A DNA stretch of 64,000 bases from Mytilus californianus (GCF_021869535.1 NW_026262675.1:3968001-4032000), one strand, 5' to 3'; positions 1 to 64,000 are shown, numbered from the stretch's first letter. Numbers and translations are program-made. Notes: generated from the sequence alone by a model not told the origin.

Positions 1-66
1 AAATATGTAGAAATTTTGATAACCAAACCCAACAAAATCTAATGACTCTTCCCATAGCCATCAATA

Positions 67-420
67 TAATTTTTTTTTTTTCATTTGATAAAATTTTATT
101 TACAAATATATATTTACAATAAAAAGTAAATAGGACAAAACCCATATTCACTAAAACATGATAAACATTGTTCATATCAATCACTTGTTTATAAATAGTA
201 AATACATTTTCAGTAAACTGATGATGTAATTCAGTTCAAATATAACATGTATTCTTGCACACACCAAAACTGAAATCAAGAGTAACCCCTCTTTTGATGA
301 CAATAAAACGCTCATCAGCATAGTGTTAAAGTTTCTATACCTCTCAAAATAATATTTTAATTTGTGATCCATTACATTTTAAAATAGGGTTTCTATATAA
401 AAAGTATTTCTCAAAAAGAT
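67..420 (-). mobile_element. Possible 3' remnant of a Tx1/L1-like LINE with poly(A) tail
   Basis: Minus strand reads ...ELNYIISLLKMYLLFINK, reminiscent of Tx1/L1 ORF2 C-termini. It is followed by an AT-rich UTR, AATAAA and a poly(A) run (T-run at 67-81). Classification is from resemblance only. Confidence 0.4.
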
Positions 421-780
421 CTAAGCTGTTTTTCATTGCATAATAAATAAAATGCTCCGCTGGGCGCAGCTTGATACGACCGCAGAGGTCGAACCCTGAA
501 CAGTTGGGGCAAGTATGGACACAACATTCAAGCTTGATACAGCATTGAATTTGGATTGTGATTAAATATTTGACACAGCATAGGTTTTTGACACAGAATG
601 AATGTGGTCTAAGAACTTAAAAAATTTTAATTTACCTATACAAACCATATCATTATTATTTGCTTTTATATATAAATCAGAAATAACCAATTTAAAATGG
701 AAAATTTTAAAGAAAAAAAAAGGAAAGAAAGGAAAAAAAAATCCCTCCCCCAAATTTTTTGAACCCCCTTATGATTCATC

Positions 781-1200
781 ACCCCCAAACTCAATCCCAA
801 CCTTCCCTTTGTGGTATGGTACCTTGCAGTACAATTTCAGAGAGATCCATACACTTGAACACAAGTTATTGTCTTGAAACTAGAAAAATGCTTGTTTTAA
901 GGCCCCTTTTTGGCCCCAAATTCCTAAACGTTTAGGGCAATTACCCCCAAACTCAAACCCAGCTTTCCCTTTGTGATATGGAACCTTGTAGTACAATTTC
1001 ATAAAGATCCATACACTTACACACAAGTTATTGTCCTGAAACTAGAAAAATGCTTGTTTTGTGCCCCTTTTTTTGCCCCTAATTCCTAAAATTTTGAGGC
1101 AATTACCCCCAAAATCAATCCCAGCATTCCCTTTGTGATATGGAACCTTGTGGTACAATGTCAGAGAGATCCATACACTAACACACAAGTTATGTCTGGA
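781..1200. repeat. ~165-bp tandem repeat (about 2.5 copies; more copies at ~3440-3745)
   Basis: CCCCAAA(C/A)TCAATCCCAACCTTCCCTTTGTGGTATGG recurs at ~782, ~945, ~1106 and again at ~3490 and ~3650. Confidence 0.8.
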
Positions 1201-1317
1201 AGTTACAATAAATATTTGACACAGCATAGGTTTCTGACACAGAAAGAATGTGGTCTAAGAACTTGAATTTTTTTAATTTACCTATTATGGTCCAATGTCC
1301 AAAATCAAAATACATGG

Positions 1318-2780
1318 TTAGATTCAGCATATCAAAGAACCCCATATATTCAATTTTTGTTAAAATCAAACAAAGTTTAATTTTGGACCCCAACTTGGAC
1401 AAACTTGAAAACTTGGCCCATAATCAAAAATCTAAACACATGTTTAGATTCAGCATATCAAAGAACCCCAAGAATTCAATTTTTGCTAAAATCAAACTAT
1501 GTTTAATTTTGGACCCTTTGGACCTTAATGTAGACCAATTTAAAAAACAGGACTTAAAATTAAAAATCTAAATACACGGTTAGATTTGGAATATCAAAGA
1601 ACCCCAATAATTCAATTTTTGATGAAATCAAACAAAGTTTAATTTTGGACCCTTTTGACCTCAATATGAACCAATTTGATAGCGGGGCCCTCAAATAAAA
1701 AATCTAAATTCATGGTTAGATTCAGCATATCAAAGAACCCCATATATTCAATTTTTGTTGAAATAAAAAAAAGTTTAATTTTGGACCCCAACTTGGACCA
1801 ACTTGAAAACTGGGCCCATAATCAAAAATCTAAACACATGTTTAGATTCAGCATATCAAAGAACCCCAAGAATTCAATTTTTGTTAAAATCAAACTAAGT
1901 TTAATTTTGGACCCTTTGGACCTCAATGAAGACCAATTTAAAAAAAAACGGGACCCAAATTAAAAATCTATAAACACGGTTAGATTTGGCATATCAAAGA
2001 ACCCCAATAATTCAATTTTTGATGAAATCAAACAAAGTTTAATTTTGGACCCCAATTTGGACCAACTTGAAAACTGGGCCCATAATCAAAAATCTAAATA
2101 CATGTTTAGATTCAGCATATCAAAGAACCCCATATATACAATTTTTGTTGAAATCAAACAAAGTTTAAATACTGGACCCTATCTTGGACCAACTTGAAAA
2201 CTGGGCCCATAATCAAAAATCTAAACACATGTTTAGATTCAGCATATCAAAGAACCCCAAGAATTCAATTTTTGTTAAAATCAAACTAACTTTAATTTTG
2301 GACCCTTTGGACCTTAATGTAGACCAATTTAAAAAACAGGACCCAAAATTAAAAATCTAAATACACGGTTAGATTTGGAATATCAAAGAACCCTAATAAT
2401 TCAATTTTAGATGAAATCAAACAAAGTTTAATTTTGGACCCTTTTGACCTCAATATGAACCAATTTGATAACGGGGTCCACAAATAAAAAATCTAAATAC
2501 ATGGTTAGATTCAGCATATCAAAGAACCCCACATATTCAATTTTTGTTGAAATCAAACAAAGTTTAATTTTGGACCCCAATTTGGACCAACTTGAAAACT
2601 GGGCCAAAAATCAAAAATCTAAATACATGTTTAGATTCAGCATATCAAAGAACCTCATATATTCAATTTTTGCTAAAATCAAACAAAGTTTAATTTTGGA
2701 CCCTTTGGACCTTAATGTAGACCAATTTGAAAACTGGACCCAAAATTAAAAATCTAAATACACTGTTAGATTCGGCATAA
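1318..2780. repeat. Satellite array of 126/136-bp units with higher-order structure
   Basis: TTAGATT(C/T) unit starts at 1318, 1444, 1580, 1716, 1842, 1980, 2106, 2233, 2369, 2505, 2631 and 2766. Confidence 0.9.
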
Positions 2781-4439
2781 CAAATAAATAAATGTGATCA
2801 AAGATTTTACAAATCTAATGCGCCATACTGTGCAATTAAAGATTACTTCTTGAAATTTTTCAATATTTGAAATTTGAAAAAAAAATAATATTTGAAGAAT
2901 AATTCTTTTTAATTTCTGAAATCTGAAATGAGAAAAAATTGACCCCCCACAATTTCTTTTTATCCCCCCCCCCTTTTTTCCCCCCCAAAAATTCTTTCCC
3001 TCAAGATATGGTCAAAATCTCAATTCAAATTTCCAATGGAGTTGGCAACCATAATTACCCATTTAAATTTACCATAGTGCTAACTTAATCTATTTTATAA
3101 TACAATTAAAAATATAGTGTCAAATCTTTCATATGGATTTTTTTGTAAAAAAAAAAAGATGCAACATTTGCAGATATTTTTACTGGTCTTCCTTTATAAA
3201 TATGCATTTCTTTAAACATAATTTAAAAGCAGTGTAAGGGAAGTAACCAAAACGTTGTATTTGGATTACCTCCCTTACACTGTTTTAAATTATCTTTATT
3301 GTTCATTAACCATTACTTTATACATAATTTAAAAGCAGTGTAAGGGAGATAATTTCAATGATGTATTTGATTTATCTCCCTTACACTGCTTTAAATTATG
3401 TTTTGTACTAAAGTATTTGTCCATTAACCAGGACAACCTTGTTTTTCCCCCTTTTTTGCCCCTAATTCCTAAACGGTTTGAGCCATAACCCCCCAAAGCA
3501 AATCCTAACCATCCCTTTGTGGTATGGAAACTTGTAGTATAATTTCAGAGAGATCCATACACCGTTCCACAGTTATTGTCTGGAAACTAGAAAATGCTTA
3601 TTTTTGGCCCCTTTTTGGCCCCTAATTCCTTAACTGTTGGTACCATAACCCCCAAAATCAATCCCAACCTTCCTTTTGTGGTATTTAACCTTATGGTCAA
3701 ATTTCAAAAAGATCCATTCACTTAAACTAAAGTTAGAGTGCGAAAACCAATGTGTATTCGGACGACGACGCCGGACGACGACGACGACGACGCCGGACGA
3801 CGACGACGACGACGACGACGACGCCAACGTCATACCAATATACGACCACAAAATTTTTTTGCGGTCGTATAAAAAGCCCATATTCCATGTACTTTTGTAG
3901 TGTATATTTAAAGAGCCTTGTGCAATCAATAAACATTGAACATAGCAATGATAAATTGAAAGCATATTCATTATATTTAGATTTAATTTAGCATTTTATT
4001 TTGGTGGCATTTCCTACACATCCAGTATGTAGCCTAAGATGGCATTTTGAGGCCAACACATTTCAGGTGGTACCACTCCAAACACCAGTCCGCAAACTAT
4101 GATCCATATATACAGAGACATATATATAATCTGTCTCTGATATATATGGATGTCTATACTGCACACTAAAGAGTTCCCTTCTGCTATGTCATTCTCAAGC
4201 AATATCTTTGGGTTTTTCTTAACATTTTCCAAGACACATTGAAAAAATATTTTTTATCCTAACGTTCTCTTTGAGCAATTACGTAGGAAATTTCTCAACT
4301 GGAACAAATTGTTTGCAAAAGTAAAATTTTGCTGGTAACAATTACTGCAGGCAGACCTGGGACATGATATATTGACGGGCTGTGACACTCGACAATCGTA
4401 TCGATTACATTGTTGGGTCATCTAATTACCGATATGATA

Positions 4440-4794
4440 TGGAAAAGAAGATGTGTCAAATTACGTATACGTGCTGGCTATTATTGACAATAATATACTG
4501 CTCCATGTCAGATTTGCTCTAAATGCTTTAGTTTTTGAAGTATAAGCCAAAAACTGCATTTTACCCCTATGTTCTATTTTTAGGCATGGTGGCCATGTTT
4601 TTTGCCGAAACAGAAAATAAAACACAAACTTTATTCTAGATACCCTAAGGATCATTCAGTTTAAGTTTGGTTGGAATTGGTTCAGTAGTTTCAAAGGAGA
4701 AGATGTTTGAAATAGTTTACACGGGACGGACGACGACGGCGGACGCCAAGTGATGGCAAAAGCTCACATTTCCTTCGGAAAGGTGAGTTAAAAG
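4440..4794 (+). mobile_element. 3' fragment of a HINE-like element (AGCTCAC family)
   Basis: GACGGACGACGACG microsatellite, then GCCAAGTGATGGCAAAAGCTCAC-TTTCC-TTC-GGAAAG-GTGAGTT hairpin (4761-4789) and an A-run. Confidence 0.7.
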
Positions 4795-6015
4795 TGCTCA
4801 AATGTGTTTTTTTTTAAGAGAAAACAGTGTTATGCTTTAAATGTTTAAAACTAATAATTTCATTCAATATTATTTTTGTTGATCACAAACTGTTTTGACA
4901 TCCTTTGTGCACAAAAGAGCACAATGTAGCACAAAGGACCCCAAAGGAGTGTAATAAGAGCACAAAGGACCTTTAATTGGAGTAATTTCTGAAAATATAT
5001 AAAAAAAAATATTTTAAAAAACATGAAAATTGTGATTTTTATTATGTACGACATGGTGTAATCACCAGTACCAGATAGGAACCGACTTTATATCTGGTTT
5101 ATGTCATAGTTTATATTTGTTAATTTATATATAGTAATCAAGTAATTAGTAGCTCAGAAATGTCAATATACACTTTGTTTTATCAAAATTTATTCTGGAC
5201 AAAAATAAAGTATCTATCAAAATGTTCTAACTTGAATAATCTAGAATGAATCTATGAAGAAAATGTTTCACAAGATGCAAAAAGGATCGTTATGGATGTA
5301 ATTCTTAAGCTAAGAAATTGTCATGAATTTTTTAATCCATATTTCAGAAATTTTCAATATGTACTATGTTTTACCAAATTTTATTCTCGACAAAAACAAA
5401 GAACATGTATCTACCAAAATTTTCTTACTTGACGAATCTTAAATTGCTATTAGGAAATGTAGGAACAAAAAGTACACACAGCGCAAAAAGGAATGGATTG
5501 TTCATACTGTCTTTTGGTTATTTGTGTTGTTATTGACAAATACCCATCATCTAAATTTGTTTTTTTTTATTAGCCTGATAACTGAAAAATTACAATTTGA
5601 AATAAAATTGGACATCAAACAAATATTTGATTATTTAAACAAGTAGTTTATGAAATTTATTTTCTGTTATTTGTGTCTTCACATATTTCACACATAAATA
5701 AATAACCTAAATAACCAAGTAAATATATAGATTGACAAAATCATAACTCATCTCAAAATGATAACCGTTGCAATTAAAAAATGTATTTTTTTTCTTTAAA
5801 AGAACTCTCTCATTTCATATTGCTTATAAAATTTTGAGTACAACGTTTTCTATTTTTTTAATTTAGTCTTCAACAGACGATGTCTTTGATCACGCCTTGT
5901 GTGGTCTATATTAATTTTGCATACGTCTGAAGTTTCCTTTTGTTTTATTTTCAATAATCAATTATGTAGTACAATAATTGTATTTGAAACAGTTTTCTAG
6001 TTTATAATAAACTGT

Positions 6016-6995
6016 TAACACAGAGATATGTCTCGCCTATTTGTTATTATGATAATGCAAATGTTGAAATTAAAATAGAAATACTTTAACATGTAAGTTA
6101 TGCAAATATTCAAAGTCAATGAACCATGACTGAAGGTACAGGGCGGAACAATCTCCATGGAAATCAGATGTGCCAATGATAATACAACTGCATTCCAAAT
6201 ACCATTGACTTTTCATAAGTTGTTCCCTTTAAACAAACCTTAACACAAACATTAACTTGTAAACTATGCAAAAGTTTCAAAGTCAGTGAACTATAATGAG
6301 GGGGTGGGGTTATATAATCTCTGTGGAAATGAAACTTGCAAAGGCCAATACATTTGCATACCAAATATCAATGACTTAACATTAGTGGTTCATCTTAAAC
6401 TGACATAATCACAAACTAATACATGTAAACTAAGCAAAAGTTTCAAAGTCAACAGACTGTGACTGAGGGGTAAGGACCAAATATACTCCATGGAAATGAG
6501 ATGTGCTAATGCTTATACAACTGCATACCAATTATCATTGACCTACCACTAACAGTTCCCCTTAAACTGACCTAATCTTAAACTAATACATGAAAACTAA
6601 GCAAAAATTTCAAAGTCAATAGACCATGACTGAGGGTGTAGTGGCCAAATAATCTCCATAGAAATGAGATATGCCAATGCTTATACAGCTGCATACCAAA
6701 TATAATTGACCTACCACTATTGGTTCACCAGAAACTAACCTAATCACAAACTAATACATGTAAACTAAGCAAAGTTTCAAAGTCAATAGACCATGACTGA
6801 GAGGGCGTGGCCAAATAATCTCCATGGTAATGAGATGTGCCAATGCTTATACAACTGCATACCAAATATCATTGACCTACCACTAGTGGTTCACCATAAA
6901 CTAGACCTAATCACCAACTAATACAATGTTCACGCCGCCACCGGAAACAGCATGTCTATGTCTTGCTTTTTGACTCTGTCATGGCGAGACAAAAA
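6016..6995 (+). mobile_element. HINE-like element (TGTCTCGCC family) with ~5 x 167-bp core repeats
   Basis: 5' TGTCTCGCC (6029-6037). 3' hairpin ending GGCGAGACA-AAAA (6983-6995). CAAAGTCA recurs at 6111, 6278, 6444, 6611 and 6778. Confidence 0.75.
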
Positions 6996-7218
6996 CTGCT
7001 TTTTAACACAATAATTAATTGTAAAGAATTCCTCTTAGTTAATGCCAAGTCCTCATTCATGTTATTATACAATTAGTTATTTGTAAAATTGAAATTTTGA
7101 CAATGTTTGCTTTTTTTTTTTTTTTGTTAAATGTCAAGCCTTTATTTTTATGTTCTGACATGCTTTGCAAAATTTCAAAATATATAAGTATAATAAAATC
7201 TTTGATAATTGATAATAA

Positions 7219-8875
7219 AAACTATAGGCTATCAAGAGCCTGTTTTGCTCACCTGATTCTACTTTGATTTTGGAAATCATGTAAAAATAGATTAAAATCA
7301 TAACAGATACCCTAATAATGATTGAGGCCAAATTTGGTCTAATATTGGCCCCGTAATTTAATCAAAAGAAGAAGACTTTTGTAAAGTTTACAGAAATTAG
7401 GCCACACTTAAAAATATTTTAGTTTGCCCAAACCCTACCCAAAGGTAGAGACAGTGGGTAGGTAGGTAGGCATTTTCTTTCTTTTTTCGGCAAAGAGAAG
7501 TTGAAGTATCAGATATGTTTTAGTATACATGACTATCTGATTTAAAAAAAAACCTTTTCAAATCAGGGCAATAAAAGATTTTGAGTAGGCAGCTATTTTC
7601 TGGGTAGGTAGGGTTAGGGCAAACAAACATATTCTTTTTTATGGCCTTACCAATAAATTCTTTGAAATTGTAGAAAATTACTTTATAAGGACAATGACCA
7701 ATCTGCTACAAAGTAACAACACTTGGACAGCACCTCATAAGGAACATTCTTGTCATGTTTTATTTCATTCCATTTAGTAGTTTTCTAAAAGAAGACATTT
7801 ATATGTATTTCCCATAGGGTCCTATGTTAAACTAAGTCCCCCGCTGGCTGCCATCTTGGATGATTGATCAGCATTCAAAGTAACAATACTTGGTCAGCAC
7901 CTCATAAGGAACATTCAAACTATGTATGGTTTCATTCCATTCAGTGGTTCTATAAAAGAAGACATTTGTATGTATTGTTCATAGGGTCCTATGTTAAACA
8001 AAGTCCCCCGCTGGCGGCCATCTTGGATGATGGATCAGCTACATAGTAACAACACTTGGTCAGCACCTCATAAGGAATATTCATGCACTGTTTGGTTTCA
8101 TTCCATTCAGTGGTTCTCTAGAAGAAGACATTTGTATGTATTGTCCATAGGGTCCTATGTTAAACGAAGTCCCCTGCTGGAGGCCATCTTGGATGATGGA
8201 TCGGCTACAAAGTTACAACACTTGGTCAGCACCTCATAAGGAACATTCATGCCATGTTTTATTTCATTCCATTCAGTGGTTCTCTAGAAGAAGCATTTGT
8301 ATGTATTTCCCTTAGGGTCCTATGTTAAACGAAGTCCCCTTGGATGATGGTTCGGCTACAAAGTAACAACACTTGGTCAGCACCTCAAAAGAAACATTCA
8401 TACCATGTTTGTTTTCAATCCATTAAGCAGTTTTCTAGAAGAAGACATTTCTATATATTTCCCATAGGGTCCTTTCTTAAACTAAGTCCCCCGTTGGCAG
8501 CCATCTTGGTTGATTGATTGGCTAGAAAGTAACAACACTTGGCCAGCACCTCATTAGGAACATTCATGTAATGTTTGGTTTCACTCCATTCAGTGGTTCT
8601 CTAAAAGAAGACATTTGTATGTATTGTCCATATGGTCCTATGTTAAACGAAGTCCCCCGCTGGCGGCCATTTTGGATGATGGATCGTCTACAAAGTAACA
8701 ACAGTTAGCCAGCACCTCATAAGGAACATTCATGCCATGTTTGGTTTCATTCCATTCAGTGGTTCTCTAGAAGAAGTTCAAAATGTAAAATGTTAAGGAT
8801 GACGACGACAACGGACGACGGACGCCAAGTGATGAGAAAAGCTCACTTGGCCCTTTGGGCCAGGTGACCTAAAAA
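7219..8875 (+). mobile_element. HINE-like element (AGCTCAC family) with ~7 x 167-bp core repeats
   Basis: 5' GCTCACCTG (~7247). 3' hairpin GCTCACTTGGCCC-TTT-GGGCCAGGTGACC (8841-8869) plus A-run. GAC microsatellite. The unit AAAGTAACAACACTTGGTCAGCACCTCATAAGG repeats from ~7710 to ~8790. Confidence 0.8.
7397..7649. mobile_element. MITE nested in the HINE
   Basis: Imperfect ~45-bp TIRs: TTAGGCCAC...GTTTGCCCAAACCCTACCC and GGGTAGGTAGGGTTAGGGCAAAC...TGGCCTTA. Confidence 0.65.
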
Positions 8876-9859
8876 TGATATTATTGTTACCTGCAATTTC
8901 AGTGTGAAATTAGGTCTCTACCGGAAATACATTTTGGCAATAAGTCTAGGAAGTATCAATAATTATTTCTTAATGTTATTTTTTTGTCAGTAATCGTAGC
9001 CAGTGGCAGTGCCTGATATATATATGTATGCTCAACACCTCCCCCTTATTCCAGAAATATAATAGCAAATTTCTAATACATTTATTAAATTTTCAGTATG
9101 AATCAACTCATATCCGTTCTTTCAACAAAACTTCTGGAGTCATTTCAGTCTTGAACAGTAAAAATTATAGAGTGTCAAGTCCCAGGCGCGGCCGTGACCA
9201 AGTGACCTGTCGAAAATTATCTCTTGGAAAGCACCTGTATTGGGCTGTAAAAAATGTTTGTGCAAACTTACTACGACGTGACAACCCTCAATATTGATTC
9301 ATAACATTCTAATTTTATACTTTCAACGCTTCCTTACTCTGAAACATCTTTTCCACTTAATATTTGTGCCATTTTGCAATCTATATATTTTTCAATTTTT
9401 GCACGTGGGTCAACAAGTCAAAAGTATAATAAATTTGAGGACTGATGCGGACGAAGCTGTATTTCCGGTTACATTAAAATTATCAAAACTAGAATCAAAT
9501 CATATAATAACTCTCACAAAAAAAAACATAAACACTAGGATTAGGTGTTATAGTGATCAAAGATAGCCACTCCCGCACACAGGTGCTAGGGGACTTAATT
9601 TGGCCCTTATTCCAAATTCAGTTAAATGACAGTAGAGACGGGGTACGTGCTCATATCCAAAACTCCAGTTTCTTTTGGGTACTTTTTTTCTGTATCACAC
9701 ATTGTGTCACCCTCCCTTTATATCATCAGTGACCGCTATGGATACAATTGAAATAAAACGAAAAAAAAATAAAAAAATAACAAATTAAAAAAAGGGGTAA
9801 ACAAAAATGACAATTTAACTGCATCTGACTCTGTAAATAGGTATGGAACCTATTTGTTA

Positions 9860-11100
9860 CACCACTAGAGGATACCAGAAGTAAATTAGACAAATTTCAT
9901 TAACGGTACTAATTTCAAGGTACCGGATTAACATTATGTCTATGCCGGAATACATCTCTTCAGTGATGCTCGAGGCCGGCAAACAGAATATTTGAAAAAC
10001 CTAATACATCAAGAAGAGCTGATAAAACCGAAATGACATAAAGCATGACCAAACCAAGACAAAGAATCGTAGCAATACATGATTCATTAAATCAAAATGA
10101 TTTTCAAAATTCTATGACAACAAATTTCAATATATGTCTTTATTTCGTTCAAACAATATATCCGTATTTAGGCCAACATGCCAGTACCGAAATAATGGCA
10201 AGTTCCAACTGGGCTGGTACCCGGCCTCGGGAACTAACAGTCCACCAGAAGAGGTGTTAGAAATAAAATCAACGGTACCAATTTTACTGCACCAGATACG
10301 CATTTCTACAATAAATTCAATCTCTTCAGTGATGCTCAAGGCCGAAATATTTAAAAATCTAAAACCTAATGCAAACGTTGAAGAGATGATAAAAACCCAA
10401 AAGGGATATAGGACAATGACAGGGAATATGAGCTAACATTCCATGTGAATATTAAAATAACTTCGAAGATGTGGTATGATTGCCAATGAGACAACTCTCC
10501 GACAGGGACAAAATGACATAGAAGTTAACAACTATAGGTCACCTTCAACAATGATCAAAACCCATACAGCACAGTCAGCTAAAACAGGACCCGAAATAAC
10601 AAATGTAAAACAATTCAAACGAGAAAACCAATTAACGGCCTGATTTATTTACAACACAATTAACGGGACTATTTAGCCATCAGAGGTATCGACCCAGTGG
10701 TAATAATTACAGAAGATGTACCAATTTGCCTGCATCAGGTCCGCATTTCGACAATTAACGTCTCTTCAGTGATATTCGAGGCCAAAGTGTTTTAAAATCT
10801 AAAACCTAATACAAACGTTGAAGAGCTGATAAAAACCAAAAGGGGATATAGGGCACTGACAGGAAATATGAGCTCACATCCCATTTGAATATAAAAATAA
10901 GAAGATGTGGTATGATTGCCAATGAGACAACTCTCCACAAATTGACAAAATGACAAAAATCATAGCCGAATTTGCATTCAAGTACCAAAGCACTGGCTAC
11001 TGGGTTGGTGATACCTTAAGGGATTAACAGTATCGATCAAGTTGTAGAAATAACATTAACTGTACAATACTTACTGCACCAGTTACGCATTTCGACAACT
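9860..11100 (-). repeat. Decayed retrozyme-like tandem repeats with degenerate hammerhead motifs
   Basis: Repeats of ...AACGGTACCAATTTTACTGCACCAGATGCGCATTTCGACA...TCTCTTCAGTGATGCTCGAGGCC. The reverse complement gives CTGAAGA...GAAA...ATC cores at 10289-10335 (broken stem II) and 10732-10775 (triplet ACC). Half motifs at ~9955 and ~11080. Confidence 0.75.
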
Positions 11101-11671
11101 ATAATGTATATACAATTAATACAACCATTGAAGAAGCCACGGTGATAAAACCAATCAAAATGATGGAAATCACTCATGGAAAGATTGGAAGAGAAGTTTG
11201 AATAATTTCAAATCATATTTAGGTATGGTGTGTACAAAAACATGAATATAGCACTATTGCTGACAATTGCATTAACTGCAGGTCTTTAGGATAAGCACTT
11301 TCAGTAGATAAAAAGAGATTAATTGAATCACTGATAGCGGGTCCTTTAATCTGCACAACAATTTTGTTTAATCTTAACCAAATAATGTTCCCTAGCTGTT
11401 ACATGTTTCACTTTAACGTTTTACCTTTTGAAACAGAAGAAATTACAAAAAGAAGATTCTTCTAATAAAGTTTATCAATTATCCTTGTATGACATGGGAC
11501 AAACAGATAGACTGGAAGCTCAGAACTTTATTGTGTCAAAAAAAAAACATCTAAAAAGGTTGTTTTGGGGTACTTTGTAAGTTGAAACATAAGTATACTA
11601 TTTTTCTCCTCTAAGAATTGCTATTTGATTATGAAAACAATTATCATGATTACATGACACTGAAAATAAAA

Positions 11672-12784
11672 GGTATCGGGTCCGTTTGCGCCCAATACAC
11701 GTTCGCACCCTACACGTTCGCACCCCACACGTTCGCCCCCCTAGGTCCGTTCGCACCCTACACGTTCGCACCCTTTTTTATTCAAAAACCTGATAAATTT
11801 TTATATGTTTTGTAGATGTTTATATCAAAATATTTTTATTTTCATAAATAAAAATTCGGGAATTTTTAAATGAAATATTGTTTTAAATTGATTTGAGTGA
11901 TTAATTATTAAATGTTAATTATGTATGATTACTGCTAATTGGTATTTATACACAGCCTAATGTGGTGTTATTGTTGAGTGTTTAAAAATCATGATTGTTG
12001 TCATGGTTGTTTTAACTTGCTTTAAATGTAAATACTGTATGTATTTAGCTTGGTATGAGTAAAACTTTGAAGATTTTAAATAAAAAACATGAAAGATAAT
12101 TGTTTTTAACAGCTTGGCACCTTTGATCTCATGTGTGTCAGAATCTCACTTTATTCATAAACAATGAAAAAAAATATTTATAGCAATACACTATCCAAAA
12201 CATGATAACGAATTATTCAACACATAAAAAAAAAAAAACGTTGTCAGAATCCCATTTCCTTTTGAAACAATAAAAAAGAAATATTTATAGCAATACACTA
12301 ACCAAAACATGATTAAGATTTTATCAACACCTAAAAAACCGTTGTCAGAATCTCACTTTATTCAGAAACAATGAAAAAAAAAAATTATATATATATTTAT
12401 ATATATATATATAGATATATAGAGCAATACACTTACCTAAACATGATTAAAAATTATTCAACACAAAAATAAAATACTGGTCGTCAGAATCTCACTTTAT
12501 TTAAAAACAATGAAAAAAAATGTTTATAGCAATACATTTACCATGACACAAAAAAAACCTTGTCAGAATCTCACTTTATTTAGAAACAATGAAAACATAT
12601 ATATTTATAGCAATACACTTACCAAAACTCGTTTACAAATTATTAAACACAAAACCAATAAAAATTGGGCGCGAACGTGTAGGGTGCGAACGGACTTTGG
12701 GTGCGAACGTGTAGGGTGCGAAAGTGAAAGGGGGGCGAACGTGCATGGGGGCGAACGTGATTGGGCGCGAACGGACCCAGATTC
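11672..12784. mobile_element. Mutator-like non-autonomous DNA transposon with 9-bp TSD
   Basis: TIR GGGTCCGTTTGCGCCCAAT / ATTGGGCGCGAACGGACCC. Subterminal ~15-bp repeats (ACACGTTCGCACCCT). TSD AAAATAAAA at 11663-11671 and 12785-12793. Internal ~105-bp repeats (TGTCAGAATCTCACTTTATT, ~12136-12640). Confidence 0.8.
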
Positions 12785-14256
12785 AAAATAAAAAGTTGTA
12801 GAGTGAATTTTGATTCTATTTATAATTTAATATTTTCCACAAAAGGGCATTGAAAATGTACTTTTTCAACATTAACAAATTAAAAAAACTTATTTTATTG
12901 AAATGAGGTCGGGTTGTTGTCTCTTTGACACATTCCCCATTTCCATTCTCAATTTTATTCATTCTTAATTGCAAAAATACACTTCTTGTATTCAAATGAT
13001 TAAAATTTTAATAGACATTTGATGGGGAATAAACTGAAAAAATATTGGTTTGCTTGGGTTAGAGTTTAAAATTTTACTGATTGTATCAAGCAAATCACTG
13101 ATAAGATTATTGATTAATTATAGATGATTATAGCACAGATATATCAAATAAAATATAGACCTTACTTGAATCCTTTTTTATGAATTATCTAGATTTCATA
13201 TTTTGTCTTCTTGTTTGAAAAAAATATTCTTAATCCTTAATTAATCATTTATCTTTCAGACATAATTTACAGAATCCCTTTATGTGGTATAGATCAAAGT
13301 AATAGGCAATAAATGGATCTATCATTTCTATATATCAAACATCTAATATATACATTTGTGTATTCAATTATTAGGTTAAGTATTTGTGTATTGAGATGTA
13401 TAATGAAAGGAATGTTTAATTACTAGTATGTAAGACTGTCAGAGGTTGATTAATAATGTGGTCAATATGATTGACATTTAAGGTTGTGGGGCCTTGTAGG
13501 TCAGAAGCTCAACAGTGATGAGTGGAAATGTGTATGTGGTTTGGTTCTTTTAAGACTCCTACTTTGTTTTTTGATACTTTGAATTGACAGTGGGTATGCA
13601 GACATACATACTTGAATGAACAGCTATAAAAATATAATCCACGTTTTTCACAGTTCATATGTGCATATGTACACAGACATGAAAATAATAGGGAACTATA
13701 TTTCAGTGTGTATTCATTTTATAGATTTAGAAGCTAACCTGTGCTACTTCTTGTCAAGGAGGCAGTTGCCTTGGGAAAGATTTTGGAACTTTCAAAAAAG
13801 GGCCTGAAGGAGAGCAAAACCCGGACAAGAAATCGTAGCTTTGCGCGAGGAATGTATTTCTGAATTTAAACTTATTTTCATAATTTCACATAAGCAAATT
13901 TCAATCTAACAATATACGTATTAGAATAGAATATTTTTTTATTTCCCAAATTACAGGGCCCATAAAGGGCATACAATCAGATACAATTGATTTACATAAT
14001 TGGTAACAACAACAATTATAGTCACTTTAAAATATATATTTAGTATATTAGCATTGGTCAGACTCAGAGCCAAAAACCACATATATATTGTGAATAAAAG
14101 AATAAAATTACATTATATGCATTCATTCTCAAATCATTTAAAAGGCTATTAACGAAGTGCTGGGTATAGGCCTAGTGGTACTCTCCCGGACTATAAAGCC
14201 ACCAGCAGAGCTATCGACTCAGTGGTAGTAATAACGTTAGCGGTAACAATTTTACT

Positions 14257-14306
14257 GCATCAGATGCATATGCGCATTTCGACAATTAATGCCTCTTCAG
14301 TGATCT
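14257..14306 (-). ncRNA. Type I hammerhead ribozyme motif, intact core, extended stem III
   Basis: Reverse complement: agatca CTGAAGA ggca-ttaat-tgtc GAAA tgcg-cata-tgc ATC tgatgc. Stem I is only 4 bp. Confidence 0.6.
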
Positions 14307-15290
14307 TCGAGGCCAAAATAGTTAAAAATCCAAAACCTAATACAAACGTTGAAGAAGTCATAAAACCCAAAAGAACTCACAGTAAAGCTAAATCCGAACA
14401 AGAAATCGTAGCTTTGAACAAGGGCGATACATTTCTTAATTCAAACTAATTTCCAAAATTTCACATCAGAAAATTTTAATGGCATTAGCAAAGTACTGGC
14501 TAATGGGCTTAATGATACTCGCCGGGACTATAAGCCCACCGGCAGAGGTATGGACCCAGTGGTAGTAATTACATTAGCGGTACCAATTTTACTGCACCAG
14601 ATGCACATCTAGACAATTGATTTTCTTCAGGGGGGCACTGACTGCCTAAGAGGGGGCCACTCCAGTCATGTTTCAGTGATTCCCATAATATCAACCAAAT
14701 TTGTCCCACAATTAGGGGGGGGGGGGGGGGGCACCTAAATCCGCCTCTGCTTTGCATGAGGTAGATATTATATTCCTTTATTTAAATATTTTATAACAGC
14801 AAGTATCAATCAAAATCTGTTTTTGCATGCCAGTACCGAAGAACTGGCTACAGGGCTGTTGATACCATCGACGACTTACAATTCGCTAGCAGAGATCAGC
14901 ACTGCAGAGGTATCGACCCAGTGGTAACAATAACATTAACGGTACAAATATTACTGAACTTAAGATGCTTACTTCGACAACTAATATTATGCCTTTTCAA
15001 TGATGCTCTAGGCCAAAACATTTGAAAATCTAAAACCTAATACATGTACAAGCTTTGAAGAGCTGATAAAACCAAAAAGGACCTAAAATATAGCCAAATT
15101 TGGATAAGGAATCAGGAGATATATTTCTTAATTCAATTGATTTTTTTAAACTGTATACTGACAGCAAATTTCAATCAATCAATAACCGTATATGCATGCC
15201 AGTTAGTAAGAACTAACTACGTGGATGGTGATACCCTCGGCGACTAACAGTCCACCAGCAGAGGTATCGACCCAGTGGTAGTAATAATAA

Positions 15291-15807
15291 GGCACTGGCT
15301 ACGGTTACATGGAAATGTAACAATATAAAAATTATTGTTACATTGGAGACTAATTGCCGGAATCCAGGGCTGGGTAAGGAACCGACTAATTACGAATGTA
15401 ACAATAAAATTTGGGCCAAACTAACTGCTTAAAACGACTTAGGGGGCAGGGCCTCAAAATAGTCGTCAAACTGATATGTAATGATAGTAATGCAACTTCA
15501 TACAAAATATCATTGATCTATCACAAGTTGTTCCCATCAAACTAACTTAAGCAGAAAACTTAACATTGAAAATTGCTTATTAATTCAAAGTCACTGGACC
15601 ATGTCCTAGGGGGCAGGGCCTCAAAATAGTCGTCAAACTGATATGTACTGATAGTAATGCAACTTCAATGTAAATATCAATGATCTATCACAAGTAGTTC
15701 CTATCAAACAAACTTAAGCAGAAAACTTAACAATTGTGGACGCCGGAGCCGGAAAAGCAATCCCTATGTCTTGCTTTCTGTGACTTTCGTCGCAGGCGAG
15801 ACAAAAA
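15291..15807 (+). mobile_element. Composite insertion: Mutator-MITE left TIR joined to a HINE 3' half
   Basis: Begins GGCACTGGCTACGGTTAC, like the TIR at 29987. Then two 166-bp repeats (15441, 15607) and the HINE hairpin ending GGCGAGACAAAAA. Confidence 0.65.
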
Positions 15808-16080
15808 TAACGCTACCAGTTTTACTGCACCAGATGCCCATTCCGACAATAAATTTCTTTTCAGTGATGTTCGAGGCCAAAATGTTTGAAAATTCAAAGC
15901 CACATACAATCTTGAAGAGTTGATAACACCAAAATAAGGACTTAAAGTATAGCCAATTTTGGACAAGGAACCAAAGCTTTACATGAGATAGATATATTCC
16001 TTAGTTTAATTAATTTTTAAAATTGTATAACAGCAAATTTCAATCAATCAATATCCATTTTTTGCATGCCAGTACTGGTA

Positions 16081-16366
16081 AGGGAGCTACCATTTGATTT
16101 TTATGGGGGGGGGGCTAGGATGAAAAATTTTGTCCTGCCTATTTATTTTTCCCTCTATTCGGTCCTGCCTTTTTATTTTTCACTCTATTCGGTCCTGCCT
16201 TTTTTTTTTAGTTTATCCTGACTTTTTTTTTACATAAATTGTCATCCTACCTTTTTTTTTTTGCAAATAATCTCATCCTGCCTTTTTTTTTACTCAAAAT
16301 TCCTGTCCTGCCTATTTTTTTCAAATTTCATCCTAGCCCCCCATAAAAATCAAATGGTAGCTCCCT
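16081..16366. mobile_element. MITE (AGGGAGCTACCATTTG TIR family), copy 1
   Basis: ~40-bp TIRs AGGGAGCTACCATTTGATTTTTATGGGG..CTAGGATGA and its reverse complement. Internal ~30-bp repeats. Confidence 0.85.
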
Positions 16367-16479
16367 AACCAGGCTGGTGATACCCTCGGGGACTTACAGT
16401 TTACTAGCAGAGGTATCAACCCAGTGATAGTAATAACATGAACGGTACCAGTTTTTCTGCACCATATGCTCTGGTATTA

Positions 16480-17112
16480 ATAAAATCGGAATTTAGAAAT
16501 AATATTTCGTTTTAAGCAGTTAGTTTGGCCCAAATTTGTCAAAATAAGCTTAAAACATCGCTGTTGTATTATTCACTTGTAAGAGAATAATTCAACCTCA
16601 TGAAAATCCGTATTCATGTGAACTTCATTTTAACCCCTTAGCTGGAGATGGGTTACGCATGTAATGGGCGTGTTCAGTTATTAAAATGAAAAGAATGTCA
16701 ACATTGAAAGTGAAACAAGGGTGAACCATTTCATTGACTTATCGATCCACAAAAAATCATTCTTATACAGGTAAAAACAATGATTAACATATTGTTTTAA
16801 CCTGTAACAAGAAATCAAACAGACCTAGAAAAATCCAATTGCATGTGGTCACTATCTATCTATATTTATAATTATGTTTATATAGGGTTATATGGCTGTC
16901 GGCAGTCTTCATAGGTCATCTTGATGGTTAATTAGATGGTGTCTAGACTAAAACACACACGAAATGCTGATATATATTATCGCGTTAATGCATTGTTAAT
17001 AGTTTGATTCAGACTTTTTGTAATTTGGATATACTTTTTAGTATGTTATACATCAAATAAAAAATTTGAGTCAAATCTGGGAACATGGATTTGACAGCTA
17101 ATGCCCCTTTTA
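16480..17112. mobile_element. Probable partial non-autonomous DNA transposon (right end ...GACAGCTAATGCCCCTTT)
   Basis: The terminus resembles TTAA-flanked AGGGGCACTAGCTG elements I recall from bivalve genomes. No left end was found. Confidence 0.35.
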
Positions 17113-17139
17113 GCCTTTTTCAATTGAACTTAAGTTTGT

Positions 17140-17430
17140 TTTATGCTGTGTTCTTACATCACTAGCATGTTTAACCCCCCTACATTCTGTATGTACCTGT
17201 TCCAAGTCGGGAGCCTGTAATTTAGTGGTTGTCATTAGTTGCTGTCTGTCATATTTGTTTTTTAAATCGTTCTTAATTTTGTCTTGTCTGGGTATTTTTT
17301 AGCTTTCTCTATGAGTTTTGCGCATTGTTGAAGGCCATATAATGACCCATTGTTGCTTACATCTATGTCTTTTGGTCTCTGATGGATATTTGTCTTATTG
17401 GCAATCAAACCACATAATCTTATTTTTATT
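17140..17430 (+). repeat. Abundant interspersed repeat family (CCAAGTCAGGAGCCTGTA..GTGGTTGTC..GTTGTCTCATTGGCAATCATACCACATCT)
   Basis: Homologous copies at ~27250-27565, ~40390-40755, ~40840-41262 and ~62430-62790 (+). Partial copies at ~29040-29170 and ~39660-39750. Reverse copies at ~10460-10660, ~10890-10940 and ~54605-54700. Confidence 0.75.
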
Positions 17431-17711
17431 TTGAAAGTTTTAAAAACAACTGTCAGTTCTGATTCATTTCTAAACATATATTTGTAAACAATCTAAATTC
17501 AATGTGATCAAAACAGTGGTGGAAAGATTGTAAAAGCTGTGTGCATAATAATTTCTTACCATATTGTAGTAGTCCTTTGAGGTATGGTGGTAAACAATAC
17601 ATGTTATAGCACTATGGCATAAAGTAATTGTCATACTTGAGAAAGATCAGTATTTTTTTTCAGAAGTGTTTTGAAAATGTTTGAAAAATCCAGTAGACAT
17701 GGTGCCTTATT

Positions 17712-18859
17712 AAAAAAGAGGCTCCAAGGAAACAGTATCCAATAACAAATTAATACAATCCAACAAGATCATTTAGGGAGTTACCATTTGATTTTTATGG
17801 GGGGGGGGGGGGCTAGGATGAATTTAAAAAAAAAAAGACAGGACAGGAGTTTTGAGTAAAAAAAAAGGCAGGATGAGCAACCTGGCAAAAAAAAAAAATG
17901 CAGGATGAGCAACTTGGCAAAAAAAAAAAGGCAGGATGAGCAACTTGGCAAAAAAAAAAGGCAGGATAAACTATTAAAAAAAAATGCAGGACAGAGATTA
18001 CAACTAAAAAAAATGCAGGACAAAATTTTTCATCCTAGCCCCCCATAAAAATCAAATGGTAGCTCCCTTACTGAAAATAGGAGATAGATAGATCTTGACA
18101 TTCTGCGAATAATTGCCCTCTTCAGATTTTTACTATCTATTATTAGATATATTATTATTAACAAAAAGAAACCCACAAACTTTATACTACATACACTAAT
18201 AATCATTCTCCTCAAGTTTTGTTGAAATTGGTTTAAAGAAAAGATCTTTGAAAAGTATTGAGACAGACAAGTAAATTAGTAAAAAATTGTTATTTTAGTC
18301 TTTATCTCCTTAATTAATGAGTTATCCAATTGTTCCGGTTGTATCTACATTTTTTGTAGATCTTGAATTTCTGGTCACTTTTGCTGTTTACAGTTTCTAT
18401 CAATATATTATAGTTTTTCGCGATAATAGTTAAAACACTAAAATTAGTGAAAAGTTGCCATTTAAGGGCTATTACTCCTTACTGAGTCATCAAAATGGTT
18501 TCTGTCATATTGACATTTTTGTTTATCTTGTATAGCTGATCATATTGGAACAGTTTCTACCTTTCTAATATATTATTAGAGATAAAAGGCAAAAACATGA
18601 AAATTAGCAAAAAATCTAAATTTAAGTCCAATAACTCCTCAAGGAGTCAACTGGTGAAAACAGGAAGAAGGTAGATTATTACATTCTGAGCATTTTTACA
18701 AATTAAATACTAGATACCCTAAAATGATTCACATCAAGTTTAATTGAAATTGGTTCAAAAGTTTCATGGAAGATCTTTGGAAAAGTTTACAACGGTCAAC
18801 ATCGACGCCAATTGATGGCCAAAGCTCACTTGGCCTCTAAGGCAAGGTTGTGCTAAAAA
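17712..18859 (+). mobile_element. Degenerate HINE-like element (AGCTCAC family) with nested MITE
   Basis: 5' AAAAGAGGCTCCAAG. 3' GACGCCAATTGATGGCCAAAGCTCACTTGGCC..GCTAAAAA. Decayed internal repeats. Confidence 0.55.
17775..18068. mobile_element. MITE (AGGGAGCTACCATTTG TIR family), copy 2, opposite orientation to copy 1
   Basis: Same TIRs as 16081-16366. Internal AAAAAAAGGCAGGATGAGCAACTTGGC repeats. Confidence 0.85.
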
Positions 18860-19215
18860 TCTATCATACTACTGATGTTTGCTGGTTGCTATTTAACACC
18901 TCTTTCAGCAACCTTACCTATATCATGGTTGCTATTTTCATTGGTGAAGGGAGCTGGAGTGCTAAGAGAGAACAATGACCATCTGCAGGAAAACTGGCAA
19001 TCCTTGTCCATTAAGATCACTTATATGCACACACCACAAGCAGATTTCAATCTCACAACCTGAGAGTTGACATGCTAGTGATCCCTGTAGATAAATAACT
19101 AAGACCTCTCTGGCCCCTCAAATACTATTGAGGTAAAGAATTAAGTAATAAGTGTTTATTTCAAGTAAATGATAATTATAATCAAGATGCTGTGTTACAG
19201 ATTTTGAGAGATGAT

Positions 19216-19343
19216 CAGGGGCGGATCCAGCCATTTTTAAAAGGGGGGGCTCCAACCATATGTCCCCATTCAAAAGCATTGATCGTCAAAAAAAGGGGGT
19301 TAAAACCCACAAGTCCCCCCACTTCCCACTTGATCCACCACTG
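19216..19343. mobile_element. Short MITE (CAGGGGCGGATC / GATCCACCACTG)
   Basis: Imperfect 12-bp TIRs, flanked on both sides by GATGAT. A related fragment interrupts the hammerhead at ~14631-14748. Confidence 0.6.
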
Positions 19344-19394
19344 GATGATGCCATAAAAAACTTTAAAAAATGTTCAGTTTATACATCTTCTGAT

Positions 19395-19643
19395 AACAAG
19401 GAATTAATTGAATCTGGAATAATTTTGAATTATGGAAAATTGATAAGAAATGTATGATGAAAACTAACCCAATTAAGGAGGGTTAGTATGGCTAAGGCAT
19501 TTTTGTTAGTTTATACTGAAATATCAGTGAAAGTAATTTGAACCTTAGCCATGCCTGCTCTCAAGTTGGGATAAGTTTTAACTGACATTTATTATCAATT
19601 TTCAAGAATTCAAAATTATTCAAGATTCAAATAATTCCTTGTT
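19395..19643. repeat. Long imperfect palindrome (foldback)
   Basis: AACAAGGAATTAATTGAATCTGGAATAATTTTGAATT...GGCTAAGG pairs with CCTTAGCC...AATTCAAAATTATTCAAGATTCAAATAATTCCTTGTT. Arms are ~105 bp. Confidence 0.7.
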
Positions 19644-20940
19644 TGAAGTTTTTTTCATGATTAGCATCAGAAATGCTGAACACCAAAAGTTGGGACAGCC
19701 TAAGCAGGATAAGCATTAGTAATATTAATAAAACAATATCTTTAATGATTTTCTTGTAATTTGTTTGCATCATTTTATTACACTTTTTTATCAATACAAA
19801 TGTCATTTGTTTACCATTGTCTTAAAACACAATTAACCTCTCACTTGACTTTTTAAACCAATAACACAACACCATATTCTCCCAGATTGTATATTGATAA
19901 ACCAAGAGATGTTTGAAATCATTCAAAAATCTCTTCTCTAAAAAAGCTTTGATACAAGGGTAAAAATAATTATTGGATTATAAATATTCAAATGTCCTAA
20001 GGAAACTTCTACTATGAATTCTAGTATCAAAAAGTGACACATTATAATTTTGATCAATTAGAATAAACATTAACAGATTGTATAGTTTTTACCTGTATAA
20101 TACACAAATTATTCCTAAAATTTAATTAAAAAATTCATTCATATGATACCTTTCCCTATATACATGATATACATTCAAGAAAATTGCTGACAAAATTTTT
20201 ATCAAAAATTAATTTAAACTGATAACAAATCATAATTATTCTGTTAATATAACATTTATTGATTCAATGTAAAAAGACATTGTAAGCAATATTGCTTCAA
20301 AATCTTGACATTATTGTTAACCATACAACACTCCCCACTATTTATAATCCAACTTTTGCTTTCCAGACGAAAAGGAATACATATTCCAAATAATGTGGAA
20401 GCAGACAACAGAAAGTAGATAAGCACATGATTAAGCTTAGCAATATTAAATTTGGTAAAAAATATACGGAATTCATGTTTTGTAGCTGCCGAGCAAAATG
20501 CAACATTTCTTTTTTATATGTACAGACAGCAATGTGAAGAACATACATGTATATGGCAAATCACTAAAAATTTGGTGCAATGTAATTTTTCTACTTGCAA
20601 TGTTCACCTACATTGTGCAATAACTCTATGGTATATAATAGTGTAAGACTAGCTAAGGAAAAAACTATTCAGAACGGGATCCAGGATTTTTAAAAGGGGC
20701 AACCTAGGGGTCAATAAAAAGAAGGATGGTAAAATTTTGCTATTTGTATAAACATATTGACTATTATGTAATGACAGTGTGTAGGAGATTATCCATTTAT
20801 CTTAAAATGTTGTTAATCTGCAATGTAATTGCATATTAACCCAAAAAATACTGTCTTATATTCAATACTATGTAGCACCTAATATTCCTGCATAGTAAAT
20901 CCCTGCATTGTTTTCCCATTTCTTTGGAAATATATTAATG

Positions 20941-23900
20941 TTATCTACTAGCACTATGTTCTGTATTTATCCTGGTTCCTTTACTAAAGTTTTTTATGCA
21001 CAATAAACAAGCCAGTCCTGTATGGTTAGGTTCTGTCATTATACTTTTGATAATTCCATCTTCAATTACCAGACAGTACCTGTAAAAAACATTGTAGACT
21101 GATTATTAACCACAACATGATTGTACCTTAACTAAATATACAACTGAGGGGCCTCGGGGGCCGAGTGGTCTAAGTAGTTACTACTGTAATCACTAGCCAG
21201 TCAACAATGAGGTTATGTGTTCGAACCCCGCTCGTGCGGGTGCACTCGACTCCAATCTTAATTGACTAGGATTGTCAGTTTTCCTATCGAAGGTCAGTGG
21301 TTTTCTCCGGGCACTCCTGCTTCCTCCACCAATAAAAACTGGCCGCCATGAAATAGCCCAAAAGCGGTGCTTAAAAGTGGTGTTAAAACACAAAAAAACA
21401 AATCAAATCAAATATACAACTGAATATTAGATCTATTTAGATATCACATTTTCTCTTAAACTACATGAACAATTTAAACCAAAAATGGTAGAAATGGTGT
21501 TAGAAAGAACCATTATGAAAATTCACTCTGGTAATATATAACATAATATCATAGTAAAAATTTGTCAACTGGAAACCATTCTCCCCAAAAATTATGCATA
21601 CATGTAGTTGTGATACTGCACAAGAACATAATTCTTTAACAAAACTGCAAATCAAGCTTTATAAGCCTGATAAAATTGTATACCTGCATTCAAGTTATCG
21701 TTAAACATTTGTGCTGGACATACCGATTTAGTAACAAAATAGAAAATACTTAAAAAACCATTAGATCCTACATCAAAACTAAAACACCTTTTCATCTATC
21801 AAGTCTTATCTATCTTACATCACTGTTAACAGAAGTAATTATCCTTAAAACAATTTATTTCATATACCCCAATTGAAAAAAATGCAAAACCTGTGAAAAG
21901 CAACTTGCATATAATGATAAGATCCTTGGTTAAAATTTATAAGAAGCAGCAAAACCAGGAACAAGGACCATAACAGTACATATGATTACAGTGGTAAATG
22001 AGCTTAAAACTGCACTTCATGGTAGATAGGAACATTACAAACCAGGAAGAGTTGAATAGACCAGTATACTTTTAAGTATAAAAACTGTTACAATTTTTAC
22101 TTTAACCAGTCTAAATCAATCTGAAATTTACTTAAAATGTCTCAAACTTAATTTTAACTGCACTCATTGTAAAAACAGTAAAAATCAAACAGACTTGCAA
22201 TTAAAACATGCAAAATATTTGTAAAAATCATAATTAGAGAGCAATAACTCCAATAAGAAATCAACTGACTGTTTCAACTATGTTGACTTATTTGTAGATA
22301 TTGTCTTGCTGATCATTTTTGCCATTAAAGTTTCTCTTTATCTGTTATAGTTATTAAAATAGAGACAGAACACTAAAAATGGGTATTAATCCTCATTGAA
22401 GAGCAATAACTCCAATTAGTAGTGAACTGACTATTATGGCCATTTAAATAATTTGTAGATCTTGTTTTGCTGATCATTTCTGCTTATTCAAGTTCTATCT
22501 ATCTATTATAGTTTTTCAGATATAAGGCAAAAACTCCAAAAATTGGTAAAATTTGTCATTAAAGGACAATAAATCCAAATAGGGTTTGTCAGACAATTTC
22601 AACTATTTGTAGATCTCATCTTGTTGATTATTTTTTTATTCTAAGTCTCTCTCTATCGATTATAATTTTCAATTAATAGGCAAACATGAAAAAAAAGGTG
22701 AAGTTCATCATTTCAGAGCAATAACTCCTACAAGGAGTCGTCTTACAGTTTTAATGTAAATAGACAATAGGTAATCTCATCATCTGAACATTTCTTCTCA
22801 TGTCAGATTTTTCTATTTATAGCGGTTTTTAAGATAAGACAAAACTTGCATATTACCTCTAATCTATGTTCTATTTTAAGCCATGTTGGCCATGTTGGTT
22901 TGCAGGCCGCTTCATCAGATACATTTTTTAAACCGATACCCTAATGATGATAATGGCCAAGTCTGGTTAGATTTGGCTCTGTAGTTTCAGAAGATTTTTG
23001 TAAAAGTTAACAAAGACGACAGACACAGATGATGAACACCAAGTGATGAGAAATGCTCACTTGGCCCTTTGGAACAGGTGAGCTGAAAAAAGACATCTGG
23101 GCCTACAATTCTATCAATAAAATAGAGCTGAAAAGGTTTATTTAGGTGAAATATTGGCATTCTTAAAATTGGTTAATCAGCAATACAGGCTCAATTGAGC
23201 CTTTAGTTTTGTAATTATTACTTGTGAATTTAATTTCCACCTTTTAGATCTAACATTCCCTAGTAGTTTAGTACAATCCAAATCCATATTCATAGCTTTA
23301 GTAAACTCTGCTTTAGGATCTGCCAACATCGTAATCTAAAACAAAACAAAAAAGAACGTGGTGAGTCAGAGGTTCACCAATACTTAAATAACATTCCATT
23401 AAATAACAACTCCAAACAAATATTTCAAATATTTACAAACTACAACAGTTGAAATATAAACTTCAGTTGACACATATACTTACAGACAAAAGAAGTAGAA
23501 GTGCTAAGGCCTCTCTTTGGCTAAAATATTAGAAGCATTGCCAAAAGTGGTTTAATTTTTGTAAAAATAATTAAGATACATGCTAAGTATTTAGGTTTTT
23601 CGAAAATAGTGAATGAGGCAGATGATTTAACATTTGATCAGCTTGCTTGACTTCTTAAACAATTCATTATAGCCTTGAGTGTCAGATAACTGTTCTCAAT
23701 GGTAAAAGTACAAGACTCTGAATTCCAGGGTATGAGGAACTATGATATAAAGCTGAAAATTACTGAAACTCTCTGAATAAAAAAGGACAATTACAAATTA
23801 GAAAGTTCATTTACCTTTCCCTCAGCGCTGACCTGTTTTCCCCAAGCTGACATTACAAAGGGGTCATTAACAGAAATACAGCATATCAAATCATAGCCTT

Positions 23901-26900
23901 CCTCCTACAAAATAGAAATCATACATTTTCTATAAAGTTTATCTTAACAAGAGTACACACACTGAAATGTCTCGCCTGTTTTACTTATGATTGAATTCAT
24001 GTTGAAAGTCTGTAATACGAAGGTTTTACTACAAGTATCACATAAAATTAACATTATCAATGATTCATGAAAATGAAGTCACAGTCAGATGAGACATGCA
24101 CACCTAATGATCTTTCCATACACCAAATATAGTGGTCCTATCGCTTATGGTACCTGAGAAACAGATCAAACCACAAAATTTTAAAATTGACCTATGAACC
24201 ATGAAAATGAGATCAAGGTATTATGAACCTTGCCAGACAGACATGTACACCTTACAAGGTATGAAATAATTCTGTCAAGTTTCATTTGATTGTAAACTTT
24301 GAAATATGTTTAACATAATCAATCTAAAAGACAATAGAATAATGATCTGTCATCAAAATTGTATGCTGATCACATGCCATTCTTGTAGTTACAAGTCGTC
24401 TGAGAAATACCCTTTTTACATCGCATGACCGTGAGGGCATTCTGGTATATTGTTGCCACGTGACTTTCGTTTTTGACTGATAACTGAACGCAAAATAACA
24501 TTCTTTATCGCTTGTTATATATCAATTTCATCAATAAATATTCATGAAAATAATTTTTAAGAACATAGATAAATGATATGAAAATGTTTTGTCGTGAGAA
24601 ATATATATATCAATAACAAATCAAGAATACCGAAAATTTGTGTTAACGCATGTGGAAGAATATCTCAAAAACGTTTTGCGTGAAAATATGAACACCTACT
24701 CAAATCCAATCTATTAGAAAAATCGAAATTATTACAGAAGAGTGTCCACCATGCACTTGCACTGCACTATTATTAGAATAGTAGAATAGAATGATATACA
24801 AATGGATGAAAATTATATATACATGTAACTGTTATATACAAATATTAATATAATATATAACAACAAACCAGAGTATACTGATTTGTATCACTACAATATA
24901 ATAGTTATTACAGTGAGGTTGAATTCCGTGTCATTTATTCATCATCCATGCACGAACTTGTCTCAGAAAAAATATATCTATGTACCTTAACCTCACTTTA
25001 AGGATTAGAGATCAGTGTTCCAGCTAGGATTTGAAAATAAAGGGGCGCGTTTTTAAAAAAGGGCACTTTAGCGCGTTCTCACTGAAAAAAATCAAATACT
25101 TTTAATATTACCACATAATGACATATTTTTAGCAAGCATGTAGCTATGTTAAATACTCTATACTATCATATACAAGTTTAAAAATCATTTATTTAGAACA
25201 TATAAGTTAAAATCAAACTGAGAGCACTAACAGTCATTACTATATTCATTTCTCTTTCAGAACTACAGATTTTTTCAAAAGAAGAGTTCAAATGCAAATA
25301 AATATTAAACAACATTGACAAATATTCTGTTTTTCTCTTTGAAGAAGGTTGTCACACATTGATCAAGATTTTTTTCAAATTTAGTTTCATCACAGTTTAA
25401 TTTTGCAGTTAATATTTTTGTTAATGTCTGTGTTTTCAAGTTTGCCCTGTGACTTGTCTTTATCAATTTGACCTGAGAGAATTTTCTCTCCACCTCTGCT
25501 GTACTGAGTGGTTGTATTATTGCAACACTGAATAGTTTTGCAACAAGAGGGTACATAGATAATAGATTTTTATCCTTATGACAAGGTGAATGAAATAGCT
25601 CTAGCAGACTAGGTAAGGAACGATCTGTAAGTTCTGCTGATGACACAAGAGCTATAAAGTCCTGCCATTGAATAAGGAGAGTTTCAGGGTCCATGTCAAA
25701 TGTATTTGCCAGAGCTTCTATCTCTGTATAACCATACATTATTTCAATGTTGTCTGTTCCTGTAAGGTCTGAAATGGCCAACTGATCGATTGTGTCAGCC
25801 TCCCTAACTAACTTATATATTTCCAATTAATCCATTGAGAAAGCACGCTCTGACTTTAGTGTCAAAATCTACTGTATATTTCATGTTGAGCGTATCTAAT
25901 AATATCAATAAGTTTGTCAAAATGGATTTCAATAAGAAAATTGATACAAAAATCGGACTTTCGAGGGCTCCATAATCAGGCACAATAATAAATTAATTCA
26001 ACTTTGAAAGTTTATTATCAATTCAACAAGCATCTCCATATATTTCATGTTGAGCGTATCTAATAATATCAATATTAAAGTTAGTCAAAACGGATTTCAA
26101 TTCAAGAAAAATGATATAAAAATCGGACTTTCGAGTGCTCCGTAATCGGCGGAATTTACAATAGAAGAACAATTGCGATATCTGATAGAAACCTTAATTT
26201 CTTCTTCTCGATTTTTCATAAAAGTAAAGAATTAAATTATTTTTTTACCGTTGATGGTCATTATTCTTGAAAAAAAGATGTAATAGACTGGCAAGTCTTT
26301 GATATTTTCTTCTTGTCATTTTCGAGTTGGTCAATTTTTCTTTTTTTCGTTGGCATTTTGCGTGTTGACGATTTACATTGGAATGATTCTTTTTTAATGA
26401 ACGTTATTTTATAAATAACAAATACAATAGAAATGAACATCGTTCACATTTATTTTATAAATTCTATTTTGCATCGTCAGGTGTTAAAAAATCAATTCAT
26501 TTAACTTTGCTGTTTTGGTGCTTCAGGGCAAAGGGATTAGACAGGGTCGTAAATTTCACCTGATTAAGTAATTGACTAATCAAATAGGTGATTATATACA
26601 GGTAACAAGTGTCAACAATTTTAATCTGTTGTCTTAATGAAGTGTGTGTATAAAGAACTCAACAAAATGGCGACGATATGAGGAAAAAAGATCGTTTTTA
26701 AACTTTTTTCAAAAGAGCACAGAGGGGTGCATTAGAAGGGCAGAAGGGCAGAGGGGCGCTTAAAAAAGGCAGAGGGGCGCAAAATTTCGGGGGCGGGGCG
26801 CGGCGCCCCTCCATTTCATGCTAGCTGGAACACTGGAGATGTGATTTTTTTTTCTGAGACAAGTGCTTGTGACCATCCACAAGAACTTGCGGTCATCCGA

Positions 26901-29509
26901 AGTTCAGTACTTCAGTACTTTGATTACTCCTATTATTCATGTGCATATTTTCTATGAATATCAAAAATGATAAATACCTTAAATCTGTCAAAGTTTTCAA
27001 GATATTCTGGAAGATGTGACTGCAAAGTAAACACAAAAATAGATTAAAAAACAAAGATTACTGTCAATAAATATCCAAATAGCAGAACTTGGTCATAGGT
27101 TGCTTATTAAAAAAAAGAATGAATACACTTAAAAATGTTCACCTGCTTAACATATGATGACTGCACAATAACATGAAATTATTTTAAGGACAAACTGTAC
27201 TACAGGTATTATGAAAACTTACCACTGATCTATAATGGGATATTAACAAATATACATGTTTAACCCCGCCACATTCTTTGTGTGACTGTCCCAAGTCAGG
27301 AGCCTGTAGTTCAGTGGTTGTCGTTGGTTCATGTGTCATATTTGTTTTTTGTTAATTGTTTTATTATAAATTAGGCCGTTAGTTTTCTCAATTGAATTGT
27401 TTCACATTATTCATGTCAGGGCCTTTTATAGCCGACTATACGGTATGGGTTTTTCTCATTGTTGAAGGCTGTATGGTTGCCTATAATTGCTTACATCCAC
27501 TTTATTTGAACTTTGGTGGATAGTTGTCTCATTGGCAATCATACCTCATCTCCTTATTTTTATATAGGTATAAAGGACAATGCTTTTGCAACTTCTTAAA
27601 TTCAATTATAGATATTTTACTTTGTAAACTATATTGGTTATATATCATTTATATTTAATGAAAATTCATAGAACATGGATTCAAGAAATAAAGACTTAAA
27701 GTAAAGAACTTCTGAACTTTTTGCTATATTTAAATGCATATTCTAGATACATGTATATGTGCTACTATACTATAATATTTAATTTTCTATATCACAGAAG
27801 TATAAAAATAACAATTATCATTTCCAATTTTAATATGCAGTTCATCATGCTCTAGACAAACCAAGAATTTAATTGTAAAAAAATACAACTTATTTATGCA
27901 AAATTTGTAACTGAAACAATGAAATAAAATATCCTATGAAATAAAAATAAAAATTTTCCACAAACCATGAAAATTGGCATTGCCCAAAATCCATGACCCC
28001 ACAGTAGCTCTAATCTCCTTTCATGTCTGTCATAAAAAGTTGATTTCTGACAAAACTTTTAGCATTGTTCCTATTGAAATTTGCATTTTTTTGGTTTAGT
28101 TATAGAATACACTTTAGAAGGCCTTAATTTTAACAATGTCATTTTCCAGTTTTTAATTGTTAAATACAAAAAGAAAAAGAAAAATTCAATAGGAACAATG
28201 TTTAAAATTTTGTCAGAAATCAACTTTTAATGTCTGAATCACTGTTTACATTGAACAGATTGAAAAAGTATATATTATTGATATTGAATAAATACAACAT
28301 GTATCTCAATCTTCTTCATGTTTCCAATGAAGCCAATTAGCCTACCTGTAAATCTCCTTTGATTCATACGATGTACAAACCCAAGTGTAATTGCTACTGC
28401 TACGTTATGTGTTATTACCTTTGTACATCCAGGTGTAAATGCTCCAACTACCGAAAACAATACACCTCTTTTATTTTTAAACAATTCTTGGAGATTCACT
28501 TTTTTGTCTGGGGTATCTTCATACACAGAAACTATTGGTAACTTTTCTCCAATCTGGAAAAAAAATAATCATTTGGTATAGAACTAAATTTTTAAAATTA
28601 CAGTTTACTACAGTTAAATCTGCCATAAAGATCACCTTTAGTAAGCAAATACATGTCTTGTCAATTCACCCTTTTTTTGTCCAACTCTAATAATGCCACC
28701 TCTATTCAAAGGTTACCTTTCTTATAAGGTCAATTTTCTCTTGTACCAAGGTTGACCTTTTTATACTAGTTTGACTGTACTTGTACATATTTTGCAATAG
28801 TCTGTGACTGCATAATGGTCATGATATACCTCCCCACCCCCCCCAAAAAAAAGGAAAGGAAAGAAAAAAAAAAGAGATCTGATATACTAGTTGGACCCTG
28901 CTTCATGTTTAAGTACTTGTGTCCTAAGACTGGACGACTTTCAGTGATTTTCTTATGTCATATATCTTAAAGGTTTTGTGTTATTTGGAAAATAATTTCA
29001 GATTTATCTAGTCATGTTAGTCACAACATTTTTAAACTGCATGTAACATTGTATAGACATCTCTCTATTGTTGAAGTCTGTATGTTGATCTCTGGATGTC
29101 ATTTGGTCAGTCATGATGGCTTAATGTCTCAATGATGTACAAATGTATACATCACATCTCCTATTTTACATGTTAAATATTTATAAGGTCATACAAGTGG
29201 GGAAAGCTACACAATAGCCTTACTTGACCTCTTAACAATGCATTTGTCAAGCCAGGAATATGACAGTTGAATGATCTACATGTAAATATTGTATGAACCT
29301 TTGTTTAGATTTGTTTAGATTTTTTTAGAAATGTATTTTTGACAAACATCAAAAACTTTCACATATTTCATAAAATGTGATAATATTATTCTTATACATG
29401 TATGGAACTAAATATTTTCCAGAACTCTAATTTAAGATGACACAGAACTTTCACTTACAGTCATGACACTAGTAGCCAACAAACGAAGATAATAATCTAT
29501 CTGTGCCAT
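20941..29509 (-). CDS. PRDX5: Peroxiredoxin-5-like protein (divergent), 6 coding exons from the MAQ start, 183 aa
   Basis: GT-AG exons in consistent phase: 29459-29509 ([17 protein letters not shown]), 28419-28553 ([17 protein letters not shown]), 26978-27019 ([14 protein letters not shown]), 23815-23904 ([30 protein letters not shown]), 23241-23335 ([17 protein letters not shown]), 20941-21079 ([26 protein letters not shown]). Matches Prx5 motifs AFTPGC, SVNDPFV, LADP, catalytic R and GLxC. The first exon is less certain than the rest. Confidence 0.9.
21148..21409 (+). mobile_element. tRNA-derived SINE, full length with 14-bp TSD
   Basis: A-box-like GGCCGAGTGG and B-box GTTCGAACC (21219-21227). 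V-domain-like GGTTTTCTCCGGGCACTCC..CTTCCTCCACC. (AAATC)n tail. TSD AAATATACAACTGA at 21134-21147 and 21410-21423. Lies in the last PRDX5 intron. A decayed reverse relative is at ~18875-19075. Confidence 0.9.
22190..23092 (+). mobile_element. HINE-like element (AGCTCAC family), 5' end unclear
   Basis: Decayed GAGCAATAACTCC repeats. 3' CCAAGTGATGAGAAATGCTCACTTGGCCCTTTGGAACAGGTGAGCTGAAAAAA. Confidence 0.65.
23945..24260 (+). mobile_element. 5' fragment of a HINE-like element (TGTCTCGCC family)
   Basis: Starts AACAAGAGTACACACACTGAAATGTCTCGCC. No 3' hairpin was seen. Confidence 0.55.
25013..26835 (-). mobile_element. Internally deleted hAT transposon retaining the C-terminal dimerisation-domain coding region
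   Basis: Perfect 15-bp TIR CAGTGTTCCAGCTAG / CTAGCTGGAACACTG. Flanking direct repeat GAGAT (25008-25012, 26836-26840). ORF 25305-25826 contains [39 protein letters not shown], an hATC-like motif. Subterminal AGGGGCGC repeats. Confidence 0.85.
28611..28777. mobile_element. Tc1/mariner(pogo)-type MITE
   Basis: TA|CAGTTAAA...TTTGACTG|TA ends with a TA duplication. Confidence 0.55.
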
Positions 29510-32107
29510 TGTAAACTTAAAAATGTATAGTTCATGCATGTACATGTAGTTAAGAAATATACATACCATTGCATTTTTCTAGCTTACATGTAAGAGTTGC
29601 TTCAACTTTGCCGTAAAAAGTATACAGTAAAGACCTGCAAAGTCCATCTTAATTTTCAATTTTTAACTTTTAGATTTATATTTAGATTTTGTTTTTAAAC
29701 ATTGTATCTAACTTTTGCTAAGAACCACATTTTGAAATAAAAATCCACATAAAAAGTTAAAATGAACATGAAATGCAATTGTAAGGGTATTATACAATGT
29801 AGTCTTGTACCTGAATTATACATTCATTTGACAAGTGTGATGGTTAAATTAGAGATAATACTTGCATAATGTCCCTTTGGTATCTTTCGCCTCTCTTTTG
29901 TACTAACATCTGAAGTTATTGTTTCAAATATCTATCTTATCATGTATAATTCATTTTGCCTTCCCCAAGTAACCCAATATTCCTTAGGCACTGGCTACGA
30001 TTACGTTGAAATGTAACAATAATAAAAAAAGTTATTGTTACATTGGACACTAATTGCCGGAATGATTTGTTGGGTAAGGAACCTATTAATTACGAACGTA
30101 ACAATAACATTTGTGTCTACGGTTACGTTGCGTTATTGTTACATTAGATTTATTAAACTTTTAACCTACTATAGTTTAAAATGATACTAAAAGACAACAT
30201 AAAACAACATCTCATGTTTCCAACAAATATTTTGAATGAAAATATAAACATTTCAAGAATAAAAAAATATTTTTCACCTGAAGCATGGCAGACATTGAAA
30301 GTTGCTATAACTTCAAAAAGGGATATTGCACAGTGAAACTGTTTAGTCTGCAAAACCGACATGCACATTGCTGCATCACTCGTTTGTGATGGCTGCCTAG
30401 ACTAGTTTCACCAAAAATCCTTCGGACTAAAACATGCTCCCAAAAGCACATACTGGATGTGTAGAAGCTGTCATTGTAAATAAAATTAAAAATATGTATG
30501 CAATATTGTAGCATTGCAGTGTTTGCAAATAAAAGTTTTCAAGTTGTATTTTAATACATATTACTAGTCCCAACAAACTCTGAAGTGCATTAACGTAACA
30601 ATAACACAATGTAACTGTAGACACTAATTTTATTGTTAAGTTCGTAATTAATCGTTTTCTTACCAACATAGCATTCCGGCAATTAGTGTCAAATGTAACA
30701 ATAACTTCTTTTATTATTGTTACATTTTAACGTAATCATAGCCAGTGCCTATTCCTTATCAAATTCGGAGTTGAGAAAAAACAGCAATTTACAGGTAACA
30801 ACCAGTTACCTAAATGGGTTATCATAGCCCTTATGGGATATAAATATTCAGTGCAAAAATCTATGTCTTTTTTATTAAAGTTATCAAAAGATTCTGGTAG
30901 CAAATTTTGGATGGTAACACTTCCAGCAACTGAATTGATCCTTCTGAAAACCTACCACCTTCTGATGGATCAATCTAAATAACAAGACGGAATTCAGAAG
31001 AGTTGTTAAATTTTCATTAAAGGGCCTATGACTTAGCATTTACAGCACAGACACTTTGTCTCTGAAAAAAATTACCTATATACTTTTTTGGGTTCAAAAC
31101 AAAAACTTACACAACTATCAGAATTATGTATTACCATCAATGAAACATGTATTGAAAATGTCCATTCTTTCAAATTACTTGGAATTGACATTGATGAAAA
31201 TTTAAACTGGGAAGATCATGTTGATCGTATATGCAAGATTATCTCATCTAAAATATCACTTTTGTTTAAAATTAGAGTATGTTTGCCTATACACACAAGA
31301 CAACTATTTTATAATGCATATATTCTACCATTTATAGACTATTGTAGTTCAGTTTGGGGAAATTTATTACAAACACATTCAGATAGAATCATGAAACTTC
31401 AAAAAAGAGTAGCAAGAATTATACTTGAATGCGATATTTCTGTTCCTGGACCATCTAATTTTATGTTTTCATCTTTAAAATGGCTATCTTTTACACAAAG
31501 AATAAAATACCAACAATCAATTCTAATGTATGGACTAACACCTGATTACTTAGCAATGCTAAATATTAATGATGTGCAACACCACAACTTACGATCTGTC
31601 TCTAATAATGATCTATTTGTTCCAAGACCAAATACAAATTTTTATAAAAAATCTTTTCATTATTCTGCAACAAAGGTATGGAATAATTTACCACTCAAAA
31701 TAAAGAATTGTCGAAATGTGGAATTATTTAAGAAACATTGTTATAATCATTTTCTTGAAAATTCTATGCAAGTCGCATAATTTGTTTTCTTTCTTTTGTT
31801 GTAAGAATAAGAAAATTTAATCAAAACTTTACCAATTATTGCCATTTATTGCCATTTGTATGTTTGAATGATTGAATTGTGTATATACTAGTAATATATA
31901 TTGTATTTTAATGTATGAATGTATGAATGTTAACTGTATACATGTATTTTGTTTGAGGGCCTCAATGAAAATTAGACTACTTCTTATTGAGTAACCCTCT
32001 TTAAATAAAGAATTTATTATCATTATTATTATAATATAACACAAGGTACATGTACATGTACCTAACTTGTATATTTGAGAAATGTCATCCGGTCGCGAAA
32101 CTTCCAT
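29510..32107 (-). CDS. Putative additional 5' coding exons of PRDX5 (33-aa N-terminal extension)
   Basis: 32062-32107 (MEVSRPDDISQIYKL+G, donor GTACAT), 29588-29634 (TTTGCAG acceptor, GTAAGC donor) and 29510-29515 splice in frame without stops to MAQ. The exons could instead be 5' UTR. Confidence 0.4.
29987..30749. mobile_element. Mutator-like MITE with long TIRs and 9-bp TSD
   Basis: GGCACTGGCTACGATTACG.. / ..CGTAATCATAGCCAGTGCC. TIRs are ~160 bp. TSD TATTCCTTA at 29978-29986 and 30750-30758. A decayed terminus of the same family is at ~8920-9013. Confidence 0.88.
31060..32036 (+). mobile_element. 5'-truncated CR1/L2-group LINE (ORF2 C-terminus, 3' UTR, (ATT)n tail)
   Basis: ORF 31088-31780 has KLLGIDIDENLNWEDHVDRIC..FYNAYILPFIDYCSSVWG..KLQKRVARII..HNLRS..FHYSATKVWNNLP. 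AATAAA and an ATT-rich tail at ~32004-32035. Confidence 0.85.
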
Positions 32108-32209
32108 TATATTTAGATTCTGCCGTTGTCTATCCCACGCCTATTTCTATTGTGGGAATCATTTGTGTCAACCTCTTTCTCAAATATACGAGTTAGGTAC
32201 CTTGTGTTA
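32037..32209. repeat. Small inverted-repeat module (34-bp arms, 93-bp CpG-containing spacer)
   Basis: The right arm TTTCTCAAATATACGAGTTAGGTACCTTGTGTTA (32176-32209) matches the reverse complement of 32037-32082, which carries two extra ATGTAC units. Confidence 0.8.
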
Positions 32210-35163
32210 CATTCAAGTATGTAGGTAGACAAGTGCCTGTGCTTTACAGTTATGGCTTTGCGACAAAAGAGGAATAATTATATTTTAGTTTTATTCATTA
32301 CCAGTGACGGACAAATTCCTGGTTGTCATGCTTTCTCAGCACTAATTGATTTATTAATATCTTTTGAGTACGGAATATACACAGTTGTGACAAGGTTTAA
32401 ATATCGTCTTGGTACCTGTTTTGACGCGGACCAGAAATGACGCACCGATTTAGTTAACGGTTTTACATTTCTAAACAAAAGCCGTGACGTCATCAACATT
32501 TGCTGTACATAACATGATGTTGAAGGTCATCTGACTACAACAAAGATGCCTAAAACTCTGCCCAGAAATGTTATTATTGCTTAAAATATTAAAGACAATG
32601 CAATTTCCGCCATTTTATTAAGGTCAAAAAAATTCTACCCTTCCCCGAAAGATTATCAGTCCTATCTCCACTTTGGTCAAGAAAAGTAGGTAACCGTATG
32701 CTTCCCCATTTTGTGTTTTTCAAATCACGTGACTGTCATGTGACATGGTTTTACATTTAAGCGGGAATCACTGTAGAACAAATGATCGTCGCTTATATAA
32801 TTTTCTATGGTTTATTGATTTTTTTTCATTCAATGTATGAAGTATACATTGATAAATGTATTATTGTCAATGTTGTTTAATGAATGCAATTACTTTTTAT
32901 TTTCAAATATATGGAATATGTATATCACTTTCTTAAATTTTGAACAATTATATACCAAAATATAGGTTACATTTAAATTGATTAAAAATTTGGTGTTACA
33001 ATCATTATGATCATTAAAGTGAATGAAAATATCAAAAGTTGTTAATAAAATTGAATCTGTTGAACAGTTTTAATTTTAAAGAATCCGGATTGAAGCAATT
33101 TTTCGATTATCAGTTACGTGCAAGTGGTTTTTACTGGTTTGTTTACAGTGCGTCATTACTGGTACCCATCATTAGTTGGCAGTCCGTTTGTAATGTTAGC
33201 AAACATGAATTTTATTGCTATTACTGTTTCAAATATCAACTGTTTAATGATTGAAATATAATAACAAGTTACCAATCTTTTATTCCATTCCGTTTTTCTA
33301 ATTCTTTTAAATGGTAGATTAAATGCAGAGACAAAACAACCTTAGGTGCGTCATTACTGGTTCCTCGGGGATATAAAATGGTAAGAGTAATTTTTCAGAG
33401 ATGTACAGTGTACATTTTTCTACCTTGAACGACCGAAAAATATATTTTTGTGCACAGAATGTGAAGTGCTTTTGGAGAACTGAGTTGCAGCTTCTAAATA
33501 TCCATGCTGTCATCTTTTCAAAACAGTAAATGCTCAGCTGTTCATTTTATTCGTTTGCAAAAGGGAGATAATCCATTTTAAAATCTAATTCAAGATCCTT
33601 TGTTGGAAAAGACGAAAGTCAGTTCCGTATCACCTGAGACTACTATATATATGTGTTATAGTAGTCTCAGGTGTCACTCGGAAATACTACAATCAGTTAT
33701 TTCAAATACCACATGTAAGTCCGATTTGTGATTTGATTTTTTTCTGAAACAAAAAAGCAAATTACTAGTATTTGTGACATCCATTAGTCACTGCAATCTA
33801 CATGATCTAGTGGTTCCAGGTATCTAAGATACAACAGTTACACCACATGCAGGCATGTACTTGTCAGTCTCAGAATTTTTTTCCCCATACCTTAATATTA
33901 AGGTATATAGGGAAAACAAATTCTGAGACAAGTGCCTGTGAGTTACACCTGGAAATCAACTGAGTTGGGTGTCTATAGCTATATATTTCATAACGACTTT
34001 GGGAAAGGACAATTTTTAAAAGTCAAAATCCCTTATTTTTTGTTTTCTTTAAATTTGAATAATTTTCGTGATTTTCTGTGAAATTGAAAAAAGAAATAAA
34101 AAATAACGGAATGTGGAAAAGGAGGAGCGCAAAAGAAAAAATGTCCTGTCATCAAGTACCCATGAAACCACTTACTAAGTTTAGTTTATTTTGTTTTCCC
34201 GTGAGTTAACATGAAGCGATTACATATTTCATAAACCATTACTTTTTCCGATACACACGTACTGCTACACCAAACTGACAGATAGGACCAAAACTGTTAT
34301 CTACTACTACGTGTAATTAAAATAATAACACAGTTTAGCGTGTCACACGTTAACTTTATCAAAGTAAAATGATTTCTTAATTGTTGATTTTTTTTTTCTA
34401 TTCGCATACGCTTTAAAACCTTCTAAATTCAATAACTTATGTCATTGAATGCTAGGATTAACAATTTTTAGAATATATGCGAAGACGGTAAACTAATGTT
34501 TAATGACGGCTTAGCTTATCAACCATGTATAGTGACCATCGAACTTGCGGTGGTCATGTTGTGTGTTGAACATTTCGGATGAACCGGCCTTCTTTTCACG
34601 GCAATTGAAATTTTGTCGACTCGTAAGCATAGTCATTCACATCGCCCCAATACTTATAGAGCTTCTCTTTCTACATTTGAAGTTTGCAAACCGGCCTTTG
34701 AAGTCTGAAACTGACTATGTTTATCAGTCTATTATTTTAAAAGGCTGTGACGTCAACAAAATATTGCATTCACGGTTAGCATCCCGTTATTCACAGTTTT
34801 AAAATTTAAGAGTATTTTTTTCAGCTTTTTATAAAAATCCGAAATGTATTTCACTATTCCACTGCTTACGTGAATAAAAAAGTATGATAGTTAAGATAAT
34901 TTCACAATTAACATTCTTTTAGTATTTTTTATATGTAATACATATTTTTTTAGTTACTTATGCCAGCTGCAAGGGAGAATACACCTCTGTTTCTACCCTG
35001 AATTGTATAAACATTTTATCTCAATTTTAACAACTTTAAGTAACTTTATCAACTTGATTAAGATAACAGATAAATATTTGTCCTTGGCCACTGATAGAAG
35101 TATTACATGTATTATTAAGTAGGTCCTTTAACAACGACTTTGAGTAATACGTTCATATAGACC

Positions 35164-38100
35164 ATGCCACCAACAGTCCCTCACGGATATACCGGGGAAA
35201 CTTTTCCGGATTATTTCAATTCGAATGCAAGACCAAAAATTACAACTCAGAAACTGGGACAGCTCTCCGATGATGAAATTAAACAATTCTTTGAAGATGT
35301 AAGTACACAATGCATGAAAATAACATTTTATAAACATTACAAAGGAACTCAGTTTAGTTGTCAAAACATCTGATACGGCAAACATTTCATCATCCCAATT
35401 TTTTGAAAAAAGCACTGTACAAAAACTGTAATATTAAAGATGAGGTGACTATAACACGATATTTGTCAACATAGTAGTACACATTGTTGTTTCATGCTTG
35501 CTTTAATATTAATCATATTTATTAAATATAGTTATTTTATTTTCATATCCGATTAAAAATTTGAAAGAGGGAAAAAAATTAGACAACAGTCTCGAAATGA
35601 TAGGATTTTTTTTTCATATTAACGTTATCGTTGTCATAGATCATTTTATTTATTTAATGAATTTTCTAGGGGTACGTCATCGTGGAGAAATTTTTCAATA
35701 GGGATGAAATAGATCCATGCAGAGATGCTGTTAATGAACTAGTTGAAGAGTTGGCACAAAAACTGTACAACACCAAGCGCATTAAAAGTATGTACTGGAT
35801 ATTGTTAAGTAGTCCTTCCATAATCATAGATGCCTTTCATGAAATTACGGATTTTGTGTGATTGAAATTGGTTTTTACAAAATTTTGAAAATTATTTTAA
35901 ATTAAGGAACATATCTTCCTCTTGCAAAGCTCTGATTCCTTGCCCGGCTTTGGCTATCCTTTTTTGTCCTTTTTGGTTTATAGCTCTTCATCTTTTAAAT
36001 ATGCTTTGGATTTTCAAATATTTTGGCCTCGAGCATCACCGAATAGACATTTATTGTCGAAATGCGCATCAAGTGCAGAAAAACTGGTACCGTTAATGTT
36101 ATTACTTAGTCTACCACTGGGTCGAAGCCTCTGCTGGTGGACTGCCCCGAGGGTATCACCAGCCCAGTAGCCAATACTTCGGTACTGACATGCAAATACG
36201 GATTTTGGGTTATTAAAATTTGCTGTTACAAAATTTTGGAAATTGTTTTGAATAAAGGAATATATCTCCCCCATGCAAAGCTCCGATTACTTGCCCGGCT
36301 TTGGCTATACTTATTTGTCCTTTTTGGTTTATAGCTCTTCATCTTTTTGATAAGCTATGGACGTTCATATATTTTGGCCTCGAGCATCACTGAAGAGACA
36401 TTTATTGCCGAAATGCGCATCTGGTGCAGAAAATTTGCATGTTAATGTTATTTAAAATAAGTATGAAAATCCCGTTAACACAGTGTGCGAACCAAAATAA
36501 CAGATATTTCATCAGCATAACCTAAGTACAAGCAATTAAGCTCCATTTATGTTATTTTTTTTATAAAATTTCATTTTAAATTGTCATTAGAGTATGTGTA
36601 AGCATATCCATGTGTGTGTGTGTGTGTGTGAGTGCCGGACAAGAAGATATGAATAGCAATGGTTATACTTATGTGTTACAGGTTTATATCGAGAACTGGG
36701 ATTTTTTGAACGACTGACTGCCATAGAAAAAGATTTTCCAGGGGCCAATATTCTTCTTCACAAAGGAGACCAGTTAGCCCAAGTGAGTTTCAGTTTTGTG
36801 TGTTTTTATTTAAAGCTACGAAGAATGGAATACATTTCTTCTCAATTATCAAAATCAGCTGGGAATGTACTCGAGCTCAAAAACCTATCAAGGTTTCAAA
36901 TACTAACTGAATTCGTTAAAAAAATCGACAAAAAATGCGAACGTTGTGTACATGGAACATAGTGATACAAAACGTAGAGGTTTCATAATCATCAGATACG
37001 ATCAACTATTTCTCATCAAGTCGTTACCAAAGGGAAGTTATTGGCAATCAACTATCTACCATCTGCACCATATATGATAATTTTTATTATATAATAACTA
37101 AATTTGATATATATATAGAGTTTGTTTAGACTTTGTTAAGCAAGTCCCGAATGAGTAACAAGAGCAACATCTTACTAAAGGTTTCTGACTCCAAGTTCAG
37201 TAACAACATACAGGAAAATAACATACACATTTCTTATCAAAATAACTGTTAAACCTTATACATGTACATGTAACAAATGATGCAAATACAACTTTAGGAG
37301 TGCAGTATTGATTAATTTGCATTACAAGTAAGAAAAAGTTGTAATTGTAAATTGGTGTTACCATAAATCGAACCAATAAAGAACTGAACAATGTTTCCCT
37401 ATGAACAACCTATAGAAAACTTTATCAATCTGATTAAAATTCAGATCTAACGGAACTCGCGTACTCGTATGAGCATAACGAAATCAGAGATCTATATTTT
37501 AATTAGATTGAAAACTTAATACTCTATGTAGGCATTTAAAGACTTGTGGAGTAATGAACGAATGTTAAATGTGGTGGAACAGTTAATTGGACCTGAAATT
37601 GCAGGACATCCTGTGTGGAATTTACGAACAAAGACTCCTCAAAATGAAGCTACAACAGTACCTTGGCACCAAGGTAAACAGTGCTACATTTAAGTTGTGT
37701 TTTATTCTGACAGACATAAAGTCATCTACTATAGGTTATGTTTAGTATTTGAAAGTTAACAAAAGTTCGGAAAAACACTTTGTTTTACCATTGTGTCATA
37801 CTTTTTCCCATTCCTGCAGCTCAGAAAAAAAAACACACAGACGGAAATCAGCAGTATGTGTAATTTTTAAAGGTAAACACATATACATCCATCTGATTTC
37901 AAATATTTGATGAACTTCGACTTGTATAAAGGTTAAGATGTTTTTTTTTAATCTTGCCAAAATACTACAATTTTAACATAGACATAGAAATAGCGATATA
38001 ACTAGTAATACAAAATCACTCCACTTTTGCATATCACCTTAAGTATAAACCACGAAGTAATGACCCCTGAAATATGCATTGTTTATGTTTTTACGTCTGT

Positions 38101-41100
38101 GTTGGTCAAATTTTTATAGTTCATAGTAACATTTTTTTCGCATAGATAATTTTTGCCCCCACCCTGATCTAGAAAATTGTTGTGTCTAGGGATTTAATAT
38201 AAACATTTTCCAAAGTTTTGGTCAAAAGATCCCCTGTTTTTCCTTCGCTGTTATCCCGTCTGTGCGGGGCGTCAATCAGCTGCAGCCCGTTTACGTTTGA
38301 CGTTGACCTCCGAAGGCACATGTTTTGCACTTATGACCATTTCTTTAATTACCCGTTGATTTGTAATATTCTAAATTGCTTTTTTTTGTAAAACTAACTT
38401 AATGGGTTTATTCTTCACAGTAGGCACACACAGCTGACCTAATAAAGAATTAAAGAAAACACAGTCATTGACACTATCAGCATTTTATTCCACGTCGCGA
38501 ATGTATATTCGCCTTTAAGAATCATTTTGTTTGTCCGTTTTTACATCTGCACCATTCATGTCCCCTCAGATTGGTTGATTTCTATGTGAGTTTTTTTTAT
38601 CAGAAACCTACAAGCATGACGACAGTTGCAGTCTTTGTATCTCAAGAAAATTTTGATTACCGCGATCTACTTTGCATGAGACATATATGTTTAAATTTTA
38701 CCGCAAGAATCCATGAAGAGTTCTAGGCAATGTCCTAACATCGTATTTCCCTGTCGCATTATAATTTAAAATAATAAACACAGGATCCTGACCTACTTCA
38801 CACTATTGACAAGTAAGTTTGAATAATTTTTGTCATTTGTTTCTCAGATATCATTAAAATTTACATTGATAAGTCTGCAACATTAAAATCACAATGAATA
38901 CATTTTATACTAAAAGAAGAAGAAGAAGATGTTTTATTTCCATTAAATGGGCTCATAAAGAGCATAATACAGTATTAAGACATTATTTAGACAAAAAAAA
39001 AATCAAATTAATCAAGTATACATACAAAGAAAAGAAAAAGCAGTTTGAACATGAATGGACTACACATACATATAAATATCTATATATACGTTTAAAAGTG
39101 TTATACCTCCTTCAGCAACTAAGGTTTCAAGTCATTAAGTGGTGAGTCAATGATAGTTTACTTTTCTGATATCTGGAAACAAAAAAATATCAGTGTTATT
39201 ATGATCTATATTTTGGGCTTAAAGGATGCTCTTAACAAACAACGGTCGTCTTGCAGTTGGATCACACAGAATATGACATATCTAAATTTCTGTAATTAAT
39301 TTACAATTCATTCCATCAAAGCTACAGACCGACTCGATTGTCTTTCAGACTGTGGTTATTTAAATGTCGACTGTTATAAAACACTCCAGCCAACAGCTTG
39401 GATTCCTTTGCTTGATACAAACGAGAAAAATGGTTGCATGCAGGTTTGTTCAATTTTTTCATAACGGATTTCAAATTTTGAACTCGTTTAAATACACAGT
39501 TTAAATATATGAATACACAGTAATCTGAGGTCTGATTTGGGACGTTTTATTAATTATATATGCACGTGTGGGAGTCAATATTTGATATGCGGTCAGGACA
39601 ACAATATTTGATATGATGTGTTACTTAAAAAGAGTATAATTTATGTTTGTTGGACATACATGTGACCTATCGTTGCTTTCATTCTTGTCATTTGACTCTG
39701 TTGGATAGTTGTCTCTCTCATTAGCATTCATACTACATCTCCTTATTTTTATATGACATATATTCAATATCTACCAGTGAAGTTAAAGTTCTAGATTCAT
39801 TTTTGCTCAGAACTCTGCATGATAATTCAACAATATTGAGTTTGTGAATTCATTGTAGATATTACATCTGTATCTGAGTAAGGGCTTTTGACCTTGACTA
39901 AAGCTGCCAAGGTCATCAACGTTTAAAATAGTTTTTAAAGTTGTTTTAAGACTAGACATGTTTTGTGAGTCACTTTTGGATAATATTGACGTTAAGTATG
40001 ATATTTATAGGTGGCCAACAAAGGGCACAAGAAAGGTCTTGTAGCGCCACACCAATGTTGCTATGGTGGCACCTGGTATGTCATGTTAGAAGAGAAGGAA
40101 ATGATTAAGACATTGGGTAGGTAAATAATCCGAAATAAAAGAAAAACTTTCTTTCTAAAGATACTTTTGAATTGAGACAGGTTTATATATGAAAATAGAT
40201 ACAAGTACAAAAAAAATAAAAATGTATTAGTAGAGAACACGCTTCATTTATTATCGGTTATCGGCTTTGCACTAGCTTTCAGTAACTGCGAGTACTCTTG
40301 GATTGGTACTTTATGACTTTTGTCTTTATGTAATTTTTTTGTGCTTGGTGCCACTGTCAAAAGTCTAGCTATTTACAACTGATTTTACAGTTATTTTAGT
40401 GTGCTGTTAAACCACTGTCCAAGTTTAGGGGAGGATTGAACACTCACAAACATGTTTAACCTAGCCCTATTTTATATGTGCCTGTCCCGAAGCAGGACAA
40501 TGTAATTCAGTAGTTGTCGTTCGTGGCTTTCTGTCATATTTGTTTTTCGTTTATTGTTTTGTTATAAATCAGGCCGGTTTGTTTTGTTTGAATTGTTTCA
40601 CATTTTATCATGCTTTTTATAGCTGACTATACGGTATTGGGTTTGCTCATTGTTAAAGGCCATACGGTGACCTATAGTTGCTTAAATCCACTTCATTAGG
40701 ACTCTGTTGGATATTTGTCTCAATGGCAATCATACTTCACCTCCTTATTTATATAAAAATAAACGAAGATTAATTTTGTATTTACATTGTGTCATAGATC
40801 AAATTTATTCGTTCAGTGTATGTTCACTTGTTTTTGTTAATATGTCTTTAGATTGAGTTAAGCCATTCCAATTGATATTTTATAGTGTGTCTTTCTATGT
40901 TGTGATGTTACACTATTGTTTCAGGTTAGGGTGAAGGTTTGCGCCTATTAAAACGTTTAAACCCGCTGCATTTGTTTGCACCTGTCATAAGTAAGGAACC
41001 TGATGTTCAGTGGTTGTCGTTTGTTGATGTAGTTCATATGTGTTTCTCGTTTCTCGTTTTTATATAGATAAGACCGTTAGTTTTCCTGTTTGAATGGTTT

Positions 41101-42432
41101 TACACTAGTCATTTTTTGGGACCCTTTATAGCTTGCTGTTCGGGGTGAGCCAAGGCTCCGTGTTGAAGGCCGTACTTTGACCTATAATGGTTTACTTTTA
41201 CAAATTGTGACTTGGATGGAGAGTTGTCTCATTGGCACTCATACCACATCTTCTTATATCTATGCACACCATGTAACCACATTTATTGATATATAAACAC
41301 AAGTGAAACATCTATTCGCAAATCTAAGATATTGCCATATAGAATATGCAACGCGCAACCAAAATAAGTCACATTTACAGTGTGATGAACTTACAGCATG
41401 GTGTTCTTATTTACAGATGTGGACGTGGATAAAGACATAATAACGTGTCCAGTACCATATGGTGGCATGTTATTGTTGAACAACTTAATACCACACAGAA
41501 GGTATGTTTATATGGTATATGGTTACCATTAACTTTTTTAAAGATAGATCTCCATTAGTTATTTTACTTACATAGGAAAATGATCAGACTAGCATTATAC
41601 TTTTTATTCCTATATTATACTGTTTTGATTTGATCGCCACTGGTGAGTCTTATGTAGATGAAACGCGCGTTTTGCATACCAAATTACAAGCCTGGTATCT
41701 TTGTTAAGTTTTTATAAAGACAAAACTAGATATAGCTATAACTATTTCTTTTCAAGTCTTCCTAACATGACAAAACAAATCCGTTGGAGCTTGGATTTGA
41801 GATGGCAACGGCCAGACGAACCAGCAGGATTTTATGGAATGAAGGAACCATTGCTTATGAGAACAGGAAAGGATCCTAACTATAAGATTGATTGGACTCC
41901 ATTTGATAACGTTGATAGACGTGAGAAGCAAAGAGAAGCAGTAAAAGATGTCTTGCCGGTATGTAGAATCTCAATACTGGTTAGCACGGTTTAATGAATA
42001 GTTCAATTTCTATTAATGTACCTTCCAAGAACTGTAGCTGTACTGAAGTGACTATCGTGCTTAATGCATTCTATTAAAAAATATAAACTTTATCAGGTGC
42101 TTCGAACGGCGGAATACGTTTATTTACAATGGTATTAGTTAGTGATCAAAGGAAGTTATCAGTCAATGATGATATATATGTAAACAAAATTGAAATAACA
42201 CAAGTTTGTTGCGCCCGAAGCATTTTTCTGGGTTTACCTTAATTGGGGACCATTATTATCGAATAACCATGCATATTGTTTTTTTTTTAATTTTCAGTTA
42301 CCCGATGATCCTGAATTTGACACAACCATTCAAGGACCATGGATGAAAAAGTGGGACATTGTCCATATGAATCAACATACTTCAAAGTTAACAGAGGATG
42401 TACTTAGTTCATGGCATGGTCATAAGTCTTAA
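35164..42432 (+). CDS. PhyH-family Fe(II)/2-oxoglutarate dioxygenase, 9 exons, 372 aa
   Basis: GT-AG exons in consistent phase: 35164-35298, 35670-35787, 36682-36782, 37532-37673, 39349-39443, 40011-40116, 41417-41501, 41757-41958 and 42298-42432 (sum 1119 nt). Motifs: GYVIVEKFF, VPWHQD (HxD), TAWIPLLDTNEKNGCMQV, LIPHRS (distal His), IRWSLDLRW (2OG-binding Arg region). Confidence 0.92.
36033..36076 (+). ncRNA. Type I hammerhead motif, mutated core
   Basis: gcatca CCGAATA gaca-tttat-tgtc GAAA t-gcgc-ATC aagtgc. The CUGANGA box and stem I are damaged. Confidence 0.6.
36384..36427 (+). ncRNA. Type I hammerhead ribozyme, intact catalytic core
   Basis: gcatca CTGAAGA gaca-tttat-tgcc GAAA t-gcgc-ATC tggtgc. 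6-bp stem I, one mismatch in stem II, palindromic ATGCGCAT stem III. Confidence 0.8.
36611..36630. repeat. (TG)n microsatellite
   Basis: About 10 TG units upstream of exon 3. Confidence 0.9.
41634..41677 (+). ncRNA. Degenerate type I hammerhead motif in dioxygenase intron 7
   Basis: tcgcca CTGGTGA gtct-tatgt-agat GAAA c-gcgc-GTT ttgcat. Same family as 59396-59439. Core A>G change and broken stem I. Confidence 0.6.
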
Positions 42433-43029
42433 CAAATCATTATCTTGTGACACATTAGATATCAATGTTGCTAATTATAAGTATAATATACTACTTTAGT
42501 ATTACTGAACTGTTAGTAGACTAACAACAGATGAGAGTTTTAAATGCTTACTACACATGAAAAAGTGGATTGGTTTTTCGCAATGCGAATTGGGAAATTC
42601 CTACAATAATAAATTCATAAACTTATATTTTCACTTTTTTTACATTAGTTAAAGCAATCAGTGACCTAACATTGTATTTCAGAATATAAATTAACTGTAA
42701 TTAGAATTATAACACCATACTTTTGTACGTTTTATAAAATGTATTTGTTTTCTAACTATTATCTTTTCATCATATTTAAAATTATTTGTTCTACAAGAAG
42801 GATTTGCATAGCGTGAATGATTTCTATGCATTATTCATTTATAATTAAAAAATGTGAAAAAATATGTTTTTGAATGTGTACGAATTGCTTACGTGTTTAT
42901 TGTTTGAAGTCCTTCGGTTAATTACCTGCCTGGTACAGCCCATCTAATGTTTTTACAAAACACAAACATTATTGAATACATTAAGATCGATAAGTCTTTT
43001 TCTTCATGTTTGTACATTTATAGTTGAAA

Positions 43030-44253
43030 ATGGCAAGATTAATACTATCCGTAATTTTAATTTGGTTTTTTAACGCTTGTTCCCAAGCACAAACTGGTGA
43101 CAATATGAAAGCTTTGATGACAAAATTGTTTACTACAGACGGTTATAACAAAGAAGTACGCCCAAGTCTTAACCAGTCAGAACCCTTACGAGTGGATTTA
43201 GACCTTTTCCTTGTAGCTGTCAATGGTATTGATGAGGTTGGACAAAAGCTGATAACAACTGGATTTGTCGACATATACTGGAAAGACGAATATTTACAAT
43301 GGGCACCTGCTACGTATGGAGATTTGTCAACCATCTATGTATCACAAGATAAAATTTGGAAACCAGATATATCACTACAAAACGGATTCAAAAAGTTAGA
43401 GGAACTAGGAAACGGTTTTATCAAAGTGATCATTGAAAAAGATGGTATGTTGAGATGGTCACCCTTTGAAATATTCGAAACAAAGTGTGATATTAACATT
43501 GAAAAATTTCCATTCGATGAACAAACTTGTGACATTATTTTTGTTGTATGGTCATACAGTATTTCCGAGGTAAAAATTTCAAAAGGATCGAAAGGAATAA
43601 ATTTTTACAATTTCAAAGGTAATGGGGAATGGAAAGTTGTGTCGACTTCAGCCACCGTAGATTCATCTGCAGAAACAAGAGTCAAGTTTTCCCTTACTGT
43701 ACGCAGAATTCCTACATTTTATTTGATAAATGTTATCGCACCTATTGTATTATTGGCTGTATTAAACATATTTACATTTGCACTACCAGTAGACTGTGGT
43801 GAGAAGATGAGTTACTCTATTACTGTGTTTCTGTCGTTTGCCGTATTTTTGTCAATTGTCAGTTCAACGCTACCAAAAACCGCGGGGTCTATTTTGGAAT
43901 TTTACTTAATGTTTCAACTTGGAATGGGAACTATCGTTGTTATTGTCACTGCTGTGGAACTCCGATTACACTTCCGAGCAAAGCCTGTCCCTAAATGGCT
44001 ACAAGTTGTCTTTACTCTATCGTTCATTAAATACATGCGAAGTAAAAAGAATGTTGGATGTTCTGACGTCAATACTCAAAATGATAGTGCTACCATGAAT
44101 GGTGAAGTCATTAAGACGGAACGAACCCACACCGACTCTACAGAATTGACTTGGCCAGATATAATTGCAAGAGTTGACATGATTCTATTTTGGGTTTTAT
44201 TAGTTACAGTCATTATCATGACATTAATTATATATCTTCTGCTAACTAATTAG
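43030..44253 (+). CDS. nAChR-like Cys-loop ligand-gated channel subunit 1 (non-alpha, intronless CDS, 407 aa)
   Basis: Signal peptide, WKPD, Cys-loop CDINIEKFPFDEQTC, four TM segments, M2 GEKMSYSITVFL. No loop-C vicinal CC. ATG at 43030; the track starts at an upstream TTG. Confidence 0.93.
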   Translation: MARLILSVILIWFFNACSQAQTGDNMKALMTKLFTTDGYNKEVRPSLNQSEPLRVDLDLFLVAVNGIDEVGQKLITTGFVDIYWKDEYLQWAPATYGDLSTIYVSQDKIWKPDISLQNGFKKLEELGNGFIKVIIEKDGMLRWSPFEIFETKCDINIEKFPFDEQTCDIIFVVWSYSISEVKISKGSKGINFYNFKGNGEWKVVSTSATVDSSAETRVKFSLTVRRIPTFYLINVIAPIVLLAVLNIFTFALPVDCGEKMSYSITVFLSFAVFLSIVSSTLPKTAGSILEFYLMFQLGMGTIVVIVTAVELRLHFRAKPVPKWLQVVFTLSFIKYMRSKKNVGCSDVNTQNDSATMNGEVIKTERTHTDSTELTWPDIIARVDMILFWVLLVTVIIMTLIIYLLLTN

Positions 44254-45267
44254 TTAGATGTTATATTTTTCGTTTTAGCGAAGTTGCATTATCTTTGTGG
44301 TTTTATAACTTTTCTATTACACTAAAATGTTAGAGGAGCACACTTTTTTATCGATAAGACTAGAATTCATGACATTCCATTATATTTAGACTGTGCCATG
44401 GTGGGTAATGTATGCATAGCAGGAATCGCTTACGCTGTCGACGAACAAAATCTCGATCTGTTTGGAGTTCGTGTGATTCCCTAAGTTTTTATTTTTGGGT
44501 GGTAAACTAGTATTCCGTATGGATTTATGAGCTTTGAGCATTGTACAGTTGTCTCTTATTTACATTGACAAGACAACCTACTTAGAAAGAATTAACATAA
44601 TATGATTAAAATATGACTATTGTAAGTCTTCCAAACTATCTTGGCATAAGGAATACGGAAAAAACGTTCTATAGGGTGTAATTTTAATTGCTGATGAGAA
44701 GAGTGAAACCTTTTGCTGAAATTTTGTTCGGAATGACCATCCGGCAAAGGGAGTGTGTTGAGGAAAATATATCATTTCATGTTGATAAAGGAAAATATAT
44801 TTTGAAAACTCAGCGTGTTTTTATATTCAATTAAAGATTATTGATTTGAAGTACCGGGGTTGACCTCTGAGGTAAGAGCGTTTAACTTAAGTAAGTTCAT
44901 TTGAGTTCTCTAAGGGAAGGTAATATGTTGCAGTCGATGCTTCTTGTCAAGATGAATAAGAATATATGTTGTTTAAGGGTGGGGATCTCTGTGGTTTATG
45001 AACTTTTTTTAACTATATTGAAGAGGGGACGGGATCACATTCGTTGGTAACTGTTCAATATATTTCAAACACTTTTTGTCAAAAGGGTTAGAATCATATA
45101 TCTATGATATATATAATTGGTACTAGTTTATAAAAAAAAAAAATTAAAAACTTTTTTTTTAATAAGACAATGAAGTAAGTCGTCCCTTCTTTATGTCCAA
45201 AATAGAAATACCCTTCACTTGATCTCACCCGTATCAATGAAGAATCAAAATAGTACCATACAAAACT

Positions 45268-45268
<1 letters not shown>

Positions 45269-45308
<40 letters not shown>
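45269..45308. repeat. (TAA)n microsatellite
   Basis: About 13 units. Confidence 0.9.
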
Positions 45309-45309
<1 letters not shown>

Positions 45310-46510
45310 TATTTATACATTCAAGATATAAATATGAAAATGATTAGATATTAAATATTTGAGAAAGTTTCTCTCGTTAAATTTATTTCTTCAATATAAA
45401 TTTTGAGTAACATCACGTATAATGCTTGTCTTTTAAGCATGGTACGTCGATCAGCAAATTTGTACTGTTTACTTAAAGACAAAACTTATTGTATTTTCTA
45501 TCACGAGAATTTAGAAAATATCATTATGAGTAAGCGTTTAACTAAATCATATTATTTCTGTAGTATTCAAGTCCAAATACTTCAGAATATAAAAAAAAAT
45601 TAATTAGACTATTGCTTTTGTATGGCTATAAGTATGTTTTTTTCATTTTGTGAAACTGATTTGTTCTACATTAAGTATTTTTTTTCGACAATGCGATACA
45701 ACAAATGAAGCGTGATATATTGAATGCATTTTCATCTATGATTTCAAGAAATATCAACATCTGTTTATTTGTGCATTCATTGTTTATGTATTAATTGATT
45801 GAAGTCATTCAGTGAAGAAAACTCTTGGTCCAACCCACATAATCCTGTCTCTGAACACAAACATATTATTAAAACACAAAGAACGATCAAGCTTTTCTTG
45901 TGTTATACATTAAAAGAAGAGTTGGCGATATTTTGTCTACCAAAAACTTCTTTTTTGTTTTCTGACAGACATATAACAAGCAAAAAGAGATGAAAGCTTC
46001 GGTGTCTTATTTTTTTTAATACATTCTTCTTCCATATAATGCCCATATTCAGCATGTTGAATATTTTAGCAAGATGCACATGATTAAAAACTGGTTAAAA
46101 GCGAAATTATTGAATTGGTTAGTTAGTGGTGTTGTCACTTGAAACTGGAATATCTCAAGTCACACTGCTGTGAAAATGTCCGGAGGCAGTTAGTTGACTG
46201 TATTTATGTAGAAGGACCACTTCCTACAATCTTTTGTAGCTGGCTGTAATAGGTATTTGTGATGTCCTGTACGACTGGAGCTTCTTGATTATTTTTGAAG
46301 GTATTTTTTTTCTAGTCGAGAGCGACCCGGTCATTCGTTATTTTGTAGCCAATGATAAGTCGTGCTTCTTTACTCCTTTGGTATTTCGAGCAGAGGAAGT
46401 GTAAGAAATCACGGCTTCGACTGGTCACACATTTAACCCTGCATCATTCACAAACCAGGAGATTTGTTTTAGAAAATTCATAAATCCATCCTTCACTCCT
46501 TTTACATTAA

Positions 46511-47116
46511 GGTAACTGGGGTGTCTTCCTCCATCTTGGATTTTGAAATAGCAGATAACAAATGGTCAGGATCTAAAATGAAATGTGCAAATTTCGAGAG
46601 TAGTATGTAATTCATGTGTAAGAATTTTCATGTTAATATAGAAAATTATGTGTTTTATCGTAATTATGGCTGGTTTTTTTTACAAAAAACAGAATATTTT
46701 TGTTTGATTCATTTTTTTTCCAACTATTTCAACTTTGCCACATAAGGGGAGATAACTCAGATAAAATAACTTTTATAGTAGAATGTGTTGTGAATTTACC
46801 TATTTTAATTATGTAGTAAGAAAACGAATCCGATTACCCCTTTTTTTCTTTTTCTTATCTGAAAGAATATAATTAGAGCTATATTTTCATATTTTATCTT
46901 AAAATTCTATGGTGTAGTTTTCTTTTTATCACACAAAATTGGGTTTTCCATTTATAATCTATACGAAATCTGATAATTTTGCACAACTTGCAGCGTAAAA
47001 AAAAACCGGTGACCCATACTTTTTATTATATATTTGAAAAAAGTATGATATAAACTACATTTTTTGACAAATTATTAAAAAATTCTATGGATTTTAATTT
47101 AGTCCCCCCATCTACC
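46511..47116. mobile_element. Non-autonomous DNA transposon with TTAA TSD (Kolobok-like)
   Basis: TTAA|GGTAACTGGGG ... CCCCCATCTACC|TTAA. GG start, imperfect TIR. Confidence 0.65.
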
Positions 47117-47149
47117 TTAATATAAAAAAAATCTACCGTATTTATACTT

Positions 47150-47860
47150 GGTATATAAATACACAAAATTCCTTTTAGAAACGGTATATAGATGTATCAT
47201 CAGGATGTTCGACTAAATATCTTTTTAAAGTTCTTACCACCATTCTTTCTACAGTAAAAAATGACCTTCAGAAATATTGTGATGAGGAATGTTCAACCAG
47301 CGGTATCAATCAGATGTGGATTATAAAAAAAAAATCCATAGATTTACTTCAATAGTTTCAATCTAAATCCTTACAATTTTACAGTAATATCAAAACTTTT
47401 GATTTTTCTACATTTTACACTAATATTCCCAAAGCTCAGTTGAAAGATCGAATTCGTCGTCCCATTTAACAGACTTTTTTTTTTTTAACAAAATGGGATT
47501 CGTAGATATACACTTCTTTTTTTAAGTCAAAATTCTGGACTTTTTGATCAACAACATATTTGTTGAGTTCGGTGGATTGATATTTCAACAGATAGGTGTG
47601 ATTCAAATGGGAACTAATTGTGCAAACCTACTGGTCGACTTATTTTTGTACTCAGAAGCAGAATTTATACAAAACCTTCTCAAAGACAAAAACAGTCTTT
47701 CAAAGTTATTTATTTTTACATCCAGATATATTGATGATGTCAGGTCGCTCAAATTTCAGTGAGTACTTGCATCTAATATATCCAAGTGATCTTAAGATTA
47801 AGGATACTACCAAAACTAGAAGGTATCTTGATATTTTCCTCGATATTGACTATAGAATCT
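47150..47860 (+). mobile_element. Degenerate Penelope-like reverse transcriptase fragment
   Basis: Frameshifted NNIFVEFGGLIFQQ..IQMGTNCANLLVDLFLYSEAEFIQ..RYIDD..IYPSDLKIKDTT..YLDI. These resemble PLE RT motifs (GIPMGTNCAPLLADLFL type). Confidence 0.75.
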
Positions 47861-47987
47861 ATGACATTTATGTAGAAAATAAGATTACAGTGGCACCACA
47901 AATAAACTACTGTTATGGTAAATTCGTATAAATAGGAGCAAAAACACACGAATTAAGTGAAAAAAGGAGACATTGAAAGATATTAAA

Positions 47988-48269
47988 AACAAGAATGTGT
48001 CCATAGTACACGAATGCCCCACTCGCACTATCATTTTCTATGTTCAGTGGACCGGGGTCAAAACTCTAATTTGGCATTAAAATAAGAAAGATCATATCAT
48101 AGGAAACATGTGTACTAAGTTTCAAGTTGATTGGACTTCAACTTCATCAAAAACTACCTTGACCAAAAACTTTAACCTGAAGCGGGACAGACGGACGAAC
48201 GGACGAACGGACGGACGGACGGACGCACAGACCGAAAAATATAATGCCCCACCTAGGGGCATAAAAAAA
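47988..48269 (+). mobile_element. Short HINE-like element (ATGCCCC family)
   Basis: Starts AACAAGAATGTGTCC..ATGCCCC. (GACG)n at ~48187-48226. 3' hairpin ATGCCCC-ACCTA-GGGGCAT (48244-48262) and A-run. Confidence 0.75.
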
Positions 48270-48709
48270 TTGAAGCTCCGTGTTCCACACGTCTGTGGTT
48301 TCACTGACGAACGAAAAGGTCGACAGGAAATAAGCGCTTTGAATTGACTCTGGCGAAGTCTATGATAGCAGATACACCAAGATTCAGTCAGTATGTCCGA
48401 AATGAAGGATTACAGTTATTAACTTGTGCCGATTTTGTTCAGAGAACGAGCTGTGTGTTCCTGCAAACTTATTCGAAAAACAACTATATGGTCTTAATAC
48501 AAATATGGTCCGTCCCCTTACTATCCAAAGTAGATATATACTCACATGGTCCGACAAACGCGTATGGTCGGACCATATGAGTATACGCGTATGGTCCAAA
48601 TACTCGCATAGTCCGAAACATATGAATGGGTGTATATATAGTCTATTGTTGACGACTGTGTGTAGACATGGTCTATTTTTGAAGGCGGTGTGTAGACTAT
48701 TATATTCTA

Positions 48710-49649
48710 GAATCATGTGCAAAACAGTGTAGCCGAGACCATTGATTGGCGCGCTAAAATATCTCATTGACTGGGTCAGATTAAGTGAACGTTCGTCTGT
48801 AACGCCCACAACTCACGACGTATTTATTACAAACATTTAAACTGTGGAGTCACCAAAGGGTCTCAACGCCTCAATAAAATAATTCGAAAAACTAATCAGG
48901 AATAACCTTTGTGTTTTGATTTATGTTGAATACTTAAACGTTCTTTACTTTACGTGTTTTTGTTATGTTTTGATAATGAATTTTTATGATATCGGACGTT
49001 CTTTCAGCAAAAAAGGATTTAACTGGCTTTAAAAGTCACAATGGATGTGTTGATTATTATCTTTTTTTCGGACGTCAAAGCGATTTAACAATTGCGGTTG
49101 TCTAATTATGTCATCTTTTAACTTTTATCTGGTCAAAATTTTATTTTAGAACGAATGCATGACCAACTTTAAAAAGTGTGCAAACACAAAACATATAGAC
49201 AAAATATACTTCTTTCCTGTCTTTTTCGTACTTGCAAGTTATTAGACAGTAAAAAGGCTATTTGGATCAAGCCTTGTGAAATTTGCATTTACGTTTTTGA
49301 ATAGGTAAAATGTATAGTTTGGTGATCTTTTCTGCTAACTACTATACTTGTGAAAAACCCTTGGCAACAGAAACATATTCAGCTTTTTTTTTAATCGACC
49401 CAATTTACATAGTAATGGACGACTTTGTACATTTTATGATCGCAAATAAAATATGTATATAATATACTGTGCACTGTAGTTCGTATATATACTGAGACCC
49501 TTTGGCAACCCCACAGTTTAAATGTTTATAATAAATACGTCGTGAGTTGTGGGCGTTACAGACGAACGTTGAACCTAATCTGACCCAGTCAATGGGATAT
49601 TTTAGCGCGCCAATCAATGGTCTCGGCTACACTGTTTTGCACATGATTC
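48710..49649. mobile_element. Non-autonomous DNA transposon with ~155-bp TIRs, TA-flanked
   Basis: TA|GAATCATGTGCAAAACAGTGTAGCCGAGACC... and ...GGTCTCGGCTACACTGTTTTGCACATGATTC|TA. The near-perfect inverted match extends to ~48866 and ~49494. Confidence 0.85.
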
Positions 49650-49879
49650 TATATATTATACTAAACTACATGTAATTTGAAAAGATAAATAATGCCCCAT
49701 ATTTTTTATATAATTACTCAAACATCATGATAACAGTGCACAATTGTTTTATGTATTAAAAATTTCATTGAAATCCAGTCAACGCAGAATGGATTAGTTT
49801 TTTTTTTCGACGGAGTTCAACCACTATCATTTATTGATTTTGAACAAAAAAATTGAAGAGGGTACCTTTGCCTTGGTAG

Positions 49880-50300
49880 GCAGAAGAGAGAGGCGAAAGA
49901 TACCAAAGGGATATTCAAACTCATAAGTAGAAAATAATCTGACAATGCCATGGCAAAACTATCAAGTCAGAGACTTGTAAAGCTACAGTAAAAGAGAGGC
50001 GAAAGAAACCAAAGGGATATTCAAATTCATAAGTAGAAAATGAACTGACAATACCATGGCAAAAACAAAAAAGTATCAAGAGACTAACATCGGTAAATAA
50101 ATCACAACATAGAAAACTAAAGACTGAGCAACAAGAACCCCTTTAAAAACCGGGGGGTGATCTCAGATGCTACGGAATGGTAACTTGATCCTTCTCCTCT
50201 TGTGGAATCCGTAATGTTGCCCATGTAAGAACAAACTCGGCGATAAGTCTTATTTGGTGGGTCACATTCGAGGAAAAGAGTATATATATAACTGTTTTTA
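49880..50300. repeat. Interspersed repeat fragment with internal ~106-bp duplication
   Basis: AAGAGAGGCGAAAGA..CCAAAGGGATATTCAAA at ~49886 and ~49992, followed by TGAGCAACAAGAACCCC..GGGGGTGATCTCAG. Confidence 0.55.
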
Positions 50301-51654
50301 GTCAGGTTATTCAAAGGAGAACTGTATGATTTAGATACATTGTATCCAATGTCTCTGGCACTAAGAACTGAAAATGTGATGGATGTACTTATATTACTCC
50401 TAAAATCGTTAACAATATAGAAACCAGTAAAAGGTTATATAGAGCACCCGTGGTTTGGTTCTATAAGAATGCAAGTAAGATTGTATAAGGATAAAACATT
50501 ATTTAAACAACGGTTAGTTCGATCATTAAATCAAATACTTAGATTTCACGAAATAATCATGCATTGTCTGCCATTTAATATCCATACAATTGAATAGCTA
50601 AAAATAGTGAAAAGAAACTAGTTGCTAGACGACAAAACAAACAAACAAGAATCTTCAAGACTGTTTATTAAAAAAGTGATATTTAAGTATGTGACCATAA
50701 GTTTAAAACCCCTGGTATATTCTCCAAATTAGCAATTATACAGTTTCAGTTTCCATGAGATTATAGTTGATAAAATTTTAGCTTTCATCGGAGTTAATAT
50801 TTTTTTTTTAATTTTAAAGGACTTATTTTCAATGACCAGATAGATACCTATAACATTATTCACACTTCTAAGTTTTCATAATATTTGTTTTTATTTTCGG
50901 GTTTTACGGAAAAAAATAATCTTATTCACAAATCACTTTTCGCCAAATAAGATGACTCATATTACCACTGGTTACACACACAGGCGGTTAGCATGTAACT
51001 ATAGAAGACTACTAATTCTTCTTTATTAAACAGATATTTTGAAAACATTTCCCAATCTTTATCGACTATCCTACAATTAAAATTCTTTAAAGTCTCGGGC
51101 AAAAGTACGTAATCTTAACGAAATGGTAGGTTTTAGACGTAAATAGTCTTTGTTTATTACAAACATGACGAAATAGGACAGGTGTTTGTCTTGGGATACA
51201 GAATTTACACATTTTGATGCTACGGAGAAATGGTGACTTCCGAAGAAGTGGACCACATGATTCTGCAATCGATACAAAATGCAAAGAAAAAAAGGAGAAC
51301 ATTTTAAAAACATCAACCCGATGTCTTATGACTTGGTGGGTGGAACTTAAATTAAGCATTGTCATCAGCATCATGAAAGCGTGTCCGATACCTGATGCCT
51401 CAATGGAGACTTAGCCCGTCAAACTTTGAATTGAGAAACAGAAATGTTAACTAAATAAGGCTAAACACTTATATTGTAATGCCTGTAAAAAGAGAAGACA
51501 GCTTGTATTCACCTCTCCTCCTAAATTTGAATGAAACTTAGACAAAATTCTCAATCCCAAATATTATTGTTAATCTTTTGTTTCCTAATCCGAATAAATT
51601 TTGTTCAGTTCCAATAGCAAATTGTGGACTATGTGGCCATATTTATAAAACGAA

Positions 51655-51910
51655 AGCGCATCGGTGCTATCGTTATAGCGCGCTGCCGTCTAGAGTCCAT
51701 TGGATATATCCCCGGCCGGATCAAACCAATGACATACACATTGGTATCTGCTCTCAAATTAGCATGAAGTAATTAGGAGGAGAGCAAACACTGGTTCTTT
51801 CGATGTCAGTTTAATGTGTCAGGGTAGGTTGACATGTCGTCATGTTGACTGTTAAGATATGAACCAGTAAGATAAAATCCGGATCGGCGTGTCTGCTGAA
51901 TACATTCTCG
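51655..51910 (+). mobile_element. Old, decayed tRNA-derived SINE
   Basis: CCCCGGCCGGATCAAACCAATGAC..ATTGGTATCTG..AGAGCAAACACTGG..TAATGTGTC resembles a bivalve SINE consensus I recall. The promoter boxes are degenerate. Confidence 0.45.
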
Positions 51911-52655
51911 TACTTATGTGTATATAATAATTGCCAATGGATTTAAAAACTAATCCATCATCATTCTTTTTCTCCATAAAACAGGATAGGCATCTCGTAT
52001 TCGCAACTTCTTACATAGCATAAGTCTAACTGTACATGAGAAATCTAAAGACATGTTCAAAATCTAAAGTAGGCAAAGCCATAAAATGCTTTAAGTACAG
52101 GTGTTCTTTTGGAAAAAGAAAATCTCCATCCGATTTAAGGATAAGGCCAGGTTTATTTCGGAACTGAATGCTTCTTTTTGGAATTTTTGGGGATGTAAAA
52201 GCGTTGACAGAAGCACAATTTATATGAATCCGCGTGGAGCGCTTTATATAAAATATCATTTGCTCAAGGCTTTTTAAAATACTCTTAAAAAATTACAAAA
52301 AGAAGCTTTTAAATCTTAAATATAATTACATGTTTATGGTATAACCATGAAATTAAGAGTTAAAACAAGCATTTCGTCTGCTTTTCCATGCCTTATTTAA
52401 TGTTGTCATGGAGGGCATGTACATTCAAAGATTTTGCATGCTATAGGGAAATAAAATCTAAAATTTGGAATTTCTTGACTTATCAAAATAACGAAAAAAG
52501 TAATTAAGATAATTATACGGACCGATATATTGTTAGACATAGTGTTCTTGAATAATTCCATTCTTGTTTTCTACGTCACTTTACAAACTACAAACTATAA
52601 TTAAGGTTTACCATACAATTTTCAAAATCGAAAGAAATGCAACCTGTTTTTCAAC

Positions 52656-52948
52656 TATTATTGTTGATATGCGTATCCGTTCTTATCATTGTTAATATGC
52701 GTATCTGTTCTTATCATTGTTAATATGAGTTTCTGTTCTTATTATTGTTGATATGCGTTTCTGTTCTTATTATGTTAACATGCGTTTCTGTTCTTATTAT
52801 TGCTGATATGCGTTTCTGTTCTTATAATTGCTGATATGCGTTTCTGTTCCTATTATTGTTAACATGCGTTTCTGTTCCTATTATTGTTGATAGGCGTTTC
52901 TGTTTTTATTATTGTTGATATGCGTTTCTGTTCTCATTATTGTTGACA
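52656..52948. repeat. 28-bp minisatellite (~10 copies)
   Basis: Unit TATTATTGTTGATATGCGTTTCTGTTCT, head-to-tail with no spacers. Confidence 0.9.
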
Positions 52949-54859
52949 AACGTTTTAAAGGGTGTGACGCAAGGGTCGACCTTCCAAAGAAATTACAATC
53001 TTCTGGAATTTCAGCTGCACTGTTGGCTGAAGGATTTTTTAGATACCATTTTCATGTAAATAGTGAAATATCTATACTTTTTTCCGGGCTGTGTTTTTCG
53101 GGGTTTTGTTTTTGTTTCTTCTGCTATTTTTTTAATAACTGATAACCTATAAAAAAATTGGTTGACTTTTTGCAGACGATTTGTTGCTGACGTACTCTGA
53201 ATCTGAGGACAATTATGAAGAATAGCTGGTTGATTTGAATCCAAAGAGATCAAAGCCCTGTCTCAACAGTTATTGTCTCTAAGTTGATCGTAACATTCAA
53301 TGATAATTGAATGTCGAAATTGTAAATGATCACATAGGTATAACAATAATTTTTTTTTATACCAATGCGTGCGCATAGTATAAATTTCGAGAATTTAAAT
53401 ATGTTGCTCGAAAAAAGAAACATGTCAAATGTTTAAACATATATCAATAGTTTTGAGGCGGGTTCACCGTTTAGGCGACAAAAATGTTAAGATATGTGAT
53501 TTTTCATTTTTCTTAACTCCAACATTAATAGGCAAAGCATGATATTTTTACTGCTATGGTGGTTGTAATCTAAGATTCAAGGTTACAAATAGAAAACATT
53601 GAAATATAAATGAAAAAAGCTGAATGCCTTTATTTCCATAAATAATGTGAATAAAAGTTACACGTTTAGAATAGTCTTCATGTAATGTTGATGCAGATAG
53701 CTATACTCTATTGAATTAAGTCTCTTTGCTATTCATTGTTGAAATATATAACATTAAATTCGAATGCCATATACATACACACGTTGGTATAACTTATCTA
53801 AATGGGAACTCGCCAACAAGTTTAGACAATACCAAAAACTTAAAAAGTAATGCATTTCAAAAATTGAATTTAACCATAATAAAACGACCTCATTTTCCCT
53901 GTACACTGAATTATATGTTCTATAATGTATCTTTTATTTGTTGATTGATCGACATCTAAAATGAAGGCCGTTTGAGATAAATAAAACTATTTTAATCTCG
54001 CAAATATGTATCTTCAGTGGTTGTACTATGCCATAGCTTAAGGGTTTCATTTTGCTATCTGCTGATATGAGGTCTTCAAATGCTTCTGGATAAATTTATT
54101 CATTGACATATTGTATAGACACTTGTCTATTAAGGAAGACTGTATATTTACCCCTAGATATCTTTTGGTTGTTTGGGTAGCTGTCTCATAAATCTTTACC
54201 CCAAATATCCTTAAATACATTCTGACCGGACGTCAAAATTTATACGTCCCGAACAGCCAAATGGACGCCCCATATAGTCAAGGTGTTACTGCCGGATGGA
54301 CAAAAACAAAAGGATGACCAAATTTCTATACGCCAATATATCCTTGTGGTTCCAGTTATATTAGATATACTCATTATATCATATAATCTCCGGATTAATA
54401 TTTTCTCGACAATCCCTTGTACCGAAACCAAATAAAAAATTCATTATCAGATATTAACGAATATGATTTTGAAGTTTTTGGGAGTGATAATTAACATCGA
54501 ATTTAAATTTCTAGAGTCAGGGTATATATATTACAAACCAAACAGTTCTAGTGTACAAATCATGTAAAAAATTCTCCCAATTTTTGTATATTAACTATTA
54601 CATAGAAATAAGAAGATGTGGTATGAGTGCCAATGAGACAACCCTCCATCCAAGTCACAATGTGTAAAATGTAAAACATTATAGGTCAAAGTACGGCTAT
54701 GGGCAGAGATACGATATTTACATATATAATGTTTATATATTTGATTAACAGGTCTATCTCAATAAAATTGCAATATATCTGTGTCATATATATATATATA
54801 TATCTATAAAGTTTACATTTAGATGAATTGTTAAAAAACGCATTAACATCAGTGATAAA

Positions 54860-56170
54860 GGTATCTTTCATTCGTTGTTTAAGCTCATGTGTAAATATAT
54901 CAACATTATTTACGCTTTGGTTTAGCCATACATCATAAAACCATATTTACATAAAATATCTCAGACTGAACATGCCCAATTAAATTTGTCTTTGGGTTTT
55001 TTAAATGAACTCTCCAACATCTATTCATAACATGCTTTTAATATACAGTTATCAGTATTTAATAATTTAAACCAAAACTGAATCATTTTTCTTTGTCTTT
55101 CATAATACATTGGGTAACGTCCCAATTCACAGTAAACCATGTAAATAACAGCAGTTTTTCGAACCTTTCAGAATTCGTTTTAAAAAATACAAATGTACTT
55201 TTTCTATATCATCAGCTTTATGATTACCCCACACTTCACAGCTATAATTAAGAATACTAGATACATAAGTATCAAATAAGGACAGTAACGTTTCACAGTT
55301 ATAATAATCATCTACAATTTTACTACATAAAGCAAAAACAGCCTTTCTACCTTGATTGGCTAACATTTTTTTGTGTATGTAAAAAGCTACCATTATAATT
55401 AATAAGGATACCTAAATATACAAAATTGTCACATATATCAAGTTGGTTATTATTTAAAAACCATTTTTCTTGACTTTTTACACTACCTCTATTTCGAAAC
55501 ACGACTACTTTAGTTTTAGACGTTTTGATATATAAACCATATTCCTTTGAAGAAGAGTTTACAGCATTTATCATATTTTGCAAATCATCTATGTTCTCGC
55601 TAAATAAAAGTGCGTACATAAGTAAGAATAAATTTAAAGATTTCAATTCATATGACCGACAGCCATTATTAATTAGCTCTACTTCCATATCATTAACATA
55701 CACTGAGTATAATAATGGAGGTCAAGATTCCCCTTGCATCAAGCCAGTATTACATCGAAAAAATCTGAAAGTTTTCCATTACACTTTATACAAGTTTTTA
55801 ATTTTGAATACATAGATTTAATTACAGTAAGAAGTTTACCATTAACTCCACATCTAACTAGTCTAAACCATAACTTTACATGAAAAACACTATCAAAGGC
55901 TTTAATATAATCGATGAAACAACAGTACAAGCGTTTACCCTTTCTTAACGACTTAGAAATCAAAGAATGAAGACAGAAGATGGCATCAGAAGTGCCGTAT
56001 CCAGGACGGAATCCAAACTGTGCATCTGTCAGAGTGTTGTTAATCTTGCACGGTGTTATAAGTCTTGAATGAATCAACGACGTAAATAGTTTTCCTTGAT
56101 GTGACACCAATGAAATACCTCTGTAGTTTTTAGGATCGTCAGGATTTCCTTTCTTAAATATTGGAATTAA
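54860..56170 (-). mobile_element. Frameshifted LINE reverse transcriptase remnant (CR1/L2-like group)
   Basis: IPIFKKGNPDDPKNYRGIS, QFGFRPGYGTSDAIF, FIDYIKAFDSV, YVNDME and LFLLMYA (the catalytic DD is missing), LGILINYNG, ILNYSCEVWG, spread across three frames. Confidence 0.85.
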
Positions 56171-56582
56171 AGAGAAGATTAATTTTAGCTAAATTTTTGT
56201 CCATATTTTTTATTTGCAATGAAATAATACTTAACTAAGACTTACATGTAATAAATAGGAAGTTGTTTTTTTAAAGAAAGTAGCCGTTTTCAAATTATCA
56301 TCTAAATGAACAGGCAACATGAGATGCACAATGACATTATGTAAGAAATATTGTAAATCATTGATAATAGGTAGTTACTGATACAATACAGTTCCGTATT
56401 GGAATCTAGGATTATTAAAAAAAAATCAGGGTCTTTATTTAGACTCAATATTTTGTATCAGCCTCTTAATTTCTATGCAATAAGGATATATGTAAACCAT
56501 AATTATACTATCTAAAACGATATATAACTAAAACTAAATACAGAAATTGAATCCAAATATGTAATTTCTTTTCTGATTAGTG

Positions 56583-56830
56583 AAATCAAAAATGAAAAAC
56601 GAAAACAATTTTGTTTTTCATTTTGGTTTTTGAGAAATCAAAAACGAAAAACGAAAACACTTTTGTTTTCCGTTTTGGTTTTTGAGAAATCGAAAACGAA
56701 AAACGAAAACAATTTTGTTTTTCATTTTGGTTTTTCAAAAATCAATAACGAAAAATGAAAACACTTTCGTTTTTTTGTTTTTGATACCTCAAAACGAAAA
56801 ACGAATGGACGCAAATATACACGGACCTAA
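56583..56830. repeat. 52-bp self-complementary tandem repeat at a MITE-like end
   Basis: AAATCAAAAA(C/T)GAAAAACGAAAACA..TGTTTT..GGTTTTTGAG at 56583, 56635, 56687 and ~56739. Ends GGACGCAAATATACACGGACC. Confidence 0.75.
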
Positions 56831-56913
56831 TTGACTACCCTCTAAATACTTAATAGGTAAATTCAGAATAAACGGATTTATGACGGTGTTCTCGGTAGTA
56901 AAGTAAATCACTT

Positions 56914-58095
56914 TTATTTATATTTCGATGAAAGTAATCCCAAGATGGTCACAGTAACTATGAACGTGGAAACTAATGATACCCAGAACAATACAAAATC
57001 TGTTGTTGATGTTATATCACTCCAAGTCTTTTCTCCGTCCTCATTTTCCTTATCTTTTTCTGGATTGTCAAATTTTTTATCTGAACTTTTTACTCGAGTT
57101 TTACATTTACTTCTGAAAATTCTTTGAATTTTATGTGGGACTTTGTCTTTCCGATGATGAATTCTTAATTCAAAGGCTGTCACAGCTACAACGAACGTTC
57201 CCATGCCCATTTGGAACATTAGATAATACCCCAGTAATGATCCCGATGTCTTCGGAAGTTCAGAACTTATAATTGTTAAGAAGACGGCAAATGCCAGAAA
57301 AACTGTGATGGAGTATCCCATTTTCTCCCCACTGTCTGCTGGGATTACAAACGTAAAAACATTTAGTATGCCAAGTAATATAACAGGGACAATGACATTC
57401 ATGACGTAGTACGCTGAACTACGCTCGAGAGTTATTGTAAATACAACTCTTGACTCCGACGACAACACATCGTCCCCGGCTGATGTCGATACAACACTCC
57501 ACACACCATTAGGATCTAATGCTTCCAGAAGTATGCCTCTACTTCCTTTTGTCACATTTACGTCCAATATGCTACTGGACCAGACAACAAAAACTATTTC
57601 GCATGTTTGACGGTCAAAAGGAAAATATTTGATATCAATATTACACTTTGTTTCAAACACTTCAGTTGGCAACCAAGTAATTTCGCCTGTTGGCAAAATC
57701 TGAACATTTATAAAACTATCACCAAGTTCCTTAAGTTTTGAAAATCCATTTTGAAGTGTTATGTCTGGTTTCCATATATCACTTTGAGAAACATATATAT
57801 ATTCTACGTTACCGTGTGAAGCTGAGTTCCATGTAAGGTACTCGTCTGTCCAACTTATAAACAGAAAACCTGTTGTCGTTAGTTTTTGTGTTATTTCGTC
57901 TATTCCATTGATGCCGACAAGATAGAAGTCCAAGTCCACCTGCATTGGCTTTGTTTGATCAGCGTTTGGGCGGACATTCTTTTTATAAGTGTTGGTAGTG
58001 AACAATTGAGTAACCAAGCTTTTCACGTCATCCCCTGTTTGTCCATTGCAGGCTGACAAGCACCAATAATAAAGAAAAATAGTTCTAAGAATCAT
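56914..58095 (-). CDS. nAChR-like Cys-loop ligand-gated channel subunit 2 (non-alpha, intronless CDS, 393 aa)
   Basis: Signal peptide, WKPD, Cys-loop CNIDIKYFPFDRQTC, M2 GEKMGYSITVFL, four TM segments. No vicinal CC. Confidence 0.93.
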   Translation of the reverse strand: MILRTIFLYYWCLSACNGQTGDDVKSLVTQLFTTNTYKKNVRPNADQTKPMQVDLDFYLVGINGIDEITQKLTTTGFLFISWTDEYLTWNSASHGNVEYIYVSQSDIWKPDITLQNGFSKLKELGDSFINVQILPTGEITWLPTEVFETKCNIDIKYFPFDRQTCEIVFVVWSSSILDVNVTKGSRGILLEALDPNGVWSVVSTSAGDDVLSSESRVVFTITLERSSAYYVMNVIVPVILLGILNVFTFVIPADSGEKMGYSITVFLAFAVFLTIISSELPKTSGSLLGYYLMFQMGMGTFVVAVTAFELRIHHRKDKVPHKIQRIFRSKCKTRVKSSDKKFDNPEKDKENEDGEKTWSDITSTTDFVLFWVSLVSTFIVTVTILGLLSSKYK

Positions 58096-59395
58096 TACGA
58101 ATCGTATTCAGTGTCAGAATTATTATCAACTATTATACGTATTCTCCTACCAACTATTAATGTACTGGAAAATAAACCTTTGTTTAGTTTAACGCCTTAA
58201 CATATTCTACAAATAAAGAAAAATATTTAAATTCAACTGTCTCTAAAAAGACCTTATTATCCCTGGGTTCATGTAGTTCTTATTGTTGTATTGAATTATA
58301 GTTCGTATTATGTTTCTTATTTATATACATTTGTCAAAATATCATTTATTCTTTTATTTCTGCTTTTTAAAAATCCCAATCATTCATTCATGTGATTTAG
58401 AATTTGATAGAGCCAGACAAAAGGTAAGAATAAAGTTTCATGTAATAATTAGGCATAGTTAGATTGAGACATACGTATTCTATAAAAAGAGGATATTTTC
58501 TTTCAACGAGAAAAATAAAAGTTTAAAGTTCATTAAATGGAATGAGTTTATTTTTTCTCGTTTGATACCACCACTATGATTGAATATAGAATAATAGAGT
58601 ACAGTTTATACCAGGTAAAACTCAAATTGTATGTTCTTCGGGGTCTTCACGGGTGATAGGGGCTTATCGTCTCTGTCTGTACTTCATATCCCCTGAGGCG
58701 TCATTCGAATGTGATAAACAGCACTGACAGCAAATATGAGCCTATATATCTTTTGAAACCCGAATAACATTCAAATAATATTGGAGGGTAATGATTTCAA
58801 AATTAATTACCATTCTGATCTTCGTTTTTGTACACACGGCTCATATACCCTGTCGAGGAAACCAATCAATTTACATGATTAGCCGGGATATTTTACTTCT
58901 GTATAATAAAAAATAATACATATTTAGTTCCCTTGTTTAAGGGAGGTAGGAAAGATTGTTTTTTAACTCAATAAAATTCATATTTCCCGAATGCAGCACA
59001 CGATTTTCTAGGGCGAACAAATGTCTCCTTGCAGTGTTTATTCACTTCTTTCTTTGATATCTAGAATGATCAAGTGCACACGATTAATCTCAGTATGTTA
59101 ATTTTATACTTTCATGACTTAAATTGTATATCAATCATTAAATAATGAAAACATTCGATACGTTTTTTCTTCAGGTTTGATTATACGCCTGCAATAAGCT
59201 TAAACATGATATTTACAATGATTTTGATATTTTATACCCGTTGAAACAATTTAAAATGCGCGTTTCGTCGCGCGAAGTTTTCACGATGTTCAGATGGGAA
59301 TATGATGTTTCGTTCAATATCACCTAGGATTGTCTCAACCAATCAAATGTATTAAATAAACTCATCATAGATACCAGGATTGAAATTTTATATTT

Positions 59396-59439
59396 GCGCC
59401 AGACGCGCGTTTCGTCTACAAAAGACTCATCAGTGACGC
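59396..59439 (-). ncRNA. Type I hammerhead ribozyme, perfect minimal motif (solo)
   Basis: Reverse complement: gcgtca CTGATGA gtct-tttgt-agac GAAA c-gcgc-GTC tggcgc. Fully paired 6-bp stem I and 4-bp stem II, GUC cleavage triplet, palindromic ACGCGCGT. Embedded in a repeat spanning ~59365-59550. Confidence 0.85.
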
Positions 59440-60871
59440 TCGAATCAAAAAATGTTAAAACGGCCAAATAAAGTTGAAGAGCATTGAGGACAAAAAATTC
59501 CTGAAAGTTTTGCCAAATACAGCTAAGGTAATCTATTCCTGAGGTAGACATTAGTATTTCAAAAATTCAAAATTTTGTAAACAGTTAATTTAAACCGTCT
59601 ATATTTAATGCGTACATATGACAAGCAGAAACGTGTCGTTTAATACCGCTTCTTTATTACATGTATCAGTCAATGGACTAAAACACAATGAAAGCACAAG
59701 GGCTTGATTATTATGTTTTATAATTGTACCTGTCTTCTTCTTTTATGTCTATTCATGTCATATTATTTCTGTAGGAACCAAAAGTAGTATGTTTGTAATA
59801 TAAACTATGCACGCACGTATCTTAAAAAAATCCACAGTTGAAATATGTAGACTGGAAATAATACAAAAAAAAAAAAAAAAAAAAACTGTACAAGGATTAA
59901 GCATATATGCATCACGATAAAAACCCTTTTAAATGTCAGTTGATAAAATATTTGGAGCGCTAGAAGAGGAATTTATAGGATGAAAAATAATCACGTTTTA
60001 TTTCAAAGTAAAAACCTGATCGAATAAATGATAAAATTTTATTTTCCATTCTTGTTTTCCTGATTTACAGTATGGAATAAATCACTACAGCGCAAACTAA
60101 TCCGTGTTAACGTACTGTGATTTTTTTATTCGCGCAAAATGTTTGTAGTTTATAAAACAATAACACATCAGGATAGCCAATGGTCATAGATAAAGCGCCA
60201 TTTCGTTAACAGATATATACATCCACATCTAGTATTAAGTACATCCTGCTCTAACTACTATTTTGTTCAGTGTTCAATGTCACTTGACCAAAACTAGGGT
60301 ATAACGCTTCTTTGTAAATTTGAAACCAACGATTAATATTCCCAAATTAACCGAAAACTTATAACGTGTAGATATAATAGAATCTCAAGTAAGCTCAACC
60401 AACAAAGAACTATCAAAGACATATTTTGCTATCCTCTACATATATGTTCCTCTTCCATAAAATCCTGCTCTACATTTGAAGACTAGCTTGCATGAAAAGT
60501 AAAGGCGTTTTTGATACTTAACGAAAATATGGTAATTATCAATGGGTAACGGTGCTTACTCTCGTCTTTGTGAACTATTATAATTATTTAGGGTTATAAC
60601 TCTTATATTGAGGAAAATTGTCCCGAGCATTATATCTTATTGCAAGAGTACATGAAATATTTGATACTGTATTTTAACATAAAATATTGATTCATGCTAA
60701 CCATCTGAAATGTAATATTGGAGAACAAATCAAATTGCTTTATTTAAGTGCTTTCGTCATTGATCATATTTAGTCGGTTTAAAAAGCACTTACTTGGTAC
60801 TCTTTAATTACTCTTATATGGAATCGTTTGCATACAAACTGAACGAAAAGATCAGTTTGAGATTGCTGAAA

Positions 60872-62077
60872 ATGTTCTACATTATTTTTGCAATATGCAT
60901 TTACTTCCCGAGCGTTAATGCGGGATCAACACTTGGTACTGACATCGCAAGTTTATATGAGAATTTATTTGAAACCAGTAACTATATGAAGGTTGTGCGC
61001 CCGAGTATCGACCAGACTTTGTCTACGTTGGTGTCCATTGACTTGCACGTAATAGGAATAAACGGAATAGATGAACTGTCACAAAAGCTTGCAACGACGG
61101 CTTATTTGTCTGTACACTGGTTGGACGAATACTTGACATGGACACCAATGTTCTACGGTAATGCAGATTACATTAAAGTCCCTCAAGATGATGTGTGGAA
61201 ACCAGACCTTACTTTGAAAAACGGATTCACAAAACTGACAGAACTAGGAAGCTCAGTGATATATGTTGACGTACAGAGTACCGGAAATGTGTCTTGGTAT
61301 CCATTTGAAGTATTTGAAAGCAAATGTGAAATAGATATAACATATTTTCCATTTGACAGACAGGCATGTCAGTTAATATTTGTGGCATGGTCAACTAAAG
61401 ATCTCTCGATTGAAGTAAAATTGGGAGGCGAAGGCGTTGTTTTATTGGATTATGCTGATGACAATGCCGAATGGACAATTGTATCGACTTCAGCATCTCA
61501 ATATTCTTCAGATTTGGTACCAAAAGTTACATTTACATTAAATCTCCAACGAAATGCTGGATTCTATGTCACAAACATTATCGTTCCTGTTATTCTCCTT
61601 GGTATTCTGAACTTTTTCACATTTGTACTTCCGGCAGACAGTGGTGAGAAGATGGGATATTCTATAACCGTATTTTTAGCGTTTACTGTTTTCCTTACAA
61701 TTGTGAGTTCGGAGCTACCGAAAACATCTGGTTCGATGTTAGGATACTATCTGATTTTTCAGCTAGGAATGGGTATATTTGTAGTATGTGCGACTGCCGT
61801 AGAATTGAGACTTCATCACAAGAAAAGCCCTGTCCCAAATAGAATCAGACAAATAGTTAAATGGCATTGCAAGTTTAAAGGCGTGGAGGTGTGTAAAACG
61901 GGGAACTGCAAAGCAAACAGAAATGAAGTCGAAACTTTTGACGAGGAACGAATGTCGGAAGACGACATTAACTGGATTGATGTTACTTCTCTCTTAGATT
62001 TTATTCTATTTTGGTTTTCATTTGCACTGAATCTGATTGTAACTACGGCAATAATATCCATCCTTGCATCAAAATAA
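60872..62077 (+). CDS. nAChR-like Cys-loop ligand-gated channel subunit 3 (non-alpha, intronless CDS, 401 aa)
   Basis: ATG at 60872 gives signal peptide MFYIIFAICIYFPSVNA. WKPD, Cys-loop CEIDITYFPFDRQAC, M2 GEKMGYSITVFL. No vicinal CC. Confidence 0.93.
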   Translation: MFYIIFAICIYFPSVNAGSTLGTDIASLYENLFETSNYMKVVRPSIDQTLSTLVSIDLHVIGINGIDELSQKLATTAYLSVHWLDEYLTWTPMFYGNADYIKVPQDDVWKPDLTLKNGFTKLTELGSSVIYVDVQSTGNVSWYPFEVFESKCEIDITYFPFDRQACQLIFVAWSTKDLSIEVKLGGEGVVLLDYADDNAEWTIVSTSASQYSSDLVPKVTFTLNLQRNAGFYVTNIIVPVILLGILNFFTFVLPADSGEKMGYSITVFLAFTVFLTIVSSELPKTSGSMLGYYLIFQLGMGIFVVCATAVELRLHHKKSPVPNRIRQIVKWHCKFKGVEVCKTGNCKANRNEVETFDEERMSEDDINWIDVTSLLDFILFWFSFALNLIVTTAIISILASK

Positions 62078-63243
62078 TCAAGAAAAGAAATTAAGAATGT
62101 ATTTTACATGCTTATGGATATACAACATGTTAGTTCTCTTCTTCTGTTCTATTCAATGTGATATCTATATGATATATATAAGTGATTAGACGTGTGATTT
62201 CTTCATTTTTAATTTCTTCATTATATGATACACATTTTGATAAAAAATGTTTTAAAATAATGACAGTTTCTATATTTGTTTTATTCCCTGATTTGATGTG
62301 TATGTTATATGAAGAAACCAAAGTGATTTTTATGAATGAAAATTATTCACTAGATAGTAATTGTGACGTTCTCAATGTGACGTTCCTATATCACATAAGT
62401 TTCTAAACAGTATTTATAAGATTTTCAAAATTCTTATGTTGTGCTGTTACACCACTGTCCCAGGTTAGGGGTAGGCTTGAGCGCTCCCCTATTCTTTATG
62501 TGACTGTAAGCCAAGCCAGGATACTGTAGTTCAGTTGTTGTCGTTGGTTCATGTCTGTCATATTTGTTTCTCGTAAATTGTTTTGTTTTAAATTAGGCCG
62601 TTAGTTTTCTCAATTTAATTGTTTCTTATTTTTCATGTCGGGGTCTTTTATAGCCGACTATACGGTATGGTTGTTTCTCATTGTTGAAGGCCGCATGACT
62701 GCCTGTATTTACTTGCATCGTCTTCATTTGAATTTTGGTGAATAGTTGTCTCATTGGCAATCATACCACATCTCCTTATTTTTATATTAAAAGTTCAGCG
62801 ATCGAAACTGAATGGCGACAGGGTTTTATAATTATTCCTTCGATTAAAGGATCTGTTAGTACTAAAAGAATTGCTCATATAAGTATGTGCGTGATCTAAG
62901 TGGTTGTGTTTGTCTTATTATGCTCAGGCTTGTCTATTTAGAAATTCAGAGCTACCTTTCTTTTGAATTTATGGACAAAAAAGATATATCAATTCGTGAT
63001 ACAAAATTACTACAAGTACATGAAAAAAAAACCCAAAAAGGAACAGCGCTTTCAGTACTGTTGTTCACTTCGTTGGGTCTTCAACATTGAGGAAAAAATC
63101 TTACCTTTAACGCAATTTCTATATACAACCTCTGGCAACAGTTTGAGAGGAATTTATCAACTAGATGTTGACCAAGATACAGCTGTGCATTGAAGAACAC
63201 ATGTGCTGGATAATATTTACCAATTATGATTTATATGTTGCAT

Positions 63244-64000
63244 TGAAATAAAAAGTAAAATAACAAAAATACCGAACTCCAAGGAAAATTCAAATCGGAA
63301 AGTCCCTTTTCAAATGGTAAATTCAAAAGCTCAGACATATCAAACGAATGGAAAACAACTGTCATATTCCTGACTTGGTACTGGCATTTCCTTATGTAGA
63401 AAATGGTGGATTAAACCTGGTATTATAGCTAGCTAAACCTCTAACTTTTATGATAGTTGCATAGAAATCCATTTAATTGACAACAATTTGGGAACAAAAC
63501 CAACAGACATAATAGGTAAAAATGTCAAAATAGGGTTACAGCAGTCAAAATTGTGTTATAATCTTTATCACTATAAAAACTAAAAGATATGTTAACAAAG
63601 AAAAACAAAATGGCTATAGATAAAGCACATAAGCAAAGACAAATACTGTCAAAAATTGCCCAACAATCTTTTTTTAAAATGCAGACTCAATGCAAACATT
63701 TAGACAACTACGGGGTACATCAATATATATCGTAACGGAGTGAAAAGTAAAATTACAAAAATACTGAACTCCAAAACGGAAAGCGCTTTATAAAATGGCA
63801 AAATCAAAGTCTCAAACACATTTAACGAATGGAATACAATTGTTATATTTCTGACTTGGTACAGGTATTTCCTTATGTAGAAAATGGTGGATTAAACCTG
63901 GTTTTATAGCTAGCTAAACCTCTCAACTGTATGACAGTCACATAGAATTCCATTATATTGACAACAATGTGTGAGTAAAACAAACAGCCATAGTAGGTAA
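63244..64000. repeat. Two tandem copies (~495-bp period) of an interspersed repeat
   Basis: AAAAGTAAAAT..ACAAAAATAC.GAACTCC..CCTGACTTGGTAC.GG..GTAGAAAATGGTGGATTAAACCTGG..AGCTAGCTAAACCTCT at ~63250 and ~63745. The second copy is cut by the window end. Confidence 0.8.

What the first reader, a model, noticed from the sequence alone, without database searches (positions are those of the whole stretch)
43030..62077. Cluster of three intronless nAChR-like channels lacking the acetylcholine site: candidate bivalve chemosensory receptors
Seen in all three: loop A Tyr is replaced (LQNG, LQNG, LKNG); loop D Trp is replaced by F, F, Y; loop C is short with no YxCC or Tyr; loop B Trp is kept. The Cys-loop, -1' Glu (GEK) and 9' Leu are intact, 20' is Ser, and the M3-M4 loop is short. 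The ORFs are uninterrupted despite clear divergence, in a region where TE ORFs are decayed. Known: bivalves have large expansions of nAChR genes, including intronless tandem copies. Cephalopod chemotactile receptors are intronless nAChR derivatives that lost ACh binding and sense poorly soluble compounds. Inference: cation channels gated by non-ACh ligands, possibly used in contact or environmental sensing (foot, mantle, gill, larval settlement).
Basis: partly seen in the sequence, partly recalled or inferred. Interest (0 to 1): 0.75.

Follow-up and report, generated by a model that had tools for sequence, protein, structure and literature searches.

The report
Mussel orphan nicotinic-type channel gene cluster
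Three intact, intron-free mussel genes encode nicotinic-receptor-like cation-channel subunits that cannot bind acetylcholine in the usual way, but they are ordinary members of a published bivalve gene expansion of over 100 copies, and a sensory role is untested.

Summary
Three uninterrupted ORFs (43030-44253 +, 56914-58095 -, 60872-62077 +) encode Cys-loop receptor subunits. All keep the Cys-loop, -1' Glu, 9' Leu, 20' Ser and the loop B Trp. All lack the loop A Tyr and the loop C Cys pair, and have F/F/Y at the loop D Trp.

The genome is Mytilus californianus. The three genes are syntenic with intact M. edulis orthologues and under purifying selection (dN/dS 0.12-0.21). Gene 2 is transcribed; gene 3 showed no RNA; gene 1 was not tested.

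The missing acetylcholine site is not special to this cluster. All 77 full-length single-exon paralogues I fetched from this genome lack the loop C Cys pair, and 76 lack the loop A Tyr. This is the bivalve nAChR expansion of Jiao et al. 2019. Proteins identical to genes 1 and 2 are already in NCBI.

New detail: pocket-facing positions are fixed within each orthologue group but differ between paralogues.

No evidence bears on a chemosensory role or on kinship with cephalopod chemotactile receptors. A role as complementary or accessory subunits of acetylcholine-gated heteromers is not excluded. The scan flagged a similar cluster elsewhere in this genome (s1-302642).

The parts
43030..44253 (+). 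Gene 1: single-exon CDS of 407 aa for an nAChR-like subunit. Loop D F79 (43264-43266), loop A Q117 (43378-43380), loop B W174 (43549-43551), Cys-loop C153-C167, -1' E258 (43801-43803).
   Evidence: The exact protein is already in NCBI/UniRef (P0025). The M. edulis orthologue is intact, with dN/dS 0.12.
56914..58095 (-). Gene 2: single-exon CDS of 393 aa. Loop D F77 (57865-57867), loop A Q115 (57751-57753), Cys-loop C151-C165 (57601-57645), loop B W172 (57580-57582), -1' E257 (57325-57327), 9' L267 (57295-57297), 20' S278.
   Evidence: AlphaFold2 model with pLDDT 86.8. Orthologues of at least 90% identity occur in M. edulis, M. galloprovincialis, M. trossulus and M. coruscus. dN/dS is 0.14.
56798..58198 (-). 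Transcribed span of gene 2: the CDS plus about 100 nt of 5' UTR and at least 116 nt of 3' UTR, collinear with the genome with no intron. Coverage continues downstream to at least 56426.
   Evidence: Contigs of 1314 and 1401 nt in runs X1 and X2 cover exactly this span, with no cover in the neighbouring intergenic DNA or on gene 3. The few reads from stranded RNA-seq run X21 all lie in the orientation expected for a minus-strand RNA.
60872..62077 (+). Gene 3: single-exon CDS of 401 aa from the Met that starts the signal peptide (the mechanical ORF starts at TTG 60794). Loop D Y78 (61103-61105), loop A K116 (61217-61219), loop B W173 (61388-61390), Cys-loop C152-C166, -1' E259 (61646-61648).
   Evidence: The M. 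edulis orthologue has dN/dS 0.21. No RNA was seen in the four runs laid.
39251..63884 (.). Block collinear with the M. edulis locus L081, in the order PhyH-domain gene, gene 1, gene 2, gene 3. The gene 1 to gene 2 spacer is 12.6 kb here against 4.7 kb in M. edulis.
   Evidence: Gene calls in L081 and blastn collinearity at 85-88% around each gene.

Best explanation
The three ORFs are working genes of Mytilus californianus for subunits of pentameric, cation-selective Cys-loop channels of the nicotinic branch. They form an old tandem array with at least four members; the fourth lies 26 kb to the right of the window. The array belongs to a bivalve expansion of more than 100 intronless copies.

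Each subunit keeps the gating and pore machinery: the Cys-loop, the loop B Trp, -4' Asp, -1' Glu and 9' Leu. Each has lost the principal-face acetylcholine box: loop A Tyr is replaced by Gln or Lys, loop C is short, and the vicinal Cys pair and the two loop C Tyr are absent.

I infer that they assemble into channels whose interfacial pocket binds something other than acetylcholine. The pocket would be built on the invariant loop B Trp and an aromatic loop D residue. Specificity would be set by the pocket-facing residues on strands beta2 and beta6 and by loops C and F. These residues differ between paralogues but are fixed within each orthologue.

Shown here: gene integrity, selection, synteny, transcription of gene 2, and the residue pattern. 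Inferred only: channel assembly, cation permeation, a non-acetylcholine ligand, and any sensory use.
For: - Domains and closest solved relatives.
- Pore and loop residues.
- Confident nAChR fold: pLDDT 86.8; Z 30-31 to muscle nAChR and alpha7.
- Purifying selection against M. edulis: dN/dS 0.12, 0.14 and 0.21 overall, and 0-0.08 in M1-M3.
- Synteny.
- One-to-one orthologues across Mytilus species on short branches, inside a 52-row mytilid clade with aLRT 98.
- Gene 2 is transcribed and collinear with the genome.
- Family-wide pattern: of 77 full-length paralogues, 77 lack the loop C Cys pair, 76 lack the loop A Tyr, 77 keep the Cys-loop and 9' Leu, and 67 keep the loop B Trp.
- In the 107-sequence bivalve alignment the loop B Trp is invariant. 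The columns equivalent to alpha7 Q57, Q117 and L119 sit at the 94th, 100th and 90th percentile of ECD variability.
- Pocket-facing residues are identical within each orthologue group but differ between groups.
- After duplication the binding loops evolve faster than the ECD core: dN/dS 0.48 against 0.23, Fisher p = 6e-5.
- At least 23 canonical YxCCxExYxD loop C motifs occur elsewhere in the genome, against 1 in the control. True alpha subunits therefore exist separately.
Against: - No ligand, current or tissue localisation is known.
- The loop D position stays aromatic (F/F/Y), and the alpha7 L109-equivalent position stays I/V/L. The complementary face could therefore still serve an acetylcholine site beside a true alpha subunit.
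- Binding-loop dN/dS stays below 1, and loops C and F are loosely constrained in any Cys-loop receptor.
- A comparable lophotrochozoan orphan, Alpo4, gave no current with any compound tried (PMC10338036). A loss of ligand gating or a need for partners is therefore possible.
- Gene 3 showed no RNA in the runs laid, and gene 1 was not tested.
Confidence: 0.5

Rival explanations
1. They are non-alpha subunits (complementary or accessory) of acetylcholine-gated heteromeric receptors. A canonical alpha subunit supplies loops A-C. These subunits supply the complementary face or fill the fifth position, tuning pharmacology, conductance or trafficking.
For: - The best solved matches include the non-alpha subunits beta4, beta2 and delta.
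- Public annotation calls the orthologues beta-4-like or beta-like.
- Absence of the Cys pair defines non-alpha subunits.
- The loop D position is aromatic in 94 of 107 family members, and the L109 equivalent is I/V/L.
- The genome has at least 23 canonical alpha-type loop C motifs that could supply partners.
Against: - More than 100 such subunits against a few dozen alpha-type genes is a very lopsided ratio.
- The loop A Tyr, kept by vertebrate beta subunits (beta4), is replaced throughout the family.
- Loop C is shorter than in beta4.
- Jiao et al. report the highest nAChR expression in gill, where choline acetyltransferase is not expressed.
Confidence: 0.3
2. They are environmental chemoreceptors in the strict sense proposed by the first reader. 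They would be expressed in exposed epithelia (gill, mantle edge, foot) or in larval sensory cells, and gated by external natural products. This would be convergent with, or related to, cephalopod chemotactile receptors.
For: - They share the intronless structure, the lost acetylcholine residues and a diversified pocket with chemotactile receptors.
- CRT1 likewise uses loop D and loop E aromatics under diversifying selection (bioRxiv 10.1101/2025.03.03.641191).
- A 2026 preprint reports a 'CR-like' clade that includes bivalves and proposes divergent clades as ionotropic chemosensors (PMC13174522).
- Expression of the family is highest in gill in five bivalves (PMC6896357).
Against: - Nothing here tests tissue or ligand.
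- Structure-based identity to CRT1 (26%) and CRB1 (22%) is no higher than to alpha7 (29-31%) or 5-HT3A (28-29%).
- CRT1 is not among the 60 best sequence matches in the PDB.
- The loop C tips here are rich in acidic and hydroxyl residues rather than hydrophobic ones.
- Orthologue dN/dS of 0.08-0.17 in the ECD shows stable receptors, not fast-evolving ones.
Confidence: 0.15
3. They are decaying or neutral retrocopies whose open frames survive by chance.
For: - Jiao et al. note that more intron-poor than intron-rich copies have little or no expression.
- Several paralogues in this genome carry stop codons.
- Gene 3 showed no RNA.
Against: - dN/dS is 0.12-0.21 at dS 0.17-0.27 for all three genes, and near 0 in the transmembrane helices.
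- Intact syntenic orthologues occur in M. edulis for all three genes, and in three more Mytilus species for gene 2.
- Gene 2 is transcribed.
Confidence: 0.02

Closest known systems
Expanded intronless, tandemly arrayed nAChR genes of bivalves (Jiao, Cao, Zheng, Liu, Guo 2019, BMC Genomics 20:937; PMC6896357)
   Same: - Bivalve host, single-exon genes, tandem array, and LBD plus transmembrane-domain architecture.
- Loss of canonical acetylcholine-binding residues.
- Lineage-specific expansion: 99-217 genes per bivalve, including two mussels.
- The paper already suggests that LBD diversity broadened ligand specificity and that the family helps to monitor the environment.
   Different: That paper did not include Mytilus californianus. 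It did not describe the subfamily-wide pattern found here: loop B Trp invariant, loop A Gln/Lys, loop D Tyr/Phe, and pocket residues fixed per orthologue group.
Cephalopod chemotactile receptors (octopus CRT1, squid CRB1)
   Same: - Intronless nAChR derivatives without the acetylcholine box.
- Cation channels.
- A pocket shaped by loop D and loop E residues that vary between paralogues.
   Different: - No demonstrated sensory expression or ligand here.
- Identity to CRT1 and CRB1 is only 26% and 22%, no closer than to alpha7.
- The close relatives that carry an organism name are all bivalve, so the expansion looks independent.
- The loop C tip is polar or acidic rather than hydrophobic.
Vertebrate non-alpha nAChR subunits (beta2, beta4, delta)
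   Same: The best sequence matches among solved structures. No loop C Cys pair. The same pore motif, DSGEK...L9'.
   Different: - The vertebrate subunits keep the loop A Tyr and loop D Trp (beta4) and have a longer loop C.
- From my own knowledge, not tested here: they have long M3-M4 loops and many introns.
Alpo4, orphan nAChR-like receptor of the annelid Alvinella pompejana (eLife 2023; PMC10338036)
   Same: A lophotrochozoan nAChR-like orphan without the loop C Cys pair. It does not respond to acetylcholine, and its ligand is unknown. Structural match: Z 26.0, 26% identity.
   Different: Alpo4 keeps the full aromatic set: F103, W159, Y199, Y205 and W65. The mussel genes keep only the loop B Trp and a loop D Phe or Tyr.

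Membership tests
Cys-loop pentameric ligand-gated ion channel, cationic nAChR/5-HT3 branch | Extracellular ligand-binding domain followed by M1-M3, an intracellular loop and M4 | tested here: met
   PF02931 plus PF02932 in all three genes. The AF2 model has a beta-sandwich followed by four helices. Z is 28-31 to nAChR and 5-HT3 structures.
Cys-loop pentameric ligand-gated ion channel, cationic nAChR/5-HT3 branch | Cys-loop disulphide pair separated by 13 residues | tested here: met
   C153-C167, C151-C165 and C152-C166. The pair is invariant in 77 paralogues and 107 bivalve homologues.
Cys-loop pentameric ligand-gated ion channel, cationic nAChR/5-HT3 branch | Cation-selective M2 signature (-1' Glu, no -2' Pro insertion) and the 9' Leu gate | tested here: met
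   The motif is D-[SC]-G-E-K in all three, with 9' Leu. Selectivity itself was not measured.
Acetylcholine-binding alpha subunit | Vicinal Cys pair at the tip of loop C, within the YxCC motif | tested here: not met
   No CC in loop C of any of the three genes, nor of any of the 77 paralogues.
Acetylcholine-binding alpha subunit | Aromatic box: loop A Tyr, loop B Trp and two loop C Tyr | tested here: not met
   Only the loop B Trp is present. Loop A is Q/Q/K. Loop C is short, and only gene 3 has a Tyr there, which its orthologues do not conserve.
Non-alpha complementary subunit of acetylcholine-gated heteromers | Loop D Trp, with loop E hydrophobic residues, facing an alpha subunit's pocket | tested here: inconclusive
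   The Trp is replaced by F/F/Y, so it stays aromatic. The L109 equivalent is I or V. The Q117 and L119 equivalents are hypervariable. Assembly with alpha subunits cannot be tested with these tools.
Bivalve expanded intronless nAChR family (Jiao et al. 2019) | Single-exon LBD-TMD gene in a tandem array in a bivalve genome, part of a lineage-specific expansion | tested here: met
   The ORFs are uninterrupted, and the gene 2 transcript is collinear with the genome. Four copies lie on contig C95, and at least 105 matches were scored in the genome. They fall in a mytilid-specific clade.
Cephalopod chemotactile receptors | Placement inside the chemotactile-receptor clade in a phylogeny | not testable with these tools
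   No labelled chemotactile-receptor sequence could be fetched. Indirectly, identity is 26% and 22% to CRT1 and CRB1 against 29-31% to alpha7, and the listed close relatives that carry a name are all bivalve.
Cephalopod chemotactile receptors | Expression in peripheral chemosensory cells, and gating by poorly soluble external compounds rather than acetylcholine | not testable with these tools
   Only the presence of gene 2 RNA in coded samples is known. No tissue or ligand data are available.
Cephalopod chemotactile receptors | Diversifying selection on pocket residues | tested here: inconclusive
   Binding-loop dN/dS is 0.48 against 0.23 for the ECD core in 14 recent paralogue pairs (p = 6e-5), but it stays below 1. 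There is no difference in the three orthologue pairs. No site-model test was available.

The most novel reading that the evidence does not exclude
The mytilid clade that contains these three genes is an independent, bivalve counterpart of the cephalopod chemotactile receptors. It would be a large set of ionotropic receptors, each with its own fixed pocket built on a conserved loop B Trp. They would sit in gill, mantle or foot epithelia or in larval sensory cells, and report external chemicals such as food, biofilm, settlement cues or toxins.
Probability: 0.15. Interest if true: 0.7.

Novelty: new member of a known kind. Interest (0 to 1): 0.3.

Why it matters
Bivalves carry the largest known sets of nicotinic-type receptor genes, and nobody knows what most of them bind. 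If some prove to be environmental chemoreceptors, that would be a second, independent recruitment of this neurotransmitter-receptor scaffold for sensing, after cephalopods. It would also give molecular handles on mussel settlement and feeding.

This cluster adds no new principle. The genes are already annotated and the family is already published.

What the work here adds is practical.
- It identifies well-behaved candidates for expression studies: conserved one-to-one across Mytilus, under purifying selection, with one shown to be transcribed.
- It gives a short list of pocket positions that differ between paralogues but are fixed within each orthologue.

Tried and rejected
- Chemotactile-receptor papers: Allard et al. 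2023 (PMC10228259) and van Giesen et al. 2020 (PMC7605239) are not held. Receptor features were taken from later preprints of the same group.
- Chemotactile-receptor phylogeny: no labelled sequence could be obtained. The protein search lists only the best 120 hits, and those that carry a name are all bivalve. The PDB sequence search shows only 60 rows, and CRT1 is not among them.
- Foldseek against the PDB and the ESM Atlas feature search confirmed only 'nAChR-like'.
- Run X5, from another species, covered intergenic DNA at depth about 3. I treated it as DNA and not as expression evidence.
- Complex prediction was not used. A predicted interface between Cys-loop extracellular domains would not separate homomer from accessory-subunit models, and the report claims no specific pairing.
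- No site-model test of positive selection (PAML or HyPhy) was available. A Nei-Gojobori count by region was used instead.
- The pseudogene reading was considered and rejected on dN/dS, synteny and transcription.


Full report
**What is in the sequence.**
Each matches both Pfam domains of neurotransmitter-gated channels, with E 1e-40 to 1e-45 for the ligand-binding domain. The closest solved structures are nicotinic receptor subunits beta4, alpha7, delta and beta2, at E about 1e-48. The three proteins are 51-52% identical to one another.

**Check of the residue claims.**
I mapped positions through the HMMER alignments of gene 2 to human beta4 and alpha7 and carried them to the other genes by multiple alignment.
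- The loop A Tyr93 equivalent is Q, Q, K.
- The loop D Trp55 equivalent is F, F, Y.
- The loop B Trp is kept.
- The Cys-loop is C-x13-C.
- The pore has -4' Asp, -1' Glu, 9' Leu and 20' Ser, followed by Glu in genes 2 and 3 (Thr in gene 1).
- Loop C is about six residues shorter than in alpha7 and has no Cys pair.
- The M3-M4 loop is about 44-60 residues.

Gene 3 has a Tyr in loop C, though its orthologues have Leu there. The decayed transposon ORFs are also real: a hAT fragment at 25308-25826 and a reverse-transcriptase fragment at 55742-56110.

**Organism and annotation status.**
The assembly has 1.65 Gb in 175 contigs. Three paralogues that I fetched are letter-for-letter identical to proteins that NCBI names as Mytilus californianus (L003 = P0007, L005 = P0008, L007 = P0010). 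The genome is therefore that of the California mussel. Proteins identical to genes 1 and 2 are already in NCBI and UniRef. Gene 2 has orthologues of at least 90% identity in M. edulis, M. galloprovincialis, M. trossulus and M. coruscus, named 'beta-4-like' or 'beta-like'.

**Are they real, working genes?**
The M. edulis locus L081 carries the same three genes in the same order and orientation next to a PhyH-domain gene. It is collinear with window 39251-63884.

Nei-Gojobori dN/dS against these orthologues:

| Gene | dN/dS, whole gene | dS | dN/dS, ECD | dN/dS, M1-M3 |
|---|---|---|---|---|
| 1 | 0.12 | 0.27 | 0.08 | 0.02 |
| 2 | 0.14 | 0.18 | 0.17 | 0.08 |
| 3 | 0.21 | 0.17 | 0.17 | 0.00 |

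Reads and contigs laid on 56400-62300 gave three results.
- In two runs of the same species, contigs of 1314 and 1401 nt cover exactly gene 2 plus short UTRs (56798-58198). They are collinear with the genome. Nothing covers the intergenic DNA or gene 3.
- A stranded RNA-seq run gave a handful of reads on gene 2 only. All lie in the orientation expected for a minus-strand transcript.
- Gene 2 is thus transcribed at a low level and has no intron in this span. Gene 3 showed no RNA in these samples. Gene 1 could not be tested, because only one such call was allowed.

**The cluster is not special.**
A six-frame search of the genome with gene 2 gave at least 105 scored matches out of 386 candidates. 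Most are single open frames of 380-440 aa without stops, arranged in arrays on many contigs. A fourth member lies 26 kb to the right of the window. I fetched 80 of them, and 77 have full-length ORFs with signal peptides.

| Feature | Paralogues (of 77, including the window's three genes) |
|---|---|
| Lack the loop C Cys pair | 77 |
| Lack the loop A Tyr | 76 |
| Keep the loop D Trp | 5 |
| Keep the Cys-loop and 9' Leu | 77 |
| Keep the loop B Trp | 67 |

The genome also contains at least 23 canonical alpha-type loop C motifs (YxCCxExYxD), against 1 in the reversed control. True alpha subunits therefore exist separately.

This is the situation published by Jiao et al. 2019: 99-217 nAChR genes per bivalve, many intronless and in tandem arrays, few with complete acetylcholine sites, and highest expression in gill. 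The authors already suggest that LBD diversity broadened ligand specificity. A 2026 preprint goes further. It proposes divergent molluscan clades as ionotropic chemosensors and reports a 'CR-like' clade that includes bivalves. Another first-stage note of this scan flagged a similar cluster elsewhere in this genome (s1-302642).

**What the family pattern says about mechanism.**
In an alignment of 107 bivalve relatives, the scaffold is strongly conserved. The loop B Trp is effectively invariant (106 of 107), and the N-G-F that follows loop A is invariant or nearly so (N116 invariant; G117 and F118 in at least 90%). The old aromatic-box positions behave differently.
- Loop A is Q50/K31/E8 and never Tyr.
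- Loop D is Y42/F35/W17, so it stays aromatic.
- The columns equivalent to alpha7 Q57, Q117 and L119 are among the most variable of the whole extracellular domain (94th, 100th and 90th percentile).
- Conserved and variable positions alternate along strands beta2 and beta6, as expected for residues that point into a pocket.

Within the mytilid clade, these pocket-facing residues are identical across species in each orthologue group but differ between groups. Gene 2 has F-F-S/Q/V-I-E-T-L, gene 1 has F-D-Y/Q/V-I-x-R-S, and gene 3 has Y-S-H/K/V-V-N-S-Y. In 14 independent recent paralogue pairs, the binding loops have dN/dS 0.48 against 0.23 for the rest of the domain (Fisher p = 6e-5) and 0.12 for M1-M3. 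In the three orthologue pairs there is no such difference. The picture is divergence of the pocket after duplication, followed by fixation.

**Best reading and its main rival.**
I read the genes as subunits of cation channels whose interfacial site no longer binds acetylcholine through the classical box. The site has instead been re-specified paralogue by paralogue. The ligand, the subunit partners and the tissues remain unknown.

The main rival is that they are non-alpha subunits that complete acetylcholine-gated heteromers.
- For the rival: the retained aromatic at loop D and the beta-like best matches.
- Against it: the lopsided ratio of more than 100 such genes to a few dozen alpha-type genes, the family-wide loss of the loop A Tyr that vertebrate beta subunits keep, and a loop C even shorter than in beta4.

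The pseudogene reading is excluded by selection, synteny and transcription.

**Relation to cephalopod chemotactile receptors.**
The resemblance is one of kind: intronless genes, a lost acetylcholine box, and a pocket that varies between paralogues. Membership could not be tested, because no labelled chemotactile-receptor sequence could be fetched. Indirect evidence does not favour close kinship.
- Structure-based identity of the gene 2 model (pLDDT 86.8) is 26% to octopus CRT1 and 22% to squid CRB1. It is 29-31% to alpha7, 28% to beta2, 28-29% to 5-HT3A and 26% to the annelid orphan Alpo4.
- CRT1 is not among the 60 best PDB sequence matches.
- The 120 closest proteins in the large collection, down to about 40% identity, are all bivalve where a name is given.
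- In the tree, mussel, scallop and oyster sequences form separate clades.

Any similarity in function would then be convergent.

**Verdict.**
It is untested at the level of 'chemosensory receptors'. The cluster is an ordinary, already annotated member of a published gene expansion, so novelty is low. The useful additions are the list of paralogue-specific, orthologue-fixed pocket positions and the identification of conserved, selected, partly expressed candidates for functional work.

Noticed in passing
window 59355-59551: A short dispersed repeat with very high depth in every run laid (up to about 6,000 in the runs of this species and about 112,000 in a run of another species), with reads running on into many different flanks. 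Copies also occur several times in the M. edulis locus L081. It is probably an abundant, transcribed MITE- or SINE-like element.
   Followed up: partly
window 55742-56110 (-) and 56400-56800: A reverse-transcriptase fragment (PF00078) lies about 800 bp downstream of gene 2 on the same strand. A 1535-nt contig in run X2 ends at 56614 and runs off the left edge of the laid stretch. The gene 2 transcript may therefore read into this transposon remnant, or the remnant may be transcribed on its own.
   Followed up: no
G000:C57:11427763-11636663 (loci L002, L004, L005): Three very recent paralogues (dS 0.025-0.038) have dN/dS of 0.8-1.15, and all carry Ala in place of the -1' Glu of the selectivity filter. 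This suggests relaxed or changed constraint on ion selectivity in this young sub-array.
   Followed up: partly
G000:C95:4057565-4058692 (locus L001), 26 kb right of the window end: A fourth intact member of the same array (390 aa, 51% identical to gene 2), with one-to-one orthologues in other Mytilus species.
   Followed up: partly
window 39251-42258: This DNA is collinear with the 3' part of a PhyH-domain gene of M. edulis. That gene ends about 580 bp upstream of the gene 1 orthologue on the same strand. Gene 1 thus sits directly downstream of an unrelated multi-exon gene.
   Followed up: no
window 35914-36434: The stretch that another first-stage note calls a hammerhead pair (s1-340104) matches, at 76-79%, a segment of the M. 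edulis locus that lies outside the syntenic position (L081 1963-2148). It is therefore part of a dispersed repeat.
   Followed up: no
window 25308-25826 (-): A remnant of a hAT transposase C-terminal dimerisation domain (PF05699, E 7e-6).
   Followed up: no
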